A stretch of 64,000 nucleotides of DNA. Source: Minisyncoccota bacterium (GTDB lineage: Bacteria; Patescibacteriota; Minisyncoccia; Phycocordibacterales; UBA9973). Position numbers and translations under genes: made by a program. Positions 1 to 64,000 of the stretch are shown here, one piece after another. Numbering within the stretch: position 1 is the stretch's first letter; each line of letters starts with the position of its first letter. Where the stretch lies: assembly GCA_041665925.1 (NCBI GenBank), contig JBAYHW010000001.1, forward strand, positions 102,685-166,684, written 5' to 3'. Below the pieces are notes generated by a model. That model did not search any database, was not told the origin of the DNA, and worked only from the letters and a program-made list of their open reading frames with translations.

Positions 1-450
1 GCACCTTTTTGTCATCGATGAGTTGCATGGTATCCATGTCTCCAGAAGCGATGATAATATTTAATTTTTTATCATTTTTATATTTTTCTACTATGGTTCC
101 TAAAATATCGTCTGCTTCAAATCCCGGAGCATCGTAAATAGGAACATTAAAAGCATCAAAAATTTGCCTTGAGTTTTTTAATTGCATTATTAATGCATCG
201 TCGGTTTTAGCTCGTCCGGCCTTATAGGCTCCATACGCTTCATGCCTAAAAGTTTTTTGTGGTAAATCATAACAAGCCACAATATAGTCGGGCTTTAAGT
301 CGCTTATGATTTTCATCAACATACTAGAAAGCCCATAAAGCGCCCCAGTTGGCTCACCCTTTGATGATAAAAATTCAGGCAGAGCATGATACGCCCGGTG
401 AATTATGGCATGAGCGTCTAGTAAAACTAGTTTTTTTGTGTCGTTGGGCA
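1..450 (-). CDS. polA: DNA polymerase I, N-terminal 5'-3' exonuclease (FEN) domain. Partial: the start is at 450 and the gene runs off the window.
   Basis: The minus-strand translation from the ATG at 450 reads MPNDTKKLVLLDAHAIIHRAYHALPEF...YKAGRAKTDDALIMQL...GFEADDILGT, which is the classic Pol I 5'-3' exonuclease N-terminus. The ORF is open to the window edge. Confidence 0.75.
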
Positions 451-494
451 TTGGGATAATTATACCATTTTAAGAGCCCTAGTTTTTGTATGTT

Positions 495-950
495 TTATTT
501 AAAAATAAAGTTTCGCTTGTCTCCTTTGGTGTGCGAAATATAAACAAATTTGGAAGATTTCGGGATAACTTTCGACACATTTTCTGGCCATTCTATCAAA
601 ACCAAGTGTTCCTTGTTGTTAATAATTTCATCCCAACCTAGGTGTAAAAGCTCCTTTTCATTTTTTAAGCGGTAAGCATCTAGATGAAAAAGAAATTTAT
701 GTTTTTTATTTTTAAGGACATACTTTTTTATAATTACAAAGGTAGGACTATTAACTTTATTTTTTACCCCGAGATATTTCGCCACCATTTGAGTAAAGGT
801 TGTTTTTCCTACCCCTAAATCTCCAGACAAACCCACCACCAGCGCTCCCTCTTCTTTGCCAGGGTTTTTCAACAATTCATCCATAAACACCTCAGCTATT
901 TTTTCTGTTTCTTTGGCATTCTTAGAAATTATAATCGGCTTTTTTATCAT
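495..950 (-). CDS. tsaE: tRNA threonylcarbamoyladenosine biosynthesis ATPase TsaE (YjeE)
   Basis: The 151-aa protein has the P-loop GDLGVGKTTFTQ and the size and layout of TsaE/YjeE. Confidence 0.75.
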   Translation of the reverse strand: MIKKPIIISKNAKETEKIAEVFMDELLKNPGKEEGALVVGLSGDLGVGKTTFTQMVAKYLGVKNKVNSPTFVIIKKYVLKNKKHKFLFHLDAYRLKNEKELLHLGWDEIINNKEHLVLIEWPENVSKVIPKSSKFVYISHTKGDKRNFIFK

Positions 951-1022
951 ATTTTGATATTAACATAATTTAATGTTAAAACATTATCTTTTGGGGTTAA
1001 TATAAGCTATAATTTATTACAA

Positions 1023-2720
1023 ATGGCCTTATTTGATGAAGAAAAACCAAACAAACAGCTAGAGGATTTAAGGAAACTTGAAGAGGAGCAACTCGTCGCC
1101 ACACTAGCTGAATCCAAATATGGTTTACCTTATGTGGACTTGTATCGTCTAGGCATAGACAATGAAGCCCTTCGAGCAATATCTGAAAAGGATTCGCGTG
1201 AGATGAATGTTGCTCCTTTTAAACATTTTGGAAAAAATATTTTTATCGCTGTCCGCTCCCCTTCAGATGATTTACTAAAAAGATTAAAAGACGACATGGA
1301 AAGGAAGAACTTGGTTCCGACTTTTTATATGGCTTCGGGAGCAAGCTTAAATAAGGTCTGGGATAGATATAAAGAAATCTCCATGGCCGAAAGTTCCGCC
1401 GTAGGGGGTATAGATATCTCAGGAGAAATTCTAAGAGAAACTGCTAAAAAAATAGAAAAAATCCAAGATATTCAGAAAATGGTGACCGAAGCCCTAGAGG
1501 GAAATAAAATTCATAAAATTTCTCGCTTGTTAGAAATAATTCTAGCTGGAGCTATAGCCATCAAAGCTTCAGACATCCACATAGAACCAGAAAAGGACCG
1601 TGGCAGACTTCGCCTTCGCCTAGACGGCGTCTTGCAAGATGTAAATTTTTTTGGTCTAGATGTATATCGTTTACTTAATTCTAGAATTAAACTTTTATCG
1701 GGGATGAAGCTGACTTCCACTATCGCCCAAGATGGACGCTTCAGTATTATGGAAGAAAAAGAAGAGATAAGTATTCGTACTTCTCTTATCCCTGGAGCCT
1801 ACGGGGAATCTATAGTTATGCGTATCTTGGATCCGAAGTCGATTCAAGTAGGACTGGAAGAGATAGGAATTGAACCATTTCTATTTTCTGTGGTAGAACA
1901 AGAAATTGCAAAACCAAATGGTTTAATTCTGGTCACCGGTCCGACTGGTTCCGGAAAAACCACTACCCTTTACGCCTTCCTAAGGAAAATTTATTCTCCA
2001 GAAATAAAAATTATAACCATTGAAGACCCTGTGGAATATCATTTAACCGGTATAACTCAAACTCAAACCAATGAGGAAAAAGGCTACACTTTCGTAGAAG
2101 GATTACGTTCTGCTCTTCGCCAAGACCCAGATGTGGTGATGGTTGGAGAAATCCGTGATGGCGAAACTGCTGCCACCGCGGTGCAAGCTGCCCTCACTGG
2201 ACACATGGTCTTCTCTACGCTCCACACGAACAATGCTGCTGGAGTCATACCCCGCCTGATTGACCTCGGAGTAAATCCAAAAATATTAGTATCGGCATTG
2301 TCTCTATCTATCGCCCAACGCTTGGTCCGTAAGTTGTGCACAATTTGTAAAAAAGAAAAGCCTCTGACTGAAGAAGAAAATAAAGTTGTAAAAGTAATCT
2401 TGGATGAAATTAAGGAAGAAGGAAAAAGTTTGTCTAATTATCATATAAATCCAGATGCTCCTTTTAAAATCTTTACTTCGGTCGGCTGTGAAAAATGCAA
2501 CATGACCGGCTTTAAAGGGAGAATGGGAATTTTCGAAGCTATCCGCACCGACGAAGCTATAGAAAAAATAATGCCAGAAAATCCGAGCGAACGAGAAATT
2601 AAAAAAGTTGCTCGTGCGCAAGGTATACTCTCCATGCGTCAAGATGGTTTGGTAAAAATATTAAATGGAGTAACTTCAATGGAGGAAGTACAGAGCGTAG
2701 TAGATTTAAAAGAGGAATAA
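1023..2720 (+). CDS. pilB: Type IV pilus assembly / type II secretion ATPase (GspE/PilB family)
   Basis: The N-terminus resembles the GspE N-terminal domain. Walker A is GPTGSGKTT. The C-terminus carries a tetracysteine CxxC...CxxC motif and the Asp and His boxes typical of PilB/GspE. Confidence 0.8.
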   Translation: MALFDEEKPNKQLEDLRKLEEEQLVATLAESKYGLPYVDLYRLGIDNEALRAISEKDSREMNVAPFKHFGKNIFIAVRSPSDDLLKRLKDDMERKNLVPTFYMASGASLNKVWDRYKEISMAESSAVGGIDISGEILRETAKKIEKIQDIQKMVTEALEGNKIHKISRLLEIILAGAIAIKASDIHIEPEKDRGRLRLRLDGVLQDVNFFGLDVYRLLNSRIKLLSGMKLTSTIAQDGRFSIMEEKEEISIRTSLIPGAYGESIVMRILDPKSIQVGLEEIGIEPFLFSVVEQEIAKPNGLILVTGPTGSGKTTTLYAFLRKIYSPEIKIITIEDPVEYHLTGITQTQTNEEKGYTFVEGLRSALRQDPDVVMVGEIRDGETAATAVQAALTGHMVFSTLHTNNAAGVIPRLIDLGVNPKILVSALSLSIAQRLVRKLCTICKKEKPLTEEENKVVKVILDEIKEEGKSLSNYHINPDAPFKIFTSVGCEKCNMTGFKGRMGIFEAIRTDEAIEKIMPENPSEREIKKVARAQGILSMRQDGLVKILNGVTSMEEVQSVVDLKEE

Positions 2721-2726
2721 AAAAAG

Positions 2727-2865
2727 CATTAATCTCTAAACAATCCTTTCGGAGCTGGGCCCCGAGAGTAACAAAATATTATAGGATAGTTCCAGTAGTC
2801 TATAAATAGAACCAAAACGTCCTATGCAAAATCGTATAACCGATGGCTGATTGCTTAGAGATTAA
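2727..2865. repeat. 14-bp perfect inverted repeat (GCATTAATCTCTAA / TTAGAGATTAATGC) bracketing a ~110-nt segment that is GC-richer than its surroundings
   Basis: Read directly from the sequence in the pilB-ruvB intergenic region. Confidence 0.4.
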
Positions 2866-3010
2866 TGCCTTCTTACGCTCAATCTCACAAAAGAAATTAT
2901 ACTATATGTAAATAAATACAAATGCTATAATGTGTATAGCTATGTGTATACTGTGTTAATAAACAGCCCACTTCTTATTTACAAAGGTAGTATAGCATAT
3001 TATAAATGTA

Positions 3011-4054
3011 ATGTCAAGTAAAAAACCAAAAGAAATAGATAACCCAAGCTCGGAGAAAACCCCAGGAAACGGAGACTCCTTTTTAGATCAGACCCTCCGC
3101 CCTACCCGCTGGGACGAGTACATCGGCCAAAAACACATAAAAGACAACGTTAAAATCCTTCTGCGGGCCGCCGAAGAGCGCGGACACATCCCAGAGCACA
3201 TACTTTTCTATGGGCCACCAGGTCTAGGTAAAACAACACTTGCACATTTAATTGCTAAGGAAACTGGGAAGCAAATGAAAATAACTTCCGGCCCTGCTAT
3301 TGAGAAAGTCGGTGATTTAGCGTCTATCCTCACCAACCTTGCCCCCGGAGATATTCTTTTTATAGATGAAATTCACAGGCTAAATAAAATGGTGGAAGAA
3401 ATTCTCTACCCAGCCATGGAATCTGGAGTTTTAGATATTATTATCGGTAAGGGCCCTAGTGCGCGCACAATTCAACTCGATCTGCCTCCCTTTACACTCA
3501 TCGCCGCTACTACTCGCGTCGCCCTCGTGTCCTCTCCCCTTCGCTCCCGTTTTTCTGGAGGAGTTTTTCGTTTGGAATTTTATAGTAATGAAGAAATTGC
3601 AAAAATTATTGCTCGCTCAAGTAAACTTTTACAAGCAGAATTAGAAAAAGAAGCGTTGGAAGAAATTGCTAAAAGAAGTAGGTTCACCCCCCGTACTGCG
3701 AATTATTTTTTGAAACGTTGCCGAGACTTTGCCCAAGTCAACAAAAGAAGCTTAGATAAAAAAACAATAAAAGAAGCCCTAAACATGCTAGCAATAGACG
3801 ACATCGGTTTAAATTCTTCGGATAGAAAATTCTTAGAAGTTTTAATTGAGAAATTTAACGGCGGGCCGGTGGGACTTAAAACTATCGCCGCGTCAATGTC
3901 CGAAGAAGAAGCCACTGTCGAAGAAGTTGTTGAACCTTACCTCCTCCAGCTCGGCCTCCTAGAACGCTCCCCTCGCGGCCGCGTGGCTACAAACAAAGCT
4001 TACGAACATCTCGGATTTGATATAAAAGAAAATAAGCAAACTAAACTGATTTAA
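3011..4054 (+). CDS. ruvB: Holliday junction branch migration helicase RuvB
   Basis: Walker A GPPGLGKTTLAHLIA, the RuvB sensor motifs and the C-terminal winged-helix region are present over 347 aa. Confidence 0.9.
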   Translation: MSSKKPKEIDNPSSEKTPGNGDSFLDQTLRPTRWDEYIGQKHIKDNVKILLRAAEERGHIPEHILFYGPPGLGKTTLAHLIAKETGKQMKITSGPAIEKVGDLASILTNLAPGDILFIDEIHRLNKMVEEILYPAMESGVLDIIIGKGPSARTIQLDLPPFTLIAATTRVALVSSPLRSRFSGGVFRLEFYSNEEIAKIIARSSKLLQAELEKEALEEIAKRSRFTPRTANYFLKRCRDFAQVNKRSLDKKTIKEALNMLAIDDIGLNSSDRKFLEVLIEKFNGGPVGLKTIAASMSEEEATVEEVVEPYLLQLGLLERSPRGRVATNKAYEHLGFDIKENKQTKLI

Positions 4055-4124
4055 AAAAATACGCAAAAAAAAGAAAGGCTTGGCATTTTCTCTTTAAAAA
4101 AGAAAAAGTGCTAAACCTTTCGTG

Positions 4125-4395
4125 TGATATTCAATCGTTGAATATCAGCCGACCAAAATCCGAAGATTTTGGGTTTGGAGTGAGGGCCCGTTTCCGGGCC
4201 CTCGGGGTTGTTGTGACCACTGTGTAGCCCGATGTCGGATGGCTACTGGGTCGTCTCGGGGTTCACGGCGCCGGCGATCTTCGCGACGGTCTGCGGGTTC
4301 GACTGGGGCGGCGAATGGAAGGAACGATAGGTGAAACTCTTCATGATGTTTCTCCTTTTTCATCGAGCTTATCCCGGTTCCCGGGGGCTCGATAA
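4125..4395 (-). other. GC-rich structured island: stacked hairpins with GAAA and UUCG tetraloops, consistent with a minus-strand structured RNA. It also contains SD-led micro-ORFs.
   Basis: On the minus strand the hairpins are GAGGGCCCG-GAAA-CGGGCCCUC (4182-4203), CCAAAAUC-UUCG-GAUUUUGG (4153-4172), UGAUAUUCAA-CGA-UUGAAUAUCA (4125-4147), and AUCGAGC(CCCGG-GAA-CCGGG...)GCUCGAU (4363-4393). GC content is far above the flanking DNA. Confidence 0.45.
4243..4344 (-). CDS. Micro-ORF (33 aa, MKSFTYRSFHSPPQSNPQTVAKIAGAVNPETTQ) with a strong SD (AAGGAG 7 nt upstream), lying inside the GC-rich island
   Basis: The ATG at 4344 is preceded by aaaaaGGAGaaacatc. The antisense plus-strand frame 4232-4330 encodes a hydrophobic 32-aa peptide, MSDGYWVVSGFTAPAIFATVCGFDWGGEWKER. 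Which strand is translated, if either, is unresolved. Confidence 0.25.
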   Translation of the reverse strand: MKSFTYRSFHSPPQSNPQTVAKIAGAVNPETTQ

Positions 4396-4470
4396 TAGTA
4401 TCGTGCAATATATATATATGAATTGCAAGAGAGGTTATTAACAGGGCTAAAAAGTGGTAGAATCAATAAT

Positions 4471-5007
4471 ATGTCAGGTCATAACAAATGGGCGCAGATA
4501 AAACACAAGAAAGCAATCACGGATGCGAAAAAATCAAAGATTTTTTCTAAGCTGGTGCGTTTTATTTCTGTAGAAGCTAAACTTTCCGGCGGGAAAGATA
4601 GCCCGGGGCTTCGCGCAGCAATTGAAAAAGCAAAAAAAGTAAATATGCCGGCAGACAACATCGAGCGGGCGGTAAAGAAAGCGAGTGAGCCGGGAGCACA
4701 CATGGATGCTATACACTACGAGGCGCACGGTCCTGGTGGAGTCGGCATAATTATTGAAACTCTTACCGACAGCAAGAATAGAACCGTACAAGATATAAAA
4801 CATACACTTACAAAAAATGGTTTCAACTTAGGAGCAATAGGCTCCGTGGTCTGGGCTTTCCAAAAAGAAATAACTCCAGAAGGATTGGTCTGGAGACCGA
4901 CGAACACAGTTCCCCTCTCGGATGAAGATTTAGAACTTTTAGATAAACTCGTAGAAGAGCTTGAAGAAAATGATGATGTGCAAGATGTTTATACTAACGC
5001 AGAATAA
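4471..5007 (+). CDS. yebC: YebC/PmpR family probable transcriptional regulator (short form)
   Basis: The N-terminus MSGHNKWAQIKHKK matches the YebC signature. The ORF track starts 16 codons upstream and the internal ATG at 4471 is preferred. Confidence 0.8.
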   Translation: MSGHNKWAQIKHKKAITDAKKSKIFSKLVRFISVEAKLSGGKDSPGLRAAIEKAKKVNMPADNIERAVKKASEPGAHMDAIHYEAHGPGGVGIIIETLTDSKNRTVQDIKHTLTKNGFNLGAIGSVVWAFQKEITPEGLVWRPTNTVPLSDEDLELLDKLVEELEENDDVQDVYTNAE

Positions 5008-5010
5008 TTT

Positions 5011-5493
5011 ATGACTAGAATTTTAGGCATAGATCCGGGGTTTGAAAGACTTGGGGTCGCAATTTTAGAAAAAAATAAAGGCGACAAGCGTGAGCGTGTG
5101 ATCTTTTCTGAATGTTTTAAAACTTCGGCTAAATTAGAATTTTCAGAACGATTAAATCTAATCGGCGAGGAAGTTAGAAACATTATTAAAAAATACAAAC
5201 CGGAAATTTTATCAATAGAGACTTTGTTTCTAACCACAAATCATAAAACAGTAATGCATGTAGCAGAAGCCCGCGGGGTGGTGATTTATGAAGCCTCCAG
5301 GGCGGGGCTTAAAATATTTGAAGCTTCCCCACCACAAATCAAGATAGCCACGACTGGATACGGCCATGCGGACAAAAACCAAATAATAAAAATGGTGAAA
5401 ATACTGGTAGATATTGATGAAAAAAAGAAATCTGATGATGAATTAGATGCTATAGCTATAGCTATTACCGGCTTTGCGCACTTGCGGAATTGA
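5011..5493 (+). CDS. ruvC: Crossover junction endodeoxyribonuclease RuvC
   Basis: The sequence MTRILGIDPGFERLGVAILE... has the RuvC RNase H-like fold signature over 160 aa. Confidence 0.85.
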   Translation: MTRILGIDPGFERLGVAILEKNKGDKRERVIFSECFKTSAKLEFSERLNLIGEEVRNIIKKYKPEILSIETLFLTTNHKTVMHVAEARGVVIYEASRAGLKIFEASPPQIKIATTGYGHADKNQIIKMVKILVDIDEKKKSDDELDAIAIAITGFAHLRN

Positions 5494-5500
5494 TTAAGTT

Positions 5501-5547
5501 AGCCCGACGCAAGGTCGGGCTCCGACTTCGCTTTGCGAACATCGGAG
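5501..5547. repeat. GC-rich tandem double hairpin (AGCCCGAC-GCAAG-GUCGGGCU followed by CCGACUUCGC-UUU-GCGAA...UCGG). A related copy lies at 51363-51406.
   Basis: Read directly. Both copies contain CCGAC/GTCGG stems and both follow a plus-strand stop codon. Confidence 0.45.
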
Positions 5548-5633
5548 TTATCCACATTTTCTATTGCATAGCAATTTATATTTTGATACAAAGTAGACAT
5601 TAGTAGGCAGATTAATTAAAAAATAAAAAAAAT

Positions 5634-5759
5634 ATGGATGAGGAAGAGGAAGTATTGGGAGAAGATAGTTTGAAAATGTCTGATGATGAGCTCGATATGC
5701 CCCCAGAAGGGATGGAAGATGATTTCGGACTAGAAGATCCAGACGATAATTATCACTAA
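5634..5759 (+). CDS. Possible acidic micro-protein (41 aa, MDEEEEVLGEDSLKMSDDELDMPPEGMEDDFGLEDPDDNYH)
   Basis: An ATG-initiated ORF ends 4 nt before a perfect intrinsic terminator. No obvious SD is present. Confidence 0.25.
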   Translation: MDEEEEVLGEDSLKMSDDELDMPPEGMEDDFGLEDPDDNYH

Positions 5760-5763
5760 AATT

Positions 5764-5787
5764 AAAACACCCCATACGGGGTGTTTT
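5764..5787. terminator. Bidirectional intrinsic terminator AAAACACCCC-ATAC-GGGGTGTTTT
   Basis: A perfect 10-bp stem flanked by A and T runs. It overlaps the tyrS stop codon on the minus strand and follows the acidic micro-ORF on the plus strand. Confidence 0.8.
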
Positions 5788-6985
5788 AATTTTGTATAAT
5801 TTTAATAAATCTTTTTTTGCCTATTTTAAGAGTCAAATCTCTCCGAACTTCTAAATCCACATCTATAATATTTTCATTGTCGGTGAGATCGTGCACAGAG
5901 TTGCTTAATACTAGCCTGCGCCATTCGCTCTTGGAAGGTAGGATTTTATTTTTTACCAAGACTTCGCTCAGCAATTCTCCACCATCACATTTTATTTCTT
6001 CTATTTCTTCTGGAATTTCCTTTTTCTGAAAAGTATTAGAAAAATTTTCTTCAGCCTTTTGCGCTTCTTCTTCCGAATGCAGATTAGCTACTAAAGTATG
6101 CGCAATTCTTTTTTTAAGAACCATCGGGTCTTTCTTAACATCAAATGTTTCTATGGCACTCAAGGGTAAATCAGTAAGTAAGGTAAACATCGGAATAATG
6201 GCATCATCTCCTAAAGACATAATCTTCCCAAACAAATCACTAGGCTCATCCGTCAAACCAATAACATTATTTTCGCTCTTGCCTATCTTGACCCCCCTAG
6301 AATCAGAAAGTAGTGGGGTGGTCATTACTAACTTTTCTTTGTCTTTCATCGCTTTCATAAGCGTCCGCCCACAAAGCATATTGAATGTCTGGTCTGTCCC
6401 CCCAAGCTCTAAGTCCACGTCCATGGCCACAGAATCATACCCCTGTAAAAGCGGGTATAAAAACTCGCGAAGGTTTATGGATTCCCCCGCCTTGAGACGT
6501 TCTTGGAACATATCTCTTTCTATGAGTTGTTGCACTGAAAAGTGTTGGGCTATGTCTAGGATATCGACTAGAGTTAATTTATTCAACCAGTCCCCGTTAT
6601 ACATTATTTTGATAGGATTTTCTCCTTCAAAACGCACAACCTTAGAAGCTTGAGTTAAATAATCTTTAGCGTTGGCCCGCAGTTCGTCTTGAGTGAAGAA
6701 TTTTTCTCTAGTTTTCTTTTTGCCTGTAGGGTCTCCAGCCTGCCCAGTTCCATCCCCAATAAGAAAAATGACTTCGTGGCCAAGGTCTTGCCATTGTCTG
6801 TGTTTTCGAAAACCAACCATGTGCCCTATGTGTAGCTTGTCCCCGGTGGGATCAAATCCTTGGTATAGTCTTAGCTTTTTACCGGAACGTAAGAGCTCTT
6901 CTAGGGCTTCTTTCGAGGGATAAATTTTATCAACCCCCCTGGTCAGTAATTCTTCGATTTTTGTTTCGTCTGTATTAATGCTCAT
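5786..6985 (-). CDS. tyrS: Tyrosyl-tRNA synthetase
   Basis: Carries a HIGH motif (LHIGHMVG), a KMSKS-like KIGKSE, and a C-terminal S4-like domain over 399 aa. Confidence 0.9.
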   Translation of the reverse strand: MSINTDETKIEELLTRGVDKIYPSKEALEELLRSGKKLRLYQGFDPTGDKLHIGHMVGFRKHRQWQDLGHEVIFLIGDGTGQAGDPTGKKKTREKFFTQDELRANAKDYLTQASKVVRFEGENPIKIMYNGDWLNKLTLVDILDIAQHFSVQQLIERDMFQERLKAGESINLREFLYPLLQGYDSVAMDVDLELGGTDQTFNMLCGRTLMKAMKDKEKLVMTTPLLSDSRGVKIGKSENNVIGLTDEPSDLFGKIMSLGDDAIIPMFTLLTDLPLSAIETFDVKKDPMVLKKRIAHTLVANLHSEEEAQKAEENFSNTFQKKEIPEEIEEIKCDGGELLSEVLVKNKILPSKSEWRRLVLSNSVHDLTDNENIIDVDLEVRRDLTLKIGKKRFIKIIQN

Positions 6986-7067
6986 ATATAGTTCGGATTA
7001 TATCACCCCGAGCGAAATTTATAAAATTTCTTACGAAGCCAGACATTTTCTGTTATACTTGAGATAT

Positions 7068-9593
7068 ATGCAAAGATTGTTTAAAAATAACAAATTTCTG
7101 AAAAATGTCGTGCTTTTAGGAGCCGGTATTTTTATCCTAACTGTTGGAATATTTATTCTATGGCTGTCTTCTTTGCGTATTCCGGACTTTCGATCTTTTG
7201 AGGACAGAAAAATTGTTAATTCTACCCAAATTTATGACCGCACTGGAGAAATTCTGCTTTATGACATACATCAAGATATAAAAAGAACCGATATACCTTT
7301 TGAAAAAATGAGCCCCAATGTTAGAAATGCCACAGTGGCTATTGAAGATTCTGAATTTTATAGTCATGGTGGAATTAGGCTTACCTCTATTGTCAGAGCC
7401 GTACTTTCTAATATTCTAGGTGGAAAAACTCAAGGGGGGTCTACTATAACTCAACAACTAGTTAAAAACACCCTCCTAACCCCCAGTCGCGGACTTGCAA
7501 AATACGTGAGAAAAGCAAAAGAATGGGTTCTGGCTGTAAAAATAGATAACTCCACCCCAAAAGATAAAATCTTGGAATATTATTTAAATGAAGTTCCTTA
7601 TGGTGGAAATGTTTATGGTATAGAAGCCGCAAGTAAAACTTATTTTGGTAAAAGTGCATTAGATCTGACCTTGGCTGAAGCCGCTTATTTAGCCTCGATG
7701 CCTCAATCTCCGACAACACTTTCTCCTTATGGAAAAAATAAAGACAAGCTGGAGGCCAGAAAAAGTTTAGTCTTATCTAGAATGCTCGAGCTAAAATTCA
7801 TTACCAAGGAAGACTATGATATAGCTAAAAATGAAATTGTAACTTTCGTTCCTCAGGCTACACTAGGAATTAAAGCCCCGCATTTCGTTTTCTTTATTAA
7901 AGATTACTTAGAAACGAAATATGGAGCTGATGTGGTTGAGAATGGGGGGTTAAAAGTCACCACCACTCTCGACGTCACATTAGAAGAAAAAGCTGAACAG
8001 TTTGTGAAGGAAGGAGCACTTAAAAATGAAAAGGATTGGAACGGGAGCAACGCATCCTTGGTTGCGATAGATCCAAAAACAGGACAAATTTTATCAATGG
8101 TTGGCTCTAGGGATTATTTTGATAAAGCCATAGATGGAAATTTCAATGTAGCCACAGCATCCAGGCAGCCTGGGTCTTCTTTTAAGCCATTCATTTACGC
8201 CACAGCCTTCAATAAGGGCTTTACCCCCGACACAGTACTATTTGACCTACCGACAGAATTTCAAACAACCTGCGACCCTTCTGGTAGAGCACTCCCCGGT
8301 CACTCACAGAAAGATTGTTATATGCCCCAAAATTATGACGGAAAAACTAGGGGCCCAATGAGTTTAAAAGATGCCCTAGCTCAATCCATCAACATAATAG
8401 CTGTAAAATTATTTTACTTAGCTGGACTCCCAGACTCATTAAAAACAGCAGAGAGTATGGGCATTAGCACCTTGGGAGACATTGGAAGATACGGGCTTAC
8501 GCTGGTTATCGGAGGTGGTGAAGTTTCTCTTTTGGATATAACTTCCGCTTATGGTGTTTTTGCTAATAATGGAAATAAAAATTTATATACTGGAATTTTG
8601 AAAGTTGAGACCGCTACTGGAAAAATTTTAGAAGAATATCAGCCAAATACCGAACATGAAGTTATTCCCAAAAACACCGCTTTAATGATTTCCGACATCC
8701 TTTCAGATAACAAAGCTCGTATCCCAACCTTTGGAGTAAGTTCTTCACTTAATGTATATGGCAAAACTGTAGCCGTAAAAACAGGAACAACGAACAATAA
8801 CAAAGATGCTTGGATCATAGGCTACACCCCATCACTAGTAGCGGGGGTTTGGGCTGGTAACAATGACAACACCCCAATGAAAAAAGGAGGTGCTGCGGTT
8901 GCCGGTCCCATTTGGAATAAATTTATGAACGAAGCTCTAAAAAATTTCCCGAACGAAAGCTTTGAAAAACCAGATCTAACGGTGGACCCAACTGTCGTGA
9001 AACCCGTTCTGCGTGGTTTCTGGCAAGGAAACGAGAGTTTCTTTGTTGATAAAATTTCAGGTCTTTTGGCTACAGAAAACACTCCCAAGGAGACCCTACA
9101 AGAAAAAGTAATAACAAATGTTCACACTATTCTATACTGGGTTGATAGAAATAATATCTTGGGGCCGGCCCCCACAAATCCTAGTGCTAATAGGCAATTT
9201 GATAACTGGGAAGTCCCTGTACAAAAATGGTGGGCTCAAAATAAAAGCAAATATCCTGTGGTGTCTTGGGGAGATAAACCTACTGGAGTAGACAATATTC
9301 ACACAACATCCTCTGGTCCATCGGTATCAATCATTGAACCCAAGGATGGCACCATTTATCCCCCAAATCAAAGAATTTATTTAAAGATAAATAACTCCAG
9401 CATTTTACCAATACAGAAAATAGATATTTTTATAAATGATGTGTATATGGAAACAAACTACCCACCATTTAACTTCTCTGTGGTGCCCTCTGAGCTGGAA
9501 AACCTACAAGGTGAAAATGTATTAAAAATAATTGCTTACGATACAGCGTATAATAAAAAGGAGTCCTCTGTAACATTTCGGGTGGGACAATAG
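7068..9593 (+). CDS. Class A penicillin-binding protein (transglycosylase plus transpeptidase, PBP1A-like) with a ~200-aa C-terminal extension
   Basis: The GT51 motifs (EDSEFYSHGG, GGSTITQQLVKN) and transpeptidase motifs (SxxK in ASRQPGSSFKP, the SLN-like motif, and KTGT) are present. The internal ATG at 7068 is preferred over the ORF-track start at 6978, which overlaps tyrS. Confidence 0.85.
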   Translation: MQRLFKNNKFLKNVVLLGAGIFILTVGIFILWLSSLRIPDFRSFEDRKIVNSTQIYDRTGEILLYDIHQDIKRTDIPFEKMSPNVRNATVAIEDSEFYSHGGIRLTSIVRAVLSNILGGKTQGGSTITQQLVKNTLLTPSRGLAKYVRKAKEWVLAVKIDNSTPKDKILEYYLNEVPYGGNVYGIEAASKTYFGKSALDLTLAEAAYLASMPQSPTTLSPYGKNKDKLEARKSLVLSRMLELKFITKEDYDIAKNEIVTFVPQATLGIKAPHFVFFIKDYLETKYGADVVENGGLKVTTTLDVTLEEKAEQFVKEGALKNEKDWNGSNASLVAIDPKTGQILSMVGSRDYFDKAIDGNFNVATASRQPGSSFKPFIYATAFNKGFTPDTVLFDLPTEFQTTCDPSGRALPGHSQKDCYMPQNYDGKTRGPMSLKDALAQSINIIAVKLFYLAGLPDSLKTAESMGISTLGDIGRYGLTLVIGGGEVSLLDITSAYGVFANNGNKNLYTGILKVETATGKILEEYQPNTEHEVIPKNTALMISDILSDNKARIPTFGVSSSLNVYGKTVAVKTGTTNNNKDAWIIGYTPSLVAGVWAGNNDNTPMKKGGAAVAGPIWNKFMNEALKNFPNESFEKPDLTVDPTVVKPVLRGFWQGNESFFVDKISGLLATENTPKETLQEKVITNVHTILYWVDRNNILGPAPTNPSANRQFDNWEVPVQKWWAQNKSKYPVVSWGDKPTGVDNIHTTSSGPSVSIIEPKDGTIYPPNQRIYLKINNSSILPIQKIDIFINDVYMETNYPPFNFSVVPSELENLQGENVLKIIAYDTAYNKKESSVTFRVGQ

Positions 9594-9851
9594 TTATCTG
9601 ATATTTTGTGGTACTTTATTCCCAAAAACTTCTTTAAGTTTGAGAAAAATTTCTTCTTGTTTCATAAAAACCTCATTCTTGTAGATTGGTTTAATGTTTA
9701 AGTAGATAACTCCGTTTTTTGTTTTTATTTCTTCTTTTTTTATTTCTATTTTAATAATTTCAGATATGACTTGCCGAACAGTCTCTCTTTTACCTTCCTC
9801 GGAGATTAAAATTTTATCAAACCTACTCAGTAAATCTTTAATTTCAATCAT
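9594..9851 (-). CDS. Small conserved protein between the PBP gene and dnaN (DUF721-like, dnaN/recF-associated)
   Basis: An 85-aa ORF in the position occupied by small RNA-binding or DUF721 proteins next to dnaN. The call rests on context. Confidence 0.35.
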   Translation of the reverse strand: MIEIKDLLSRFDKILISEEGKRETVRQVISEIIKIEIKKEEIKTKNGVIYLNIKPIYKNEVFMKQEEIFLKLKEVFGNKVPQNIR

Positions 9852-9856
9852 TGAGA

Positions 9857-10954
9857 TTATCTATTCATTGGCATTATAAGATAAGTAAAAGAAGAATCGG
9901 AAACTGGAGAAATAACTATGGGTCTAGATGGCCCTGAGAGTTTAATAGAAACGCTATCTGTGGTAATAGACTGGAAGCAGTCTAAAAAATATTTATAATT
10001 GAAAGAAAGCTCTGCGTTTTCTCCACTTACCACTGCATCTAAATTGGTTTTGTTTTCCCCTATATCATTATTTGAAGAAGAAAGTTCAAAAACTTTATCT
10101 TTCGGAGCAACCCTTAAATTAACTTGATTAAATTTATCGGAAAAGACATTAGAGAGCTTGAGGGCGTTCAGTAAATCTTGTTTTAACACCACAACATCAG
10201 TACTAAAATCTTTTGGAATAATCTGGCGGTAGTCTGGGAAAATCCCATCAATTATTCTTGAGGTTAGGTAAATACTGTCTGAAGAAAAGGATATTTGGTT
10301 TTTATTAAAGCAAACCTTTATACTACCCTGAAGCTCCCCGAAAATTCTTAAAATTTCCCCTATATTTTTAAATGGAATTAAAATCCCCAATATTTCTTCA
10401 AGACCTTTAACTTTTACCTTTTTCTCTGCGAGGCGAAAAGAGTCTGTGGAAACAAAAACCAATACATCGTCTTTTGTATACATAAATACACTAGATATTT
10501 CAGGCTTAATATCTGAAACAGATGATGCATAAAAAACAGCTTTAACCCCTTCTATTAACTTTTTAGTTTCTATATCGAAGCTTTTTCCGGAAACAATAGG
10601 TATGGTTGGGAAATCGTCGTGTGGTTGGCATTTTAGTTTTATTTGACTCTTTTTGGTTTTAACTAAAAGGTTACCGTCCTTGTTTTCCAGAAACACACTG
10701 TCGTTTTGAGAAACATTAGAAAAAACAGCGTTCAAAACAGTTCCGGAAATAGCCACAATCCCCTCCTTTTCAACTTTAGATGGAATTTCTATTTCTATCC
10801 CTAAACTTAAGTTTGTAGATCGTAATTTTAAAGATTTTCCAGAAGCTATTAACAAAATCGAATTAAGAATAGGGAGGGTTAGGTTTTTACCAGTTATTCT
10901 CTCTACTTGAGATATTGCGTTTTTTAATTTTTCAACCGAGCATTCTATTTTCAT
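9857..10954 (-). CDS. dnaN: DNA polymerase III beta sliding clamp
   Basis: The sequence MKIECSVEKLKNAISQVERITGK... is 365 aa and sits immediately downstream of dnaA. Confidence 0.9.
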   Translation of the reverse strand: MKIECSVEKLKNAISQVERITGKNLTLPILNSILLIASGKSLKLRSTNLSLGIEIEIPSKVEKEGIVAISGTVLNAVFSNVSQNDSVFLENKDGNLLVKTKKSQIKLKCQPHDDFPTIPIVSGKSFDIETKKLIEGVKAVFYASSVSDIKPEISSVFMYTKDDVLVFVSTDSFRLAEKKVKVKGLEEILGILIPFKNIGEILRIFGELQGSIKVCFNKNQISFSSDSIYLTSRIIDGIFPDYRQIIPKDFSTDVVVLKQDLLNALKLSNVFSDKFNQVNLRVAPKDKVFELSSSNNDIGENKTNLDAVVSGENAELSFNYKYFLDCFQSITTDSVSIKLSGPSRPIVISPVSDSSFTYLIMPMNR

Positions 10955-11195
10955 ATATTTGTTTATAACTTATATATATATAAATTATTAGTAATATTAG
11001 TGGTGTTGATAAGTGGATAAGTTTTTATAGTGTATGTTGTAAAGATATTTTTTTGTTATTGTTTTTCTTTTATACTTAATAAAGTTTCTTTACTTTTTAT
11101 AATTTACTTTTCTTAATATCAACTTAACTTCCTTTACTTTCTTATCAACAGTTTATTTTTTTATTTCCACAGACCTTTACTATGGTTATCAACAC
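10955..11195. promoter_or_regulatory. Candidate oriC segment: a very AT-rich dnaA-dnaN intergenic region with DnaA-box-like 9-mers
   Basis: TGTTGATAA lies at 11005-11013 with AGTGGATAA adjacent at 11013-11021. TTATCAACA lies at 11142-11150 and 11186-11194. Long A/T tracts are present. A further box, TGTTGATAA, lies at 12593-12601 upstream of dnaA. Confidence 0.55.
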
Positions 11196-12536
11196 CTATT
11201 TAAACATAATTCTTATTTGTTCTAGTTCTTGTAAAAGTTGTGGGTCGTTTTTTAAATCCATTTTAATTTTTAAACAAGAGTGAATTACTGTCGTATGATC
11301 TTTTCCTCCTAATTTCTGGCCGATTAATGGGTAAGAAACATTAAAATCCTCTCGGAGAAGATACATCACCACTTGTCGTGCCTTTACAATTTCTTTTTTC
11401 CTGGTTTTTTCATATACCGATGCTTCTTCTAGTTTGTAATATTCACTTACAATTTTTACAACATCTTTTATGGCCATATTCTTCTTTGGGCGCATGTTGT
11501 TTTTTAATAGGTTTTTGACTTCCATAAGGTTTAGGGGCTTATTTTTCAAGCGATATTGCATGACAATTAGATTCAAACTACCCTCCAATTCACGGATATT
11601 GCCCTGCACAGCACTAGCCACATACTCCACCAGCTCTGGTTCTAATTCAATATTTAACTCGTTTAATTTCACCTTTAGGATTGCAAGGCGGGATTCATAT
11701 TCTGGTTCGGAAATGTCTACTATCATACCAGCAGCAAAACGAGACTTTAGGCGATCGGCGAGTTCTGGGATGTAATTTGGGTGTTTGTCAGAGGAAAAGA
11801 TAATCTGTTTATTGTTCTCATGGAAGGTGTTGAAGGTGTGGAAGAGTTCTTCTTGTATTTTTTCCATCTTACCAATGAATTGGATGTCATCTATGATTAA
11901 AAGATCATATTTCCTGTATTTTTCTTTGAAAGAATTTGCTTTATTCCCCTGCAAAGAGCTCACAAAATCTGTCGCAAACTTTTCTAGGGTCATATAATGC
12001 ACCTTTTTATTGGGGTATTTTTCTTTTATAGCATTCCCAACAGCTTGGATCATGTGTGTTTTCCCAAGTCCTGTTCCTCCATAAATAAAAAATGGGTTAT
12101 ATTTAGTTCCCGGAGATTCTATTATGGCTTGAGAAGCAGCATAAGCGAGTTCGTTGAATGTTCCCACGATAAATGAATTGAAATGATAGCGGGGGTTTAG
12201 GTTGTCTTCAGGATTGATGTACAAATCCTTCAAAGGTAGCTCTTTTTCGGCGGTTTCGCTGGGGTTTGGGATCTCCTGCTTGGTGTTTTCTATTTTAGTT
12301 ATAGTGTATTCCACCGCTCGCATGTTTTCATAGGCGTCGGCGATGGTTTTGGTGATTAATTTATGATATTTGTTTTGTAACCAGTCACGGACAAACTCAT
12401 TTGGAACACCAATATATATAATTCCCGTATCTTCCCTAACAATAGAGGTATTTTTGAACCAGGTGCTGAAGTTTGCTTTTGATATACCAGTCTCTATTTC
12501 TTCTAGACAGCTTTTCCACAACTGTTTTGTATTCAT
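11196..12536 (-). CDS. dnaA: Chromosomal replication initiator DnaA
   Basis: Has the AAA+ Walker A GTGLGKTH, sensor motifs, and the C-terminal DnaA-box-binding domain over 446 aa. Confidence 0.95.
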   Translation of the reverse strand: MNTKQLWKSCLEEIETGISKANFSTWFKNTSIVREDTGIIYIGVPNEFVRDWLQNKYHKLITKTIADAYENMRAVEYTITKIENTKQEIPNPSETAEKELPLKDLYINPEDNLNPRYHFNSFIVGTFNELAYAASQAIIESPGTKYNPFFIYGGTGLGKTHMIQAVGNAIKEKYPNKKVHYMTLEKFATDFVSSLQGNKANSFKEKYRKYDLLIIDDIQFIGKMEKIQEELFHTFNTFHENNKQIIFSSDKHPNYIPELADRLKSRFAAGMIVDISEPEYESRLAILKVKLNELNIELEPELVEYVASAVQGNIRELEGSLNLIVMQYRLKNKPLNLMEVKNLLKNNMRPKKNMAIKDVVKIVSEYYKLEEASVYEKTRKKEIVKARQVVMYLLREDFNVSYPLIGQKLGGKDHTTVIHSCLKIKMDLKNDPQLLQELEQIRIMFK

Positions 12537-12673
12537 AGTTTCATATTATACTATTTATGGAATGGCCGTCACCTTGAAAAACTTATTAACTGTGTTGATA
12601 AGATGTGCAAAACTTTTTTACAATTGTTTTTCTGGGTTTGATTTATTCTTTAAAATATTATAGACTCTAGTAT

Positions 12674-12808
12674 ATGTCATTTACATACCAACCTAAAAAA
12701 AGAAAACGAGCAAAATCTCATGGATTTTTAGTTAGATCTAGGACAAAGACCGGCAAAAAGGTTTTAGCTCGAAGACGACAAAAAGGCCGCAAGAAACTAT
12801 CCGTTTAG
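12674..12808 (+). CDS. rpmH: 50S ribosomal protein L34
   Basis: The 44-aa protein [44 protein letters not shown] is not in the ORF track because it is under 60 aa. Confidence 0.9.
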
Positions 12809-12818
12809 TATCTTTTAA

Positions 12819-13142
12819 ATGCTCCCTAAAAAAAATAGAGCCGATAAAAAGGCTATCGAGAAGATCTTTAAAGAAGGAATTTTTTTAAATTCCCCACATT
12901 TAACCTTTAGATTTATAAAAACTCGAAATAAAGATAGAAAAATCTCTTTTATTGTTCCTAAAAGTGTAGCCAAGCTTGCAGTTAAGAGAAATTTATTAAG
13001 ACGGCGTGGGTACGGGGCTCTAGAGAAAGTTATAGACACTTCCCCCATTGGTCTTGTCGGGGCTTTTATTTTTAATAAATATCAAAATGATATTTCAATT
13101 CTAGAAAATGAAATTAAAAACATTCTTTCTAAAATTAATTAA
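12819..13142 (+). CDS. rnpA: RNase P protein component
   Basis: A 107-aa basic protein directly after rpmH with the RnpA-like core FRFIKTRNK...LLRRRG. Confidence 0.8.
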   Translation: MLPKKNRADKKAIEKIFKEGIFLNSPHLTFRFIKTRNKDRKISFIVPKSVAKLAVKRNLLRRRGYGALEKVIDTSPIGLVGAFIFNKYQNDISILENEIKNILSKIN

Positions 13143-13323
13143 TTTTTATCAAAAGAACATCTCTGTCCTTAAAAAGCCGAGTTGTGTTTTTTACCCCACC
13201 TGTTCCGAATACACCAAGCAGGCCATAGAAAAATACGGAGTTCTAAAAGGAATTTTTTTAGGATTTTTGCGCATATTGCGTTGTCACCCTTGGCAGAAAA
13301 ATCATATCGATCCCTTAAAGTAA
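13108..13323 (+). CDS. yidD: Membrane protein insertion efficiency factor YidD
   Basis: A 71-aa protein with the conserved CxxxPTCSEY motif and RCHPW motif, overlapping the rnpA 3' end as is typical. Confidence 0.85.
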   Translation: MKLKTFFLKLINFYQKNISVLKKPSCVFYPTCSEYTKQAIEKYGVLKGIFLGFLRILRCHPWQKNHIDPLK

Positions 13324-13359
13324 GTTGGACTTTTTGCTGTTTTAAGCTAAGATAAGATT

Positions 13360-14085
13360 ATGCTTCATAGTATTTGGAATGCTGTTTTATATCAGCCATT
13401 AATTAACGCACTCGCTTTTCTCGTCTCAGTTATTCCAGGAGGAGACATCGGAGTGGCTGTTATTTTACTTACCATTCTTGTTAAAGTTCTACTCTTCCCA
13501 CTTTCTCAGAAATCCATTGAAAGTCAGGCTCAAATGAATATTTTAGCTCCAGAGCTTAATAAAATTAAGGCTAGTGGGGCTAGTAAAGAAGAGCAAGCAA
13601 GACTTACATTTGAACTGTATAAAACACATAAAACCAACCCATTCTCAGGATGTTTGTTGGTTTTAATACAAATCCCAATAATTTTTGCTCTATATTATGT
13701 ATTTTATAAAGGCATAAATTTTGAAAGTGGTTTACTTTATTCTTTTATAAAAGGTCCTGAAAATTTAAACATGATGTTTTTGGGAATTTTAGATATAAGC
13801 CAGAAGAGTATTATCCTGGCTGTTTTAGCTGGAGTTTCTCAATACCTACAAGCACACTATATGCCAAAGCCAGCACTATCTACAAACGCTACACCATCTT
13901 TTCAGGAAAGCTTTGCAAAAAGTATGAATATGCAGATGAAATACGTTTTCCCATTCTTAATCGCCTTTATTGCTTATAGCATCTCTGGAGCTGTGGCCTT
14001 GTATTGGATTACCAGCAATCTGTTTATGGTGGCACAACAAATTTACATTAAAAAGAAAGAATTCCCTACATTGGTTATAAAGTAG
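13360..14085 (+). CDS. yidC: Membrane protein insertase YidC (short, Gram-positive/CPR-type)
   Basis: A 241-aa multi-TM protein in the rnpA-yidD-yidC-jag context with the conserved YidC core. Confidence 0.8.
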   Translation: MLHSIWNAVLYQPLINALAFLVSVIPGGDIGVAVILLTILVKVLLFPLSQKSIESQAQMNILAPELNKIKASGASKEEQARLTFELYKTHKTNPFSGCLLVLIQIPIIFALYYVFYKGINFESGLLYSFIKGPENLNMMFLGILDISQKSIILAVLAGVSQYLQAHYMPKPALSTNATPSFQESFAKSMNMQMKYVFPFLIAFIAYSISGAVALYWITSNLFMVAQQIYIKKKEFPTLVIK

Positions 14086-14098
14086 AAAGTGAGAAAAA

Positions 14099-14575
14099 AT
14101 GAAAAAAGATGAAATTCAAAATTTAATCAAAGAACTTGTCGGGAAGACTACAGTAAAAGTTAATGAAATTTCTGTTGTTGAAGAAGGTCCCAAAAATATG
14201 TGGATTTCTGTACAAGTTGGCGAGCCACATTTTTTCATTTCCAACGAAGGAGAAGGTTTGCACGCCTTGAATCACCTAGTGCATCGAATCATTGAATCTA
14301 AGACAATCCGAACAGAAGAAGTTACCCCGGGGTTAGGCATCCTCATTGATATAAACGGTTTTCAAAAGAAACACATTGACAACATAAGAGCCGTTGCTCA
14401 CATGATGTCAGAGCGTGCAAGATACTTTAAGTCCAACATAGAAGTTGACCCTATGTCAGCTTTTGAGCGCAGAATAGTCCACGAGTTTCTGTCTGAGGCT
14501 CACGACTTAAAAACAGAATCTGTGGGTGAAGGGCGTTCTCGCCGAGTAGTAATTAAATACGTAGGATCTATTTAA
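14099..14575 (+). CDS. jag: Jag/KhpB RNA-binding protein (KH plus R3H domains)
   Basis: Carries the R3H motif RRIVHEFLSE and sits in the conserved position after yidC. Confidence 0.75.
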   Translation: MKKDEIQNLIKELVGKTTVKVNEISVVEEGPKNMWISVQVGEPHFFISNEGEGLHALNHLVHRIIESKTIRTEEVTPGLGILIDINGFQKKHIDNIRAVAHMMSERARYFKSNIEVDPMSAFERRIVHEFLSEAHDLKTESVGEGRSRRVVIKYVGSI

Positions 14576-15929
14576 GCCCTAGTTCCCAAAGAAAAGAGTC
14601 TTTTTTATTTACAAAAAATAGGTAATTTTCTTCTGCGTCTAACATAAGTTTGATACCATCGATATCTTCTCCACCCACGACAGTAGCTGGGTCAGCAATC
14701 ATCGTGGATGTACCAGTTGCAAGGTCTATTTTCCAGATTTGGTCTGAGAAAGATACTTCTCCTTGATACCAGGAGTCAGGATATGTTCCTGAAGGGGTGG
14801 AAGTAGGTACCGCACAGTATAGAATATCGCTTACACTACCCCAGACACACTTCTCGGGGAGTGTTCTTACCCCTACGGAATCAGAAACCTTGGTATCGGT
14901 GTGATATACCCCAAGAGATAAACCACTGTCACCATAGAGCACCAGCTTGCCACTAGGGCTCATTAAAGTAGTTAGTCCTCTTATGTTGCCTAAGACTTGA
15001 GTCATTAAACCTTTACCACTAGTGTCTACAGAATACATATATCCAGGTACAGAAGATGCTGGTTTGGTGGTGAGGGTAATAATTTTATTATTTGGGTATA
15101 AAGATAGCCATTCGGTGAATTGAGAAACAAATACTTGAACTTTTTTATTATTTGTTAAGTTCAGTGTCGCCCCGACTGCATTTTCTTTTACATTAAATAA
15201 ATAAAATAAACCAGAACCATCTCCAAGCAAACTTACATCCTTGACGTCTTCTGGCAAAAAAGCACCCTTTATCTCATTATTCTCAGTTGTGTCTCCTCCA
15301 AGGAGTTCTTCGGGTAAATTGCCGACGAAGGTAATGATGGTTTTATCATCGCCCTTTAAATATCTCATTATTACAGAATTTCCTTTGTTGCCGAAGAGGG
15401 CCTCATAAACCTTCGGTATCGTAGTCGTAGAAAATTTTCTTTCTTGAATTTTATCGGCAAAAGTTTGATAAACATTTCCTGTGGCTCTGTCTACATAGCG
15501 TAAAGCTGAAACAAATTCAGTTAATGGTGGAGTTGGTTTTGCTGTTTCGGTAGCTGCTTTCGTTGTTGGCGGAGTTTCTTCTGTTGTTGTTTCTGCGGGA
15601 GGAGTGGTAGTCACAGGAACAGGGACATCTACCAAGCGTTCCTTTTTATATACTGTGAAGCCAGCAATAGGCATACTCGAAACCTTTTTTAATTTTACTG
15701 CAAGAATGTCTGAGGGGTTTGGTTCATATCCGGAAATGTCCGTAGGGGGTGGAGGAGTGGTTGGTGGTTTTTTCCCACCATTTCCGAAGGGATTAAATTG
15801 GGAAAGAAAATTCGTCCCCTCACCTTCTTCTCCAGGAGGAATATTTCTTTGGGAAAACAAAAAAGCAAAAAATCCTACCAAGACTATGGCCAAGATTATT
15901 ATTAAAAGTATAAAATTTCTTTTTGACAT
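14568..15929 (-). CDS. Membrane-anchored secreted protein with a Pro/Thr-rich linker and a beta-propeller-like C-terminal domain. Last gene of the T4SS-like cluster.
   Basis: An N-terminal TM helix is followed by a PTTPPPPT / TTTPPAETTTEETPPTTK linker and repetitive beta-rich sequence. Confidence 0.4.
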   Translation of the reverse strand: MSKRNFILLIIILAIVLVGFFAFLFSQRNIPPGEEGEGTNFLSQFNPFGNGGKKPPTTPPPPTDISGYEPNPSDILAVKLKKVSSMPIAGFTVYKKERLVDVPVPVTTTPPAETTTEETPPTTKAATETAKPTPPLTEFVSALRYVDRATGNVYQTFADKIQERKFSTTTIPKVYEALFGNKGNSVIMRYLKGDDKTIITFVGNLPEELLGGDTTENNEIKGAFLPEDVKDVSLLGDGSGLFYLFNVKENAVGATLNLTNNKKVQVFVSQFTEWLSLYPNNKIITLTTKPASSVPGYMYSVDTSGKGLMTQVLGNIRGLTTLMSPSGKLVLYGDSGLSLGVYHTDTKVSDSVGVRTLPEKCVWGSVSDILYCAVPTSTPSGTYPDSWYQGEVSFSDQIWKIDLATGTSTMIADPATVVGGEDIDGIKLMLDAEENYLFFVNKKDSFLWELGLK

Positions 15930-15935
15930 AAAAAA

Positions 15936-17273
15936 TTATTTTAACCCCGCACAAGTTCCACTAGTTGAGTAGGATTCATTTGGTAATTTACTAAAATGCA
16001 TTGTGTCTTTTTTGCTTTTCCAATATCCACCCCAACCAAAACCTCTACTTGTGAACAATCTTACGAAAGCCGGAGGCATGTCTGTGGTGCAAGGGGTTAA
16101 GCTCGCAGCGTACGGATTTCTACTCGAATTTATATCAAGAGACAGTCCGAAAGCATGCCCAGAGGGCTGAGTAGAGCTTGTGGCATGCCTTGGATTATAG
16201 CTTCCAAGTTGTGTTATTGAATAAGCTCTTACTCGCGCATCTGTGGTTTTAAGCCTTTTCCAGTCAGCATCTATAGCTACAAGATCTTGAGCAATTGCTT
16301 TATTTACTCGCGCTGTTCCACCCAAAAAAGGAACAGATACTATTTCATCTTCAGCGCAAGAAGTAGCAGTTTGTCCGTTTACCATTGTTTTTTTACCGCA
16401 AATTACATTTGCTGCCTCTCCCGATAACTCTATTTCTGGACCTTCCGTAAATGTTACTCTTAGGGTTTCAGAAGTTAAACTTGATAAATCTGTGTTTAAT
16501 ATGTCTGGATTTATTTCATTTAATAAAGTCCAAGACCCGAGAGCGAGAACAAGACCAAAAATAGCATGAACTATCCTTTCCTTTCCGTGTTCTTTGTTGC
16601 CTGGCAGTTCACTGGTCATGTATTCTATGCCTCCGATGACAATCATAATCACAGCTAGGGCTGCGCAGATGCCGATAAACAGGGTTATCATTAAGTTTAA
16701 ATATTTACTCAAAGGGTAAGGCTCTTCTGCCGTTCCCACGGTGCTGAAAGTTTCTCCGAGTTGCGGTATTGGGGCAAGATATTTATAGGGGCTTAGAATT
16801 TTTACCGTTGCGTCTGCGTTTGCTGGTTCAGCAATATCAGCTAAAAACATACACCCACCAGCTGTTAAAATTTGAAGTTTCCAGTTACATACAGGGGGTG
16901 AGGTTACAAATATTCCACCACTTTTTTTACTGCATTCTTCTGCGGTAATTTTGTCTTCAGCAAGACGTGTCCCTTTAAGGTTATAACAATAACCCTCAAC
17001 AGAGGCGGTCTGTACTGGTGGGGCTGGGTTGGTTGCAGTATTGTATGCTGTCCAAGACACAAACTTAACATTATTTTGCTTAACGAAGTCATCACAACCT
17101 TGGCGTGTTTTTTGTTCCCACGAATGATTCAGCCTGTCTCCGCCTGGGTAGTTGTTATTAACCACGCAAGTACCCTTAGCTGGTTCAGCTGCGGCTGCGG
17201 TGTTTCTTGTTATTTGAGATGAAAACCCCATCAACACAATAAATATTAAAAAATACGTTAAAAGTTTTTTCAT
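15936..17273 (-). CDS. Cell-wall hydrolase: signal peptide, pilin-like double-TM segment, and a C-terminal peptidase M15 (VanY-like) domain
   Basis: The C-terminus has SGHAFGLSLDINSS and GFGWGGYWKSKKDTMHFS, the M15 zinc-peptidase motifs. The mid-region has two adjacent TM helices (LMITLFIGICAALAVIMIVIGGIEY and IVHAIFGLVLALGSWTLL). Confidence 0.6.
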   Translation of the reverse strand: MKKLLTYFLIFIVLMGFSSQITRNTAAAAEPAKGTCVVNNNYPGGDRLNHSWEQKTRQGCDDFVKQNNVKFVSWTAYNTATNPAPPVQTASVEGYCYNLKGTRLAEDKITAEECSKKSGGIFVTSPPVCNWKLQILTAGGCMFLADIAEPANADATVKILSPYKYLAPIPQLGETFSTVGTAEEPYPLSKYLNLMITLFIGICAALAVIMIVIGGIEYMTSELPGNKEHGKERIVHAIFGLVLALGSWTLLNEINPDILNTDLSSLTSETLRVTFTEGPEIELSGEAANVICGKKTMVNGQTATSCAEDEIVSVPFLGGTARVNKAIAQDLVAIDADWKRLKTTDARVRAYSITQLGSYNPRHATSSTQPSGHAFGLSLDINSSRNPYAASLTPCTTDMPPAFVRLFTSRGFGWGGYWKSKKDTMHFSKLPNESYSTSGTCAGLK

Positions 17274-17277
17274 ATTT

Positions 17278-18264
17278 TTAAAAGTCTACATTAATTTCCT
17301 TACTTGCGTTTTCAAAAATTTTATAATTATTACTAATCTTAAGTTTTATTGTAGATGTTCCGGACACGCCAGGTTGTACAGCTAAAGGCATCAAATTTTT
17401 TCTAAAATTTGATGCAGCTACCATATTATCATTGATAAACCAATTAAAAACCAAAGAAGGTATTCTTATATCTTTCGGAGAGATAAAGTATGGAGATGCT
17501 TCTAAAATTTCTGTATCTATTATCTGGTGTCCATCTGAAAGTGCTTGTTCCCAAAGCGTCCCGAGCTTGTCGTCTTTTTTATAAAAAATAATTTTTGGTT
17601 GTTGTGTAGATATACTGATACTTTTTTGTGAGGAGTAGGCCTGGTCAGTAGTGGAAGCCGTGACACCGATGTTGTTTTGGTCTTCTAGATAATCACTAGA
17701 GTAAATAAAAAAGTTTTTACCATAACCTGAACCATTTGGATTATTAGTATAATCTTTTTTCCAGGCATAAACCATATTTTTCGGGTCTATCATCTTTGAG
17801 CCACTTTTAACTTCAGGAATAGCTACTACACGTATTTCACTGTCTGCCGTAGGCATTGCTTTACCTTTATAAAACGGAGGGACATAGGAGTCATCTGCTT
17901 GCCAGAGTAAGACCATTACTGCAGGGCGAATTATTATTTTCGTATCTATGTCTCCATCTGGTAAGGCTATCGTAGCCACTATATTCATCTCTCTCCCAGC
18001 TTCTGGAGCAGTAACAGAGAAAGACTTTTTACCCACATCCGAGCTAACTGTTTTACCATCAACAGACCAGGAGATAGAGACACTATCTAGGTTTGTTGAG
18101 TAACTACTTAAAGTAATAGTAGTATTTTCGCCAGGATTAGGATTTTCTGGAGACATTTTAACCAAGATACTGGAAGAAGAAACTGCCTCTACTTTATAAG
18201 GCAAAAAAGCAGTTAGGATGATAAATCCTGTCATTAAAAAGAATAAAAGAAATTTCAACCTCAT
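17278..18264 (-). CDS. Secreted or membrane-anchored protein of the T4SS-like cluster (the position corresponds to a VirB8/PrgL-like component)
   Basis: An N-terminal signal or anchor, MRLKFLLFFLMTGFIILTAFLP. Only synteny supports the call. Confidence 0.3.
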   Translation of the reverse strand: MRLKFLLFFLMTGFIILTAFLPYKVEAVSSSSILVKMSPENPNPGENTTITLSSYSTNLDSVSISWSVDGKTVSSDVGKKSFSVTAPEAGREMNIVATIALPDGDIDTKIIIRPAVMVLLWQADDSYVPPFYKGKAMPTADSEIRVVAIPEVKSGSKMIDPKNMVYAWKKDYTNNPNGSGYGKNFFIYSSDYLEDQNNIGVTASTTDQAYSSQKSISISTQQPKIIFYKKDDKLGTLWEQALSDGHQIIDTEILEASPYFISPKDIRIPSLVFNWFINDNMVAASNFRKNLMPLAVQPGVSGTSTIKLKISNNYKIFENASKEINVDF

Positions 18265-18319
18265 ACTATAATTATACTCTAATACTTATATTTTCTAAAG
18301 CTCACTTTCTACCTTTGTC

Positions 18320-20203
18320 CTATCTTGGTGCATTTACTGTCTCTGGGGTAACGGCTGGACGCGCAGGAGCTAGGTCCGCAGATTCTTGCTCTTGTTTAGC
18401 TTTTTTATTTGAGAGTATTTGAGAAGGGTCAGAAGTTATGATTTGGTCTTCAGTATAAGAAGAAATAATCTTTATGGCGACATGTTTAAGGCCAGCGAAG
18501 AATATCCCCTCTCCGACGTTTGATTCTAGGAGTAAGTATTTTTCTTCATCTGTAAGGTTGAAAGTATTTTGCAAGATATCAATAGTTGTTGGTGATTGTT
18601 TCAAAAGGAGCTGAATAGAAGAGTTTGTAATAATAGGTACCCCATATGGAGACTTCATAAAGTCGGCGGCATCTTGGGTTATTGTTGCAAGCCCCAAGTA
18701 ATATTTTCTGCCTCTCTTGGCAATGGAATACAGGAAAGATGCGGTGTCTTCGGATTTCATCATCCACCAAGCTTCGTCCACCACAAGCAACCTCTTTTTT
18801 AGATTTTTTCTTACAGCATTCCAAATGTAATGCATTATGATGTACATAGCGACGGGTTTTAATTCATCTTCCATGTCTCGTACCGAAAAAACTACGAATT
18901 TTTTATTTATATCAACGTTGGAAGGTCTGTTTAAAAATGTTGCCCAAGAGCCCCGAGTGTACTTCACCAATCTTTGCACAACAGAATCGCTACCGTCCAT
19001 ACCCGAGAGCACCATTTCGAAATCTGACAGAAGCGGGGGCTCTATGTTTGAGAAATCTGATTCTGCGGTGATGTCCTTGATCGCATAAGTTTCTGAAATG
19101 GCGCGGTCAACCATAGAATCCTCCTCTGGGGTAAGTCCGCCAAGCATTAATCTAAAGAGTCCGACCAAGTTTATTATGTTTGAACGTAAAACATCTTCTG
19201 CTGTCTCATCTTCGCGAGGTATAGGCAAGTCAAAAGGGTTAATGTGGTGGTCAGAAGATAGAGAAATATTAAAGTATCGTCCACCAACGGCTTCAGCCAA
19301 GAATTCATACTCTCTTTCCGGGTCTATAACGATGACATCTGTATCAAACATCAGAGATCTTAATATTTCTAGCTTAGTGGCATAAGACTTACCAGAGCCA
19401 GACTTAGCAAATGTTACCGAATTGTAGTTCTCTAGGCTGAATCGGTCGAAGATAACCAAGGACGAGTTGTGCCTGTTTATTCCATAAAGGATTCCTTTGT
19501 CAGACGTTAAGTCTGAAGAGATAAAAGGGAAAACACTAGAAAGTGGCTCAGAGTTGAGTTTCTGGTGGATGTTTAAAATGTCTGTATTTGTAGGGATGAC
19601 GCTCTTGAAAGCTTCTTCTTGCTGGAAAAGGGCTGGCTTTATGTAAATCAGCTTAGATTCCAGCATAGACTTTATTTCATTTTCAATTTTGAATAATTCT
19701 AAATCATTGTCGGCATATATTGTAATATAAATACCCACATCAAACATTTTTTCCTGCGCCTGGATTAAATTATCTCGAAGGCCTTCTAGGTCTTGATAGG
19801 CGGTATCAAGTACTGGATCGCGCACCATCCCCTTACTTTCCCGCACGTTTATCTGACTCTGGACTTCGGCTACTTTTTTCTGGAATTGTCTTAGTACTAG
19901 AGATGTTTCTATTGGATGGATGAAAATTGAAATATCAAAGACTTTATCCAAGTTGATTATAGGAGAAAACCAATTATCAGTTAAAAATCTAGGATAAGAA
20001 ATTATGAAAAAAGTACGGGCAATTTTATCCCCGAGGTTTATTGATTTGGATTCTATCTTTAAGGCAGATGGAGCGATGACATCCTGTAATTCTAGGTTTG
20101 CAGATTCATAAATTTCTTCGGGCAAGACCGCTAGAGTAGAAGCTTGAGGAGCATCATTTGTGGGAGTGTTTTTTATTCCAAATAATTTTTTAAAAAAATC
20201 CAT
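18320..20203 (-). CDS. VirB4/TraC/PrgJ-like type IV secretion ATPase
   Basis: Walker A is FAKSGSGKSYATK. The IDPEREY motif (the VirB4 DPxGEY-like box) and the Walker B LLVVDEAWWMM (VirB4 DEAW) are present over 627 aa. Confidence 0.75.
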   Translation of the reverse strand: MDFFKKLFGIKNTPTNDAPQASTLAVLPEEIYESANLELQDVIAPSALKIESKSINLGDKIARTFFIISYPRFLTDNWFSPIINLDKVFDISIFIHPIETSLVLRQFQKKVAEVQSQINVRESKGMVRDPVLDTAYQDLEGLRDNLIQAQEKMFDVGIYITIYADNDLELFKIENEIKSMLESKLIYIKPALFQQEEAFKSVIPTNTDILNIHQKLNSEPLSSVFPFISSDLTSDKGILYGINRHNSSLVIFDRFSLENYNSVTFAKSGSGKSYATKLEILRSLMFDTDVIVIDPEREYEFLAEAVGGRYFNISLSSDHHINPFDLPIPREDETAEDVLRSNIINLVGLFRLMLGGLTPEEDSMVDRAISETYAIKDITAESDFSNIEPPLLSDFEMVLSGMDGSDSVVQRLVKYTRGSWATFLNRPSNVDINKKFVVFSVRDMEDELKPVAMYIIMHYIWNAVRKNLKKRLLVVDEAWWMMKSEDTASFLYSIAKRGRKYYLGLATITQDAADFMKSPYGVPIITNSSIQLLLKQSPTTIDILQNTFNLTDEEKYLLLESNVGEGIFFAGLKHVAIKIISSYTEDQIITSDPSQILSNKKAKQEQESADLAPARPAVTPETVNAPR

Positions 20204-20207
20204 AGTA

Positions 20208-20846
20208 TTACTCTATTTTAATTTTACCTTCTAGCTCTCCAGGATTGAAAACTTTATAAAATACCTCCACTACTTCTTCAGTACCGAGCTGAGCGGAATT
20301 TATTCCACAGCGCCCTAGCCCCTGTTGAATTACGGCCACTCTCTCTTCAAGCTGGGACCGCTTTTCTTCGAAGTCTACTTTCTTTGCTGCTTCTATTTGA
20401 GCTTTGTTCTTTTTTGAAAATAAATTTCCAAACATACCAGAGTCTGATTTTAAAATCGTGTGGGTATAAGGCACTACTACAAAAAAGCTTTTCGTCATTA
20501 TGCTAACTGTGTCTGTAAAATTCCTTATAAACTCAATATATTCTCTGGTCTGTAGTTTTAAGAGTGGTTCATTTTGTACTTTTATTCTGTTTTCCAAAAG
20601 AAGTAAATATGGGCGTATGTCTAGTCTTCTGGACTGGACTGATATTTGTATTGAAAAATCCAAGGTATTTATAAAATTTTGGAATTGAAGAATAGTTGCC
20701 TTCTGTTCCTCTTCTGATTTCAAAGATAGGTTCACGGAATTAGCGAGCACGATTGCACGCAGCTCCCCATCTTTCAGGACGATTATTCCATCACGGACTT
20801 CCTTTATTGGGACAAATTCTTGTGTTGCTTTTGCTTTTAGTGCCAT
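20208..20846 (-). CDS. Hypothetical soluble protein immediately upstream of the VirB4-like gene (possibly a split VirB4 N-terminal or accessory component)
   Basis: A 212-aa protein with no TM segment, separated from the VirB4-like gene by a 4-nt gap. Confidence 0.3.
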   Translation of the reverse strand: MALKAKATQEFVPIKEVRDGIIVLKDGELRAIVLANSVNLSLKSEEEQKATILQFQNFINTLDFSIQISVQSRRLDIRPYLLLLENRIKVQNEPLLKLQTREYIEFIRNFTDTVSIMTKSFFVVVPYTHTILKSDSGMFGNLFSKKNKAQIEAAKKVDFEEKRSQLEERVAVIQQGLGRCGINSAQLGTEEVVEVFYKVFNPGELEGKIKIE

Positions 20847-20850
20847 AAAT

Positions 20851-21282
20851 TTATTCTTTTTTACTCGAATCTAAAACATCTAGGCTCCAAGCCAAATCTC
20901 GTAATTTACTGCCGTCTAACTTGAGCCCGCTCGAAGACATCATCCTTATCTTTTCCTTGTCGCTACCTACCGACTGCCCCGCCCTGGAGCCCTTTTTTTC
21001 TTCTGTTTGTTTTTTCCAAATATAAAGCTTGCTTTGTGATAGAAATTTTACCCCGGACTCAATCATATTGATGAAAGGTTTGTTGTTTGGTCGATAAAAG
21101 GTTAAAGCCAGAGAAAATCCTCCTATGATTAAAATAGGAATTATCCCTAGGAGCAGGCCAAGCAATTTATAAAGTACAAAACACAAACCAGCACCACCAG
21201 CTAAATAAATAAATTCCCTAAAAGTAAAAGGACCGAAAATTTTGTCTTCTATTTCTAAAAATTGTGGAACCTTGAATTGCAT
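20851..21282 (-). CDS. Small double-TM membrane protein, VirB3/PrgI-like
   Basis: A 143-aa protein with a hydrophobic hairpin FREFIYLAGGAGLCFVLYKLLGLLLGIIPILIIGGFSLALTF, located upstream of the VirB4-like gene as in Gram-positive T4SS. Confidence 0.4.
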   Translation of the reverse strand: MQFKVPQFLEIEDKIFGPFTFREFIYLAGGAGLCFVLYKLLGLLLGIIPILIIGGFSLALTFYRPNNKPFINMIESGVKFLSQSKLYIWKKQTEEKKGSRAGQSVGSDKEKIRMMSSSGLKLDGSKLRDLAWSLDVLDSSKKE

Positions 21283-21359
21283 AAATAGGCTAGCTGTGAA
21301 GCTGACTCAATTATACATTAAAATTTTACTTTTGATAAACTTTATAAGAATATTTACCA

Positions 21360-21992
21360 TTATTCTGGCTTCATTCGGTATGGATCAACTGTATATGCTG
21401 TCTTTGGAGGAGCAGGAGGGGTTGGGGCTTTCGGTACGGCTTGAGGGCTGGGAGCTTTGGTAATGTTGTCCAAGGTGTGTTCAGTTTTGACTGCGGGGAT
21501 TTTCATTGGGCCAGATAACTTCTGGGCTAAAATTGGGTGAGGTTCTTCATTTTTAGATGGAATTTCTTCTTTGTTAATTATCTCAATACCAGCTGAGCTT
21601 AAAATGTCTGTGTTCACCCTTTCTTCTACAGAGACTTTCTCCGTACTGGTAGAGACCTTTTTCCTTTCTGTATTTTTAATTAATTCTTCTTTTATTTTCT
21701 TGAAAACTTTCTCATTCATTTCATTCACCAGATCATTGGCTTGAACTTTGGTGATTTTCATTCTAGCTTCTAGCTCTTGTGGATATTTTTGAGGGCTGAC
21801 AAGTCCACAAAGAAGAAGCTCTGTTTCTGTCTCCAAGTCTCCTAGTTGTTCGAAGCTATACCCCTTCGTCTCGCGCATTTTTAAAATCTCTGCCTGCCAA
21901 GGCACAGCACTGATAGCATATAGGGTATCTTCCGATAATTCTCTTTTTGCTTTCTCTATTTTTGCTTGTAATGAATTGGTTGTATCGTCCAT
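21360..21992 (-). CDS. Hypothetical protein with a Pro-rich C-terminus (T4SS-like cluster)
   Basis: An ORF with a coiled-coil-like N-terminus and a PKAPTPPAPPKT tail. Confidence 0.3.
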   Translation of the reverse strand: MDDTTNSLQAKIEKAKRELSEDTLYAISAVPWQAEILKMRETKGYSFEQLGDLETETELLLCGLVSPQKYPQELEARMKITKVQANDLVNEMNEKVFKKIKEELIKNTERKKVSTSTEKVSVEERVNTDILSSAGIEIINKEEIPSKNEEPHPILAQKLSGPMKIPAVKTEHTLDNITKAPSPQAVPKAPTPPAPPKTAYTVDPYRMKPE

Positions 21993-21999
21993 AATATAA

Positions 22000-22500
22000 T
22001 TATATAACTAATTTAAGTTTTACGTCGTCTGTTTTTTCTGAGGCTATGGGCGCCTTTGTTTTCAGGATAGAATCGGAGGAAAGAGAGACATCCTTTATGT
22101 CTACAAAACTAGAATAATCCCCACCAGAGAGCACAAAATCAAGGTTTTGTTGCCAGTTGGCATTTTTTACCTTGTCACTTTTTTTAAGATTCTCTTCTAG
22201 TTTTTCTGCGATAGGTATAAATATTTTTTCAAAAACCTCATCAGATATTTTTTCTGCCTCTTTTTTACTTGTACCTATTTCATTTTCAATATGAAGAGCG
22301 AACAAACTTGCATCCTCTATGCCAACCAACACTAATAGTATTTGTACTTGAAAATCATTTACCTCGCCTTCATTTATTAAATACCTTGTTCCGATTTCTT
22401 CAGATATTTTTTCCCAGCCAAAAGTACTAATGATCTCTCGATCTTCTTTGGGTAATTTCCCCACCTCTCTTTCAATTATTTGTTTTAGTTTATCCGTCAT
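22000..22500 (-). CDS. Hypothetical protein (T4SS-like cluster)
   Basis: A co-oriented, tightly packed ORF. Confidence 0.3.
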   Translation of the reverse strand: MTDKLKQIIEREVGKLPKEDREIISTFGWEKISEEIGTRYLINEGEVNDFQVQILLVLVGIEDASLFALHIENEIGTSKKEAEKISDEVFEKIFIPIAEKLEENLKKSDKVKNANWQQNLDFVLSGGDYSSFVDIKDVSLSSDSILKTKAPIASEKTDDVKLKLVI

Positions 22501-22506
22501 AATTTT

Positions 22507-25005
22507 TTAATGATGACCCCCCTTGTCTTCTAATTTTGCCTCCATTATTATCTTATGTGCTGCAGACCTATCTGCCCTATTAAACTTTCTAAGCCCAAAC
22601 CAGCCTTTCTGCAATCTTTCAGCCTTTGCTAATTTTCTTGCCCTGTTTTCGCCTTCTATATGATGGTGGGCATGAGGGATCGCAATATCTTCGTGGTAGT
22701 TTATTCCTTTTTGTTTTACATTTCCCTCATCGTCTATGTAAGTTCCTAGGCTTGTTTTGTACTTACTTTGATCAGAGTAATTTTTAGCTCCATTACCTGT
22801 ATCAATTACTTCAAGTTTATCTTGTTCTTCTTCATATTCTTTTCCATCTCTATCTTTTTTCTTTACCTTTACTTTTATTAAATTAACTTCTTTATCTCCT
22901 TTATAATCTTCACCATTTTTCAATGCACTCCTTCTATCTCTTAAGTTTTGTACTGCCATTCCGGCCTTTCTTGCTTCTAAGCTATCGTGACCATAGGCCG
23001 CCGCCGCAGTTTTCGATGCTTTTGTTTTTGCCTCAATTAGTCGATCTATTTCATCAAGTTCAGCAGAATTTGCTCGCATTAGTGTTTGCAAATCTCCTTC
23101 AACCTTATTTAATTCTTGCTTCATCCCTTCGTCTTCTCTTACTTCTAGTGCGTTAGCTCTTTCTTGCTCTTTCTTTTCTCTCTCTGCTCGCCTCTTGGCA
23201 TATCCACCTTGGGCATCTTTTGAAGTAACTCCTTTTATTGAATCTAGGTTTAATCCCCCCATTTTAGCTACAGCTCCAAATCCAGGAATATTTCTAGGAT
23301 CAAAAGAAGCCTTGGTGCTATAGTCGGCAAGCCCGAGAGCCATTCTGGCGCCTCGTCCCTTCCAACCATCTTTACTTAGTAAACCACCATTTAGTTTTTG
23401 AGCGGCATTCAAAGATTTGCTACTTGCAACTAAAGTTCCTAAACTTCCCATTCCTGCAGATACCGCTAACCCAGTTCCTGCAGTCGCAGCACCTAAGGCA
23501 AGCCCTCCTGCGAGTTTTACCCCCTTCAACATTGCCTCGCCGAGCTTGCCAGAACTTTCCTTGGCATATTTCGCTGCTTGAAGAAGTAAGACTAAAATTA
23601 TTAATCCGGGGATGATAAGAAAAACCATAAACTCTACCATTCCCTGGTCTGCCACTTTTCTGACTGCTAAATCTTTCCAAATATCAGCGTTTATTATTTT
23701 GAAAATAAGATACATAAAGAACATAAAAATCGGCGCCATAAAGGCCGTTTTCATCAATTTTTTTATCCATGAATCCCAGCCGATATAGTCCACATGCCCC
23801 AAAATAGGAAGAGCCGAAGACATAAACGCAAAAGGAGAAAATATAATCAGAACCCAAAGTTCAATTAATCTAGAAAGGAAAGCAATACTTGCCATAAAAA
23901 ATGCATATGCAGCAAATAGCATCATGAAACCAGCAGTTAAGGTAATTCCAATCATTATTCCAGGGGGTATGCTTGATTTATAATAAGCAACAACTTTACC
24001 AGTGTAATAAACACCAGCACCAACAATGGCCCCTACGCCTGCCCCTACGCCTGGGATTGGAATAATGTTTCCCAAGACCGCCCCCGTGGCTACAGAGGCT
24101 CCAAGGCCAAGAGTGGTTGGGGCTACTTGAGCCCTTGTCCTAGCTTTTTCAAAAAAGTCTGCAGACATAAGCTTTGTAGGGTCAAATTTACCAACAAGTC
24201 CCCCAGAAATATCCTTCTCTTCTACGTTCCCTGTCCCTCCCTTAAGCGCAGAGACATATAATCTTTCACTTGTAGTTCCGTCAGGGTTAACCATTTGTAC
24301 ATTAATTTTATTATAAAAAATTAAAGCTAAAACATTTGAAGAATCTATGACAACTTTTGTGAAAAACATACTAAAGTTTATGAGGAGGGCCATGACGACG
24401 ACTTGTACTATCATTTTTTTTGTATCGTGTCCTCCCATACCCAGGATCATCTTTATAGCTACATAGAGTAAAATAAATATAAAGAAAATATTAGACAGAT
24501 CGCGGACTATAGCCCAAGAGTCTCCTATGAATTTATGTATATACATTGAGCTGCTTAAAGATAGTGCTACAACGATGTTGAAAATATTAGCAACCAAATT
24601 AAGTATCCACCCCGGGACGACATAAAAAACATAATAAGTAAATTTTACTGCACAGGCATCAAAACCACCGGTTAGAAGCAAGCAGTCAGAAATACTTTCT
24701 TCGTATGATCTTTTGTCGTTCACCTTCTGGATCTCTGCTTCTATTTTTTCTTTTGGAGTTAGGGTTGGCGTAGTGTCTGATTTAAAACACTCCCTTACCA
24801 CTTTTCCAAAAAGCGTTGAGTCATTTTTACATTCTTCTTCAGTGGCAAATGGCCCATTAATTTCACTTCCACCAGTAAGATTGGAATGTTCCCAATACCA
24901 ACTAGCCCCCGCTTGTGCATTATTGGCTTTACCAAAAAATCCTATCCCCACGACAATGATGAGTAAGAATAAATATGGAATTATTTTTTTCAACTGTCTT
25001 ATCAT
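22507..25005 (-). CDS. Large polytopic membrane protein, VirB6/TrbL/PrgH-like, with a C-terminal charged coiled-coil extension
   Basis: An 832-aa protein with a signal or anchor, at least six predicted TM helices in the central 400 aa, and a long hydrophilic tail. It sits upstream of the VirB3-like and VirB4-like genes as VirB6 homologues do. Confidence 0.45.
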   Translation of the reverse strand: MIRQLKKIIPYLFLLIIVVGIGFFGKANNAQAGASWYWEHSNLTGGSEINGPFATEEECKNDSTLFGKVVRECFKSDTTPTLTPKEKIEAEIQKVNDKRSYEESISDCLLLTGGFDACAVKFTYYVFYVVPGWILNLVANIFNIVVALSLSSSMYIHKFIGDSWAIVRDLSNIFFIFILLYVAIKMILGMGGHDTKKMIVQVVVMALLINFSMFFTKVVIDSSNVLALIFYNKINVQMVNPDGTTSERLYVSALKGGTGNVEEKDISGGLVGKFDPTKLMSADFFEKARTRAQVAPTTLGLGASVATGAVLGNIIPIPGVGAGVGAIVGAGVYYTGKVVAYYKSSIPPGIMIGITLTAGFMMLFAAYAFFMASIAFLSRLIELWVLIIFSPFAFMSSALPILGHVDYIGWDSWIKKLMKTAFMAPIFMFFMYLIFKIINADIWKDLAVRKVADQGMVEFMVFLIIPGLIILVLLLQAAKYAKESSGKLGEAMLKGVKLAGGLALGAATAGTGLAVSAGMGSLGTLVASSKSLNAAQKLNGGLLSKDGWKGRGARMALGLADYSTKASFDPRNIPGFGAVAKMGGLNLDSIKGVTSKDAQGGYAKRRAEREKKEQERANALEVREDEGMKQELNKVEGDLQTLMRANSAELDEIDRLIEAKTKASKTAAAAYGHDSLEARKAGMAVQNLRDRRSALKNGEDYKGDKEVNLIKVKVKKKDRDGKEYEEEQDKLEVIDTGNGAKNYSDQSKYKTSLGTYIDDEGNVKQKGINYHEDIAIPHAHHHIEGENRARKLAKAERLQKGWFGLRKFNRADRSAAHKIIMEAKLEDKGGHH

Positions 25006-25045
25006 TTTTCTTTATAGGCTTTTTGGTTTTTCTAAACTGCCAGCT

Positions 25046-27232
25046 TTAATAACCAGGTAAAGTTCCTTTATAGTCTAATGCACTTGCTCTGTATATAATG
25101 CCACAGCTCAATGATATGTTTACCGATTTACTTCCTATAGAAACATTTTGGGCATTTACAAGTGGCAATCTTGGATAAGTAACTGTGCCAGTATTTATAA
25201 ATGATTCATGAGAATACCCGCCCGAAATAGGATAATCACAAAACATTGCTTGCTCTGGTGCACCTGTGGTGTATCCTGATGCTGTTCCAGTGAACACGCT
25301 CGTAGCTCCGCCTGGGTTAGCCCAACCCTTAGCTGTTCTTTCTGATGCACACTGAGTGATTAATTTGTCTAAATTTGCGGATTTATCTTTAGCTAAATTA
25401 AGCTGGTTTTGGGTGTCTTGGAGAGAATTGTCGTTAGTTACACTATCCGTAATAGTATTATATTGTTTCCATAATAAAACCATAGCCCTATCTTCTTCAG
25501 AGTCTGGGGTTGGTGGGGTTGTAATGTTGTCTAAACCTCTTTTAATGACTTGTAGGGTTATAAGCGCTTGTTTTTTTACAGCTATCTTACTTGCTAATTC
25601 ACTTGCTTCTTGATAGAGGTTTTTTAAATCATTTATTGCATCCATATAGCTTGCCGAGGAAGGTAGAGCATTGGACATTTGAGTATTTAGCCAATCTTTA
25701 AAGAAGCTTACGGCAAGGCTTAATTCATTTAGAGCTAAGTTGCCAGCGGTTGGATCTTCATCTTCGGATATAAGTTTAGAGTCATTTTTTGTTTTTTCTG
25801 TTTCTATTCTGTCTGACCACCCAAAGTCTGGTCCGGGTTGGCAGACATCTAACTGTTGGGCCTTGGGCCAGATTTCTCCAAATAGCTGCATAATTCCAGG
25901 ACCACTTTCATTTGGAGCATCGTTGGTCATTAGCATAATTTCCTTGGCTGTATTTTCTAATCCATCCGACACAGTTTTCTTGAAGCTGGTCAACTCAATT
26001 ACTTGATCAGGGCCAGTGTCCCAGGTTGTATTGGTTCCCGTAGCAGGAGCACTGCCGAGCTTTATTCCATCATAGCTCCAGTCATCTTCTTGTGGTTTTG
26101 GATTTGTTTTACTTGCTAACGCAGACAATCCATCACCGATAAATTTATTTAATAGGGCATCAAAGATAGCCGACAGACTATTCCCTAGTCCCATAGCCTG
26201 GAGGGTAGAATTCATGGGAATATTTAATGAAGTCATTATCTGATTAGCAACGACCGCTCCAGGGGTAGTACTTTTTAATCCACCCGGGCAAGCGTTGTCG
26301 TATTCCCAAAGATTTTTTTCTTCCGAAAGGGCGTATTCATAATCCGCATTCCATTTTTTTACAGCTTCTTCGTCTGCCGGAGAAGGAACCCCGCCTGTTT
26401 CTGGGTATGGGTGGTTTTTCATATAAGTTTGCTCAAACTTAGATGCTTGAGACCCCCAGCTTGGTTGATTCCATTCATTTACACCATTATTGTAATTAGG
26501 ATTAGTATCACATATTTTAGGAGACAAGAATCCTTGACCTTGCTCTAGTGTTGTCTGGACTTTTTGTTTAGCATTTTGGATGTCCATGGCCAGTCTCTCT
26601 GTCGCTGATATGGTAAATCCTAAATAATTATTTTGAGGGTACATTGTGTTTACAAAGAATCCACTCCACCCCCCTACATTAAAATTATTTTGATAATTAT
26701 AGAGTAATACTGGATCATCTCGCATCACCTCACTCAAACTATAAGAAGCATTATTTTCTAGTTTACTTTTATAACCATTTATAATATTTAAAGCGAAGTC
26801 TTTACCGAATGGAAATTTGATGACATCATAGCCCAACTTATCTACAGCTGTTTTTATTTCAGATTTGGCTATATCTTTAAAGAAAGAATCTGGGTTTTCT
26901 AAGAATAGAGGTGCTCCATGAAAACCAGAATTTATCCAGTTGACTGTACTTTTTGTCATTTCTTGCAGAGCCCTCTTGGCTACAGCCATGAGCAATTGTT
27001 TAACGATTTCTCTGGCAATATCTTTAAAATGGAGAGCGGTGTTTGTTGTTGTTTGGACAGCTGTTGTTACTGTGAATTGTTTAGCTATAAAGTGTATGAT
27101 TGCACCTGGTATTTCAGCGACAGGAATTGCTTCTGCCTTTTTTGGGGCAGAAAATAAAATAATCGTGGGTAAGAATATTGAAATAATTAACAGAGCGGCG
27201 ATAGATTTCATTTTTTTATTTTCTTTTGCCAT
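25046..27232 (-). CDS. Large secreted or surface protein (signal peptide) of the T4SS-like cluster
   Basis: A 728-aa protein with an N-terminal signal MAKENKKMKSIAALLIISIFLPTIILFSAP, Cys pairs, and no TM helices afterwards. Confidence 0.35.
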   Translation of the reverse strand: MAKENKKMKSIAALLIISIFLPTIILFSAPKKAEAIPVAEIPGAIIHFIAKQFTVTTAVQTTTNTALHFKDIAREIVKQLLMAVAKRALQEMTKSTVNWINSGFHGAPLFLENPDSFFKDIAKSEIKTAVDKLGYDVIKFPFGKDFALNIINGYKSKLENNASYSLSEVMRDDPVLLYNYQNNFNVGGWSGFFVNTMYPQNNYLGFTISATERLAMDIQNAKQKVQTTLEQGQGFLSPKICDTNPNYNNGVNEWNQPSWGSQASKFEQTYMKNHPYPETGGVPSPADEEAVKKWNADYEYALSEEKNLWEYDNACPGGLKSTTPGAVVANQIMTSLNIPMNSTLQAMGLGNSLSAIFDALLNKFIGDGLSALASKTNPKPQEDDWSYDGIKLGSAPATGTNTTWDTGPDQVIELTSFKKTVSDGLENTAKEIMLMTNDAPNESGPGIMQLFGEIWPKAQQLDVCQPGPDFGWSDRIETEKTKNDSKLISEDEDPTAGNLALNELSLAVSFFKDWLNTQMSNALPSSASYMDAINDLKNLYQEASELASKIAVKKQALITLQVIKRGLDNITTPPTPDSEEDRAMVLLWKQYNTITDSVTNDNSLQDTQNQLNLAKDKSANLDKLITQCASERTAKGWANPGGATSVFTGTASGYTTGAPEQAMFCDYPISGGYSHESFINTGTVTYPRLPLVNAQNVSIGSKSVNISLSCGIIYRASALDYKGTLPGY

Positions 27233-27260
27233 TTATTTCTTTTATTATATGACTTTTTCT

Positions 27261-28193
27261 TTAATTTTTCAATTTTTGATTAATTGCATTTGCTAGATTG
27301 TTTGAATCTGACTCTAGCTTGGCAGCATTTTTTTCATACTGACTTATCCCTCCTAAGGCTACTATTACATCTGTGTCAAAAAGCTTTATGGCGCTTAAAT
27401 TTTCCACCAATCTTTCTAGGGAATTTATCACACTTAAATGAATAGCAGAGACAGAACTCGGAACACTTATTTTTACCAAAGCATCAATCATCTTATTTGT
27501 ATTGGTGATGATTGGGTTAAGTTCTTTCAATACAGTTACATCGACATTATTCTCATCAATTATGAATTTCTGCAATACATCCAGCACGGTATAGTCCATT
27601 TTGTATTTTTGGTATACTGCAGTTAAGGCGGTGTTATAAGTTACAAAAGCCTGGACATCATTTTTATTTACTATTTTTAAATCAGACATTACAAAAACTT
27701 TTTTAGGAGCAACATTTTGCACTTTTTCAGCCAAAGAATCAGTAATCTTGTCTACGGTAGCTTGATCCATTGCTCCGCTTTGAGTTGTGGCTACGATAGT
27801 AGAGAAAAGCTCTCTAGAGAATTGGTCAGTTTGGGTTAAATTTTCTGTATCTTGGCTTGTATCGCTTGTGCCAGGAGTAGATGCTTCCTGCTCAGCTCTT
27901 AATTTTGATATGGTGACATCATCCCTGGTGCCGGGAGTGGTTTCTGTTTTTGTCGGGTCAGTACCCCACAGTGTTTCTTCCCAGTCGGCAATGCCGTCCC
28001 CGTCTGTGTCTTTAGAGACTAGTTCCCCAATGGTTGTGGTTCTATAAGTTAAGCCTTCTTGGTTTGGTGTTTGGTTTTCATTACCTTTTTTAAATAAAGA
28101 GGTCACCATAGATGGGTCTTTTATTACAAAAAGCATCGCAAGAAATAGCACCGCAAAGACGATTAGAAATATCCTTTTGTGTTTTGCCCACAT
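27261..28193 (-). CDS. Membrane-anchored protein with a Ca-binding-like DTDGDGIADWEE motif. First gene of the cluster.
   Basis: An N-terminal TM helix followed by a thrombospondin-type-3/dockerin-like Asp-rich loop. Confidence 0.35.
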   Translation of the reverse strand: MWAKHKRIFLIVFAVLFLAMLFVIKDPSMVTSLFKKGNENQTPNQEGLTYRTTTIGELVSKDTDGDGIADWEETLWGTDPTKTETTPGTRDDVTISKLRAEQEASTPGTSDTSQDTENLTQTDQFSRELFSTIVATTQSGAMDQATVDKITDSLAEKVQNVAPKKVFVMSDLKIVNKNDVQAFVTYNTALTAVYQKYKMDYTVLDVLQKFIIDENNVDVTVLKELNPIITNTNKMIDALVKISVPSSVSAIHLSVINSLERLVENLSAIKLFDTDVIVALGGISQYEKNAAKLESDSNNLANAINQKLKN

Positions 28194-28238
28194 TAATTTA
28201 TTTATCTTTCAATTATAACACTTTTTTAAAAGTAAACA

Positions 28239-29009
28239 CTATAGAACAAGTGGAATCCAGTCCGAAAGAGCCAAGTCTTCGGCTCTTTTATTCCCCAGGT
28301 CTTCAAGTAAACCAAATTTTTCATTTTTTTGTAGTATTTTTAGGTTGGAAGAGAGCTTTTTTCGCTTGTGAGCAAAACCTGCCCTAATTATTTCCCAAAA
28401 ATTGCCTTCGTTTATGTTATTTTTCTCAAAAAATTGTCTTGAGATGTTTTTTATTGAAATTATAGCTGAATCCACCTTCGGAGCCGGGGAGAAATATCTT
28501 TTTCCTACTTTCATGACCATTTTTGGCTCCCCGTAAGCTTTGACGGAGATAGACAATATGCTTTCTTTTCCATCACGGGTGACAATTCTCTGTGCTACTT
28601 CATTTTGAACCATTAGGACCATAAGGCTAGGCTGGTTTTCTGCAGTTAAAAATTTTTTCAAAATTGCGCCAGTGATGTTGTAAGGGATATTGGCGATGAT
28701 TTTATAGGCTCTAGGCCCTAGGCTCTGGGCGCTAGTATTGAATTTTAAAATATCATCATTAATTAAATTTAATTTTCCAGATGAAATTTCTTTTTCAAAT
28801 TTAGTTTTTAAAAGGTCAAAAAGTTCACGATCTTTTTCTACCGCTATTACTTTTCCAGCTTTCTCTAAAAGTTTTGAAGTTAACGCTCCTTTTCCGGGGC
28901 CAATTTCTAAAATTACATCACGAGGAGTTACTTCTCCCGCTTCAATAATTTTATGCAAAGCCATCTCTGATTTCAGGAAATTCTGCCCGAGTGATTTTTT
29001 TGCCCTCAT
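28239..29009 (-). CDS. rsmA: 16S rRNA (adenine1518/1519-N6)-dimethyltransferase
   Basis: The N-terminus MRAKKSLGQNFLKSE and the SAM-binding motif EIGPGKGALT match KsgA/RsmA. Confidence 0.9.
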   Translation of the reverse strand: MRAKKSLGQNFLKSEMALHKIIEAGEVTPRDVILEIGPGKGALTSKLLEKAGKVIAVEKDRELFDLLKTKFEKEISSGKLNLINDDILKFNTSAQSLGPRAYKIIANIPYNITGAILKKFLTAENQPSLMVLMVQNEVAQRIVTRDGKESILSISVKAYGEPKMVMKVGKRYFSPAPKVDSAIISIKNISRQFFEKNNINEGNFWEIIRAGFAHKRKKLSSNLKILQKNEKFGLLEDLGNKRAEDLALSDWIPLVL

Positions 29010-30547
29010 ATAGATAAAATATCTTTTATAGTAAATAAATTTTTAGGAAAATAATTTTCTATAGTTGGCTGCATTAGTTTTTCTACGGGTGAAAAGTTAT
29101 CCGTTAAAATTATCGAATCTATGTCTTTAAAATGTTCCGCTAGAATTAATTTTCTTGCTAAGAAGTTATTTTTCCCCACTAATAACTTTTTATAAAGCTC
29201 CAGTTCACTTATAGGTAACTCTCCTTTTACCCCTACCAATACTACGTTTTGTACATTTTCAGGATTTTCACCAAACCCAAAAATATACAAATTTGGGAAG
29301 CTTATTTTGAAAGTATTTAATACACTTTTAGTGAATTCAGATTTTTCTCCAGCAAGTGAGCCGATAAAATTGATAGCATAAATTCCCCTATCATTTAATT
29401 TTTCTTTGATTTCATTATTCCATTCTTTCGTAAGTAGGTACCAAGGCACTGAGATAAAAGAATTATAAGCATCACCAAAAATCAAATCATATGTCTTGGT
29501 GTTTTTATTTATTATAATCTTCGCATCGCCTATCAATGTTTCTATGTCATATTTTTTGAGATCAAAAAAATTATTACCAATATTTATCATTTCTGGGTCT
29601 AGCTCTACAACTGAAACCTGGCTACTTTTATAAAAATCTTTAAAATATTTAGGCATTGTGTATGCCCCAGCCCCAATAACTAGTATATCTTGCACGTCCC
29701 TTTTTAAATTTGCAAATATCGGATATATTTCTGGATAATCCTGAATCTCATTTTCTGGTTGAATACTATGAAAATCAAAATCCAATGCTAAAACCCTTGA
29801 ATTACCATATGTAGGGACATAAGCATCTATAACTTTGGCGTCATAATAATTAGTTTCTTTTTCGTATACCACTTTTTTATTTAAGGTTTTTTGTTGCGTT
29901 GTGAAAATAATTATCGGTACAAAAACAACAGTCAAAATAAAAATTAGCAACAATTTTTTGTCTTTTATTGCGAAAATCAAACCTACTAAAAATAAAATTA
30001 CAGCCATTACCCATATTGTTTCTGCGCTTCCAATGTTTGAGATAAAGAAAAATCCAGTTAAAAACACCCCCAATATCCCACCAGCTGACCAGGCAAAAGA
30101 CAGAGTGCCGTACCGACTACCAATTTCCGAGAAATTTAAAGCAAATTTCTTCAGTATTATTGGTTGAATCAGCCCTATAGCTAGCGTGGGCAATAAAAAT
30201 AGATAGACAGATATCAAGAGATTAAGTCTTAAAATTGAATCAGAGGAGCTGGTGATAAAATCTGTATTGTGGGCCAAGGTTGGTATTAAAGACACGAAGA
30301 CAGAAGAGACCAAAAAAACCAAAGGCAAGGGGCTATTGCCTTCTACTTTATCGGCTATTTTACCCCCAATAAAACTTCCCAAGGCAAGCCCAGATAGGGT
30401 TATCCCTATAACCGACGTCCAAGTAAATACAGAAGATCCTATTATCGGAGCGACTACTCTTCCAGCAATAAGCTCTACGGTCATTACCGCAAATCCAGCT
30501 AAAAAAGAGCTGAATACGTAGAAAGATTGTTTATTTAAAATTTCCAT
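29006..30547 (-). CDS. Spermidine-synthase-like aminopropyltransferase fused to an N-terminal multi-TM domain
   Basis: About 230 aa of N-terminal TM helices are followed by an SpeE-like Rossmann core with VIGAGAYT, VELDPEMI and GDAY. Confidence 0.55.
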   Translation of the reverse strand: MEILNKQSFYVFSSFLAGFAVMTVELIAGRVVAPIIGSSVFTWTSVIGITLSGLALGSFIGGKIADKVEGNSPLPLVFLVSSVFVSLIPTLAHNTDFITSSSDSILRLNLLISVYLFLLPTLAIGLIQPIILKKFALNFSEIGSRYGTLSFAWSAGGILGVFLTGFFFISNIGSAETIWVMAVILFLVGLIFAIKDKKLLLIFILTVVFVPIIIFTTQQKTLNKKVVYEKETNYYDAKVIDAYVPTYGNSRVLALDFDFHSIQPENEIQDYPEIYPIFANLKRDVQDILVIGAGAYTMPKYFKDFYKSSQVSVVELDPEMINIGNNFFDLKKYDIETLIGDAKIIINKNTKTYDLIFGDAYNSFISVPWYLLTKEWNNEIKEKLNDRGIYAINFIGSLAGEKSEFTKSVLNTFKISFPNLYIFGFGENPENVQNVVLVGVKGELPISELELYKKLLVGKNNFLARKLILAEHFKDIDSIILTDNFSPVEKLMQPTIENYFPKNLFTIKDILSI

Positions 30548-30555
30548 AATATATA

Positions 30556-32556
30556 TTATATGTAAATTGTTTTTATTCCACTAGCCTCACCTTCTTTTTC
30601 TAGCAAATCTGAAGGAATGTCGCTGATAAATTCTGATGGGGTATTTATTTGTCGGGAACCGAAAATGGTTCGGAAGTTTGCAAAGGATAAAAATAATTTT
30701 TCTTTAGCTCTGGTGAGGGCCACATAGAAAAGTCGGCGCTCCTCCTCTCTGTCTTCGCCCGTTTGTCCTTCGTTTTGTCTTTGGTGTGGAAAGAGTCCAT
30801 CCTCTAGTCCGGTGACAAAAACATATTTGAATTCTAAACCCTTGGAAGCGTGGACAGTCATCAATTTCACGGCATTAATCGTTTCTTTTTTTTCTCCTCT
30901 TTCAATCAAAGAATCTTGATCTGAAGCGAGCGAAGCATCTTCTAAAAGTTTTTCTATCCCTGCGCCATTTTTTAAATTGTCATATTTTAGCGCTAGAGTT
31001 GCGAGTTCTTTTATGTTTTCTAATCTTTCTAAGTTTTCTTCCCCTCCATCCCCAAGCTCACTTTCAATGCCAGACTTTTTGACTACGAATTTTATTATCT
31101 CACTAGTTTTTGATTCTTGAATTTTTTCTTTTATTTCTTCTAATATATTATAGAAATTATTAACCTTTATACGTACTTTTATCGGTAGCTCATCTTTTTG
31201 TCCTGCAAAAATTTTCGCCAAAGTGACCTTACCTATTCCGCGGGCTGGGAAATTTATTATTCTTTTAACGTCTGATAAGCTTTCAGGATTCAATGCTGCA
31301 CGCAAGTATGCAAGGGTGTCCTTGATTTCTTTTCTTTCGAAAAATTTTACTCCGAGAACTTGATATGGGATATTGTATCTCAACATCGCTTCTTCTAAGG
31401 CTCTAGATTGGAAATTAGCACGGTATAATATGGCTATTTCAGACAACTGGGAGTCAGTAGTAATTTTTCTCAGGTTGTACTGCTTCGCAACGTCACCATT
31501 TAAAAACTTACTACTGACTCCATCTAAAATTTCTAAAATTTTTGTCGCCACAAATTCGGCTTCATCTGTTTCATCTATGGCTTCATACAAACCTATTTTC
31601 TCTCCTTCTGTGTTGTCGGTAAATAGATTTTTATCAGGGCGAAATTTATTTTTCTTAATTACTTCATTTGCCGCTTCTAAGATATTTTTTGTGGAACGAT
31701 AGTTTTGCTCTAGAAGAATTATTTTTGCGTTTGGATAATCTTTCTCAAAATTCAAAATATTTTTTAAATTTGCCCCTCGCCAAGAGTAAATGTTTTGATC
31801 GGCGTCCCCCACGACGCAAATGTTTTTATTTTTCTCTGAAAGTATTTTACACATCAAATATTGCACTTCGTTGGTATCCTGGTACTCATCCACGTGGATG
31901 TATTCCCACTTGTCTTGATAGATTTCCCGGACTTCTTTGTTTTCTTTTAATAATTTTGTCGCTTTTAAAAGCAGATCGTCGAAGTCTAATGCATTCTCTT
32001 TCATTTTTCTTTTTTCATATAAATTCCAAACCTGGGCCACAATTTTCCCGAAAGAACTTACTCCGCCTTCTTCTCTCTCCACATAGTCGGCTAGGTGGAT
32101 GAACTTTCCTTTTTCTCGGGAGATGACATTTTTTATTTTTTTCGGGTCATATTGTTTCGGGTCTATGCCGAGCTCTTTTAAGATGTCCTTTATAAGTGAA
32201 GTGGAATCATTTTCGTCTAAAATGGTGAAATATTTAGTTAGGCCTAAAATTCGAGCGTTTTCCTTTATGATAAAAACCCCCAATGAGTGGAAAGTGCTAA
32301 CAAATGGAAGTTTTTCTTGTTCTTGAGGTCCTTTGCTGTTTTTCCCTATTTCGGCAACAACCCTTTCCCGCATTTCTTTGGCTGCTTTGTTGGTAAAGGT
32401 GACTGCCAAGATTTTCTCAGGAGCCACTCCTTCTTTTATCAAATTCACTATTCTGTGGGTTATGGTTTTGGTTTTCCCTGCCCCTGCCCCGGCAACTATC
32501 AGAATAGCCCCCTTCGTATGGAGCGCGGCTTCTTTTTGCTCATTATTTAGTCCCAT
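30556..32556 (-). CDS. UvrD/PcrA-family SF1 DNA helicase
   Basis: Walker A is AGAGAGKTKTITHR and the SF1 motifs follow. The internal ATG at 32556 (MGLNNEQ) is preferred over the ORF-track start. Confidence 0.85.
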   Translation of the reverse strand: MGLNNEQKEAALHTKGAILIVAGAGAGKTKTITHRIVNLIKEGVAPEKILAVTFTNKAAKEMRERVVAEIGKNSKGPQEQEKLPFVSTFHSLGVFIIKENARILGLTKYFTILDENDSTSLIKDILKELGIDPKQYDPKKIKNVISREKGKFIHLADYVEREEGGVSSFGKIVAQVWNLYEKRKMKENALDFDDLLLKATKLLKENKEVREIYQDKWEYIHVDEYQDTNEVQYLMCKILSEKNKNICVVGDADQNIYSWRGANLKNILNFEKDYPNAKIILLEQNYRSTKNILEAANEVIKKNKFRPDKNLFTDNTEGEKIGLYEAIDETDEAEFVATKILEILDGVSSKFLNGDVAKQYNLRKITTDSQLSEIAILYRANFQSRALEEAMLRYNIPYQVLGVKFFERKEIKDTLAYLRAALNPESLSDVKRIINFPARGIGKVTLAKIFAGQKDELPIKVRIKVNNFYNILEEIKEKIQESKTSEIIKFVVKKSGIESELGDGGEENLERLENIKELATLALKYDNLKNGAGIEKLLEDASLASDQDSLIERGEKKETINAVKLMTVHASKGLEFKYVFVTGLEDGLFPHQRQNEGQTGEDREEERRLFYVALTRAKEKLFLSFANFRTIFGSRQINTPSEFISDIPSDLLEKEGEASGIKTIYI

Positions 32557-32915
32557 TAGATGGTCTGCGCTCGTATTCACCCTAACAATATAACACACAA
32601 TTATGATTTTTACCCTTATTTTATCGAATTTTTGCTAAAATTTACCCAAATTAGTTATCCACAGCAGGGTCTTGCTGGATTGACTTTTGGCCCTTTTTAC
32701 GATATTCTAAAGAGGTAGTTTTCTGAAGAGGAGCTGGGTACGAGCTGGCCGGACGAGAGAGTCGATAGTAACCATCGTGAGAACCTTTGTTTGCAGTGCT
32801 ATACGGTCGTGCTGTGATTCTACCCTTATTTCATTAGATTATTTGGGCAGAAAAGGAAATCTCGCGACAATTTGCTTGTTTTATAAAACCTAAATTCAAA
32901 ATTTTAAGATCTATT

Positions 32916-34019
32916 TTGACCTCATCCCTTTTGTTTGGGGCCATTTTTATACCCACCGAGTTTGTTAGGGCTAGCTTCCTAGCTTCCCTTTTTGGAGATC
33001 AGGTGTATGCGCAGACTGACGCAAGTGTCAATACTGTAAGTCTGCCGAAGCTTGGCAGTAATTCTCAGACCATCGGTATTCTTCAGGCTAATGTTTCTTC
33101 TGCTTCTATGGTTGAGGATAAAAATAAAGCTAAGGGTAAGGTTGAGGAAATAGACACCAATGCAAATATTTACATTGTTTCGGACAATGCCCTTGCCCCG
33201 TCTGTTGGCGCCTTGAGTGGAGTGGGGGGCGTAAGTGCTGATTCCGAGGTGTCTTTTGAAGATAAAAGCGTATACGTAATAAGAAAGGGTGACTCTTTGT
33301 CTCAAATAGCTCAAATGTTTAATGTTTCTGAAAATACTATTCTCTGGGCGAATGGGATGAAGAAAGGAGACAAGCTCAACGAAGGAGATGTTCTTTTCAT
33401 TTTACCAATTTCTGGGCTTGAGCATACAGTTACTAAGGGACAAACACTGGCAGGTATAGCTAAACTTTATAAAGTAGAGGTTGGTGACATTATTTTATCA
33501 AATGATGTGGCTATTGATACTGTACTTAATGCTGGTGATATTCTTATTATTCCCGATGCACAAAAATCTGAAGAAAGTGACAAACCAATAAAAAATCCAA
33601 GTGCCAGCTTAGCTAAAGATAAAAAATACTACGATACCCACAATATAAAAAATCTTGCCGGATACTTCATTAACCCCGTCCCTGGATATAGGCTAAGTCA
33701 AGGACTTCACGACAGAACAGCGGTTGACCTTGCGATAGCTAAAGGTACTCCTATCCATGCTTCAGCAGCAGGGAAAGTTATTCTCGCACGAACGGGGTAT
33801 AATGGAGGATATGGTAATCTCGTTATTATTTCTCATCCAAACGGCACCGAAACTTTATATGCCCATCAATCCAAAATTGCCACAAAAACTGGAGCTGAAG
33901 TATATCAAGGTGAGATTATCGGCTACGTAGGGTCTACTGGCCGTTCTACTGGACCACATTTACATTTTGAAGTTCGTGGAGCTCGAAATCCTGGTATTGA
34001 TAAATCCTGGAAATACTAA
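32916..34019 (+). CDS. LysM-domain peptidase M23 (cell-wall endopeptidase)
   Basis: Two LysM repeats (YVIRKGDSLSQIAQMF, HTVTKGQTLAGIAKLY) are followed by the M23 motifs HASAAGKVI and GSTGRSTGPHLHFEV. The start codon is uncertain; the ORF track uses TTG. Confidence 0.8.
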   Translation: MTSSLLFGAIFIPTEFVRASFLASLFGDQVYAQTDASVNTVSLPKLGSNSQTIGILQANVSSASMVEDKNKAKGKVEEIDTNANIYIVSDNALAPSVGALSGVGGVSADSEVSFEDKSVYVIRKGDSLSQIAQMFNVSENTILWANGMKKGDKLNEGDVLFILPISGLEHTVTKGQTLAGIAKLYKVEVGDIILSNDVAIDTVLNAGDILIIPDAQKSEESDKPIKNPSASLAKDKKYYDTHNIKNLAGYFINPVPGYRLSQGLHDRTAVDLAIAKGTPIHASAAGKVILARTGYNGGYGNLVIISHPNGTETLYAHQSKIATKTGAEVYQGEIIGYVGSTGRSTGPHLHFEVRGARNPGIDKSWKY

Positions 34020-34031
34020 AATTTTTTAAAT

Positions 34032-34760
34032 ATGGTCAAAAAAACCATTCCCGCTATATTTTTTTTATCGATAATCTCGATATTAATATTTTTTGTTATT
34101 GGATGGTCTAAATTTACAGAAAACACCCTAGAGAGAAATTCAGTAATAGAGAGTGTTCAATATGCATACCTAGATGTGCCTGCTTTTAAACAGCAATATC
34201 TTAGAAGTTGTGAAGAATCAGCACTCCGGATGGTGCTTGCTTTTTATGGTATACAGTCAAATGATATGGAAATAGTAAAAAAAGTTGGTTATGCTCCTAA
34301 ACCACATGATTTTAAGAATAATATTTGGGATGATCCGAATGAAATGTTTGTAGGGTCTATAGATGATAAAAACAAAAGTGGTTATGGGGCTTTTGCTCCA
34401 GCTATAGCTAAAGCTGCAACTTCTTTCGGTCGCAATGCCGAGAGCTACATAGGTGTATCTCCTCAATTTTTAGCAGAACAGATCTATAATGGTTATCCTG
34501 TTATAGTTTGGGGGTTTTATACTCCTCCACCATATATAAAATATTTCTGGAACACCCAAGATGGTAAAAAAATAAACGCTTATCGCGGTGAGCATACTCG
34601 AGTTGTCGTCGGAGTATACGGCAAGAAAACACAACCAACAGGGTTTTTATTGAATGATCCTTATACAGGGAGTAAGGACGAATATTGGAGCACTGAACGT
34701 TTAATGACCCAAATGAATACGTTCCCCGACCTGACTGATCAAGCGGTGGTAGTAAAGTAA
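34032..34760 (+). CDS. Putative papain-like cysteine peptidase (C39/BtrH-like), membrane-anchored
   Basis: An N-terminal TM helix, a candidate catalytic Cys in QYLRSCEESALRMV, and a His in GEHTRVVVG. The call is weak. Confidence 0.35.
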   Translation: MVKKTIPAIFFLSIISILIFFVIGWSKFTENTLERNSVIESVQYAYLDVPAFKQQYLRSCEESALRMVLAFYGIQSNDMEIVKKVGYAPKPHDFKNNIWDDPNEMFVGSIDDKNKSGYGAFAPAIAKAATSFGRNAESYIGVSPQFLAEQIYNGYPVIVWGFYTPPPYIKYFWNTQDGKKINAYRGEHTRVVVGVYGKKTQPTGFLLNDPYTGSKDEYWSTERLMTQMNTFPDLTDQAVVVK

Positions 34761-34770
34761 TTTACTATAT

Positions 34771-35742
34771 TTAATTAGCCTTAGTGTTTTGAATTGCGCC
34801 AGTGAATGGAATAAAATATACTCCGACATCTTTTCTGGAATGAACTCGTCCGTCAGCGTCTTTAGTATAGACGTACAATACTTGTCCTTTTTTAAATGGT
34901 TGTCCTACAGGGATAACCATTCTTCCGTTTGGTTTTAGTTGTTCAATTAAAGCTGGAGGCACGTATTGCGCAGCTGCGGTAACAATGATGATATCAAATC
35001 CCCCCTCTACTTCTGGCCAGCCATAGAAACCATCCCCCACTCGAGTCTCAACGTTGTTATAACCAAGTGGTTTGTAAATATTACTTACGGCTTCGCCTAG
35101 AGGTTTGATTATTTCAATTGAATACATTTTTTTTACAATGCGAGAAAGAAGTGCGCTTTGATAACCACTACCTGTGCCTATTTCTAGGGCAACATCATTA
35201 GCAGTTGGTTTGGTTATTTGGGTCATATATGTTTGCCCTAAATAGTCTGAAAGCGCAGAACCCCAACCTATAGCCCAAGGTTTTACTTTTTTAGCGGGAG
35301 TCTCATAAGCAACACTGGCAAAAGAGTTATCGTTTTGGTAGTGATATTGAAAATACTCACGAGGAACTTCATTGAAAGCACGTAGGACGGCAGGGTCAGC
35401 ACTTCCCAGTCTTTCAGTTAGATATGTATCTACAATTTGACTGGCTTCTTGTTTTCTTTTTTGAATTTCAAGAAAAGTATTGGCATCAATACCTGGTTTT
35501 CTATCACTCTCTAGCATGATCGTTTTATATTTTTCAAAAGTCCAGTCTATGCTTGAGGCATCGACAGCTTTTACCGTAGTGGTGTCTGTTGTAGCTTGTG
35601 TTTCGTCTAAAGGTGCTACCGGAAGATTCGCTATGTTTTCTACTTTATTGGTAACACTAGAAGTATTGTTTAATAAAATAAAAACCGAGTATCCAAGACC
35701 TGCGGCCAATACCAACAAAATCAAACCTTTTATATATTTCAT
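34771..35742 (-). CDS. pcm: Protein-L-isoaspartate O-methyltransferase with an N-terminal membrane anchor and an extra-long N-terminal region
   Basis: Contains LEIGTGSGYQSALLSRIV and the C-terminal PCMT motifs DIIIVTAAAQYVPPALIEQLKPNGRMVIPVG. Confidence 0.7.
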   Translation of the reverse strand: MKYIKGLILLVLAAGLGYSVFILLNNTSSVTNKVENIANLPVAPLDETQATTDTTTVKAVDASSIDWTFEKYKTIMLESDRKPGIDANTFLEIQKRKQEASQIVDTYLTERLGSADPAVLRAFNEVPREYFQYHYQNDNSFASVAYETPAKKVKPWAIGWGSALSDYLGQTYMTQITKPTANDVALEIGTGSGYQSALLSRIVKKMYSIEIIKPLGEAVSNIYKPLGYNNVETRVGDGFYGWPEVEGGFDIIIVTAAAQYVPPALIEQLKPNGRMVIPVGQPFKKGQVLYVYTKDADGRVHSRKDVGVYFIPFTGAIQNTKAN

Positions 35743-35745
35743 ATT

Positions 35746-38190
35746 TTAATTTTTTTCTTGTAAATTTGGATAAGCGACAAACACTATTATATAGAGAACA
35801 GCCGATAATGCAAGGATAATTTTATATCCAGAAGACAAAATTATAATATTTGCTAAAGGTGTAGCTAGTACCGAAAAAGATCCATTGATGCTCCAAGCCC
35901 AAGGAAGCACCCAGTCTCGCTCTCCCCGAAATAGAGAAAGGCCCATAGAAAACGGAAAACCGAGAGCGATAGATAAAGGTGCCACAACTACTACTAAAAC
36001 TAGATATTTTAAAAAGAGAGGAACTGCAATTAAACTGAGCAACAGTGGATCTAAGAAAAACCATGTAGCTATAACCCATAACAATATTGTCGAACAAGCC
36101 AAGACTAATCCGCGGCGTGGGCGTTCTAGATATTTTTCTGAGAGGAAGCTTCCCAGCCCTGAAAAGATAAGCATACTTGCCAAGATGACAGCGAAGCCAT
36201 AGGTATTGTCATTTAAAAAGAACGAAGCTTTACCAATAAGATAAATTTCAAAAAAAAGAAAACCAAGACCCAAGCTTGCAAAATAAAAAATAGGTTTTAA
36301 TAAGTCTTTGGTGCTTGGTAAATATTTACGCCATCGAATCAAAGGCAAAAACAAGATTATGATTGCGATAATTATCGCCTGGACCAAAACAGCCATATTT
36401 ATCAATGCCCCCATTTCTCCTAGAGGAACTAGTGAAATATTTTTTAAAATAGTTTTTAATTTTGATAAACGTAAAATAGAATAGAAATCAGGATGGTCTA
36501 ATGTAGAAGGCTTAATACGGAAAAAGTTATTTTCAACAAATGAGTCATGGTCGCCAGAAAATAATTTTAAAATATCATCTCGGAGGGTATCGGACGCGGT
36601 ATTTTCACTGCGAATCATATCTCCTGATTCAAAAGAAACAGCTGGTAAGTCGTTCCAGACATCACCGCGCGGATTTATTCCTTTGAAATATGAGATGTCA
36701 AAAGAACGCTTTTCCGTAAAAATACGCAATTTTTGGATATCTTCTGAGGTAAAAACAGAAGGTGAAACTAAAATACGGGCATTCCAACTAGATCTATACA
36801 CTAAAATATGGTTTTCAGGAGAATCAATACCGAGCGAGAGCAGTGTCTGGTATATAGTTTCTAGAATTTTTAATGAATAAGTTGAAGACTCTCGGATTGA
36901 ATCAGGGATAGATATTATTCCATTGTTTTTCAGCATACCCAAGTAACTTTTCAAGGCTTCACCAGTGAATGTATATTTATTAGAATCAGATTGGCTTAAA
37001 AAATTTGAAGCAATGTCTATGACATCGAATTTTTCTTTTGTGTCGGTAGCCAACGCCATAGGCGCAGAAGAAATTAATTTTATTGAAGGATTGGTTAAGG
37101 TTTCTTTTAAGGCAAGATTATTATTTACTACAGAATACAATATCGGGTCTGGTTCCAGGGCGGTGAGGTTTTGTATGCCTAGTTTTGATGCTTCCAATAT
37201 ACGAAAACCACCCTCTGTGCCGATGAGTAAAGTGGAAGAGTTTGGCCGTATATAATAAGGGAAAGCATCCAACGTGGCGTCTATGTAGGTTCCCTTGTCG
37301 TCCCCCACTTTAGGGATACTAGCAATACGGTTACCGTCTTTATATAAACCAAATGAAGATGGGGGTGCGGTGGCGTTTAAGAGTGTTGCATTATTTGAAA
37401 AATCTACATCCAGACGTTCAGTGAAATTGTCTAGTACTAGGAAATATCCCCGTGGGGAAGTTATTTCTTGTACAGTTTTGTTGTCTTGTACATGGATTGA
37501 GGAGTATATAGATTTATATTCATTAAAGTTAGCCTGGTTGAATTTTACGATTGATAGCTCACATAAGATTGTCAGGATAATAAAGATTATTAAAAATGTT
37601 TTGCGTCGTATTTGGGTCGGTGCTGGCTGGAAAAACGCACTTATAACCAAAAGAGGTAACAATAAATTGAGAAGCACAAACGGATGGATAAAGAACATCA
37701 TTATTAACATTAAAACTGTGCCTGCCCCAGCACCGACGAGGTCCGCAGCATAAATACGAGGAATGGATTCTAGGGCAGATAGAAAATAAGAACCGATAAA
37801 TAATCCGGTTAAAAAGAAAAAAGGAAACAACACTGCATAATATTTCCAAACATTAAATAATTGGTCTAGCCAAGTATTCGGATTTTGGAATTCGAGCGGG
37901 TTGAATGGAATGATTGTCATTACCAAATATCCGATAGTAGCTGTAATCAGTAAAAGTAATGGAATTATGGAAAGGATTTGTCTGGTGTGTCGTTCAAAAA
38001 AATCTTTAAAAATACTAAGCACTACTCCACTGACCGCAAAGCCAACCATGGTGATAGAAATAACCCAGTAACCATACTCGGACCAACTGACTATGCTAAA
38101 ATAACGTGTGAGAGAAATTTCAAAACCTACAGCTACGGCCGATACTAAAAAAACCGGGACTAAAGATATTTTTTTTGTAATATTAAACAT
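35746..38190 (-). CDS. Large polytopic membrane protein with a central soluble SpeE-like/methyltransferase-fold domain
   Basis: An 814-aa protein with N- and C-terminal TM bundles flanking a ~390-aa soluble region. It may be a paralogue of the 29006-30547 fusion. Confidence 0.35.
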   Translation of the reverse strand: MFNITKKISLVPVFLVSAVAVGFEISLTRYFSIVSWSEYGYWVISITMVGFAVSGVVLSIFKDFFERHTRQILSIIPLLLLITATIGYLVMTIIPFNPLEFQNPNTWLDQLFNVWKYYAVLFPFFFLTGLFIGSYFLSALESIPRIYAADLVGAGAGTVLMLIMMFFIHPFVLLNLLLPLLVISAFFQPAPTQIRRKTFLIIFIILTILCELSIVKFNQANFNEYKSIYSSIHVQDNKTVQEITSPRGYFLVLDNFTERLDVDFSNNATLLNATAPPSSFGLYKDGNRIASIPKVGDDKGTYIDATLDAFPYYIRPNSSTLLIGTEGGFRILEASKLGIQNLTALEPDPILYSVVNNNLALKETLTNPSIKLISSAPMALATDTKEKFDVIDIASNFLSQSDSNKYTFTGEALKSYLGMLKNNGIISIPDSIRESSTYSLKILETIYQTLLSLGIDSPENHILVYRSSWNARILVSPSVFTSEDIQKLRIFTEKRSFDISYFKGINPRGDVWNDLPAVSFESGDMIRSENTASDTLRDDILKLFSGDHDSFVENNFFRIKPSTLDHPDFYSILRLSKLKTILKNISLVPLGEMGALINMAVLVQAIIIAIIILFLPLIRWRKYLPSTKDLLKPIFYFASLGLGFLFFEIYLIGKASFFLNDNTYGFAVILASMLIFSGLGSFLSEKYLERPRRGLVLACSTILLWVIATWFFLDPLLLSLIAVPLFLKYLVLVVVVAPLSIALGFPFSMGLSLFRGERDWVLPWAWSINGSFSVLATPLANIIILSSGYKIILALSAVLYIIVFVAYPNLQEKN

Positions 38191-38197
38191 AATTACC

Positions 38198-38947
38198 TTA
38201 TTCTAAATAAATGAGCGCAACCATAGCAAGCACACCAGCGATGACAGCAATAATTTGAAGCAGCGAATGTTTCATTTCTTTTGTTTTGTGGAGTTCTGGT
38301 ATGAGGTCAGCGACTGAGACATAGATGAAGCCTCCAGCAGCTATGGGTAGAATCCATATAGTAAAAACTTCTCCTATACCACCCAGCAAAAAGGCAACGA
38401 ACACACCAATGATAGAGAAAAGAGCAGAAAGAAAATTTAACCAGAGTGCCCTAGATTTAGTGTAGCCAGAATGAAGCAAAACGGCGAAATCCCCTATTTC
38501 TTGAGGGATTTCGTGTAATATCACAGCTATGGTTGTGGCAACACCAACGTGTGGACTCACAAGGAAACTTACGCCGATAATTATACCGTCGATAAAATTG
38601 TGTACTCCATCAGAGATAAGGATCAACTGCCCTGCGGGGTGAATTCCTGACTCATCTTGATCTTCGCCGTGGTGGTGCCAATGTAAGAATTTTTCTAAAA
38701 TAAAAAATATCAAAATTCCAACAATTATTAAAGTGCTGGCAAACAACTCCCCTACCGAACTTTTAAAAGCTTCCGGAATAAGATGGATAAAAGCGTCTCC
38801 CAAGAGTGCCCCGACTGCAAGAGAAATAAAAATGAAAAGATATTTTCTTAAAAGTTCTTCTTTGACAGACAGAGCGAAGACTCCTACAAGAGAAACTAGG
38901 CTTACAATTACCACACTCACAAAGGCGTATAAATATGTCGTTATCAT
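38198..38947 (-). CDS. zupT: ZIP-family zinc transporter
   Basis: The HEIPQEIGDFAVLL signature and eight TM helices are present. Confidence 0.8.
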   Translation of the reverse strand: MITTYLYAFVSVVIVSLVSLVGVFALSVKEELLRKYLFIFISLAVGALLGDAFIHLIPEAFKSSVGELFASTLIIVGILIFFILEKFLHWHHHGEDQDESGIHPAGQLILISDGVHNFIDGIIIGVSFLVSPHVGVATTIAVILHEIPQEIGDFAVLLHSGYTKSRALWLNFLSALFSIIGVFVAFLLGGIGEVFTIWILPIAAGGFIYVSVADLIPELHKTKEMKHSLLQIIAVIAGVLAMVALIYLE

Positions 38948-39006
38948 TTGTTAATCGTATACTAAAAAAAACTATTTGCAAAATAAAATCAAATAAAATG
39001 TGAAAG

Positions 39007-39040
39007 GCGGGGCGTCGCGATGTTTTGCGACGCCCCGCCC
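39007..39040 (-). terminator. Intrinsic terminator: a 13-bp perfect GC stem GGCGGGGCGTCGC...GCGACGCCCCGCC followed by a U-run on the minus strand
   Basis: Read directly. It lies immediately 3' of the GC-rich micro-ORF on the minus strand. Confidence 0.75.
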
Positions 39041-39050
39041 GTGTGGCGAT

Positions 39051-39188
39051 CTACAACCAGCCCATTCTAATTGCGACCGACACTGCGGCCGCTACCAGAC
39101 ACAGGCCGGTGTAGAACTGGGCGTCGTTTGGAGGACCTACCAAGTCCTCCTTCAGCGCGGCCCAGTAGGCCCGTAGAATTTGTTTCAT
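39051..39188 (-). CDS. GC-rich small membrane peptide (45 aa, MKQILRAYWAALKEDLVGPPNDAQFYTGLCLVAAAVSVAIRMGWL), a self-contained expression unit
   Basis: It has a sigma70-like promoter (TTGACT, 16-nt spacer, TAGAAT) with an overlapping 7-bp inverted repeat (TACACTT/AAGTGTA), an SD GAGGAGG 5 nt before the ATG, a C-terminal TM helix, and a strong terminator. GC content and codon usage are unlike the host genes. Confidence 0.5.
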   Translation of the reverse strand: MKQILRAYWAALKEDLVGPPNDAQFYTGLCLVAAAVSVAIRMGWL

Positions 39189-39258
39189 GGGAACCTCCTC
39201 GCTAAAAATTCTACATACAAATACACTTTAGTCAAGTGTATTAAAAGTTTATCTTCTG

Positions 39259-39329
39259 TGCGGGATGGGAGAATCGAACCCCCAACCTCAGTTTGGAAAA
39301 CTGACGTTTTACCATTAAACTAATCCCGC
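39259..39329 (-). tRNA. tRNA-Gly (anticodon UCC)
   Basis: A manual cloverleaf: acceptor GCGGGAU/AUCCCGC, anticodon loop UUUCCAA, T-loop UUCGAUU, no encoded CCA, and an A73 discriminator. Confidence 0.8.
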
Positions 39330-39352
39330 ATTTTCAATCTCCTTTCGACTTG

Positions 39353-39423
39353 TCGGGCTGCTGGGAATCGAACCCAGTCTATCTGTTCCCAAAACAGACG
39401 TACTACCGGTATACGACAGCCCG
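39353..39423 (-). tRNA. tRNA-Pro (anticodon UGG)
   Basis: A manual cloverleaf: acceptor CGGGCUG/CAGCCCG, a 3-bp D-stem, anticodon loop UUUGGGA, T-arm UGGG-UUCGAUU-CCCA, and no encoded CCA. Confidence 0.8.
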
Positions 39424-39450
39424 TTTGACTTTTAAAGCTTTCCGAGTATA

Positions 39451-39861
39451 TCACAAAATAATATCACTGACTACTTTTATTCGTGCTTTTTTGTTTTTCA
39501 TATCTAAAAATACTACCAATAAATCTACTTGCCAATCCTTTTCGTCAGGGATTTTATTAGACAAAAGATAGGTCTGAATTGTTCTCGAAAGTCGTTTCAA
39601 TTTCCAGGGATGCACATTGTCTTCAGGGTGATATTGATCTAACGTGTCACGTGTAACCTCTTTTAATGTTTCACGTGATACACTTTTTACCTCAATAAAG
39701 TATATTTTATTGGCTTTTTCAGCAATTATATCTATTTCACCCCATTTTTTGGTATAATTTCTATCTAATATTGAAAAACCATGTTTCACGAGAAACTTTA
39801 CGGCAATATTTTCTCCTATTTCTCCAGTCTTTTGGCTTTCAGATGTGAATACTTTTGGCAT
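39451..39861 (-). CDS. yraN: UPF0102/YraN-family endonuclease
   Basis: Contains GEIDIIA...YFIEVK, the restriction-endonuclease-like core of YraN. Confidence 0.65.
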   Translation of the reverse strand: MPKVFTSESQKTGEIGENIAVKFLVKHGFSILDRNYTKKWGEIDIIAEKANKIYFIEVKSVSRETLKEVTRDTLDQYHPEDNVHPWKLKRLSRTIQTYLLSNKIPDEKDWQVDLLVVFLDMKNKKARIKVVSDIIL

Positions 39862-39892
39862 TTCAGCTATATTCTTATAAGAAATCCCCTAG

Positions 39893-39924
39893 TTTCACAT
39901 GAAATTTGTTTCACGTGAAACAAA
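39893..39924. promoter_or_regulatory. Two adjacent operator-like palindromes, TTTCA-CA-TGAAA (39893-39904) and a 20-bp perfect palindrome TTTGTTTCAC|GTGAAACAAA (39905-39924), 32-63 nt upstream of the yraN start
   Basis: Read directly. The GTTTCAC / CACGTG motif also recurs inside yraN and the 5' part of cca. Confidence 0.5.
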
Positions 39925-40103
39925 CGAGTAAATTTTAATGTCTTTTATTAAAATATCTTTATTTTACAACATATTTTTACTAAAACTGACCCGAAAAGAC
40001 ACCACTTTTGTATGTCCTTTATACCCATTACCAACATAGTTATCCACAGTTTTTGATAAAATCCTTATTGCATAAAGATTTAACTAAAGGACATTGATTT
40101 GTG

Positions 40104-40174
40104 TGCGGCTAGGGAGAATCGAACTCCCGTCTCATCCTTGGCAAGGACGTGTTCTACCACTAAACCATAACCGC
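40104..40174 (-). tRNA. tRNA-Gly (anticodon GCC)
   Basis: A manual cloverleaf: acceptor GCGGUUA/UAGCCGC, anticodon loop UUGCCAA, T-arm GGGAG-UUCGAUU-CUCCC, A73, and no encoded CCA. Confidence 0.85.
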
Positions 40175-40323
40175 AAAATTATAAATTATAATTCTAAAAA
40201 TGCTTTTGTATTATAGTATTTTCCTTGTTTTAATGCAATTGGCGAAATAGCTTGAAAAATAAGCATTATTTGCCATTTATATTTAAATAGTGTAAAATAC
40301 AAAGATTATTATTAAATAATTAT

Positions 40324-40395
40324 GCACCCGTAGTGAAATGGATATCACAACAGTCTTCGGAACTGTCGTTGGGGGTTCGAATCCCTCCGGGTGCA
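40324..40395 (+). tRNA. tRNA-Arg (anticodon UCG)
   Basis: A manual cloverleaf: acceptor GCACCCG/CGGGUGC, anticodon stem ACAGU/ACUGU with loop CUUCGGA, T-arm GGGGG-UUCGAAU-CCCUC, and no encoded CCA. The cca ATG follows 10 nt later. Confidence 0.75.
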
Positions 40396-40405
40396 CAAAA
40401 GCAAA

Positions 40406-42004
40406 ATGGACTCTTTTAAAAATTTAATAGAAAAAATTCCCAAGGAAGTTTCACATGTAACGAGCATCCTAGAGGGGGCTGGTTTTGAGGCGTACCTTGT
40501 GGGGGGTTGTGTGCGAGATCTTCTCATAGGTAGGGAGCCGAAAGACTGGGATGTGACGACCAATGCTAAACCGGAGCAAATTATCGACTTGTTCGAAAAA
40601 ACTGTTTATGAGAATACTTTCGGGACGGTTATGGTATTTGTTCCATGTGAAACACTAGAAAATGATGTTTCACAAGAAACATTTAAACAAATAGAGGTGA
40701 CTCCATACCGCCTTGAGGCAAAATATAGCGATTTTAGACACCCAGACGAGGTAAAATTTAGCGATAAGTTAGAAGATGATCTTAAAAGACGTGACTTTAC
40801 GGTCAATGCGCTAGCGTTAAATTCTAAAGGACACCTAGTTGATATATTTGAGGGTATAAAAGACATCAAAGACAAGACCATCCGTGCAGTGGGGGATCCG
40901 GACGATAGATTTTCTGAAGATGCACTTCGAATGTTGCGAGCAATTCGCTTCGCTTGCCAACTTGATTTTTCTGTGTCGTATGAAACAACAGAAAGTATTT
41001 TAAAAAATGCAGAATTAATAAAAAAAATTTCTGCAGAAAGAATTCGTGATGAATTTGAAAAAATAATTTTGTCTGCAAATCCCGCGAGTGGGATAATGAT
41101 GTTGCAGAAATTTAAGCTATTAAAAAATATTATTCCGGAGCTGGAGGAGGGGATAGGATGCGAACAATCCGGAGAACATTTTTATGACGTTTGGAATCAT
41201 GGGCTCTTAGCTTGCCAACATGCGGCAAACAAGAATTGGCCTTTAGAAATAAGGCTTTCGGCGCTATTCCATGATATTGGTAAGCCGAGAACGAGAGGGT
41301 TACAGGTACAGAAAAATTCTGCCGCTTTACCCGCAAGCGGGCTCCGACACGGACAGAATTTTTCTGTACCTGTTACCCCAAAGAAAAAATTTACTTTCTA
41401 CGGACATGAGGTAGTGGGCGCACGGATGGCAAAAAAGATTATGGAGCGATTAAAATTTTCGCGAGATGAAATTGAAATGGTAGAAAAAATGGTACGCAAC
41501 CATATGTTTTTTTCCGACACTGAAAAAATTACTCTCTCAGCTGTGCGGAGAATAATTGCTAAAGTAGGGAAAGAAGATATTTGGCGTCTTATGGATGTCC
41601 GTGAGTGTGATAGAGTAGGCATGAAGAAAAAAGAAGCTCCGTATCGCCTCCGAAAGTATTTCGCAATGGTGGAGGAAGCTCTGCGCGACCCTATCTCTGT
41701 CGGACAGCTAAAAATAAATGGGGAATATATGATGAAAGAACTTGGAATTAAGCCAGGGCCTCGAATGGGCTGGATTTTGCACTCACTTTTAGAAGAAGTC
41801 CTTGATGCTCCGGAGAAAAATACTGTGGAACATCTCTCCGAACTAGTAAAATCACTAAATATGCTCGGTGACGATGAGCTTAAAACGCTCGGCGAGCGGG
41901 GCAAAGAGAAAAAAGAAGAAATTGAAGAAGAAGAAGTAGCAAAGCTTCACCAAAAGCATGGAGTGAGATCGGGCAAGGGACCCGATCGCAAGGCCGGAGC
42001 CTGA
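40406..42004 (+). CDS. cca: CCA-adding tRNA nucleotidyltransferase with an HD domain
   Basis: Has GGCVRDLLIGREPKDWDVTT (the polymerase-beta head), the HD motif LFHDIGKP, and GHEVVGA. The ATG at 40406 is preferred because the ORF-track GTG start overlaps the tRNA. Confidence 0.85.
   Translation: MDSFKNLIEKIPKEVSHVTSILEGAGFEAYLVGGCVRDLLIGREPKDWDVTTNAKPEQIIDLFEKTVYENTFGTVMVFVPCETLENDVSQETFKQIEVTPYRLEAKYSDFRHPDEVKFSDKLEDDLKRRDFTVNALALNSKGHLVDIFEGIKDIKDKTIRAVGDPDDRFSEDALRMLRAIRFACQLDFSVSYETTESILKNAELIKKISAERIRDEFEKIILSANPASGIMMLQKFKLLKNIIPELEEGIGCEQSGEHFYDVWNHGLLACQHAANKNWPLEIRLSALFHDIGKPRTRGLQVQKNSAALPASGLRHGQNFSVPVTPKKKFTFYGHEVVGARMAKKIMERLKFSRDEIEMVEKMVRNHMFFSDTEKITLSAVRRIIAKVGKEDIWRLMDVRECDRVGMKKKEAPYRLRKYFAMVEEALRDPISVGQLKINGEYMMKELGIKPGPRMGWILHSLLEEVLDAPEKNTVEHLSELVKSLNMLGDDELKTLGERGKEKKEEIEEEEVAKLHQKHGVRSGKGPDRKAGA
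41305..41370. repeat. Perfect 17-bp inverted repeat (GGTACAGAAAAATTCTG ... CAGAATTTTTCTGTACC) enclosing a nested CCCGC-AA-GCGGG hairpin. It is exactly 66 nt (22 codons) and lies in frame inside the cca HD domain.
   Basis: Read directly. It encodes the extra peptide ...GLQVQKNSAALPASGLRHGQNFSVPVT... between HDIGKP and GHE. Confidence 0.7.
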
Positions 42005-42076
42005 CGAGGCGAGGAGGGCTCGCGAGATTTTTCAGTAGAAAAATACTTGTGAGAAAAAATAAGGTATAATACATAT

Positions 42077-42277
42077 ATGGAAAAAGTTGATCCGTTTGAA
42101 GGTTCGGGGGGTAGGGCAATGGACGCCAACCTAGTAGCTAGAGCAGAACTGCAGCAGCGTATTCAGCAGTTGCTGAATACTGGGGGTAGTACAGCAGAAA
42201 TAAACAAACTACGGGCTAGGCTGGAGGCATTAAAACAGGACCGTGGCCTTATTTTAGATGCAGATTTGCCCAAGTAA
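42077..42277 (+). CDS. Possible small coiled-coil protein (66 aa)
   Basis: An ATG sits directly after a TATAAT box, giving a leaderless-like start. A cca terminator hairpin lies upstream. Conservation is unknown. Confidence 0.3.
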   Translation: MEKVDPFEGSGGRAMDANLVARAELQQRIQQLLNTGGSTAEINKLRARLEALKQDRGLILDADLPK

Positions 42278-42280
42278 AAA

Positions 42281-43960
42281 TTAAGAAACTTCTTGCTGAT
42301 AGCACTGCTCGCAGTACACTGTCTCGGGGCGGTCGGGAGAGTAGGAGGTCTCAAATTCGTTTTCGCATTTTTTGTCTTTGTGCAAGTGATTTTTTAGTTC
42401 ACACATACAAGTGCGGGGCCAGAGTTGGCGGGGGTTTCTTTTTTTCATTCGGTCTTGATGGCGACATTCGAAGTCTTTATGTGGTAGAGGGATATTCATT
42501 CTTCTATAGAAATCAAATTCACCGCGAGTGATGCGGAAATTCTTTTTGCAGTCTTTGCAGACTAGAACTTGGTTTAAAATTTCTTCAGTTGTTTCACCGA
42601 GGGTGGCTGGGATCTCATTTTCTTTCAATGTTTCTTTCCCATAAGTTCCAGATGTTTGTGCCTGCCAATTAAAACCTTTTTCTCGGGCTTCTTTTTCTGA
42701 CAACGGATAATATTCTTGAGCCAGACTTTCATTGTAGCCGAAAGGAGAGAGTTCTGGAGGGAAAAAATCGCCGTAAACTCCTTCTTTTTTCAAATGTTCC
42801 ACGATTTCTTCTTTTAATTTCTGATATTCTTCTTTAGAATATTCTTTATTAAGAATGTGATAATTCTTTTTATTTAAACCGACACAACCGAAACACCCGA
42901 CGCAGTTATAGCAACTGTCAGAGTAGTGGACTTCGTTTCCATACATAACATAAACTCCAGTGATACAGTTCGTGCTCTGGAGTGTGCCCATAACGTTGTA
43001 TAGGCGCTCTGGGCGGAAATACAGGTTGTTGCAGTCTTGGCAATCTAGAGCTTCTTCGGCATCAGCGACATAAGAAGAATTTTTCGTGTTGGAAGCGTCA
43101 AATATATTTACTCCTTCATGGCAGTTATACATATAGTCTCCGGTGGCCTTGTTGCACTTGGTCGCGAGGGCGTATTTTACGAGTGCTTTTGAACGTAAGT
43201 CATTGTATTTTTCTTTAGCCTGCTCAATGGATTCATAAGAAGATAAAATTTCGGCTTTTTTCTTTTCAAACTCTTCTTTAGTGTATTGTTTGTTTTCTAT
43301 GCAGTAGTTTAGGTTGCGGCCATTGCTGCACAAGATGCAATTCTGACAATTTCTCATATCAAAAGAGAAAAGAACATCCACACATTCTTGCAATCTTTCC
43401 CCATACACACACTTGAAGGATCTGCGGGTGTCCACACATTCATAGCAGAGTTCGGAGTCGTATAAGAAAGTGCAGTCCATGGAATTTTTACAACGTTGTA
43501 TCAATCTCCCATAGAGACAATCTTCATTGTTTTCTGCGGCAAAAATCAAATAGCAGTTTTTATTTTCTCCAGCGTTGTTGGTGTAGTCGCTATTTATACT
43601 ATCTATGACCAGGAGCCCAATTCGGGGAACTTTATTTTTGAGTTCGGCGAACTGTTCCATAAAAGGACGAGATTTGTTCCAATCCATGGCGTAGATTTTC
43701 GGGTCCCAGCCGTCGCCCCACCAACATTTCTGACAATAAACAGGGAAAGGTGTGCCGGCAGGGTAGAGCGAAACACCGTCTTTGTTACAAAGGTCACAAG
43801 TCCTTTTATAGAGAGTGCGTTCATTTCTAAAAGCGAGTCTACGCATCATCCGGCAGTCCGGGCAATAATTCGGTGGTGGAACCTTTATTTGATCGTAAAA
43901 AATCAAATCCTCCTTTCTTACCTCAAAATCTTTTTTACAGCTTTTACAATTTTTTTCCAT
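42281..43960 (-). CDS. Cysteine-rich repeat protein (559 aa, about 50 Cys, mostly in CxxC, CxxCxxC and CxxCxxCxxC clusters), paralogue A
   Basis: The N-terminal module is CKSCKKDF...CPDCR...CDLCNKD...YCQKCWW. There are two blocks of ~20-aa Cys-containing repeats, each ending in the K.Y.LNK.YSKEE-Y motif. The C-terminal module is CMCEL.NH.H...YCEQCYQ. No signal peptide. Confidence 0.6.
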   Translation of the reverse strand: MEKNCKSCKKDFEVRKEDLIFYDQIKVPPPNYCPDCRMMRRLAFRNERTLYKRTCDLCNKDGVSLYPAGTPFPVYCQKCWWGDGWDPKIYAMDWNKSRPFMEQFAELKNKVPRIGLLVIDSINSDYTNNAGENKNCYLIFAAENNEDCLYGRLIQRCKNSMDCTFLYDSELCYECVDTRRSFKCVYGERLQECVDVLFSFDMRNCQNCILCSNGRNLNYCIENKQYTKEEFEKKKAEILSSYESIEQAKEKYNDLRSKALVKYALATKCNKATGDYMYNCHEGVNIFDASNTKNSSYVADAEEALDCQDCNNLYFRPERLYNVMGTLQSTNCITGVYVMYGNEVHYSDSCYNCVGCFGCVGLNKKNYHILNKEYSKEEYQKLKEEIVEHLKKEGVYGDFFPPELSPFGYNESLAQEYYPLSEKEAREKGFNWQAQTSGTYGKETLKENEIPATLGETTEEILNQVLVCKDCKKNFRITRGEFDFYRRMNIPLPHKDFECRHQDRMKKRNPRQLWPRTCMCELKNHLHKDKKCENEFETSYSPDRPETVYCEQCYQQEVS

Positions 43961-43996
43961 ATTTTTTGTTTATTTTTCTTTAATTAAATAACATAA

Positions 43997-45736
43997 CTAG
44001 TACACTTCTTTTTGGTAGCAAGTTTCACAATAAATTTTTTCTGTTTGGTCTGGGTTATAGCTAGTTTCAAATTTGTTCTGACAAACATTATCATGATCAT
44101 GATTAGGGAGTTCACACATACATTTTCTATAGAAAAACTTTGGGCGACTGCGCATTTGGTAGAGCTCAAAATAGCGAGTGTTCGGGCATTTCGTTGGTAG
44201 AGGTATCCCTAATCTCTTATATATTAATAGTTCGTTATCTGTTATTCGGAAAGCTTTAGTGCATTTATGATTTTGAGCCGAGATCTTGTCTTCATCCCAA
44301 GCTTTACATAAAATAATTTCTGAAAGAATTGTCTTATCGACTTTTGCAATGTTCTCAGGGAGTTCTTTCCAGCTTTTTGTGGGGGTATAGCTTTTTTCTT
44401 CAGCATCCTCCCAGGCATAACCCATATCTTGAGCTTCTTTTTTTAAAATTGGGATCCATTCTTGAGCGATGCTTTCGTTATAAGCATGAGGGGAAAGTTC
44501 GCTTGGGAAAAATTCTCCATATTTATATATTTTCCCTTTTGTGTCCGAGTAAGGCAGCAGATTCATCTGTGAGATTATTTTTTCTTTCAGTGCTTCATAC
44601 TCTTCTTTGGAATATTGTTTATTAAAAATACAATAATCTTTTTTGCGTACACTCACACAACCGAAAACATTATTTACATGCTCGCAGTCTAGGGCATACA
44701 CAGCGTCAACATTATTTTCAGCATTAGTTCCGAAGAAACACCGCGAAGAAAAGTCGACACTATTGCACTCGTAGATAAGTTCTCCTGAATGTACTCCGAA
44801 AACATCCATAGAATCTTTTTGTCCTACGCCCCCGCGAACAGCATATTTTTCATTTTGACCATCGTGAATATAATATGATTTTTTAACGTTTTTACAGCCA
44901 TACAGCATATCTCCAGAAACATCATAATTTCGTTCTCCAGTCATAAATTTATGTATTGCCTGTTCTTTAATTGCTTTTTTAAACTCAATAATGTTTTTCT
45001 CAAGCACCGAAGGCGATTCCAACATTTCTTTTTTAATTCTTGCAAATTCTTCCTTGGATACGGGTTTATTTAAAACATGATAACTTTTATTACGTAAATT
45101 CCAACTCATTAAACAATTCTGACAGTTGCGACAGTCGTAGAGAAAAGCTGACTCAATACAATTTGAGCAATTTAGACTGAAATGTACTTGCGAGCACTGA
45201 ACTAAGTCTGCTGAAGCGATACAAAGCTCGCATTTTTTTGCATAGACACAATCCCAGCATTCTCGGCTTTCAAGAAGCGTCTGGCTGTAGCCGGAGTTTT
45301 CATTGAACCAACTACCAAAGAGGAGATAGCAATCTTTGTTATGGGTAGCGTAGTTACAGTATGAGCAGTTTACGTTTTTTGTTTCATATGTAGACGCATG
45401 CGGAACTGTATTTAAGAGTTTTTTAAACTGTTCAAAAAAAGGAATATTAAAATCGTAATCTAGTCCATAGTCGAGAGGATTCCATTTATCACTCCACCAG
45501 CACTCGTGGCAATAGACGGGGAAGGGGGCGTCTGCTTTGTACATAGAAATAATATCATTCTTACATAAATTACACTTTCTTTTATACAAAGATCTTTCGT
45601 TTCGCCAAATAAGTTTTCTGGTTAGTCGACACTCCGGGCAAAAAGTTGGACTGGGTACAGCTATCCTTTTATAAAAGTTTAAATCTTCTTTTTCTATATC
45701 GAATTCTTTTTTGCAATTTTGACAAATATTCTGCAT
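43997..45736 (-). CDS. Cysteine-rich repeat protein (579 aa), paralogue B in tandem with A
   Basis: Same architecture and conserved N- and C-terminal modules as 42281-43960 (MQNICQNCKKEFDIEKEDLNFY...FCPECR...PVYCHECWW ... CMCELPNHDHD...YCETCYQKEVY). Confidence 0.6.
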   Translation of the reverse strand: MQNICQNCKKEFDIEKEDLNFYKRIAVPSPTFCPECRLTRKLIWRNERSLYKRKCNLCKNDIISMYKADAPFPVYCHECWWSDKWNPLDYGLDYDFNIPFFEQFKKLLNTVPHASTYETKNVNCSYCNYATHNKDCYLLFGSWFNENSGYSQTLLESRECWDCVYAKKCELCIASADLVQCSQVHFSLNCSNCIESAFLYDCRNCQNCLMSWNLRNKSYHVLNKPVSKEEFARIKKEMLESPSVLEKNIIEFKKAIKEQAIHKFMTGERNYDVSGDMLYGCKNVKKSYYIHDGQNEKYAVRGGVGQKDSMDVFGVHSGELIYECNSVDFSSRCFFGTNAENNVDAVYALDCEHVNNVFGCVSVRKKDYCIFNKQYSKEEYEALKEKIISQMNLLPYSDTKGKIYKYGEFFPSELSPHAYNESIAQEWIPILKKEAQDMGYAWEDAEEKSYTPTKSWKELPENIAKVDKTILSEIILCKAWDEDKISAQNHKCTKAFRITDNELLIYKRLGIPLPTKCPNTRYFELYQMRSRPKFFYRKCMCELPNHDHDNVCQNKFETSYNPDQTEKIYCETCYQKEVY

Positions 45737-45749
45737 AAAATTATTTGTT

Positions 45750-46025
45750 TTAACAGCCTGCTAATACATAAAAGTTTCTTTTTTGTGGTTCGCTCCATTT
45801 GACGAAGAAATTCTCAGTTGAAGAGAAAATTCTACCGTCTTCAATTTTCTTCGCAAACTGCTCGAGCACTCCTTCTTCCCCCTCTGCGGTAATTCTAATA
45901 CTACCATCTGGTCTTGAAAAGACAGCACCAGTAATAAAGAGCTGCGCTGCAAGTTTTTCTACCCAGGGGAGAGAGTGGGAGCTAAACCCTCTTCCAGCTA
46001 TTCCTATTTCTATATGTTTAATCAT
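45750..46025 (-). CDS. Acylphosphatase-like small protein
   Basis: A 91-aa protein. GIAGRGFSS...ITGAVFSRPDGSIRITAEGEEG resembles the acylphosphatase and HypF-N fold motifs. The call is weak. Confidence 0.4.
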   Translation of the reverse strand: MIKHIEIGIAGRGFSSHSLPWVEKLAAQLFITGAVFSRPDGSIRITAEGEEGVLEQFAKKIEDGRIFSSTENFFVKWSEPQKRNFYVLAGC

Positions 46026-46177
46026 ACGCAGTTATTATAGGTATAATAAACCTTATTGTCAATGAATTTCGTCATTATTTTAATCAATATAATCAATATT
46101 TATATAATATATTTATAAAATGGCATATTTTTGTCTAAAATATTTGACACAGAATATTTTATGAGTATAATGGGAGT

Positions 46178-46966
46178 ATGAGTCAGCAAAATAATGAATT
46201 GAAAACTTTACTACTTGACGTGGACTTTTCTCCTAAAGAAGCAGATGTTTATCTTGCTATTTTGGCGCTCGGGAGAGGGACAGCTTCAAAGATTGCTCGA
46301 GAAGCGCATATTCTCCGAACGACTGTCTATGAAATTTTAAGTTCTCTCTTCAATAAAGGGTTGGTGACATTATCTGGCAAGGAACCAAAGCAAGAATATG
46401 TCGCTGAGTCGCCAGATAGACTACAGGAATACATTGCTGAACAAGTAAAGAGAAAACAAAAAGACCTTAAACAGGCTGAGTCAGTATTAATTCCACAACT
46501 TAAATCTTTGCACAACGTGGGGAATAGGCCGAAGGTAATGTTTTATGAAGGAGAAGAAGGGATGAGGAAAGTTTATGAAGACACCCTAACTTCAAGTGAG
46601 TCAATACGAGCCTATGCCAGCGTGGGGGACATGCACTCAGGTCTTCCGGGATATTTCCCGGAATATTATAAAAGACGAGCAGAGAAAAAAATAGCAATAA
46701 GAGCGATTGTTCCTGACACTGAAGCTGGGTTAGAGCGTAAAACACATGATAAAAACGAAATGCGGGAAACGGCGCTTGTCCCTAAGGGAAACTTTATGTT
46801 TTCTCCAGAAATAAATATTTATGATGATAAGGTTATGATTGCTTCCTGGAAAGAGAAACTTGGAATTATAATTGAAAGTGCGGAAATAGCTGACGCCATG
46901 AAAAAGATCTATGAGCTTGCCTGGGGAGAAGCCAAGAGATTAGATAAAGATATTAGAAATTCTTAA
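46178..46966 (+). CDS. TrmB-family transcriptional regulator
   Basis: An N-terminal winged HTH, ADVYLAILALGRGTASKIAREAHILRTTVYEILSSLFNKGLV, typical of TrmB. Confidence 0.6.
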   Translation: MSQQNNELKTLLLDVDFSPKEADVYLAILALGRGTASKIAREAHILRTTVYEILSSLFNKGLVTLSGKEPKQEYVAESPDRLQEYIAEQVKRKQKDLKQAESVLIPQLKSLHNVGNRPKVMFYEGEEGMRKVYEDTLTSSESIRAYASVGDMHSGLPGYFPEYYKRRAEKKIAIRAIVPDTEAGLERKTHDKNEMRETALVPKGNFMFSPEINIYDDKVMIASWKEKLGIIIESAEIADAMKKIYELAWGEAKRLDKDIRNS

Positions 46967-47570
46967 AGAATTTACTGAAGAAACGCAAGCTGGTGTGAGA
47001 GAAGTTGAAGAGTACGGCTAGGGTGAAAAGACCCAAAGATAAACTTTTATCAAAGAAAGACAGGATTATAGCCAAGATGGCAAAAAGTACTGGGACGAAA
47101 ATACGTATTGTGCCACGATGTATTTCTGCGTGGTCTACTTCAATGTTTTTGATGTGGTCTGATTTAAAAACATACCCCCGAATCCAGAAAAGGCATAGAC
47201 CGATTATTATAGTATGAACACCGAAAATAATTATCGCGAGTTGGTTATCGCTATATCTACCGAGGAGGGATGTGGAGAAGGGGACTAGAGTTATAAAAAG
47301 GAAAAAAATTGCATTTATGTTTGTGAGATTTCTGTCAATATTTTTTGCATACACGGAAACGAAGAAATGATGTGCTCGCCAGTAAGTGAAAAGTAGAGAG
47401 AAGGATAATAAATAAGAAAGAAAAACTGGCAAGAGATCCTTCATGTTGGCATAAAGTTCATTAGTATTAGCAGGGCTGACTAAATCTGGAGCTTTTATTT
47501 CAAAAACAAGAACTGTCATAACTATGGCAAAAATGCCATCTGCGAGTTGCTCTAATCTTGCTGGTTTCAT
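46953..47570 (-). CDS. DUF1211/TMEM175-like membrane protein (putative K+ channel family)
   Basis: RLEQLADGIFAIVMTVLVFEI matches the TMEM175/DUF1211 first-helix signature RxExFSDGVFAIAITLLVLE. The protein is 205 aa with six TM helices. Confidence 0.55.
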   Translation of the reverse strand: MKPARLEQLADGIFAIVMTVLVFEIKAPDLVSPANTNELYANMKDLLPVFLSYLLSFSLLFTYWRAHHFFVSVYAKNIDRNLTNINAIFFLFITLVPFSTSLLGRYSDNQLAIIIFGVHTIIIGLCLFWIRGYVFKSDHIKNIEVDHAEIHRGTIRIFVPVLFAILAIILSFFDKSLSLGLFTLAVLFNFSHTSLRFFSKFFKNF

Positions 47571-47705
47571 ACCCTAAGCATAGCAAATTATCAATTTTTG
47601 CTCAACACACATAAAATTCTGCTGAATTTTTGCTCTGCTCGCGCCGTCGCTCTGTGCAAGGTTTCTCAAAAATTATAATTTGCTATTTTGTGTTAAAATA
47701 CTGCT

Positions 47706-48485
47706 ATGAAAATTGGGATTTTTGATTCGGGGCTGGGAGGGCTTATTGTCGCGAAATCGATAGTAAGGCTAATGCCAGAATATGATTATGTGTATTTGGG
47801 AGATACGAAAAGAGTTCCATATGGGAACAGATCTCATGAAGTTATTTTAGAATTTGCTCGAGAGGCTGTAGAATATTTCTTTAATAAAGAAAATTGTGGA
47901 ATAGTGATAGTTGCTTGTAATACTGTCTCAGCCAGGGCTCTGCGAGAGCTTCAAAAGGAGTATAAACATAAAAAGATCTTAGGAGTTTTAATCCCTGCCG
48001 CCGAAGAGGCAGGGAAATTTAAAAGAGTTGGAGTGCTCGGCACAATAGGAACAATCGCTTCACATACTTTTCCGAAAGAGATTAAAAAAATTAATCCGAA
48101 CACAAAGGTTTTCCAAAATCCGGCACCGATGCTGGTGCCATTAGCAGAAGCAGGGGAACATAAAAATGCAGTACCATTTATAAAAGAATATTTAGAGCCA
48201 TTTCAAAATACAAAATTAGATGCGTTGGTTTTGGGCTGTACACACTATCCAATATTCAAGAGAGAAATTAAAAAAATAATTGGTAATAAAGTAAAAATAA
48301 TTTCACAAGACGAAATTGTGCCTAAAAAAGTAAAAGAATATTTATTTAGACATCCAGAAATCGCAAAAAAACTTTCTAAAACCCATACAATAAAAATATT
48401 AATCACAGACGAAACACAAACCATAGATGCACTTACTCGCAAATGGTTTGGAAGCGTGAAGCAAAAACTTATATCTCTATCATAA
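47706..48485 (+). CDS. murI: Glutamate racemase
   Basis: Contains MKIGIFDSGLGGL, VIVACNT, and the second-Cys motif LGCTHYP. Confidence 0.9.
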   Translation: MKIGIFDSGLGGLIVAKSIVRLMPEYDYVYLGDTKRVPYGNRSHEVILEFAREAVEYFFNKENCGIVIVACNTVSARALRELQKEYKHKKILGVLIPAAEEAGKFKRVGVLGTIGTIASHTFPKEIKKINPNTKVFQNPAPMLVPLAEAGEHKNAVPFIKEYLEPFQNTKLDALVLGCTHYPIFKREIKKIIGNKVKIISQDEIVPKKVKEYLFRHPEIAKKLSKTHTIKILITDETQTIDALTRKWFGSVKQKLISLS

Positions 48486-49266
48486 CTGGGCAGTGATCTG
48501 AGCCAAGGACTTCTGGCAAAATCTTTGCAGATTTAATTTTTGGGGCGAGTTTTTGGGAAACGAAAATATAATCAATACGCCAGCCGACATTTCGCGCACG
48601 AGAATTTGCAAAGTGACTCCACCAGGTATAGTGACCATTTCCTTTGATAAATATTCGAAATGTATCTACGAAGCCAGCAGTAATTATTTTATCTATCCCT
48701 TCACGTTCTTCTCTGGTGAACCCCTTTTTACCTTCATTCGGCTTTGGATTCGCTAGGTCTTCTGCCGTGTGGGCTACATTTAAGTCCCCGTTAAAAATTA
48801 CTGGTTTTTTATTTTCTAAACTTTTTACATATTCTAAAAATGCTGGATCCCATTGCTTGTGGCGCAAGGGAATTCTAGACAGGTCATCTTTCGCATTCGG
48901 GGTGTAGACCGTGACTACATAAAAGTCTTTAAATTCCACAGCGATTACCCTGCCTTCTTTGTTCGGGTCGCCATACGAATCTTCTAGCTTGTATTTCTTC
49001 TCAATATTTTCTGGCAAGCCGAGCTTTATGGACAAGGGTTTTCCAAGAGATTTGTGGATGAAAATTGCGGTACCACTATAGCCTTTACGCTCTGCAGAGT
49101 TCCAATATTCTTCATAATCCGGTAGATCCACGAGGCTCTGGTGCTGTTCCGCTTTGGTTTCCTGTAAGCACAAGATATCCGGCCGATACTTTTCTATAAA
49201 AGGCACAAAAAGGTCTTTCTTGTGCACTGCCCGTATTCCGTTTACATTCCAAGAAATTATTTTCAT
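48469..49266 (-). CDS. xth: Exodeoxyribonuclease III / AP endonuclease
   Basis: MKIISWNVNGIRAV, LCLQETK, and the C-terminal SDHCPV motif are present. The internal ATG at 49266 is preferred. Confidence 0.85.
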   Translation of the reverse strand: MKIISWNVNGIRAVHKKDLFVPFIEKYRPDILCLQETKAEQHQSLVDLPDYEEYWNSAERKGYSGTAIFIHKSLGKPLSIKLGLPENIEKKYKLEDSYGDPNKEGRVIAVEFKDFYVVTVYTPNAKDDLSRIPLRHKQWDPAFLEYVKSLENKKPVIFNGDLNVAHTAEDLANPKPNEGKKGFTREEREGIDKIITAGFVDTFRIFIKGNGHYTWWSHFANSRARNVGWRIDYIFVSQKLAPKIKSAKILPEVLGSDHCPVMIEI

Positions 49267-49267
49267 C

Positions 49268-50227
49268 TTAGCTTTTATTATGAAACTTTTTATGTATATC
49301 TCGCAAGTGTTTGTCAGTAACGTGGGTGTATATCTGCGTGGTGCTAATATTGGCATGCCCCAGAAGAGCTTGCACTGAACGAAGGTCAGCTCCATTCCCC
49401 AGCAAATCTGTAGCGAACATGTGGCGCATAGTGTGGGGGGTGACTCTTTTTGAAATACCAGCTTTGGTTGTGTAGTGTCGAACTATTCTTTCTACTGAAC
49501 GACGGTCCAGATTCCCATATTCTTTGCCAGAATACTTTTTCTTTTTTGGAACAGGTTTCTTCTTGTCACTTAAGTTACTGGGCTCAAGGTTCACGAACAA
49601 TCCTTCCTCCATATCCTTACGCGCCGATAAATATTTTCTAACATGTGTCTTGGCTCTTTCGGAAATAAAGACTACGCGAATTTTACCCCCCTTACCTTTT
49701 ACAGAAATTTCATCAGAGCGGAGGTTCGTATCGCGGGGGAGAGAACAAAGTTCGGAGACACGCAGGCCTGTAGAAAAAAGAAGTTCCATTATTGCCCGGT
49801 CACGTAGAGATTTCACATCGTCGCCTGACGCGGCCGAAAGTATGCGTTCAAGTTCTTCTTGGGTTATCAGGTCGAGCGGGCGTTCTGTGACTTTTGCGAG
49901 CTCTATCTGATCAGTAGAGAGAGATTTAATTCCTTGTTTACTCAGATATTTTAAAAACATTCGGAGGGCAATCATATAGTAGTTTTGAGTTTTTCTGGTA
50001 ACAGTGTCACCGATGGAATTAGTTTTTTGTCTGTTGAGCCATAGACGAAACTCTCGCACAGAGTCAGCAGTAATGTCTTCAGGTCTATCTGTGCTATTAT
50101 TTTTTTTTATAAATTCTAAAAATTTCGTCAGATAATGATCATAGTTTTCTATAGTACGCAAAGCTGCACCTTTTTCTATTTCTAAGTATTCCAAAAAACG
50201 GGTTTTAAGTTCTTTCAGCGTAACCAT
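49268..50227 (-). CDS. Tyrosine recombinase XerC/XerD
   Basis: The C-terminal catalytic motifs HTMRHMFATDLL...LLGHANISTTQIYTHV are present over 319 aa. Confidence 0.85.
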   Translation of the reverse strand: MVTLKELKTRFLEYLEIEKGAALRTIENYDHYLTKFLEFIKKNNSTDRPEDITADSVREFRLWLNRQKTNSIGDTVTRKTQNYYMIALRMFLKYLSKQGIKSLSTDQIELAKVTERPLDLITQEELERILSAASGDDVKSLRDRAIMELLFSTGLRVSELCSLPRDTNLRSDEISVKGKGGKIRVVFISERAKTHVRKYLSARKDMEEGLFVNLEPSNLSDKKKPVPKKKKYSGKEYGNLDRRSVERIVRHYTTKAGISKRVTPHTMRHMFATDLLGNGADLRSVQALLGHANISTTQIYTHVTDKHLRDIHKKFHNKS

Positions 50228-50405
50228 AGATATATTCTAACACGTCGCACAATATTTTCCTTCAGAATTTGTTATTTAGAAAGCACATATAATTTTCTGC
50301 TGAAAATTTATTCGAGCTCGGCTCGACAGCCTCCGCAAGTCTTTCTAAATAACAAATTCTTACGGAATCTTGCAATTTTAGCTACTTTGTGCTACTATAT
50401 GCACT

Positions 50406-50669
50406 ATGTTAGCAACCAAGAAAAAGCAAGCAGTTATTAAGAAAAATCAAATTCATGATAAGGACACAGGCTCTCCAGAAGTGCAGGTAGCTGTGCTTTC
50501 TACTCAGATTGATGCGCTTGCGAAACATTTAAAGAAACACAAGAAAGATAATCATTCTCGTCGAGGTCTCATCAAGATGGTGGCTGACCGACGCACTCAT
50601 TTGAAATATTTAGAGAGAAAAGATAAATCTCGCTACAGCGCCCTAGTAAAGAAAATGGATTTAGCTTAA
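50406..50669 (+). CDS. rpsO: 30S ribosomal protein S15
   Basis: An 87-aa protein. GSPEVQVAVLSTQIDALAKHLKKHKKDNHSRRGLIKMVADRRTHLKYLERKD matches S15. The promoter TTGCAA, 17-nt spacer, TACTAT sits just upstream. Confidence 0.9.
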   Translation: MLATKKKQAVIKKNQIHDKDTGSPEVQVAVLSTQIDALAKHLKKHKKDNHSRRGLIKMVADRRTHLKYLERKDKSRYSALVKKMDLA

Positions 50670-50804
50670 TCCTCTCTATTGGTGGTATAATTTATATACC
50701 TGTCCCGTATGAAATTTTTGATTACGTTTTTTAATCAGGAAAAAATATAGGACAAAAACAAGTCGAACTAAGACTATTATTAAAATTAAAATTTTCATAC
50801 TTGG

Positions 50805-51314
50805 ATGACAGTAATAAAACATAAAGAACAGAGAGTTGGGGTTTTTATTGATACTCAGAATGTTTATCATTCAGCCCGCAACTTGTATCAAGCTCGAGTT
50901 AATTTCGGCGCCGTTTTAAAGGATGCTGTATCAGGGAGGAAGCTTGTCCGTGCGGTAGCGTATGTTATCACTACTGAAGCAGGAGATGAGAAGAATTTTT
51001 TTGAAGCTCTCGAAAAGATGGGGATTGAAACTAAGACTAAAGACTTACAAATTTTTGCCGGAGGAGCCAAGAAGGCCGACTGGGATGTGGGGCTTGCGGT
51101 GGATGCCATTAAGATGGCGCCTCGCCTCGACTGCGTAGTGATTGTCTCCGGAGATGGCGACTTTGTGCCACTTGTAGAATATTTACAGACGATGGGCGTG
51201 CAAGTAGAAGTAGTTTCATTTGGTAAATCAACTTCTGGAAAACTTCGTGAAGTCGTGGACGACTTTGTCGATCTGTCTGAAAATCCTCGCAAATATTTAA
51301 TGGGAGTGAAATAA
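50805..51314 (+). CDS. NYN-domain (LabA-like PIN-fold) protein
   Basis: Contains VFIDTQN, DVGLAVDA and SGDGDF, the NYN catalytic Asp motifs. Confidence 0.7.
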   Translation: MTVIKHKEQRVGVFIDTQNVYHSARNLYQARVNFGAVLKDAVSGRKLVRAVAYVITTEAGDEKNFFEALEKMGIETKTKDLQIFAGGAKKADWDVGLAVDAIKMAPRLDCVVIVSGDGDFVPLVEYLQTMGVQVEVVSFGKSTSGKLREVVDDFVDLSENPRKYLMGVK

Positions 51315-51362
51315 TTTTTGCATTTTAATTAGAAAGTGCTAATCTAAGTAGGTAATTTATTA

Positions 51363-51406
51363 GTCCGACGTTATGTCGGACCCCGACCGGAGTCGTTGCG
51401 TCGGGG
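51363..51406 (+). promoter_or_regulatory. GC-rich tandem double hairpin in the pnp 5' leader (GUCCGAC-GUUAU-GUCGGAC and CCCCGAC...GUCGGGG). It is a candidate RNase III / autoregulatory site and is related to 5501-5547.
   Basis: Read directly. It lies about 110 nt upstream of the pnp ATG. Confidence 0.45.
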
Positions 51407-51512
51407 TTAATCAGGTTCGCCTTTAGATAGAGATAGTGTCTCACGCTTAAATAAAAGCTGTGAAACAATACTTTATTCTGAAGGAGAACTAGCCCAAAAA
51501 ATTGGGTATATT

Positions 51513-53651
51513 ATGGAAAAAAAAGAATATAGCGTAGAGATTGGTGGGAAAACTATGACCGCGGTTTTTAGTGATTTAGCAGAGCAAGCTCATGGTTCAG
51601 TAATATTAAAATACGGGGAGACGATAGTCCTCGCGACAGCTTGCATGTCTCGTGACAGCCAAGCTGGGCTCGGATTTTTCAATTTGACCGTGGATTATGC
51701 GGAGAAATTTTATGCAGCCGGGAAAATTCTTGGCTCACGTTTCGTGAGGAGGGAAGGCAAGCCATCCGAAGAAGCGATACTTGCTTGCCGAGTGATAGAT
51801 CGCACCCTTCGTCCGCTTTTTGACCAATCAATGCGCCACGCAGTGCAGATTATTGTGACTGTGCTTTCTGTGGATGATAACGATCCGACAATTTTAGCAG
51901 TTAACGCGGCCTCACTAGCACTTCTTGTTTCTAATATTCCATGGAACGGACCTGTCGGCTGTGTGCGTATCGGTAAATATGATGATGATAATTTAAAAAT
52001 AAATCCATCACAAAATCTTCGTCTTGATGACACCCTATATAAATTTGACCTGACTGTTTGCGGGAAGAATGGTCACATCAATATGATTGAAGCTGCGGCG
52101 CACCAGAGCACAGAAGAAGAATTGGAGGCTGCGCTTCAAAGAGCAAGTGAAGAAATTTCCAAACTGGAAGATTTCCAGAAAAAAATAGCTTCCGAAATAG
52201 GAAAAGAAAAAAGGGTGATAGAAAAAGGGACAATTGATCCTGAGTCCGTGGCATTATTTAATGAAAATATTTTACCTAAGATGGAAGCAGCTCTCTTCGC
52301 TGGTGTTGGTAAGGCCAAGATTGATGAACTACACACTACCTGGAATGCCCTGGTGAAAGAAAAATATAAAGATAGAGAAGACTTTAGTCTCGAAGACAAT
52401 CTTTTTGATGACACAGAAAACGATATCTTGCACAAAAAAGCTATAGAAGAAGACAAGCGGGCTGATGGCAGAAAAATGGACGAACTTCGTGATTTGTATG
52501 CGCAAGCTGGAGGACTTTCTCCACAGCTTCATGGGTCTGGAATTTTTTATCGCGGGGGGACGCATGTGCTCTCAGTGCTTACTCTTGGTGGACCTGAAGA
52601 CAGAAATCTTGTTGATGGCTTGCAACTCAAAGTAGAAAAAAGATTTATGCATCACTACAACTTCCCACCATACTCATCTGGAGAAGTTGGAAGATCGGGA
52701 TTTACAAATCGTCGCGAAGTCGGACACGGAGCTCTCGCTGAAAAAGCGCTCTCTATGGTCTTGCCTCCTGTTTCTGAATTCCCGTACACGATGCGAATAG
52801 TTTCTGAATCTATGGCTTCAAATGGTTCTACTTCACAAGCTTCAATCTGTGCATCTATCCTCGCTTTGATGGATGGAGGAGTTCCAATCTTGGCGCCTGT
52901 TGCTGGTATCGCCATGGGGCTCATGTATGAGTCTGATAGTAAATATAAAATTCTGACAGATATTCAGGGTCCAGAAGATCACCATGGAGATATGGATTTC
53001 AAAATTGCAGGAACGAGAAATGGAGTAACGGCAATACAGCTAGATGTGAAGGTAGAAGGTGTGCCGATAAAAATATTAGGTGAAGCCATGAGACAGTCTA
53101 AGAAAGCACGTCTAGCTATCATTGATAGAATAGAGAAAGAAATTCCAAAGCCACGAGCAAGTATATCTGCGAATGCCCCATCTATTTTGATAATTAAAAT
53201 TAATCCAGAGAAAATCGGTTTGGTTATCGGGGGCGGAGGGAAAACCATTAAAGAAATTAAAGAAAAGTCTGGCGCCGAGATAACCATCGAGGATGATGGT
53301 ACCGTATATCTTACCGGGAAGGGAGGTGCTGCCGAAAAGGCTAAAGAAATCGTGGAATCAATGACTCACGAGTACCAAGTCGGGGAAGTATTAAAGGGTG
53401 AAGTGGTAAAGATTGCTGACTTCGGAGCTTTTGTGGCCTTAAACCCATTTACAGACGGCATGGTACACATTTCTGAGCTAGCACCTTTCCGAGTGGAGCG
53501 TGTATCAGATATAATAAAGGAAGGCATGATTGTGCCAGTAAAAGTTATCAACATAGACAGAGAGAGGGGGAAGATAGGATTGTCTATTAAAGAAGCTGAC
53601 AGAGATTTTTTCTCCGCCAAAGGCGGATTCGCCTCTGGCGGAAAGGTGTAA
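51513..53651 (+). CDS. pnp: Polynucleotide phosphorylase
   Basis: Two RNase PH domains followed by KH and S1 domains over 712 aa, located downstream of rpsO. Confidence 0.95.
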   Translation: MEKKEYSVEIGGKTMTAVFSDLAEQAHGSVILKYGETIVLATACMSRDSQAGLGFFNLTVDYAEKFYAAGKILGSRFVRREGKPSEEAILACRVIDRTLRPLFDQSMRHAVQIIVTVLSVDDNDPTILAVNAASLALLVSNIPWNGPVGCVRIGKYDDDNLKINPSQNLRLDDTLYKFDLTVCGKNGHINMIEAAAHQSTEEELEAALQRASEEISKLEDFQKKIASEIGKEKRVIEKGTIDPESVALFNENILPKMEAALFAGVGKAKIDELHTTWNALVKEKYKDREDFSLEDNLFDDTENDILHKKAIEEDKRADGRKMDELRDLYAQAGGLSPQLHGSGIFYRGGTHVLSVLTLGGPEDRNLVDGLQLKVEKRFMHHYNFPPYSSGEVGRSGFTNRREVGHGALAEKALSMVLPPVSEFPYTMRIVSESMASNGSTSQASICASILALMDGGVPILAPVAGIAMGLMYESDSKYKILTDIQGPEDHHGDMDFKIAGTRNGVTAIQLDVKVEGVPIKILGEAMRQSKKARLAIIDRIEKEIPKPRASISANAPSILIIKINPEKIGLVIGGGGKTIKEIKEKSGAEITIEDDGTVYLTGKGGAAEKAKEIVESMTHEYQVGEVLKGEVVKIADFGAFVALNPFTDGMVHISELAPFRVERVSDIIKEGMIVPVKVINIDRERGKIGLSIKEADRDFFSAKGGFASGGKV

Positions 53652-53655
53652 AATA

Positions 53656-54528
53656 ATGGATCCAGAAAATAAGCAACAGAATAAAGTCATAGAAACGTAT
53701 GCCGAAGACATGGCTACTGTTATTGGAAATGATACTGAAGGTTTAATTAAAAAAATCATCCACGGCGAAGAACAGAACGAAATAGAAAAAAGGAAACTCT
53801 CCCCAGAATCAAAACAGAACCAAGTTTTTATGTATATTGGAGTTGTGCTTTTGGTTTTAGCATTTGGAGTGCTAACCTTTTTCTTTTTGCAAGACAAGAA
53901 AAATACTGTACCAGTGGAAAAACAATTCACTCCGCTTGTTTTTAATGACAAAAGTGTTTTCTTGGAAGTTGCTGGATTGAAGGCGGAGGCAATAAGGCAG
54001 ATGGTTTTAAGTGAAATCAATACTTCTTCGGTTAAAGACGAAGGTGTGGAGGGTATTTATCTGACAGAAAATAAAAAAGTAATAGGATTGAGGAGGTTCC
54101 TCTCTTTAATTAAAAGTAATCTCGCTCCGAATGAAAACGTACTTCTTGTAAGTGATAATTTCCTCTTGGGGATGGTAGGAAGTACAGCAGACGTAGAGGA
54201 GCCTTCAGGGAGTGGGTTTTTTATTTTACTTAAAGCTCGCTCTACTTTTGATATTTTTGACTCTATGCGTGCCTGGGAGGATAAAATGTTCTCTGACTTG
54301 CGGGGATTTCTAGGAATTAGTATTGATAGTAATACCAGCTATCTTCTGACTAAAGATTTTGAAGATGGAATTGTGGAAAACAAAAATGCACGTATTCTTT
54401 ACGACAAGGAAGGGAAAATTGTTTTAATGTATATATTTGCAGATGAAAATTCTGTGGTCATCACTGACTCCGAAGGAGCTATTCATGAAGTAGTTCTCCG
54501 CCTCGCATCTAAAGCAACTAAAGAGTAA
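53656..54528 (+). CDS. Hypothetical membrane-anchored protein
   Basis: A 290-aa protein with a single TM helix (VFMYIGVVLLVLAFGVLTFFFL), separated from pnp by 4 nt. Confidence 0.4.
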   Translation: MDPENKQQNKVIETYAEDMATVIGNDTEGLIKKIIHGEEQNEIEKRKLSPESKQNQVFMYIGVVLLVLAFGVLTFFFLQDKKNTVPVEKQFTPLVFNDKSVFLEVAGLKAEAIRQMVLSEINTSSVKDEGVEGIYLTENKKVIGLRRFLSLIKSNLAPNENVLLVSDNFLLGMVGSTADVEEPSGSGFFILLKARSTFDIFDSMRAWEDKMFSDLRGFLGISIDSNTSYLLTKDFEDGIVENKNARILYDKEGKIVLMYIFADENSVVITDSEGAIHEVVLRLASKATKE

Positions 54529-54533
54529 TTTTA

Positions 54534-54635
54534 AGCTAACGTGTGTTTTAAAAGAGCACGGATATTTTTTTACTAAAAAATTCCTCGTGCTCACGCCGTC
54601 GCGCTCGCAAGTCTCTTTTAAAACACACGTTAGCT
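54534..54635. repeat. 23-bp perfect inverted repeat (AGCTAACGTGTGTTTTAAAAGAG / CTCTTTTAAAACACACGTTAGCT) enclosing a 56-nt core shared with other intergenic repeats. Probable bidirectional terminator.
   Basis: Read directly. It lies in a convergent intergenic region. Confidence 0.6.
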
Positions 54636-54745
54636 TTCTAAGTAAATAGTTTAATTTTTAGGGGTTTTGAGCTCGACGGAGCGAAAACTTCAGAATTTTT
54701 TAAGCTTCAAAAAATTCGTACTGGCAAAATATAAAGCTATTTACT

Positions 54746-56374
54746 TTATATAACAGGCAATTCTACGTAGAGTTGGGAACCCTTGCCGGCGCCTTCGGAT
54801 TCGGCCCAGACGCGGCCTTTGTGTTCTTGGACCACCATTTTGACAGTGAAGAGCCCGTAGCCAGTACTGTCCACATTTACTTTTACAGAGTCCTTGCCTC
54901 GGCCACCTTCAGTAAATAAATTCTTTTTATCTTCTTCGGTAATTCCGAGGCCCGTGTCTACGATAGACAGAAGAGCATTTTTCCCCTTTACCCCTAACCC
55001 TACTTTTATAACTCCTTCTTTTGTATATTTGATAGAATTTTCAATTAAGTTGTTTACCACTTCTTTGAGCCAGAAGGAGTCTCCGTTTACTTGATAAGAA
55101 CCGTCTTTTATATCCGTTTCTATTTTTAATCCTTTAGCTTCAGCCCCTACTTTTTTGTCTTCTACTGTTTTAAGGACGACATCTTTGAAATCAATATTTT
55201 TCATGTCATATTTTATCAAGCCATTCTGTAAATTAGCCACATTTAATACTAGGTCTACTGTCTGTATCCCGCCGTTATCAAATTCAAGCCCCTGGGTAGC
55301 TATTTTTTTAACTTCAGGAGAAACTTCTCCAAATGTTCCGTCCAAAAGTCCGGCGAAAATAAACTTGGTACGAGTAAACGAACCCTTAACTTTGTGGGTA
55401 ATAAGGTGAACCAAACTTTCACGTTGCTTGATGACATTTTGCAAATCAATATTAAGCTTCGCCAGTTGTTCCTTCTGCTCTATTTCAATTTTTACACTCT
55501 TAACTAAGAAATAGCCAAAAATTATTACAGAAATAAATGTAACCCCATTCAAAACTCGATTAATTGGATTTCTTATAAAGAAAAACTGAGAACCAATAAG
55601 GAGTACCATTCCCCAAACTAATGCTTGTGCTGCGATAAGCTTCACATTAAAAGTATGAAATTTGACGATAAGATAAGATAAAAATCCCATAAAAATTGGC
55701 ATACCGAATAAGCCATATTGAGCGGTAACCCAATCCTCAGTAAAACTTCCCACTATGTTTCCAAAACTAAATGCTAATAAGAATAAAGCAATCCCCACAA
55801 GAAATATTATTATTTCTTTACGTCTGGTGATGTTATGTTTATAACCAAAAACAATAACCAAAATACTCAGTACGGTAAATAAAATTTCTAGAATATAACT
55901 ATAATATACAATTATATCACTTTCTATAGCATAGCAGTCACTTAAGTCTACCCCCAGTAGATTATATTTTGTTGAAATCAAGAGTATAAATGGGACTGTT
56001 GCTAAAAAAATTATTAAATTTACTTTAAAAGAAGGGAATTTATTATTTATATATGTGTATACAAGATAAAAGCTCAATAGGAATACAAAGAACTCAAATA
56101 GTATCTGTAAAGACCAAAAAAACATTGTAATATCAGTGCGATTGGTGGCCCAGAGGATTAAGTCGAAAAAAGCCCAAACGCCAAAAGCGACAGCAACGCT
56201 CAATAACAATTTACCAGTCAAAGATTTTTTATTATTCCAAAAAACCAGAAAACCTAGCACCAACGATGCAACAATGGCTGGGACGTGTGAATAATACAAC
56301 AAACTAGGAACATTGCTAGAATATACTAAAAAACTAGCTGATTCCCACGGACAAACAAGGTTATATATATCCAT
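54746..56374 (-). CDS. Sensor histidine kinase (multi-TM N-terminus, HisKA plus HATPase_c)
   Basis: About nine TM helices, then the H-box LITHKVKGSF, the N-box NLIENSIKYT, and the G-boxes DTGLGI and GYGLF. No response regulator is adjacent. Confidence 0.8.
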   Translation of the reverse strand: MDIYNLVCPWESASFLVYSSNVPSLLYYSHVPAIVASLVLGFLVFWNNKKSLTGKLLLSVAVAFGVWAFFDLILWATNRTDITMFFWSLQILFEFFVFLLSFYLVYTYINNKFPSFKVNLIIFLATVPFILLISTKYNLLGVDLSDCYAIESDIIVYYSYILEILFTVLSILVIVFGYKHNITRRKEIIIFLVGIALFLLAFSFGNIVGSFTEDWVTAQYGLFGMPIFMGFLSYLIVKFHTFNVKLIAAQALVWGMVLLIGSQFFFIRNPINRVLNGVTFISVIIFGYFLVKSVKIEIEQKEQLAKLNIDLQNVIKQRESLVHLITHKVKGSFTRTKFIFAGLLDGTFGEVSPEVKKIATQGLEFDNGGIQTVDLVLNVANLQNGLIKYDMKNIDFKDVVLKTVEDKKVGAEAKGLKIETDIKDGSYQVNGDSFWLKEVVNNLIENSIKYTKEGVIKVGLGVKGKNALLSIVDTGLGITEEDKKNLFTEGGRGKDSVKVNVDSTGYGLFTVKMVVQEHKGRVWAESEGAGKGSQLYVELPVI

Positions 56375-56375
56375 T

Positions 56376-57215
56376 TTAAATTAAATCAACAAAAAAATTA
56401 TTGTATCCATGACCATACACATAATTTATCTTAACTTTTAATAAATCTCCCTTTTTTACTCGCAAATCTTTTTTAAAAGGAATAATCACTGGCGAATTTA
56501 AAGTTTCGGTGTCTTTCATCACAACACTATCAGTAATATAACATAAACTAGATAAATAAACACTATTTAAAATGCCCGAATTGGTAACTTTTATTGTAAA
56601 AATTCCTGTAAATTTTTCATTATTTATTTTTGAAAAATCTACACTACTAATTAAGATTTTGTCTGAAAGTAATTTCAGTTTTTGGTCTTGAGATAAATTA
56701 TTCCATAGGTGTTTAACCATTCTTATGTTGAAACCATAAAGAGTAAAAGCTTTTTCGGCCAAAGATATATACGTTTCTTGTAATTTTGGTATAAAAATAG
56801 TTTTTTTGTCTACTATTTTTTGTTTATGTAAATTATTTATAGCTTGTACTTGGAACTCGTCCACCATTCCTGTAGTGAGCATTTCCATAGTTACTACATC
56901 AACGTGTAGATCTTTTGGATATTTAAAACTCCTAGCATCTCCTCGCAATAATGTTATTTTCGAATCGAGATTATTGTTTTTGAAGTTTTCAAGGGCAATT
57001 TTTGCGACGTAGGGGTCATACTCTAAGGCAAAAACCTTTTTTGCTCCAGCGCGAGCATCAAAAAGAGCAAGAATTCCCGAACCAGTTCCCACATCTAAGA
57101 CCGTATGATTTGGTTTTACAACACTCTTTATACCTTTTTCAAAAGCTAAACATCGCGCCTTGTCAATCAAGCATTGTCCGACTAAATCTATTGAACTAAA
57201 AGCCTTGTCTTCCAT
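56376..57215 (-). CDS. Class I SAM-dependent methyltransferase, PRMT/PrmA-like
   Basis: Motif I is VLDVGTGSGILALFDARAGA. VDVVTMEMLTTGMVDE resembles the PRMT double-E loop. Confidence 0.5.
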   Translation of the reverse strand: MEDKAFSSIDLVGQCLIDKARCLAFEKGIKSVVKPNHTVLDVGTGSGILALFDARAGAKKVFALEYDPYVAKIALENFKNNNLDSKITLLRGDARSFKYPKDLHVDVVTMEMLTTGMVDEFQVQAINNLHKQKIVDKKTIFIPKLQETYISLAEKAFTLYGFNIRMVKHLWNNLSQDQKLKLLSDKILISSVDFSKINNEKFTGIFTIKVTNSGILNSVYLSSLCYITDSVVMKDTETLNSPVIIPFKKDLRVKKGDLLKVKINYVYGHGYNNFFVDLI

Positions 57216-57218
57216 AAA

Positions 57219-57758
57219 TTAAATTACATTAATATAATTAATAATAGCCTGGTATGAATATTTTACAATCTCTATTCCTCCCGCAATCAAAAAAACCCAA
57301 TAAAGATTGGTCAATAAAGAACTACTTAGAAATACCAACCAATCCCGTTTTGTTAACCCGTCGTACTTAAAAGAACCCTTCCTCATATATGCAGTAACTA
57401 TAAATGCATTTGAGGTGAGAGATAAAACCACTATAGTTACAAAGGTACTTTTATTTTGTACAAAATTAAACAATTTTCCTATAAAATTTTTCCGATACTG
57501 TAAATCTTTTAAAGTTTCTAAGGCAAGCCAGTCTTTTTTAAACCAATCGTAGAATTTTAAAGTCCAAAAATCTATTAACATAGATAAAATCATCACTACA
57601 ACTATTCCCTCAACAAAACCAAGGTAAATCAGCAGAAAAGATACAACAACATAGTCATATAAATAAGTAATAACGTAATAAGAACCTATGCCGGTAATCC
57701 AGAGTTTCAAACGTTCAAACCAGGTTTTTTCTGTGGCAATAGGTTCTCGGCTTTCCAT
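57219..57758 (-). CDS. Hypothetical polytopic membrane protein
   Basis: A 179-aa protein with four or five TM helices. Confidence 0.4.
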   Translation of the reverse strand: MESREPIATEKTWFERLKLWITGIGSYYVITYLYDYVVVSFLLIYLGFVEGIVVVMILSMLIDFWTLKFYDWFKKDWLALETLKDLQYRKNFIGKLFNFVQNKSTFVTIVVLSLTSNAFIVTAYMRKGSFKYDGLTKRDWLVFLSSSLLTNLYWVFLIAGGIEIVKYSYQAIINYINVI

Positions 57759-57760
57759 GT

Positions 57761-57910
57761 TTACAGTAATTCCCCAGATTCTTCTGTTTCTTCTGGGATT
57801 GGTATAACTTCGTAATTCTTATCAACAAAAGATCTTATATAGGTTAAATATATTGAAACAACAGTCAAAAATACAACGATTGCCAAAAGAATTTTCGAAT
57901 TCTTGTCCAT
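57761..57910 (-). CDS. Possible small membrane protein (49 aa, MDKNSKILLAIVVFLTVVSIYLTYIRSFVDKNYEVIPIPEETEESGELL)
   Basis: An ATG ORF with a single TM helix. Its stop codon lies 2 nt before the next ATG. Confidence 0.35.
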   Translation of the reverse strand: MDKNSKILLAIVVFLTVVSIYLTYIRSFVDKNYEVIPIPEETEESGELL

Positions 57911-57957
57911 GCAAGTATTATACCCCAAAATCCTTATATTGCTAATCGGGCTCGGGG

Positions 57958-59022
57958 TTACTTTAATTTTTCAATTTGTTCCCAGGACATGTTTTTTCTA
58001 CCGAAATGTCCATAGGTAGCTGTCTTGCGGAAGATAGGCTGGCGAAGACCTAGACTTTTTATTATTGAAAGTGGCTTAAAATCAAAATTCTTCCTTACTA
58101 TTTCTGATAAATCTTCTCCTTTTTCGTTCACGGCTTCTATCATAAGCGGTTCAGCCATACCTATGGCGTAGGCGACAGACACTAGAGCTTCCTTGCCATA
58201 ACCATTTGCAACCAGATTCTTAGCAACGAAGCGGGCCATATATGCTCCCGAGCGATCTACCTTTGTAGAATCCTTCCCAGAGAAACATCCTCCACCATGG
58301 GAAATGAGTCCTCCGTATGAATCTACCATTATTTTGCGTCCAGTAAGGCCAGTGTCGGCTTCGAAACCGCCCTGAATGAATTGCCCCGTTGGGTTAATCA
58401 ATATGTTGGTGGTCTTTTTTTCTTCTTCGGATAAAAATGGAAAAATTATTTTTTCAGTAATTTCTTTTCTTATTTCCTCAATCGAAACATCTGGAGCATG
58501 CTGCGCACTCACCAAAACAGTTTTTAATTTACCATTATCGTAGGTCACCTGAGTTTTACCATCTGGTTTGAGCCATTTTATTTCTTTCCCCTTGCGAGCC
58601 CTCTCTAGTCTTTTTGCAAGTCTGTGTACTAGTACTATTCCTTTTGGTAAAAATTTCTCAGTTTCATTTGTGGCGAAGCCATACATAATACCCTGATCTC
58701 CAGCGCCTCCAGTGTCTACACCCATAGCTATGTCTGGGGATTGAGTCACAACATGAGCAGATATTTGTAGTTCATCATCGTAGCCTATTTCTTTATAAAC
58801 CGTGCGAGCAATTTTAACATAGTCTACTGTTCCCTTAGATGTTACTTCTCCACCAATTACCAGCTTGCCATGTCCGCCGAAAGTTTCTACAGCAACTCGG
58901 CTCATAGGGTCTTGCTCTAAATATGCATCTAAAATGGCATCTGAGATTTGATCACAGATTTTATCTGGATGACCGGACGTAACGCTCTCCACTGTATACG
59001 TATCATTGTGTTTATAGAACAT
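57958..59022 (-). CDS. metK: S-adenosylmethionine synthetase
   Basis: ESVTSGHPDKICDQISDAILD, GGGAFSGKD and the rest of the MetK signature are present. The ATG at 59022 is preferred because the ORF-track TTG extension overlaps the riboswitch terminator. Confidence 0.9.
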   Translation of the reverse strand: MFYKHNDTYTVESVTSGHPDKICDQISDAILDAYLEQDPMSRVAVETFGGHGKLVIGGEVTSKGTVDYVKIARTVYKEIGYDDELQISAHVVTQSPDIAMGVDTGGAGDQGIMYGFATNETEKFLPKGIVLVHRLAKRLERARKGKEIKWLKPDGKTQVTYDNGKLKTVLVSAQHAPDVSIEEIRKEITEKIIFPFLSEEEKKTTNILINPTGQFIQGGFEADTGLTGRKIMVDSYGGLISHGGGCFSGKDSTKVDRSGAYMARFVAKNLVANGYGKEALVSVAYAIGMAEPLMIEAVNEKGEDLSEIVRKNFDFKPLSIIKSLGLRQPIFRKTATYGHFGRKNMSWEQIEKLK

Positions 59023-59035
59023 GTGTTTTTTAAAA

Positions 59036-59200
59036 TAAAAAATCCTCAAGTAATGAGGAAAGATTTTTATGTGGACTAGACATACTTATCTTTCCCGATA
59101 TTGTTTTCACAACATCTGGTTGGATTTAGCACCTTTCTTTTAGGTTGCTGGGCGGGTCATTGAGCCAATTCTCTCGTCGCCACTCTCGATATATTTAGTT
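59036..59200 (-). ncRNA. SAM-I (S-box) riboswitch with a terminator expression platform, in the metK leader
   Basis: The minus-strand RNA reads AUAUCGAGAGUGGCGACGAGAGAAUUGGCUCAAUGACCCGCCCAGCAACC...AGGUGCUAAAUCCAACCAG...AUCGGGAAAGAUAAG. The S-box hallmarks UC.AGAG.GG, AUGA, GCAACC, GGUGCUAAAUCC and GAUAAG are all present. A terminator hairpin UCCUCA-UUACU-UGAGGA with a U-run follows, and its 5' arm is complementary to GGAAAG, which would form an antiterminator. Confidence 0.7.
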
Positions 59201-59248
59201 ATATATAGACATTAACAAACTTATTTTATAAATGCAAATAGGCGAATA

Positions 59249-59767
59249 TTAAAGACGAAGCAGACTTTTAACTTTTTCCAATCTTTCTTCTGGGGAGCCT
59301 ATAATTTGAACATGTGGAATTTTATGCTTTTCTAGAATATCTCTAATTTTCTTGTCTATATCTTGCTGGAACTTTTCGTCAGTCATCCGGAGACCATCGT
59401 CTTCAATGGGAAATTGTCCGCTCGGCAAATATACCACTAAATTATAATCATTAAATCTCGGCACTAGCGTCTTTGTAGCATATTCAATCAAGGATTCCTC
59501 TTCAGAAAATAAATGATGTATATAGGCGAGCAAATCTATCGCACAGCGGTCCGCCACCCACTTGTTGTCTCTTGTTTCTAGCTCAATTTGCTTGGCAATG
59601 AGCCAAAGCTCTGTCTCTGTCGTTGCTGTCTCGTCAAGAGCATACCCAGCCTCTTTTGCTAGTCGTGCGGCTTCTGGCAAGATTTTAAAATCAGGGTAAT
59701 GTTTATTTATTTGTGTGGCTAAAGTTGTTTTTCCAACTCCTTGAGCTCCAACAATTGCAATTTTCAT
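59249..59767 (-). CDS. P-loop NTPase (predicted small kinase, NadR/RNK-like AAA domain)
   Basis: Walker A is IVGAQGVGKTTLA over 172 aa. Confidence 0.4.
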   Translation of the reverse strand: MKIAIVGAQGVGKTTLATQINKHYPDFKILPEAARLAKEAGYALDETATTETELWLIAKQIELETRDNKWVADRCAIDLLAYIHHLFSEEESLIEYATKTLVPRFNDYNLVVYLPSGQFPIEDDGLRMTDEKFQQDIDKKIRDILEKHKIPHVQIIGSPEERLEKVKSLLRL

Positions 59768-59848
59768 ATATTATTTAGGTCACAAATATTTTTTTACTAA
59801 AAAATTTCGCTACCCCGCCTCGCGCCGTCGCGCTCCGGCCGACAAATG

Positions 59849-61111
59849 CTACGCATTTGTCCCTTCACGCCAACCACTCATATATTTTTTCTGACGCTCA
59901 GATAAAACATCTATTTTTGTGCCAAGGCTGTGTAATTTTAAAGCAGCAATCTTTTTATCAAGAATTTCTGGTAGAACATGAACTGAATGTGAGAGATGAT
60001 TTCTATTTTTTAAAATATATTCTGCAGCTAGAGCTTGATTGGCAAAGCTCATATCCATCACAGAAGCTGGGTGCCCTTCTGCACTGCCCAAGTTTACTAG
60101 TCTGCCTCCAGCGAGGACATATACCGTCTTTCCATTTTTTAATTCATAACTTTCCACGAAATCCCGTAGCGTTTTTTTAGTTTTAGTAATTTTCTTTAAA
60201 GCAACAAGATCAATCTCTACATCAAAGTGCCCGGAGTTTGCTATGACGCAGCCGTCTTTAATATTTTTAAATGTTTCTATGCCTACTACATTTATGTTTC
60301 CAGTGACGGTGCAGATAAAATCCGCAATCTTTCCTGCTTGGGTCATAGGCATTACTCGAAATCCGTCCATCAATGCTTCTATGGCTTTAACCGAATCAAT
60401 TTCGGTAACTATAACATTGGCTCCCATTCCACGAGCACGCATCGCGAGTCCCTTTCCGCACCATCCATAACCCGCTACTACAAACACGGAGCCAGCAAGT
60501 AATTTATTGGTGGCGCGAACTATGCCATCAATTGTAGATTGTCCTGTACCATAACGATTGTCAAAAAAGTGTTTCGTCATTGAATCATTCACGGCGATAA
60601 CAGGAAAGAGTAAGGCCCCCTCTTTCTCCATAGACTTTAAACGAGAGACACCAGTCGTTGTCTCTTCTGTGCTTCCAAATATTTTTCTGGCCTGACTTTT
60701 TCTAGACGAAAGCAATTCTCCTACTAAATCTGCTCCGTCATCCATGGTTATATCGGGTTTCATGTCGAGCACACTGCGTAAATGTTTAAAATATACTTTT
60801 TTGTTTTCTCCTTTTCTGGCAAAAACAGGGATATTGAAATTTTTTACCAAAGCGGCGGCAACGTCGTCTTGGGTGGAGAGGGGGTTTGAAGCACAAAGTG
60901 ATACTTTAGCACCACCTTCTTTTAGAGCGATCATAAGGTTGGCTGTTTCAGCGGTTACATGTAGGCAGGCCCCAATAACGATGTTTTTAAAGGGTTTTTT
61001 CTTCTTAAAATCAGCAGTTATTCCTGAAAGCACTGGCATATCCTGCTTGGCCCAGTCAATTCTAATCATTCCCCGTTTCGCTAAACCGATGTCTTTAATA
61101 TCGTATTTCAT
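59849..61111 (-). CDS. ahcY: Adenosylhomocysteinase
   Basis: The NAD-binding motif VVAGYGWCGKG and the SAHH signature regions are present over 420 aa. Confidence 0.9.
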   Translation of the reverse strand: MKYDIKDIGLAKRGMIRIDWAKQDMPVLSGITADFKKKKPFKNIVIGACLHVTAETANLMIALKEGGAKVSLCASNPLSTQDDVAAALVKNFNIPVFARKGENKKVYFKHLRSVLDMKPDITMDDGADLVGELLSSRKSQARKIFGSTEETTTGVSRLKSMEKEGALLFPVIAVNDSMTKHFFDNRYGTGQSTIDGIVRATNKLLAGSVFVVAGYGWCGKGLAMRARGMGANVIVTEIDSVKAIEALMDGFRVMPMTQAGKIADFICTVTGNINVVGIETFKNIKDGCVIANSGHFDVEIDLVALKKITKTKKTLRDFVESYELKNGKTVYVLAGGRLVNLGSAEGHPASVMDMSFANQALAAEYILKNRNHLSHSVHVLPEILDKKIAALKLHSLGTKIDVLSERQKKYMSGWREGTNA

Positions 61112-61252
61112 AAGAATATATTACCATAAAAAACGGAGAAAAAACTTGCCCGGTTAGTAGAACTTGGCAATGCGCAAGGCACGTCTTTAAAAGACTTTGC
61201 CAAGTTTCACTACCAGGCTTGCTATGCAAAATTAAAATGTTATCATTGTGGG

Positions 61253-61612
61253 ATGTTAGATAAGAAAAAAATTAAAGAAAAATTAGAGAAAGAGCGAGAT
61301 ACCTTACTTGAACAAATGAAAGATATGGGTAAGTTGAACGCGGAGACGGGGGAATGGGAGACAACTCCCGAAGAGTTAGATTTTCCAGAGACAGATCAGA
61401 ATGACATGGCAGATAGGTTTGAAGATTTCGAGGCGCGTAGCTCTATGATGAGAACACTAGAGCCCAGACTTACGAATATTTTGAAAGCTATCAAGTCAAT
61501 CAACAACGACTCTTTCGGCAAATGCAAAATTTGTAAAAAAGATATTGAGATGGCGCGCCTTGAAGCGAATCCTGCGGCTAGAACTTGTAAAAAACATTTG
61601 GAAAGTAATTAA
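61253..61612 (+). CDS. DksA/TraR-family C4 zinc-finger protein
   Basis: An N-terminal coiled coil and the C-terminal CKICKKDI...CKKH zinc finger are present. Confidence 0.7.
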   Translation: MLDKKKIKEKLEKERDTLLEQMKDMGKLNAETGEWETTPEELDFPETDQNDMADRFEDFEARSSMMRTLEPRLTNILKAIKSINNDSFGKCKICKKDIEMARLEANPAARTCKKHLESN

Positions 61613-61631
61613 ATAGTTTATAATACTAAAC

Positions 61632-63206
61632 ATGAGCTTTGCTAAAGTATATTCAGCTCAAGTGAATCTACTGTCTGGAGCTATTGTAACCATTGAAGTG
61701 GACCTCTCTAGGGGGTTACACACTTTTAGTGTAGTGGGCCTACCGGACAAAGCCGTAGACGAATCTAAAGACCGAGTCAGTGGAGCTATTAAAAATTCCG
61801 GATTTAAATCTCCGAAAGCCCAGAATCAAAAAATTATTGTTTCACTTTCCCCAGCGGATTTGAAGAAAGAAGGGCCGTTTTTTGATTTGGCCATAGCCAT
61901 TGCTTATCTTAAATCTACTGGGGATATAAAGTTTGATTCCGAGAAGAAAATTTTCTTAGGGGAGCTCGGGCTGGATGGAACCTTGCGAGCCGTTCGGGGC
62001 GCATTGCCACTTGCCCAAGAAGCTAAAAGGCGTGGTTTCGAAGAAATATATTTACCGAAAGAAAATGCCGTAGAGGCAGCATTAGTGGAAGGAATTAAAA
62101 TTTTTGGAGCAGGGAGCTTGAATGAAGTTGTGGAGCACATAGCCCCGACACCTAAAGGGGTCGGGGTCCCGACATCGGATAAAGTCCGAGCGTCGGGAAC
62201 GAAGATTCCAGTTCAACCACAAACTAAGGTAAACTATAAAAAAGAACACAAAGGAGCGGATTTCTCTGATATTCGCGGACAAGAGGGAGCCAAAAGGGGT
62301 CTCGAAATTGCCGCAGCCGGCGGGCACAACATAGCCATGTATGGCCCGCCGGGCACAGGGAAAACGATGCTCGCGCGAGCGTTTTCGGAGCTATTGCCCG
62401 AGCTAAGCCTAGAAGAAGTGCTGGAGCTCACGGGGATACACTCCGTGGCGGGAAGCACGCAAGGAGAGCTCGTGTGCTTCCCGCCTTTTCGCGCTCCGCA
62501 CCACACTGCTTCTTATGTATCAATTATCGGTGGAGGGACTTTCCCAAAACCCGGCGAAGTCACCCTCGCACACCGTGGAGTATTGTTCTTGGATGAATTT
62601 CCAGAATTTGAAAAGAGAGTTATAGAATCTCTACGTCAGCCACTCGAAGACAATATCGTCTCAATCTCACGGGCGAGAGGCACCGCTGTTTTTCCTTCCA
62701 ATTTTATTCTCGTCGCAGCGATGAATCCTTGCCCGTGCGGAAATGCTGGTAACAAACAAAAAGCCTGCATTTGCAAACCAGGAGATTTAGATAGATACAA
62801 AAGAAAATTGTCTGGCCCAATCGTGGATCGTATTGATCTTTGGGTATCTGTCGGCAATGTGGATTACAAAAAACTTGGAGACGTCGGAAGCGGGGAGAGA
62901 AGTGAAAATATAAAAGAAAGAGTGATCAAAGCGCGAGCCAAGCAAAGAGAAAGATTTCAAAAATTTGGAAAGAAAATTACTTCCAATAGTGAAATGAATG
63001 TGAAAGATTTAGAAAACATGGTGAGGCTCGCGCCCGAAGTTCGCGATCTCTTGGACAGGAGCGCAGAGAACCTAAGTCTGTCTGCTCGTGCTTATCACCG
63101 AGTCATAAAAATCGCCCGTACTATCGCGGACCTCGAAAATTCAGAAAATGTGGAAGCGAATCATATACTGGAAGCCATACAATACAGACCAAAGGTGAAT
63201 TCGTAA
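61632..63206 (+). CDS. comM: Mg-chelatase-like AAA+ ATPase YifB/ComM
   Basis: An N-terminal Lon-protease-like domain, Walker A GPPGTGKTM, and the C-terminal ChlI-like domain over 524 aa. Confidence 0.85.
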   Translation: MSFAKVYSAQVNLLSGAIVTIEVDLSRGLHTFSVVGLPDKAVDESKDRVSGAIKNSGFKSPKAQNQKIIVSLSPADLKKEGPFFDLAIAIAYLKSTGDIKFDSEKKIFLGELGLDGTLRAVRGALPLAQEAKRRGFEEIYLPKENAVEAALVEGIKIFGAGSLNEVVEHIAPTPKGVGVPTSDKVRASGTKIPVQPQTKVNYKKEHKGADFSDIRGQEGAKRGLEIAAAGGHNIAMYGPPGTGKTMLARAFSELLPELSLEEVLELTGIHSVAGSTQGELVCFPPFRAPHHTASYVSIIGGGTFPKPGEVTLAHRGVLFLDEFPEFEKRVIESLRQPLEDNIVSISRARGTAVFPSNFILVAAMNPCPCGNAGNKQKACICKPGDLDRYKRKLSGPIVDRIDLWVSVGNVDYKKLGDVGSGERSENIKERVIKARAKQRERFQKFGKKITSNSEMNVKDLENMVRLAPEVRDLLDRSAENLSLSARAYHRVIKIARTIADLENSENVEANHILEAIQYRPKVNS

Positions 63207-63228
63207 AAATCTGCTATAATATTGTCGT

Positions 63229-63957
63229 ATGCCTGAAGGTAAAGGACAATTTAAGCAGATGAAAAAAGCTGGGATACGAGACTATCTTTTATCAATGAAG
63301 GAAGCGGGTATTATTTCTCCAAGAAAGACTGACCAATTGATGGCTGACAATGAAAGCAAACAGGAACGTCTGCGTAATTATAGATTACCAACCTTTACCA
63401 CATGGGGTCCAACGGAATCGTTAACTGAAACAACTAAACTTATACCAGAAAGTCAAAAAACTCCAGGACACCGTTTTTTAGTTCGTTGTGCTCCAAAAAA
63501 TTTACAATCAAATTTAAAAATTGAACGCACCATGAATATTACATGGCCAGAAATTGGAGTTTTTGTAAGACAATTACCTGGTGGAGAAGAGAATTACACA
63601 GTAGAAATTCGCGAGCATTGGAATGCTGATTATGGGGGAGCTATTATAGCTAATGGGGCGGGTAAAATTATAGCAGAAATAGCTGAAGGTAATTTAGCTG
63701 AGCTTGAAAACAAAGATTCCAGAGATATAAAAAATGCCCAGATTGATCTTGGGGTGGGGGATATACATTTTAAATATAGCGAAAATACCTCATTGCCGGA
63801 AAAAGAAATTATGATTGGAGCCCTAAAGTATTTCACCCCAACGGTAACTCGAGAGGGTTTAGAAAAATTAAAAATTTATACCGAATTTGCTTATTCAAAG
63901 GAACATGGCTATAAATTCTTTGAAGCTTCAAATGAAGATTTTTGGACAAACATTTAG
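63229..63957 (+). CDS. Hypothetical protein
   Basis: A 242-aa ORF with no recognisable motifs. Confidence 0.3.
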   Translation: MPEGKGQFKQMKKAGIRDYLLSMKEAGIISPRKTDQLMADNESKQERLRNYRLPTFTTWGPTESLTETTKLIPESQKTPGHRFLVRCAPKNLQSNLKIERTMNITWPEIGVFVRQLPGGEENYTVEIREHWNADYGGAIIANGAGKIIAEIAEGNLAELENKDSRDIKNAQIDLGVGDIHFKYSENTSLPEKEIMIGALKYFTPTVTREGLEKLKIYTEFAYSKEHGYKFFEASNEDFWTNI

Positions 63958-64000
63958 TACAAAAAATCATGGAAAAAGAAATTGAAACAAGGTTTCTGGA

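Follow-up and report, generated by a model that had tools for sequence, protein, structure and literature searches.

A GC-rich ruvB-yebC island in a Nomurabacteria genome: a likely copy of a fast-changing micro-ORF cassette family

Introduction

What is encoded by the GC-rich island that separates ruvB from yebC: a structured RNA, a toxin with its antisense partner, an acquired RNA element, or a small protein? GC-rich islands of AT-rich genomes are classically structured RNAs, which counts in favour of a known RNA, and the original prediction proposed a structured sRNA, a type I toxin/antisense pair or a horizontally acquired RNA element. The comparison with related loci presented here points to another answer, namely that the island would be a self-contained monocistronic unit of the minus strand, i.e. 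a translated small mRNA with structured UTRs that encodes an accessory micro-protein of 33 residues. This reading, drawn from sequence comparison, is considered probable rather than firm, and the micro-protein gene is possibly phase-variable.

Composition and position of the island

In the window, by which the whole 64-kb stretch of DNA analysed is meant, the mean GC content is 0.381 (sd 0.064), and the maximum, 0.667 in 150-nt windows, starts at position 4177 within the ruvB-yebC island, some 4.5 sd higher. The part with GC above 0.56 extends over 4121-4409 and is the richest in GC of the whole 64 kb. The two flanks, identified from precomputed Pfam matches, are the following:

3011-4054, RuvB, flank of the island
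4471-5007, YebC, flank of the island

Both the GC profile and these flanks bear out the predicted location of the island between the two genes. In addition, a 361-nt stretch here folds at z = -7.2, a value equalled by none of 100 dinucleotide shuffles.

An insertion and its family in related genomes

Among the 37 loci in which both genes were mapped, the ruvB-yebC gap measures 1-36 nt in 25 and exceeds 100 nt in 11. Since the two genes abut in about 25 related Nomurabacteria, the island is to be seen as an insertion. Close relatives lack it: among those whose YebC is at least 90% identical, L177-L180 and L183 have no island at all, and L175/L176 and L181/L182 bear different cassettes. Most likely, the island is thus an insertion at the RuvB/YebC junction of a Nomurabacteria (CPR) genome, with DNA-repair genes on either side.

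About 30 of 80 related loci have a similarly built unit at a ruvB/yebC/ruvC junction, and in every case it runs against ruvB, in convergent orientation. From 5' to 3', its parts are a promoter, in many cases containing a (TA)n tract, a structured leader, a Shine-Dalgarno (SD) sequence with ATG, a hypervariable micro-ORF and finally a GC hairpin with a terminator after it. The leader of canonical relatives carries a conserved ACAGYUCUUUGAC motif and a covarying P1 stem, and that these two make up an undescribed structured leader is a claim separate from those made for the window, whose copy is devoid of the motif. A profile of promoter and leader matches almost exclusively at the ruvB locus (90 loci) and has zero matches in the 64-kb window. 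The island most likely belongs to a cassette family not described before, which changes fast and whose codon usage is foreign to its AT-rich hosts. The junction also holds unrelated insertions, namely a GIY-YIG ORF and secreted ORFans (L016, L017), as well as AT-rich small genes in L006, L018, and L025; in L016, a 224-aa secreted-type ORF bears the same 3' UTR as the window cassette.

The 33-codon ORF

The coding part of the island comprises two features:

4344-4243, minus strand, 33-codon ORF plus stop, MKSFTYRSFHSPPQSNPQTVAKIAGAVNPETTQ, with ATG at 4344 and TAG as stop
4352-4357, minus strand, SD sequence AAGGAG, 7 nt 5' of the ATG

The AAGGAG-led ORF that had been predicted is thus confirmed, with a ribosome-binding site at proper spacing, an ATG, 33 open codons and a TAG. 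It begins with ATG-AAG, and most related cassettes likewise have an SD with ATG-AAR after it. Its GC content at the three codon positions is 0.50/0.53/0.88 (GC1/2/3), to be compared with a host GC3 of 0.33 +/- 0.046 (maximum 0.43) over 51 long CDS in the 64 kb. Of 21 cassettes of the family, 19 reach their highest third-position GC in the frame led by the SD; the value is typically 0.72-0.96, as against about 0.5 for GC1 and GC2. A high GC3 is kept from lineage to lineage whatever the GC3 of the host (0.30-0.64). Three-base periodicity is restricted to the ORF, with none in the UTRs. The ORF segment of the window folds at z = +0.24, i.e. no better than shuffles, and the mean folding z over the ORF segments of 20 cassettes is 0.04; since these segments fold like shuffles, the structure of the cassette is confined to its UTRs. 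With a codon-periodic ORF at the centre of the island, the structured sRNA is not retained as the main reading.

Several candidate causes of the GC-rich ORF were set aside. RNA structure is rejected, the ORF segments being no more structured than shuffles; a GC3 preference of highly expressed genes is unsupported, metK, pnp, and ahcY having a GC3 of only 0.34-0.37; DGR-type adenine-specific mutagenesis is unsupported as well, the third positions being C/G-rich and not merely A-poor.

At the protein level, the 33-aa peptide is hydrophilic (GRAVY -0.75). The motif [HE]-S-P-[PL]-[QR]-[SA] (xSP[PL][QR][SA]) is common to the window, L011, L175/L176, and L063, and its codons differ synonymously (Ser TCG/TCA/AGC; Pro CCG/CCC/CCT; Gln CAG/CAA). 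In pairwise comparisons, similarity is greatest in the sense frame, with 17 pairs at z>2.5 versus 7-12 in the other five frames. The peptide is weakly conserved, with marginal p-values of ~0.0005-0.03 for individual pairs and a window-L011 match that rests on identical DNA. The tblastx matches between cassettes were mostly out-of-frame and of low complexity, and were set aside as compositional. Besides, the ORFs of the cassettes are between 6 and 54 aa long, the related L175 and L181 are one premature stop apart, and the ORF of L070 contains a 9-nt tandem repeat in about 7 copies.

Hairpins and terminator

The GAAA- and UUCG-capped, AU and nested hairpins described for the minus strand in the original prediction are all present exactly as described. 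Together with the stop-codon hairpin and the terminator, they are listed here in the direction of the RNA:

4362..4393, minus strand, nested hairpin AUCGAGC-[CCCGG-GAA-CCGGG]-AUAA-GCUCGAU, directly 5' of the SD (folding)
4225..4247, minus strand, hairpin GUAGCC-(11 nt)-GGCUAC across the UAG stop at 4245-4243 (centroid and MFE)
4182..4203, minus strand, GAAA-capped 9-bp GC hairpin GAGGGCCCG-GAAA-CGGGCCCUC (MFE/centroid folding)
4153..4172, minus strand, UUCG-capped hairpin CCAAAAUC-UUCG-GAUUUUGG, the best-conserved element of this cassette subtype
4126..4146, minus strand, AU-rich hairpin GAUAUUCAA-CGA-UUGAAUAUC in the 3' UTR (folding prediction)
4064..4120, minus strand, Rho-independent terminator of the cassette, made up of an extended hairpin AAAGGUUUAGCACUUUUUCUUU...AAAGAGAAAAUGCCAAGCCUUU and eight U residues after it

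The nested hairpin would be either a stem-loop of the 5' UTR or, if transcription starts within it, a DNA operator, and its outer arm UAUCGAG...CUCGAU is kept in L011 and L073. In these same two loci, the remainder of whose cassettes is unalignable, the UUCG hairpin is 100% identical; it shows a compensatory change from U-A to C-G in L016 and has CCUAAUC/GAUUAGG as its counterpart in L002. Nearly every related cassette has a GC hairpin 3' of its ORF, with a perfect stem, at the same relative place and with a different sequence. No conservation of the AU hairpin was found among the relatives compared. Taken alone, the cassette 3' UTR folds at z = -7.75, and none of 200 dinucleotide shuffles folds as well. 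Among the perfect tetraloop hairpins of cassette 3' UTRs, GNRA or UNCG loops are found in 11 of 19 on the cassette strand versus 2 of 19 on the opposite one, a share of about 5% being expected by chance. This enrichment, restricted to one strand, upholds the minus strand as the functional one.

Regarding the terminator, the minus strand presents a stable hairpin (4074-4120) directly 5' of a U8 tract, which corresponds to the plus-strand A-run 4065-4072, and the hairpin is present in both the MFE and the centroid structures. It was missed by a simple terminator scan because its stem is AU-rich. Terminator hairpins of like build and partly like sequence close the cassettes of relatives, among them L073, L049, L050, and L066, and the hairpin is missing where ruvB and yebC abut. 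Since it faces the ruvB stop (4054), it probably ends the ruvB transcripts too. On the plus strand, a scan marks 4181-4204, i.e. the GAAA hairpin, as terminator-like, a site for ruvB read-through.

Promoters and proposed mode of expression

Three features lie between the nested hairpin and yebC:

4395..4428, minus strand, putative cassette promoter, with TTGCAA at 4428-4423 and the -10-like GATACT/TACTAT at 4402-4395 (relatives' alignment)
4408-4419, minus strand, (AT)6/(TA)6 tract of 12 nt between TTGCAA and the -10-like hexamer
4435..4463, plus strand, probable promoter-like region for yebC, with TTATTAACA at 4435-4443 and an extended -10, TGgTAGAAT, at 4455-4463

The spacer of the putative cassette promoter measures 20-22 nt, which is beyond the optimum, and a consensus promoter scan called no promoter at 4395-4428. 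The relatives aligned to it carry TTGACA-N16-TATCAT or CATTAT, and canonical sigma-70 promoters were detected 5' of the cassettes of L059 and L063. The 12-nt tract within the spacer is a simple-sequence repeat as found in phase-variable contingency loci. Tracts of at least five TA units number two in the 64-kb window, one of them in the cassette promoter; in 524 kb of relatives' loci, seven of eight lie in the cassette zone beside ruvB, and the relatives' tracts that were read individually all fall within the cassette promoter. Between species, the tract varies from 11 to 16 nt.

On the yebC side, TTATTAACA is a degenerate copy of the TTATCCACA box, which fills the equivalent place in other cassettes, and the promoter-like region is conserved in L016 and L002. 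From these signals, we infer that the insertion created a new promoter for yebC.

Taken together, these data suggest the following course of events. Transcription would start near 4390-4400, from the promoter holding the (TA)n tract, and would yield an RNA whose 5' stem-loop and strong SD lead to the 33-aa hydrophilic peptide, the frame being backed by codon periodicity. The RNA would be closed by the stack of 3' hairpins (stop-codon, GAAA, UUCG, AU) and the U8 terminator, and these hairpins would most likely shield the short mRNA from 3' exonucleases and halt convergent ruvB transcription. While yebC would be furnished with its new promoter, expression of the cassette may switch through slippage of the (TA)n tract, in the manner of a contingency locus. 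In Ca. Nomurabacteria, the locus-specific family combines conserved regulatory flanks with a micro-ORF that is hypervariable, sometimes lost, and always made of GC-ending codons foreign to the host. The most likely role of the cassette is that of an accessory, rapidly diversifying micro-protein.

A wider reading, to be held tentatively, is that of a clade-wide, single-locus contingency cassette for micro-ORFs, with native and conserved expression signals (promoter with a slippage-prone (TA)n tract, structured leader, stabilising GNRA/UUCG hairpins, terminator), a hypervariable peptide of 20-50 aa and GC-ending codons actively maintained against the AT bias. The high GC3 would then be upheld by GC-biased gene conversion, in a recombination hot spot beside ruvB/ruvC, or by selection on the mRNA.

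Searches for known families, homologues and copies

No housekeeping RNA had been recognised in the island, and the Rfam check agrees, with no match above the gathering threshold there. The Rfam 15 scan of the whole window at that threshold returned only four tRNAs and a SAM riboswitch, all outside the island; at E<=10, the best match in 3950-4550 had E>=0.058, far below threshold, and the matches fell mostly in the AT-rich terminator; at E<=1, nothing was found at the equivalent place of 23 related loci. BLASTN of the island gave no match against phages and only chance-level 25-45-nt matches in GC-rich taxa against plasmids. The 20-mer of the UUCG hairpin had 0 matches in viral sequences and 93 in metagenomes, nearly all unrelated and mostly to one enterobacterial-type coding sequence, the sole relevant one being L133, a duplicate of L073.

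Neither Pfam nor NCBIfam has a match for the 33-, 32-, 45-, and 87-aa translations or for the larger cassette proteins. No homologue of the cassette peptides was found in protein libraries of 5.8e9 and 1.8e9, and database searches with the 72-aa public gene call and with the 224-aa protein of L016 each recovered only the query itself. A profile built from five cassette peptides has a single database match, a 48-aa protein. The 33-aa peptide also gave five HMMER matches, which were judged to be repeat inflation and not homology, since the two that were read are long tandem-repeat proteins whose score is summed over 7-8 repeats.

The island has no additional copy in the 64 kb, and nothing designates it as a dispersed mobile element such as a MITE, a REP, a PATE derived from IS200/605 or an integron cassette: it is single-copy, without terminal inverted repeats and without an adjacent transposase or integrase. 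A horizontally acquired RNA element, as initially envisaged, is not supported either, the flanking regulatory parts being native to Nomurabacteria and locus-specific, and no donor having been found for the GC-rich part.

Alternative explanations

That the RNA itself is the functional product, i.e. a small regulatory or dual-function RNA in which translation of the micro-ORF is incidental or only RNA-stabilising, is rather unlikely. A variant of this reading is that of a 3'-UTR-derived sRNA, possibly formed by the terminator together with the GC and UUCG hairpins. Due to the weak conservation of the peptide, the degenerate ORFs and a GC3 excess for which the candidate causes examined do not account, an RNA-level function remains a real rival. 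Conservation is indeed higher in the UTR elements than in the ORF, with a UUCG hairpin identical in three lineages and compensatory changes in two more, and the one-stranded enrichment of GNRA/UNCG loops goes in the same direction, as does the canonical relatives' leader with its conserved motif and covarying stem. Besides, the ORF is truncated or missing in L046, L048, L076, L023, and L037, where promoter, leader, hairpin and terminator persist. However, frame-specific GC3 in 19 of 21 cassettes, together with the recurrent SD and ATG-AAR, is hard to account for without translation-linked selection; the ORF segment has no excess structure, Rfam gives no match, and no target or seed was identified.

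A further reading, considered improbable, sees in the island the non-functional remains of a gene, either acquired or once longer, that is decaying at a hot spot of insertion; an L016-type secreted protein is a candidate ancestor. Such a remnant would be in line with the presence or absence of the island among close relatives, the unrelated insertions at the same junction (L016, L017, L006, L018, L025), the ORF of L073, which resembles an isolated signal peptide, the non-canonical promoter spacing in the window, and the fact that all products are ORFans. Nevertheless, in a genome of AT-biased composition, unconstrained sequence should lose a GC3 of 0.88, while a high GC3 is maintained lineage after lineage in hosts with GC3 of 0.30-0.64. 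The SD, the ATG and the perfect 8-9-bp hairpins with optimal tetraloops are all intact, and the 33-aa peptide has no detectable similarity to the L016 protein; an internally deleted protein of this type was also considered as the source of the ORF and was rejected, no alignment being obtained.

A type I toxin-antitoxin system is very improbable, whether the toxin is taken to be a plus-strand peptide and the antitoxin the minus-strand RNA or the roles are exchanged. This proposal brings in one more feature:

4232..4330, plus strand, antisense 32-aa ORF MSDGYWVVSGFTAPAIFATVCGFDWGGEWKER, in the wobble-coincident frame and without SD

The hydrophobic plus-strand ORF that had been pointed out thus exists; two points in favour of such a pair are its hydropathy, which reaches 1.76 over a 15-residue window, and its complete overlap with the structured minus-strand RNA. 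It is, however, without SD or promoter-like site and is not conserved, and the SD-led peptide on the other strand is the hydrophilic one. Moreover, any GC3-rich coding sequence can be expected to leave its wobble-coincident antisense frame open over a long stretch. In 20 related cassettes, the antisense ORFs vary in frame, length and hydropathy, and the longest ones all lack an SD, with the exception that one 24-aa ORF has it. No Pfam or NCBIfam family recognises the peptides. The 32-aa ORF is thus judged not to be a gene but a side effect of the GC3-rich sense ORF.

Finally, a divergent known housekeeping or mobile RNA (tmRNA, RNase P, SRP, 6S, riboswitch, IS200/605 end, MITE) is scarcely credible despite the several stable hairpins, given that Rfam remains silent in the island and in the 23 related loci even at E<=1, that ARAGORN-type RNAs are not indicated, that the island is single-copy in 64 kb and its family confined to one locus, that terminal inverted repeats are lacking, and that the metagenome matches of the UUCG 20-mer are unrelated except for the L073 duplicate.

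Comparison with known systems

SgrS/SgrT, RNAIII/hld, and SR1/SR1P are small protein-coding mRNAs or dual-function sRNAs. The cassette resembles them in being an independent RNA of a few hundred nucleotides with a strong SD, an ORF of 20-50 codons, stable hairpins and an intrinsic terminator, and in having parts of its UTRs conserved as well as the ORF or better. It differs from them in that its ORF, within an AT-rich host, is both hypervariable and rich in GC3, and in that it is tied to one ruvB/yebC/ruvC junction, without sequence or Rfam similarity to these RNAs.

In the hifA/hifB promoter of Haemophilus influenzae, a phase-variable contingency locus, a (TA)n tract occupies the spacer. Likewise, the cassette has a (TA)5.5-8 tract between -35-like and -10-like hexamers, with a divergent promoter back to back, and the spacer with the tract is 20-22 nt long in the window, as against 16 nt in L050, L059, and L063. 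As with contingency loci, the product is hypervariable between lineages. Unlike them, many cassettes are without a pure repeat, and the products are mostly tiny, cytoplasmic-looking peptides instead of surface structures.

The type I toxin-antitoxin systems hok/sok, tisB/istR-1, and fst share several traits with the island: a small ORF, potential sense and antisense transcripts that overlap over their whole length, extensive RNA structure and a place between genes, here adjoining DNA-repair genes. In contrast to these systems, the SD-led peptide of the island is hydrophilic, the antisense ORF is unconserved and without SD, and no second promoter is evident.

REP-like hairpins stabilise 3' UTRs, and bidirectional intrinsic terminators are found between convergent genes. 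The GC hairpins stacked 3' of the stop, their GNRA/UUCG loops and the U-tract terminator facing ruvB recall both, whereas the elements of the island are single-copy, locus-specific and part of an inserted gene unit rather than just the end of ruvB. A short ORF with hairpins and a terminator directly 3' is also reminiscent of leader-peptide attenuators; however, the island has no downstream gene on the same strand, the antisense ruvB 3' end coming next, no alternative antiterminator pairing was found, and the ORF has no regulatory run of amino acids.

Significance

If the favoured reading of a translated micro-protein cassette is true, dozens of Nomurabacteria species would maintain, at one chromosomal junction, a dedicated slot for the expression of a micro-protein that changes rapidly and whose codon composition is unlike that of the rest of the genome. 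This would offer a test case for the decoupling of local base composition from the genome-wide mutational bias, through biased gene conversion or selection, and for the role of fast-evolving micro-proteins in obligate episymbionts. Should the wider contingency reading apply, the cassette would exemplify a rapidly evolving type of small-protein locus not described so far in episymbiotic bacteria. The result is also a warning that GC-rich islands of AT-rich genomes, commonly read as ncRNA genes, can be coding. In terms of annotation, small proteins and their mRNAs are nearly invisible in CPR/Patescibacteria, and the cassette peptides are missing from protein databases. The public gene call at the island is a 72-aa ORF, apparently in the wrong frame, and cassette peptides are almost never gene-called.

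Layout of the island

The contig from which the window is taken belongs to Candidatus Nomurabacteria (Paceibacterota, CPR), and its most GC-rich stretch within these 64 kb, at 4121-4409, peaks at a GC content of 0.667 over 150 nt against a window mean of 0.381 (sd 0.064). The genes on either side of this island, for RuvB (3011-4054) and YebC (4471-5007), are plus-strand genes. Every element of the original prediction, namely the GC richness, the hairpins, the Shine-Dalgarno sequence (SD) and the ORFs, is present, the minus strand being laid out as follows:

4408-4419, minus strand: (TA)n tract of 12 nt
4362-4393, minus strand: nested hairpin AUCGAGC[CCCGG-GAA-CCGGG]..GCUCGAU
4352-4357, minus strand: SD, AAGGAG
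4344-4243, minus strand: ORF of 33 codons, product MKSFTYRSFHSPPQSNPQTVAKIAGAVNPETTQ
4225-4247, minus strand: stop-codon hairpin
4182-4203, minus strand: GAAA-capped hairpin, GAGGGCCCG-GAAA-CGGGCCCUC
4153-4172, minus strand: UUCG-capped hairpin, CCAAAAUC-UUCG-GAUUUUGG
4126-4146, minus strand: AU hairpin
4064-4120, minus strand: long hairpin, then U8

Compared with shuffled sequences, the fold reaches z = -7.2 over 361 nt and z = -7.75 for the 3' UTR, no shuffle equalling it. We lean towards reading the island as a short mRNA that is translated and carries structure in its UTRs. It would belong to an undescribed family of micro-ORF cassettes in Nomurabacteria that is tied to one locus, evolves fast and is anomalous in composition; we give this reading slightly better than even chances. 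A public gene call at 4145-4363 (minus strand) is a 72-aa ORF in another frame that crosses the 3' hairpins and only matches itself among 5.8e9 proteins; it is probably a mis-call, since GC-rich sequence is poor in stops.

A cassette family next to ruvB

The ruvB neighbourhoods of 80 related species support the earlier view of an inserted element, as ruvB and yebC lie 1-36 nt apart in 25 of the 37 loci in which both genes were mapped, and more than 100 nt apart in 11. Of the relatives (ruvB loci numbered L0xx or L1xx) with a YebC identity of 90% or more, L177-L180 and L183 are devoid of the island and L175/L176 and L181/L182 carry different cassettes. Scanning for GC islands and reading the sequences directly shows a GC-rich unit of 170-400 nt in about 30 of the 80. 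It is located at the ruvB-yebC, yebC-ruvC or ruvB-ruvC junction and in every case runs in the direction opposite to ruvB. Its build is constant: promoter, leader, SD with ATG-AAR, micro-ORF, perfect GC hairpin and long AU-rich terminator. The subtype of the window is common to L011, L073, L002 and L016, with a shared upstream block (CTGTTAATAAC..CTTGCAATTC.(TA)n.TTGCAC, then UAUCGAG...CUCGAU) and a shared UUCG hairpin. Between the window, L011 and L073 this hairpin does not differ at all (100% identity); it is altered by a compensatory U-A to C-G in L016 and by a shortened covarying stem in L002. A profile built from promoter and leader of the canonical cassettes matches almost solely the cassette locus in the relatives and gives no match in the 64-kb window, within which the island has no second copy; the family is therefore locus-specific and not a dispersed repeat.

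The ruvB-yebC junction is an insertion hot spot. In the close relatives L016 (4026-6500) and L017 (4048-5057), this gap carries, directly after ruvB, a 92-aa ORF which we take from its sequence to be GIY-YIG-like, together with ORFan genes rich in third-codon-position GC (GC3), whose products of 175-224 aa have signal peptides. One of these genes has the same GC-hairpin and UUCG-hairpin 3' UTR as the window cassette.

Coding evidence and rival readings

The window has 51 long CDS, with GC3 of 0.33 +/- 0.046 (maximum 0.43); the 33-codon ORF, by comparison, has GC1/2/3 of 0.50/0.53/0.88, and the cassette UTRs in the window show no codon periodicity. The SD-led frame has the highest position-3 GC in 19 of 21 cassettes, usually 0.72-0.96, independently of host GC3 (0.30-0.64 in ruvB of the same loci). 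Across 20 cassettes, dinucleotide shuffles of the ORF segments fold as well as the segments themselves (mean z 0.04; window z +0.24); RNA structure therefore does not explain the GC richness of the ORF and is rejected as a cause of the GC3 excess. A peptide motif, [HE]-S-P-[PL]-[QR]-[SA], is encoded by the window, L011, L175/L176 and L063 with different synonymous codons, and of the six frames the sense frame shows the most pairwise similarity, with 17 pairs at z>2.5 where the other frames have 7-12. Both protein-level signals are weak (pairwise p ~0.0005-0.03). In several relatives the ORF is truncated within intact flanks (6 aa in L046, 9 aa in L048, 12 aa in L076) or absent from them (L023, L037).

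The main rival, which we regard as unlikely, is a function exerted by the RNA itself. Function at the level of the RNA, on the minus strand, is supported by the tetraloops: among perfect-stem tetraloop hairpins of the cassette 3' UTRs, GNRA/UNCG loops occur in 11 of 19 on the cassette strand and in 2 of 19 on the other, for a chance expectation of ~5%, the orthologous UUCG hairpin making up 5 of the 11. The strand originally chosen was thus correct. The proposed structured sRNA is not borne out, the ORF being codon-periodic and unstructured and the structure sitting in the UTRs. For a short mRNA, the 3' hairpins would most simply act as stabilisers and termination signals, and as a barrier against convergent ruvB transcription.

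A decaying remnant is less probable still.

Finally, the proposed type I toxin/antisense pair is rejected: the 32-aa ORF does exist on the plus strand, but with neither SD nor promoter-like site, and it lies in the wobble-coincident frame, one that any GC3-rich gene leaves open; in 20 related cassettes the antisense ORFs agree neither in frame nor in length or hydropathy, and a single 24-aa ORF has an SD among the two longest listed per cassette; and the SD-led peptide is hydrophilic. Of the original prediction there thus remain the strand, the insertion and the lack of a housekeeping RNA match.

This last point is confirmed by Rfam 15, which finds four tRNAs and one SAM riboswitch in the whole window, all outside the island, as well as sub-threshold chance matches at 3950-4550 in a permissive scan, mostly in the AT-rich terminator. 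In 23 related loci the corresponding regions are likewise empty. The riboswitch, SAM-I at 59083-59195 (minus strand; 50.8 bits, above the gathering score), is an ordinary one upstream of a metK-like CDS (57958-59022). Phage and plasmid collections hold nothing resembling the island. An exhaustive search with the 33-aa peptide gave five matches, which we set aside as repeat inflation, the two proteins read being long tandem-repeat proteins that sum scores over 7-8 repeats.

Promoters, leader and possible switching

The canonical cassette promoter is of the sigma-70 type (TTGACA-N16-TATCAT or CATTAT; detected by the scan in L059 and L063), with a 16-nt spacer in L050, L059 and L063 and often a (TA)n tract within it. 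In the window cassette the spacer measures 20-22 nt, depending on the -10-like hexamer chosen, and a consensus scan calls no promoter. The window has two tracts of (TA)>=5, one in the cassette promoter and one in the dnaN-dnaA spacer. The loci of the relatives, 524 kb in all, have eight, of which seven fall in the cassette zone adjoining ruvB; those that were read individually lie in the cassette promoter. Such an arrangement is known from promoter-spacer phase variation in other bacteria, and by analogy the family may be phase-variable. Another slippage-prone feature is found in L070 (~4052-4168, minus strand), whose cassette ORF has about 7 copies of a tandem 9-nt repeat, CAGGATCTC, translated as RIS repeats.

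The canonical leader, which the window cassette lacks, has ACAGYUCUUUGAC at its start and a closing stem that covaries between CAGCUC/GAGCUG and CAGUUC/GAACUG. Examples lie on the minus strand of L059 (4382-4446), L050 (4255-4326), L048 (4310-4373) and L014 (4243-4303): the predicted 5' end carries ACAGYUCUUUGAC(G), whose partner is GRRCUGU immediately before the SD; the pairing shows compensatory C-G/U-A changes and encloses a variable hairpin and a conserved CUAGAUG. CUCUUU could also pair with the SD. As the leader has no Rfam match, it is a candidate for an undescribed cis-regulatory leader.

Candidate causes of the GC3 excess

Third positions of the cassette ORFs are 48% C, 31% G, 13% T and 8% A, counts on which adenine-specific mutagenesis is rejected, as is high-expression codon preference on the GC3 of the window CDS. 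Conceivable causes are GC-biased gene conversion, with the locus as a recombination hot spot between conserved flanks, selection favouring an mRNA that resists RNases, and import out of an unsampled GC-rich gene pool. No donor of GC3-rich cassettes was found, the peptides and the 224-aa protein of L016 being ORFans among 5.8e9 proteins.

Other elements

A second GC-rich small-gene island (39003-39205, minus strand; GC up to 0.64 over 150 nt) adjoins three tRNA genes. Behind a promoter-like TTGACT-N16-TAGAAT and an SD (GAGGAGG), it holds a 45-aa ORF (39188-39051, MKQILRAYWAALKEDLVGPPNDAQFYTGLCLVAAAVSVAIRMGWL; GC1/2/3 0.61/0.45/0.68) with a hydrophobic C-terminal half and no Pfam or NCBIfam match, then a perfect GC-rich terminator, GGGCGGGGCGUCGC..GCGACGCCCCGCC. 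This ORF seems closer than that of the first island to a small membrane protein or a type I toxin. A third GC-rich stretch (62238-62597) is rejected as an island of the same kind, its GC reflecting the amino-acid composition of a 524-aa CDS (61632-63206), presumably a ComM/Mg-chelatase-type ATPase to judge by its sequence.

A DnaA-box-like perfect 9-mer, TTATCCACA, stands just past ruvC at 5548-5556 (plus strand), with a -35-like hexamer 7 nt downstream, and in the same place in ~70 of the 80 related loci; a conserved acidic ORF of 41-43 aa follows (window copy 5634-5759, plus strand, MDEEEEVLGEDSLKMSDDELDMPPEGMEDDFGLEDPDDNYH). In many loci the 9-mer occurs once more, ahead of the cassette promoter; in the window this further copy is degenerate (TTATTAACA, 4435-4443). 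One possible role of the 9-mer is that of a promoter-proximal site for an activator or for DnaA. Along with the one (TA)6 tract that the window has outside the cassette, the dnaN-dnaA spacer (10971-11194) contains several one-mismatch DnaA boxes, and further boxes flank the dnaA start (12512-12601); this region is likely oriC, some 7-8 kb from the island.

Follow-up and report, generated by a model that had tools for sequence, protein, structure and literature searches.

The window analyzed here, a stretch of 64,000 nucleotides, belongs to the chromosome of a Paceibacteria/Nomurabacteria-type Patescibacterium, not to that of a Saccharibacterium. On its minus strand, eleven co-directional open reading frames (ORFs) occupy positions 14568-28193, separated by intergenic gaps of 4 to 77 nt; according to the ORF list and a motif and layout count, 98.3% of this interval is coding, and the cluster has no frame disruptions. 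A first-pass annotation had already delineated eleven minus-strand genes over this interval; all of these ORFs were found, and independent gene calls on the source contig agree. From the first gene to the last, the cluster comprises:

27261..28193, minus strand: first gene, 310-aa membrane-anchored protein with a TSP3-like Ca-binding motif
25046..27232, minus strand: 728-aa secreted or anchored protein, directly upstream of the VirB6-like gene
22507..25005, minus strand: 832-aa polytopic membrane protein of the 'extended VirB6' type (by predicted fold)
22000..22500, minus strand: 166-aa small protein, probably cytoplasmic, paralogue of the 210-aa protein
21360..21992, minus strand: 210-aa small cytoplasmic protein with a Pro-rich tail, paralogue of the 166-aa protein
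20851..21282, minus strand: 143-aa PrgI/VirB3-like protein (Pfam PrgI)
20208..20846, minus strand: 212-aa VirB4 N-terminal domain (by profile matches) in its own gene, TrsD/TraC-like (NCBIfam, PF26593)
18320..20203, minus strand: 627-aa VirB4 ATPase, middle domain and C-terminal motor (NF045971)
17278..18264, minus strand: 328-aa membrane-anchored extracellular protein with three Ig-like domains
15936..17273, minus strand: 445-aa protein, pilin hairpin and M15 peptidase (T4SS_pilin, Peptidase_M15_4)
14568..15929, minus strand: last gene, 453-aa protein, anchored or secreted, carrying two Pro/Thr-rich linkers

The genes jag-yidC-yidD-rnpA-dnaA-dnaN lie on one side of the cluster and ksgA-uvrD on the other; a position adjoining dnaA, dnaN, rnpA and ksgA is the hallmark of type IV secretion systems (T4SSs) in Paceibacteria (PMC12102498). 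For comparison, 80 loci from Patescibacteria MAGs or unclassified MAGs were retained from the 579 relatives confirmed in the species collection. Gene order and flanks are identical in the approximately 40 loci with full flanks, which represent different Paceibacteria species. The GC content of the cluster is similar to that of its surroundings; there is no tRNA next to it, and around it we found short imperfect repeats only, with no att sites or flanking repeats. The only tyrosine recombinase in the window (49268-50227) is 21 kb off, among housekeeping genes. An integrative conjugative element (ICE) bounded by integrase and att sites was therefore rejected: gene order and chromosomal position match those of about 40 related genomes, and integrase, att sites and tRNA are all lacking nearby.

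VirB4 motor and membrane components

The 627-aa ATPase carries the VirB4 motifs that the first-pass annotation had listed (G269SGKS, I293DPEREY and D476EAW), and its catalytic Walker A and B motifs are intact. It scores 367 bits against NF045971 (VirB4-like, CD1110/PrgJ family), for which the curated NCBIfam cut-off is 325, the alignment covering positions 182-733 of the 752 in the profile, and it matches Pfam P-loop_TraG (E 5e-26). The best match among solved structures in the PDB is VirB4 4ag5 (E 8e-40; TrwK, E 1e-7), and PrgJ aligns over residues 228-772 with 25% identity (E 8e-41). A primarily FtsK/HerA-like ATPase was rejected, the match to HerA/DUF87 being far weaker (E 4.6e-6). The best NCBIfam families for this VirB4 are monoderm ones (CD1110, Mycoplasma ICE). 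Over 80 species, its median identity is 85%, compared to 79% for DnaA.

The 212-aa protein, encoded by a gene whose stop codon lies 4 nt from the virB4 start codon, had been put forward as a VirB8-like candidate. It matches instead the N-terminal part of VirB4, with scores under the full-length cut-offs: positions 2-165 of the CD1110 VirB4 profile in NCBIfam (E 1.9e-5), positions 101-258 of the Mycoplasma-ICE VirB4 (E 9e-11), TrsD (E 4e-6) and positions 3-174 of VirB4_CagE; its precomputed Pfam match is PF26593, TraC-like. Judged by these profiles, VirB4 is split across two genes, a TrsD-like 212-aa N-domain and the 627-aa motor. In 75 loci the N-domain likewise has its own ORF, about 212 aa long, with a median identity of 73%.

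The 143-aa protein scores above the Pfam threshold for PrgI (32.5 bits for a cut-off of 27, E 1.2e-7) and has a single 41-residue hydrophobic stretch (24-64), enough for two transmembrane (TM) helices, in line with its earlier description as a two-TM VirB3/PrgI-like protein. Present in 75 of the 80 loci at a median identity of 57%, it is presumed to be the membrane anchor of VirB4.

The 832-aa protein is polytopic, as had been noted, with approximately 7-8 hydrophobic TM helices; it also has a signal or anchor segment, a Cys-containing extracellular N-region, and a long charged C-terminal domain of coiled-coil/beta-hairpin type. The best structural match of its predicted fold is VirB6 of R388 (TrwI), to which it shows weak profile similarity across the last TM helices; sequence similarity to PrgH is absent. 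The VirB6-like label, in the form of an extended VirB6, has support at the level of the predicted fold. Downstream of this gene, the 166-aa and 210-aa proteins are related to each other (BLASTP, E 9e-6, 24% identity across 110 aa) and are detectable by tblastn in 20 and 30 of the 80 related loci, respectively. Searches of Pfam and NCBIfam gave no family match for the former and no significant family for the latter, which is devoid of a TM segment.

Pilin-peptidase fusion and surface proteins

The 445-aa protein consists of a signal peptide, a Cys-containing extracellular N-domain (approximately 29-186), a VirB2-like pilin hairpin (187-258) and, at the C-terminus, an M15 domain. The first-pass annotation had seen a hydrolase fused to a pilin-like segment, and Pfam detects both parts: T4SS_pilin (E 3.4e-10; TrbC, E 5.5e-5) and Peptidase_M15_4 (E 3.1e-15). 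The protein also matches a pilin-like family of Mycoplasma ICEs in NCBIfam (E 1.5e-6). The motifs of VanY-like M15 zinc peptidases are kept (S371xHxxGxSxD380 and D423xxH426), and the cell-wall peptidase carried by the pilin is apparently active, as far as its sequence tells. The cluster thereby contains a membrane-anchored peptidoglycan hydrolase, the VirB1 function; it is of another enzyme family than monoderm VirB1 proteins, for which an SLT plus CHAP-type arrangement is described (PMC12102498). An HMM built from the aligned hairpins found no second pilin-like gene among the six-frame ORFs of the window.

Among relatives, the pilin hairpin is kept (59 of 70 pass T4SS_pilin at E <= 0.001), and the C-terminal domain varies, being NlpC/P60, VanY, M15, YkuD, SLT or others, that is, at least five unrelated families of peptidoglycan-acting enzymes and several unknown ones. 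The enzyme domain differs even between species whose VirB4 proteins are more than 90% identical. Overall, the N-terminal domains form 30 unrelated clusters and the C-terminal domains 19, and in one relative a bare 151-aa pilin occupies the same slot. PMC12102498 makes no mention of a fusion of pilin and peptidoglycan enzyme, or of its exchange among close relatives; a pilin fused to a wall-enzyme domain that appears to be swapped between close relatives may be the one new detail of this locus.

Four further proteins had been described as secreted or anchored, and each of them (310, 728, 328 and 453 aa) indeed has an N-terminal hydrophobic segment. In the 310-aa protein this segment (3-31) is followed by the Ca-binding loop recognized earlier, D62TDGDG...W71, which lies within a TSP3_bac match under the cut-off (E 6.6e-5) and is kept in relatives, D62 and W71 being invariant in 33 homologues. 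The C-terminal region looks helical, and the sole PDB profile match (E 2.9e-4) is to a Ca-binding repeat from a surface protein of biofilms. The gene has the same position in relatives. The 728-aa protein (hydrophobic segment 7-32) has no match in Pfam or NCBIfam, no significant sequence match in the PDB and no similarity to TrwJ/VirB5. Its position is conserved in relatives at an identity of just 20-48%, and a few members of the family carry T2SS-T3SS_pil_N or DUF4141. The protein may belong to a surface structure, a stalk or an adhesin; to call it VirB5-like would be a guess from position alone.

The 328-aa protein had also been suggested as a VirB8-like NTF2 fold, and proved to consist of three all-beta Ig-like domains. 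Since the profile of the 310-aa protein has no similarity to PrgL/VirB8 either, no VirB8-like protein (NTF2 fold; PrgL/TcpC/TraM) was found among the obvious candidates, the 328-, 212- and 310-aa proteins; VirB8 is rarely detectable in Patescibacteria (PMC12102498). The 453-aa protein combines a hydrophobic segment (1-30), the PT-rich linker visible in its sequence, as previously pointed out, and, at the C-terminus, a conserved domain some 300 aa long. It has no family or PDB match (Pfam, NCBIfam, PDB); 63 full-length homologues occupy the same position with 36-67% identity, and PG_binding_1 is found in 2 of 46 members of the family. In general, the surface proteins are 29-45% identical among relatives: the outward-facing parts diversify to the point of being hypervariable, while the motor is more conserved than DnaA.

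Relation to known systems

Taken together, these results bear out the proposal of a Gram-positive-type T4SS without a conjugation module, with VirB4, PrgI, pilin and hydrolase recognized by sequence (the last three by Pfam) and the VirB6-like assignment supported by fold; the resemblance of the ATPase is not primarily to FtsK/HerA, further T4SS components accompany it, and the cluster is not an ICE. In agreement with the first-pass annotation, Pfam gave no match to a coupling protein (T4CP) or relaxase for the ORFs of 100 aa or more in the 64 kb, and PcfC and PcfG of pCF10 gave no tblastn match in the window or the 80 loci.

The system is already published as the origin-proximal, non-conjugative T4SS of ultrasmall Patescibacteria (PMC12102498, PMC10633639; both reviewed in PMC12857230). 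The VirB4 clade of Patescibacteria is nested within MPF-FATA, with TrsD, PrgI, VirB6 and VirB2-like pilins near virB4; relaxases are almost absent, and in Paceibacteria the system lies near dnaA, dnaN, rnpA, ksgA and rpmH (PMC12102498). The Paceibacteria arrangement of Quinonero-Coronel et al. 2025 (PMC12102498) has the same VirB4 and TrsD-like gene, PrgI/VirB3, VirB6-like protein and VirB2-like pilin, likewise no nearby relaxase or T4CP, and the same dnaA, dnaN, rnpA and ksgA neighbors; it shows no essential difference from the cluster described here. The window therefore adds a clean, fully syntenic Paceibacteria example and a sharper parts list, not a new system.

In Southlakia epibionticum, of a different Patescibacteria class (Saccharimonadia; Wang et al. 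2023, PMC10633639), the cluster is also origin-proximal, chromosomal and Gram-positive-like in composition, with pilin genes, a peptidase/lysozyme downstream of virB4, and no recognizable coupling protein or relaxase. It has six divergent small pilins in an array, whereas we found one hairpin inside a 445-aa multidomain protein. Epibiotic growth is impossible without its T4SS genes, SEML1_0006-0019; such essentiality is demonstrated in Southlakia only.

In the Prg/Pcf system of Enterococcus pCF10 (PrgH-PrgI-PrgJ-PrgK-PrgL), PrgJ falls in the same NCBIfam family as the VirB4 described above, and a PrgI-family protein and a membrane-anchored wall hydrolase downstream of virB4 are shared. The first-pass annotation had drawn a parallel with the order PrgH-PrgI-PrgJ-PrgK. 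This stands for the overall succession VirB6-like, VirB3-like, VirB4 and hydrolase, but not as a strict order: two small genes separate the VirB6-like gene from the PrgI-like one, virB4 is preceded by the gene of its N-domain, and the 328-aa gene lies between virB4 and the hydrolase. Unlike plasmid-borne pCF10, the cluster is chromosomal and fixed, and has no PcfC (T4CP), PcfG (relaxase), PrgL (VirB8-like) or PrgB adhesin; its VirB6-like protein does not resemble PrgH in sequence, its VirB4 is split, and, in place of the hydrolase domains of PrgK, it has an M15 domain fused to a pilin hairpin.

As for the Trw system of R388 (MPF-T), the likeness lies in TrwI/VirB6, to which the 832-aa protein comes closest in structure, and in the VirB2 component (TrwL in R388), since the pilin hairpin also matches the TrbC/VirB2 Pfam family. 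A general Pfam search of the window ORFs gave no T4SS family beyond VirB4, PrgI and pilin, hence no outer-membrane core (VirB7, VirB9, VirB10), VirB5, VirB8, VirB11, T4CP or relaxase, and the 728-aa protein is unlike TrwJ/VirB5.

Functional interpretation and alternatives

The system probably serves something besides conjugation. We consider it very likely to be a machine of monoderm type, related to MPF-FATA, which is no longer tied to conjugation and mediates contact-dependent exchange with a host, a role extrapolated, for a Paceibacteria cluster, from another class, Saccharimonadia. Two points speak against this reading. No VirB8-like component was found among the candidates examined. Archaea have no peptidoglycan, which would make a host-directed peptidase pointless in lineages that live with them, and some Paceibacteria are reported to associate with methanogenic archaea (PMC10936435). 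In such a machine, a VirB4 hexamer would dock onto a PrgI/VirB6-like platform in the cytoplasmic membrane and power the building, out of the pilin hairpin, of a short stalk or pilus that crosses the wall. The peptidase domain would open the peptidoglycan locally, and the Ig-like, PT-rich and Ca-binding proteins would form the outer, contact-making part. The outcome would be contact-dependent exchange with the host cell, by protein export or uptake of host molecules, and not transfer of a plasmid or ICE. Among T4SSs, that of Patescibacteria is the only one known to be required by its owner for growth, and it appears to have no relation to conjugation (PMC10633639, PMC12857230).

An alternative is a machine that imports host DNA, together with the type IV pilus (pilB) and comM, as a source of nucleotides or for transformation. 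T4SS-derived importers without T4CP or relaxase do exist, namely ComB of H. pylori and the archaeal Ced. The latter is cited in PMC12102498, and de novo nucleotide synthesis is absent in Patescibacteria (PMC10633639). The window does contain pilB, comM and a dksA/traR zinc-finger gene (61253-61612), as first annotated, but pilB is 12 kb away from the cluster and comM 33 kb away, both surrounded by housekeeping genes of no related function and outside the conserved synteny block. Moreover, transformation of Southlakia needs ComEC, and, as PMC12857230 relates part of the findings of PMC10633639, deletion of comEC is viable whereas the T4SS is essential, which argues that the role of the T4SS is not ComEC-linked DNA uptake. 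We regard this alternative as quite improbable.

Very improbable, in our view, is a working conjugation machine for DNA export whose coupling protein and relaxase genes would lie in another part of the genome. Some T4SSs have t4cp near the relaxase gene, the absence of both genes reported here covers a 64-kb window of the genome, within a source contig of 194-238 kb, and 5,713 VirD4-like homologues, mostly far from virB4, are present in 2,918 Patescibacteria genomes (PMC12102498). However, relaxases occur in just 103 of 3,035 genomes (PMC12102498), neither relaxase nor T4CP lies within 10 kb of virB4 in the 80 relatives, and the cluster is fixed beside the origin region in about 40 species and not carried by a mobile element. 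In Southlakia, as cited in PMC12102498, the distant T4CP homologue is non-essential while the T4SS genes are essential. Finally, a decayed, inactive remnant of an integrated conjugative element, which the missing conjugation modules and the two virB4 ORFs might evoke, has next to no chance and is effectively refuted by the conservation data: the split is kept as two intact ORFs in 75 loci, synteny is kept across species with no integrase, att or tRNA boundary, the cluster is about 98% coding and undisrupted, and VirB4 exceeds DnaA in identity with its catalytic motifs intact, from which the cluster is judged to be functional.

Within the host-exchange reading, one might imagine that the VirB2-like pilin is a modular display scaffold, and its enzyme a host-directed 'warhead' fitted to the cell-wall chemistry of the host. 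If so, the enzyme would allow the epibiont to break through the wall of its host, in order to feed or to deliver effectors, and would be more than a VirB1-like helper opening the bacterium's own wall. We hold this to be rather unlikely. The pattern of conservation hints at where host specificity may sit, in the variable outer parts and the exchanged wall-enzyme cassette on the pilin, which are concrete targets for biochemical and co-culture tests.

Layout, relatives and chromosomal fixation of the cluster

The co-directional cluster recognized in the first-pass annotation was confirmed: eleven minus-strand ORFs occupy positions 14568-28193 of the window, and independent gene calls in ENA ERZ27249449 k141_1314271 (193.8 kb) are identical to them. 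In transcription order, the products are 310, 728, 832, 166, 210, 143, 212, 627, 328, 445 and 453 aa long, and these lengths serve here as names. The proteins are also found in an NCBI MAG labelled 'Candidatus Paceibacterota' (locus tags WCT44_*). Coding sequence makes up 98.3% of the cluster span, with intergenic gaps of 4-77 nt, and the GC content (0.37-0.39) does not differ from that of the remainder of the window. The first flank consists of jag (R3H), yidC, yidD, rnpA, dnaA and dnaN, and the second of ksgA, a gene for a 513-aa membrane protein, and then uvrD. A promoter and terminator scan of the cluster gave counts not above those of shuffled sequence. On the minus strand, the three top-ranking promoter-like sites are in the three largest intergenic gaps, 5' of the 728-, 143- and 328-aa genes, a placement that is not significant.

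Features of the cluster (window coordinates)
22000-22500, minus strand: 166-aa protein, small and probably cytoplasmic
21360-21992, minus strand: 210-aa protein, small and cytoplasmic
18320-20203, minus strand: VirB4 motor, 627 aa (NCBIfam, Pfam, PDB and PrgJ matches)
15936-17273, minus strand: pilin-peptidase fusion, 445 aa (T4SS_pilin and Peptidase_M15_4)

This cluster is a Patescibacteria type IV secretion system (T4SS) already described in the literature. The initial interpretation as a Gram-positive-type T4SS without a conjugation module was right, but it is not new, as it matches the published system. Quinonero-Coronel et al. 2025 (PMC12102498) described a VirB4 clade that is specific to Patescibacteria and falls within MPF-FATA, with TrsD, PrgI, VirB6 and VirB2-like pilins near virB4, VirB8 almost absent, and no more than 103 of 3,035 genomes carrying a relaxase; the Paceibacteria locus adjoins dnaA, dnaN, rnpA, ksgA and rpmH. 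The Saccharimonadia epibiont Southlakia cannot grow epibiotically without its equivalent origin-proximal cluster (SEML1_0006-0019), which, like that of the window, is a T4SS with no recognisable coupling protein or relaxase (Wang et al. 2023, PMC10633639).

A one-genome-per-species scan identified 579 loci that encode a relative of the window's VirB4, and the best 80 of the 579 were compared. They come from MAGs labelled Nomurabacteria, Paceibacteria, Parcubacteria or 'Saccharibacteria', some being labelled only 'bacterium'. Approximately 40 loci with full 10-kb flanks share a common order, namely uvrD, ksgA, the 310-, 728- and 832-aa genes, (166, 210), 143, 212, 627, 328, pilin, 453, jag, yidC, dnaA and dnaN. 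Across the 80 species, the VirB4 motor is more conserved than DnaA (median 85% versus 79%). The cluster is a vertically inherited core locus, with its motor under strong purifying selection; its parts list, its conservation pattern and its chromosomal fixation are all shown by the data. The gene between ksgA and uvrD (29006-30547) encodes the 513-aa polytopic membrane protein, which matches a spermine-synthase-like domain weakly (E 1e-3). By tblastn it is missing from all 80 loci, and it therefore looks like a lineage-specific insertion beside the cluster.

Median identity to the window, best 80 of 579 loci
VirB4: 85%
DnaA (11196-12536): 79%
VirB4 N-domain (212 aa): 73%
PrgI-like protein (143 aa): 57%
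Surface (secreted) and membrane proteins of the cluster: 29-45%

Neither a coupling protein nor a relaxase had been seen in the window at first reading, and our searches agree. None was found among the other window ORFs scanned, those of 100 aa or more together with yidD (71 aa); the scanned ORFs are housekeeping genes, and five of them (814, 559, 579, 290 and 242 aa) have no Pfam match. Likewise, tblastn with the pCF10 proteins PcfC (T4CP) and PcfG (relaxase) gave no match in the window or any of the 80 loci, nor did PrgD, E, F, G, H, I, K, L, M or PcfA; PrgJ was the sole pCF10 protein matched. The possibility of an ordinary ICE with integrase and att sites, raised in the first-pass annotation, does not hold: the single tyrosine recombinase (49268-50227) is 21 kb away from the cluster, the att direct-repeat search returned short imperfect chance matches only, with no direct repeat bounding the cluster, and no adjoining tRNA was found. 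The cluster is not an ICE remnant either, a candidate rejected on the synteny of the ~40 loci and on the conservation of VirB4 relative to DnaA.

The split VirB4 motor and its membrane partners

The 627-aa protein, taken for a VirB4 ATPase from its motifs, does carry GSGKS at 269, IDPEREY at 293 and DEAW at 476, and scores 367 bits, above the curated cut-off of 325 bits, with the NCBIfam profile 'VirB4-like conjugal transfer ATPase, CD1110 family', aligning to positions 182-733 of its 752. It matches Pfam P-loop_TraG (E 5e-26) and residues 228-772 of pCF10 PrgJ (25% identity, E 8e-41), and its best PDB match is Thermoanaerobacter VirB4 (4ag5, E 8e-40), TrwK being next.

The N-terminal part absent from this VirB4 is encoded by the 212-aa gene upstream. 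Among NCBIfam profiles, the 212-aa protein matches positions 2-165 of CD1110 VirB4, 3-174 of VirB4_CagE and 101-258 of the Mycoplasma-ICE VirB4 family, as well as TrsD (E 4e-6); it also has a precomputed match to PF26593 'TraC-like', and a PDB sequence search gave no match. The proposal that it is a VirB8 is rejected on these three VirB4 family profiles and TrsD. As a separate ORF of ~212 aa is present in 75 related loci, the split is a conserved feature and not a frameshift. The 212-aa protein is the 'TrsD homologue' of PMC12102498, a study that ranks it first in abundance among the T4SS-associated proteins of Patescibacteria. The neighbouring 143-aa protein scores above the Pfam threshold for PrgI, and its hydrophobic hairpin is of two-TM length.

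No Pfam or NCBIfam family was matched by the 832-aa protein or by the 120 homologues listed, and a PDB profile search with its family returned coiled-coil noise only. Its AlphaFold2 model (50 homologues) has an overall pLDDT of 74, with values of 80-93 for the membrane core; Foldseek placed R388 stalk-complex entries in ranks one to three, not significantly. The 832-aa profile matched the sequence of TrwI, the R388 VirB6, over the last TM helices (E 6.8e-4) and showed no similarity to PrgH, and tblastn of the TM core against 72,556 plasmids gave no match. We label this protein 'extended VirB6-like', a resemblance predicted at the fold level and not membership of a sequence family.

Pilin-enzyme fusions

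The main value of the cluster resides in its pilin-enzyme cassette pattern, together with the refined component assignments. The 445-aa protein joins a T4SS_pilin/TrbC-VirB2 hairpin (residues 187-258, E 3e-10) to a C-terminal Peptidase_M15_4 (E 3e-15) that has kept the zinc-site motifs SxHxxGxSxD and DxxH, and its gene is the sole pilin-like ORF in the 64-kb window. Of the 80 related loci, 70 have a pilin gene at the equivalent position (for example, L001:12861-14174, L003:12851-13798, L004:12903-14033 and L013:12882-13979). Seventy pilins, the window's protein and 69 from related loci, were scanned: T4SS_pilin was detected at E <= 0.001 in 59, and 68 continue beyond the hairpin into an extracellular C-terminal region, which is never shorter than 97 aa and is typically ~160-280 aa long. 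The C-terminal domains form 19 unrelated BLAST clusters and the N-terminal domains, likewise hypervariable, 30.

C-terminal clusters of the pilins, annotated on cluster representatives
NlpC/P60: 12 members
VanY: 8 members
M15_4: 7 members, window's included
YkuD: 5 members
Weak lysozyme-like match: 3 members
SLT_2: 2 members
Unannotated clusters of at least two: 13, 4, 3 and 2 members
Single-member clusters: 9

Species pairs with 90-95% identical VirB4 have the same C-terminal cluster in 16% of cases, and more distant pairs in 8-12%; the 15 loci closest to the window by VirB4 all lack M15_4. In type, the C-terminal domain tracks neither VirB4 phylogeny nor VirB4 identity. Since the gene at this position in one relative (L084:10001-10456) encodes a bare pilin of 151 aa, the hairpin is the basic unit and the enzymes are add-ons. 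We found no description of a pilin fused to differing peptidoglycan-acting domains in PMC12102498, PMC10633639 or the T4SS review PMC12857230. Two readings may be offered: one is that any wall-opening enzyme can serve as VirB1, non-orthologous replacement being tolerated; the other, which we consider unlikely, is that the pilin-borne enzyme is turned towards the wall of the host and varies with the host's chemistry.

Surface proteins, proposed role and neighbouring genes

The 328-aa protein had also been put forward as a VirB8. In its predicted structure (pLDDT 80), a single TM helix leads into three Ig-like domains of all-beta type, and the VirB8/NTF2 assignment is therefore rejected. Each of the 310-, 728- and 453-aa proteins has an anchor or signal at its N terminus; informative homology is limited to the 310-aa protein, in which a TSP3-like Ca-binding motif is conserved. 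Profiles of the 310-aa protein and PrgL, and of the 728-aa protein and TrwJ (VirB5), showed no similarity, and PDB profile searches with the 453- and 728-aa families gave no significant match. T2SS-T3SS_pil_N was detected in 3 of 36 relatives of the 728-aa protein and DUF4141 in 1 of 36, and PG_binding_1 in 2 of 46 relatives of the 453-aa protein, weak hints of possible pilus-associated and wall-binding roles.

In a T4SS, VirB4 hexamers sit on an inner-membrane platform of VirB3, VirB6 and VirB8, VirB2 is pulled out of the membrane to give a stalk or pilus, and VirB1-type enzymes open peptidoglycan. On this architecture, the split VirB4 would dock on a platform of PrgI and the VirB6-like protein and assemble the pilin hairpin into a wall-spanning stalk, the pilin-fused peptidase would cut peptidoglycan locally, and the Ig-like, PT-rich and Ca-binding proteins would form an exposed, contact-making layer. 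Southlakia genetics suggests that the role may be contact-dependent exchange with a host cell, and not conjugation or ComEC-linked DNA uptake.

The adjacent 166- and 210-aa proteins are mutual paralogues (E 9e-6), are detectable by tblastn in 20 and 30 of the 80 related loci, respectively, and are matched by no known T4SS family. In one relative, the cluster is interrupted by a gene of the 23S_rRNA_IVP family (L084:5490-5852), which separates the genes for these small paralogues from that for the PrgI-like protein.

Two further secreted-looking enzymes, one with LysM and Peptidase_M23 (32916-34019) and one Peptidase_C39-like (34032-34760), are encoded on the other strand, some 5 kb upstream of the cluster. 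The 814-, 559- and 579-aa ORFs (35746-38190, 42281-43960 and 43997-45736), with no Pfam match at E <= 1e-4, might encode further surface or host-interaction proteins. Finally, the gene first noted as 'dksA-like' does encode a 119-aa DksA/TraR-type C4 zinc-finger protein (61253-61612, E 3e-6); it is directly upstream of comM/YifB (61632-63206) but does not belong to the conserved synteny block, the cluster being 33 kb away.

Follow-up and report, generated by a model that had tools for sequence, protein, structure and literature searches.

Against a background of about 37% GC in the 64,000-nt stretch of a Minisyncoccota genome analyzed here (the window), the bin at 39001-39200, between a glycine tRNA gene and the metal transporter gene zupT, reaches a GC content of 0.605, the highest among all 200-nt bins of the window. 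The question raised by this island is whether it holds a gene, a structured RNA, a regulatory leader of its neighbor or a remnant of foreign DNA and, if a gene, what kind of product it makes. The original prediction, made from the letters alone, was of a complete expression unit for a 45-residue membrane peptide, foreign in composition, with the architecture of a type I toxin or small membrane regulator and brought in by horizontal transfer. From the unit itself (minus strand, 38991-39242, between tRNA-Gly(UCC) and zupT) and from the corresponding loci of relatives, we read the island as a genuine, unannotated and self-contained gene for a 45-residue membrane peptide that occupies a hypervariable slot, and we assign this reading a probability of roughly 0.7. 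The features of the locus are the following.

38198..38947, minus strand: zupT, ZIP-family metal transporter (PF02535), the downstream border of the slot
38954..38981, minus strand: inferred promoter of zupT, TTGCAA-16 nt-TACGAT, with its end 6 nt upstream of the zupT ATG
38991..39039, minus strand: terminator-like hairpin with a 13-bp perfect GC stem and an 8-nt loop, plus an interrupted U-tract, UUUCACAUUUUAUUU
39188..39051, minus strand: ORF of 45 codons plus stop, translation MKQILRAYWAALKEDLVGPPNDAQFYTGLCLVAAAVSVAIRMGWL
39173..39214, no strand assigned: 9-bp inverted repeat GTAGAATTT/AAATTCTAC, bracketing the ribosome-binding site and start codon
39194..39200, minus strand: Shine-Dalgarno sequence GAGGAGG, 5 nt upstream of the ATG
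39208..39235, minus strand: sigma-70-type promoter TTGACT-16 nt-TAGAAT, matching 10 of 12 consensus positions
39220..39242, no strand assigned: 9-bp perfect inverted repeat AATACACTT-N5-AAGTGTATT (arms 39220-39228 and 39234-39242), overlapping the -35 hexamer
39258..39329, minus strand: tRNA-Gly(UCC), the upstream border of the slot (ARAGORN; Rfam tRNA, 70.5 bits)
39352-39423: tRNA-Pro(UGG), beside tRNA-Gly(UCC)

A compact expression unit and its predicted peptide

The neighbors of the unit are tRNAs, UPF0102/YraN, a CCA-adding enzyme and the Zip transporter, whose product bears the NCBI name ZIP family metal transporter, Candidatus Paceibacterota, and the nearest relatives of the window are Nomurabacteria, Paceibacterota and Minisyncoccia MAGs. 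The locus was found on contigs of two assemblies and has a syntenic homologue (described below), and an assembly artefact, named at the outset as a possible source of the GC-rich unit, is therefore excluded. No further copy of any part of the unit occurs elsewhere in the 64-kb window, and the first of the two GC-rich islands, of which this is the second, shows no similarity to it. A third GC-rich region at 62200-62600 was rejected as an island, as it sits within an ORF that reads like a ComM/Mg-chelatase-type ATPase gene.

The promoter, Shine-Dalgarno sequence, ORF and 13-bp hairpin first described are all present on the minus strand. The -35 hexamer TTGACT (39235-39230) is separated by a 16-nt spacer from the -10 hexamer TAGAAT (39213-39208), which places the predicted transcription start near 39203-39201, and a scan of the surrounding 700 nt (38800-39500) returned two promoter-like sites, that of the unit included, where shuffled sequences average 1.1. 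The inverted repeat over the -35 hexamer is likewise real, but its arms are 9 bp long and not 7 bp as originally given. Such a repeat could act as an operator, a hypothesis that we set aside, as the repeat has no other copy in the window and is absent from the homologous module of the relative L170. The second 9-bp repeat, whose left arm takes in the -10 box and which yields a TAGAAT on the plus strand, is also not conserved in L170. The proposed U-run terminator stands in part: the GC stem is there (arms 39006-39018 and 39027-39039) but the U-run is interrupted, which is why a strict terminator rule did not flag the hairpin. In the MFE fold of the transcript the Shine-Dalgarno sequence is paired only in part. 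That such a strong and largely unpaired site is combined with a consensus promoter argues for high constitutive expression, as far as this can be read from sequence signals. The unit transcript folds with z = -8.3 and the ORF alone with z = -4.2; together with the syntenic protein homologue, the former value shows the unit to be more than a chance arrangement.

The peptide is predicted to begin with an amphipathic helix, to break at GPPN and to end in a transmembrane (TM) helix. Mean Kyte-Doolittle hydropathy is 1.7 over the 19 residues from 27 to 45 (hydropathy values of 1.7-2.1), 12 of the 15 residues in GLCLVAAAVSVAIRM are hydrophobic, and an AlphaFold model from the single sequence places helices at residues 3-17 and 23-43 on either side of a break at GPPND, with a mean pLDDT of 77. 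These values agree with the C-terminal TM helix of the original prediction, in a call that we grade as moderate (residue shuffling, p = 0.07 for the hydrophobic stretch of the window peptide). Genome annotation systematically overlooks small membrane proteins, and small hypothetical membrane-protein genes make up a large share of reduced CPR genomes; an exact-sequence lookup showed that the 45-aa ORF is called in no public source. The composition of the ORF is indeed foreign-like: its GC3 is 0.69, whereas 42 long host ORFs average 0.33 and range from 0.24 to 0.43, and only 0.8% of host 45-codon windows have a GC3 of at least 0.6. By codon position the ORF has GC1/2/3 values of 0.60/0.44/0.69, in the order GC3 > GC1 > GC2.

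Coding sequence, structured RNA or zupT leader

GC-rich islands in AT-rich genomes are a classic signal of non-coding RNA, and the extreme fold of the transcript, the absence of a terminator between tRNA-Gly and the unit and the failure of gene callers to report the ORF would all be compatible with a structured RNA, either an sRNA or a 3' trailer of the tRNA operon, in which the ORF is fortuitous. Rfam, however, returned no family besides tRNA, both for the whole window at the gathering threshold and for the local region at E <= 10, where only chance hairpin matches appeared, and no known RNA family was found in the loci of nine relatives.

Evidence that distinguishes RNA from protein comes from the Minisyncoccia MAG GCA_049303715.1 (L170), whose ZupT is 80% identical to that of the window and which carries a homologue of the unit.

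L170:1781-1903: ORF of 40 codons directly upstream of zupT, encoding MNLLERYWAELREERPGPPNNVQFATIMIVFLAVALWWIS

The window and L170 peptides have in common the pattern L..YWA.L[KR]E[DE]..GPPN..QF.T followed by a hydrophobic tail. Pairwise BLASTP aligns them at 44% identity over 32 aa (E = 3e-10), and tblastn with the window peptide over 0.8 Mb of fetched loci recovers the L170 match at E = 1e-5. Different codons are used at 6 of the 16 identical residues, and dN/dS lies between about 0.5 (N-terminal 26 codons) and 0.65, an indication of purifying selection on the window peptide that is drawn from one homologue and 39 aligned codons. No closer strains were found for dN/dS, the nearest ZupT being 82% identical. 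Neither the window ORF nor its L170 homologue is annotated in any database; across from the latter, the gene caller had reported a 71-aa ORF of the opposite strand, which is spurious. A candidate third homologue, in L151, was rejected as part of an unrelated AT-rich coding region.

The original prediction had named conserved hairpins without a conserved ORF as the mark of an RNA element, and the reverse is found: the amino acids are retained with synonymous changes, whereas the terminator and the second hairpin show no sequence conservation between the window and L170. The promoters of the unit and of zupT are nearly identical in the two loci, and besides them the window and L170 have no non-coding block in common. 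The GC enrichment sits at codon position 3 in the ORF and in all 16 cassette ORFs found at this position in relatives, and every cassette has a correctly spaced Shine-Dalgarno sequence. Coding is favored by the codon-position GC, by the L170 homologue with its synonymous changes and by the presence of a Shine-Dalgarno sequence and a hydrophobic helix in every analogous unit. On these sequence comparisons the unit is coding and not an RNA element, and we consider the non-coding reading very unlikely; a GC-rich island in an AT-rich genome need not be an ncRNA.

A coding unit could still serve its neighbor, as a cis-regulatory leader or attenuator (a riboswitch or leader peptide) that controls zupT through termination at the GC hairpin. 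The arrangement is suggestive in that the unit lies on the same strand and immediately upstream of a metal transporter gene, with the hairpin in between, and in that 11 nt lie between the ORF stop codon and the stem, so that a ribosome at the stop codon would extend over the stem. Base pairing is also conceivable between an 8-nt segment of the ORF, CGACGCCC, and the terminator's 5' arm, but 200 nt of GC-rich sequence would be expected to contain a repeated 8-mer by chance. Against such a role, a conserved promoter-like block separates the hairpin from zupT, a read-through RNA would carry no Shine-Dalgarno sequence for zupT, relatives express zupT without any such element, the interiors of the slot are non-homologous between lineages, and the unit has no Rfam match. 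The promoter-like block is nearly identical in L170, L002, L162 and L085 and was passed over by the promoter scan because only 8 of its 12 consensus positions match. It suggests that zupT has its own promoter and a leaderless mRNA, the latter implied by a promoter that ends 6 nt before the ATG; in the empty loci, where the tRNA 3' end abuts the ATG, a leaderless zupT mRNA after tRNA processing is implied as well. Judged by these signals the unit is very unlikely to be a zupT leader, and we find attenuation scarcely credible.

A conserved frame with variable contents

Loci containing zupT were fetched from species genomes, from metagenomes and from the contigs on which the closest ZupT proteins are encoded, and are referred to here by their L numbers. 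The empty site between tRNA-Gly and zupT that the original prediction proposed looking for was found in L006, L013, L014, L082/83, L086, L095, L099, L108 and L163/164. The end of tRNA-Gly(UCC) is 1-3 nt from the zupT ATG in L013, L014, L082/83, L086, L095, L099 and L108, and about 70 nt from it in L163/164. As these relatives are empty between the two genes, the insertion/deletion polymorphism of the slot is real.

The slot is filled in 10 of the 12 lineages with a ZupT at least 76% identical to that of the window, and also in two more distant lineages, L087/88 and L011. Its contents take the form of modules, each with a promoter, a AAAGGAGG-type Shine-Dalgarno sequence and a small ORF (31-62 aa), followed by a GC hairpin and its T-run, and a filled locus holds from one to three small ORFs. 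Two complete modules stand in tandem in L170, tandem modules occur in L085 and L162 too, and L165 carries a GC-rich insert of ~900 nt that includes a 104-aa ORF. Sixteen slot ORFs were collected from 12 lineages, all with a Shine-Dalgarno sequence, a GC3 of 0.62-0.89 and a hydrophobic stretch. Most of the cassette peptides have no detectable homology to one another. The exceptions are small families, namely window/L170c2, L162c3/L172 and L085a/L162c2, with L002 and L085b aligning more weakly to the L162c3/L172 family (13-20 identical residues).

What the filled loci do have in common is the frame around these contents. On the upstream side it consists of the promoter TTGAC[AT]A...TGTAG[AT]AT, of which the window form, TTGACTAAA...TATGTAGAATT, is kept in L170 and has similar counterparts in other filled loci; on the zupT side it reads TTTTGCAAA...TATACGAT(A/T)A...ATG. 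The flanks are kept while the interiors are barely alignable even where zupT DNA identity is 83-87%.

This pattern bears on the idea that the unit is a decaying remnant of GC-rich foreign DNA, recently integrated at a tRNA hotspot and of no function to the host. Its foreign-like composition, its variable presence among relatives and the larger GC-rich inserts of the same slot, such as that of L165, are in keeping with a remnant, as are tRNA 3'-end duplications in L084 and L168, which at the sequence level show integration-like events nearby. Yet a repeat search around the window unit found no att-like duplication flanking it. All lineages retain complete expression signals, and no donor homologues were found among 5.8 billion proteins, 1.84 billion representatives, phages and plasmids. 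Also against decay are a dN/dS below 1 in two cassette families and a GC3 that is still 0.7-0.9 at dS around 1: the window and L170c2 ORFs have values of 0.69 and 0.70 at dS 0.9, and the L162c3 and L172 ORFs 0.81 and 0.89 at dS 1.3, with a dN/dS of 0.25. We regard the remnant reading as highly improbable. Of the horizontal transfer beside tRNA genes that was originally suggested, presence/absence variation among relatives is borne out, but a recent insertion is too simple, given that the slot and its AT-rich promoter frame are common to about 12 lineages in which the interior turns over.

High GC3 kept between homologues at dS ~1 also means that a single recent, un-ameliorated transfer is no explanation of the composition, and none of the explanations considered accounts well for GC3 richness at near-saturated synonymous sites. 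RNA structure as a general cause was rejected, because of 11 cassette ORFs no more than 3 have an internal z value below -3. GC-biased gene conversion would have enriched the homologous flanks too, and these are AT-rich, while a GC-rich donor pool is visible in no database searched. A GC3 maintained at 0.7-0.9 in genomes of ~37% GC bears on the general question of what keeps codon and GC composition in bacteria. With coding capacity, frame and turnover considered together, the window unit is, in our interpretation of the sequences, one allele of a clade-specific, hypervariable, moron-like slot for small membrane proteins, and the locus illustrates how, in reduced CPR genomes, a slot for small ORFs can be modular and turn over fast.

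Possible roles and comparison with known systems

Beyond the L170 homologue, searches turned up no relative of the peptide. A word-indexed search of 5.8 billion proteins and a phmmer search of 1.84 billion representatives both gave 0 matches to the 45-aa peptide, a profile of three cassette peptides retrieved only itself among the 5.8 billion proteins and nothing in IMG/VR, and blastn of the unit against phages and plasmids yielded only chance matches of 27-35 nt. Seventeen cassette peptides gave nothing significant in Pfam, NCBIfam, PHROGs or PADLOC, with no Pfam or NCBIfam match at E <= 1, and literature searches on type I toxins in CPR bacteria or on GC-rich cassettes of small proteins likewise found nothing. 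Small membrane proteins that escape annotation, and moron-like autonomous units beside tRNA genes, are a known kind; this peptide family is new.

We propose that the near-consensus promoter and the strong, largely unpaired Shine-Dalgarno sequence would drive the 45-codon ORF and that the stable GC hairpin would end the unit. The peptide, probably made in abundance, would span the cytoplasmic membrane with its C-terminal helix (residues ~26-45) and keep the conserved N-terminal amphipathic helix and the GPPN..QF turn on the cytoplasmic face, as an accessory membrane peptide and a moron-like autonomous add-on of foreign-like composition. The rapid turnover of slot contents and the architecture suggest a role in conflict or at an interface (exclusion, immunity or a membrane-active effector) for the slot peptides over one in housekeeping or zinc-specific regulation. 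A bolder proposal, which we hold to be improbable, is that the slot serves an episymbiotic CPR clade as a dedicated site at which small membrane peptides are expressed and diversified, with its GC3 usage actively maintained, whether by selection for very stable mRNAs or by a match to, or exchange with, a GC-rich partner or mobile element, either of which could be the cause. If true, the site would be a host-interface or conflict locus, of a new and hypervariable small-ORF type that current annotation does not show.

The type I toxin of the original prediction would be a membrane-depolarising peptide of 45 aa whose structured mRNA is repressed by an antisense or nearby sRNA. The unit resembles type I systems (Hok, Ldr, Fst, TisB, Ibs, ZorO) in encoding a peptide of fewer than 70 aa with one TM helix, in its intergenic, unannotated location, in its strongly structured mRNA, in its narrow and patchy distribution and in the tandem modules of its relatives (L170, L085 and L162), and the 12 hydrophobic residues of 15 noted above pass the published search rule of at least 10 in 15 (Fozo et al. 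2010, PMC2887945). No antitoxin RNA signal was found. The plus-strand TAGAAT of the repeat around the ribosome-binding site could start an RNA antisense to the Shine-Dalgarno sequence and ATG, but the corresponding -35 matches at 3 of 6 positions and the repeat is missing from L170. No plus-strand promoter-like site was returned for 38800-39500 by the consensus scan, a method by which an sRNA may be missed, and a divergent sRNA would have no room in the gap of about 22 nt between the tRNA and the -35 hexamer of the unit. Neither Pfam nor NCBIfam gives a match to a known toxin family, and conservation outside the coding sequence stops at the promoters. Significant structure within the ORF is limited to the 3 of 11 cassettes already mentioned, and the tandem modules of the slot are non-homologous, not duplicates. 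A promoter near consensus with a strong, accessible Shine-Dalgarno sequence is, moreover, hard to square with an unneutralised toxin. [quoted passage not shown]

KdpF, MgtS, MgtR and AcrZ are small transporter-associated membrane proteins, and the slot peptides could by analogy be subunits or regulators that bind the ZIP transporter and tune its activity or stability. Like them, the window unit encodes a single-TM peptide within the range of 30-60 aa beside a metal transporter gene. All slot peptides are single-TM, and in every filled lineage the small ORFs are on the same strand and directly upstream of zupT (of zur-zupT in L172). The unit is, however, probably transcribed on its own, since a strong hairpin and a second, putative promoter stand between its ORF and zupT, and it is not co-conserved with ZupT, which is well conserved (66-82% identity) where the peptides are mostly non-homologous and variable in number. 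Sister lineages carry unrelated peptides instead, and many close relatives have no cassette at all. Since the adjacency of tRNA-Gly and zupT is ancestral, the position of the unit may be historical and not functional, and we think a partnership with ZupT rather unlikely.

Compared as an array and apart from its peptides, the slot recalls an integron, with a variable series of short ORFs, each followed by a hairpin, downstream of a conserved sequence. It differs in that the window contains no intI, attI or attC core sites, no integrase lies in the neighborhood of the unit, the hairpin of the unit has no GTTRRRY core, and the hairpins of the slot, with their perfect GC stems and T-runs, are those of terminators, in modules with their own promoters. 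A diversity-generating retroelement differs as well, as the 64-kb window has no template repeat and no second copy of the unit.

The closest comparison is with the morons of phages, which are defined by a promoter and terminator of their own, a deviating GC content and their status as extra DNA relative to collinear genomes, as exemplified by HK97 gene 15 (PMC3594210). The window unit likewise has its own promoter and terminator, departs in GC (0.605 against about 0.37 in its surroundings) and in GC3 (0.69 against 0.33), and is extra DNA with respect to collinear relatives, with a small membrane protein as cargo and contents that vary. Strictly speaking it is no moron, because it is chromosomal, lies outside any prophage among housekeeping neighbors (tRNAs, YraN, the CCA-adding enzyme and zupT) and has no PHROG match, nor any match in the phage and IMG/VR searches. 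Two further differences set the slot apart: the GC3 richness of its ORFs has been kept over long divergence, and, around an interior that turns over, its frame of two promoters shows vertical conservation.

GC-rich modules in the window and in related loci

The window holds a second module of foreign appearance in addition to the unit beside zupT (the ZIP-family metal transporter gene), and a riboswitch lies elsewhere in it:

4170-4400, minus strand: GC-rich island 1, between ruvB and yebC
59083-59195, minus strand: SAM-I riboswitch (a match to Rfam RF00162 whose score of 50.8 bits exceeds the gathering threshold)

Island 1 is assembled from a hairpin at its 5' side, the Shine-Dalgarno sequence AAAGGAG, a 33-codon ORF (MKSFTYRSFHSPPQSNPQTVAKIAGAVNPETTQ; GC3 0.88) and a 9-bp GC hairpin that is not followed by a T-run. 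The encoded peptide lacks a transmembrane helix, and comparison of island 1 with island 2, the GC-rich unit upstream of zupT, revealed no sequence similarity.

Among the zupT loci of related genomes (L-numbers), the interval between tRNA-Gly and zupT can also accommodate larger GC-rich cargo, and a Nomurabacteria MAG carries a GC-rich region upstream of zupT:

L165/L166:1464-1778: ORF of 104 aa, Cys-rich at its C-terminus, MEEHERLVTKREV...CMSICPSPDRLVRLVID
L005:2624-2979: GC-rich, hairpin-rich region of about 350 nt

The 104-aa ORF has no match in Pfam, PHROG or PADLOC, and in the L005 region neither a convincing ORF nor a tRNA was seen, nor any match to Rfam. At L170:1798-2013 the real small ORF, of 40 aa, lies on one strand and the public gene call, of 71 aa, on the other, which illustrates how small GC-rich genes are mis-annotated within AT-rich genomes.

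Hairpin-rich inserts at tRNA 3' ends

Hairpin-rich inserts of about 110-130 nt, not present in the window, directly adjoin the 3' end of a tRNA-Gly, tRNA-Val or tRNA-Pro gene in several related loci:

L084: ~100-245
L168/L169: ~1525-1650
L092: ~1175-1320
L082/L083: ~1260-1365

They share the core CGAAAGGnTTTTCG...CGAAAAnCACCTGGCTAyGTArTAGCC, with a similar core in L015, and match no Rfam family. The insert in L084, L168/L169 and L092 ends in a 19-22-nt copy of the 3' end of the adjoining tRNA. The element looks like either a tiny insertion aimed at tRNA 3' ends or a tRNA-linked ncRNA.

Possible regulation and start of zupT

In a single lineage, a FUR-family (Zur-like) gene intervenes between the small-ORF cassette and zupT:

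L172:1587-1997: FUR-family (Zur-like) gene
L173:464-874: FUR-family (Zur-like) gene

This gene is driven by the same promoter block, TTGCAAAT...TAGTATATGAT, that is found at zupT, which suggests that the block is metal-regulated.

The zupT mRNA appears to be leaderless, both in the window (38945-38981) and in the empty loci, where no cassette separates tRNA-Gly from zupT (L013, L014, L082, L083, L086, L095, L099 and L108). Filled loci have a conserved -10-like TACGAT, with 6 nt between it and the ATG of zupT. At the empty loci, only 1-3 nt separate the 3' end of tRNA-Gly(UCC) from the ATG, so that 3' processing of the tRNA would free an mRNA beginning at or beside the AUG, an arrangement that resembles tRNA punctuation.
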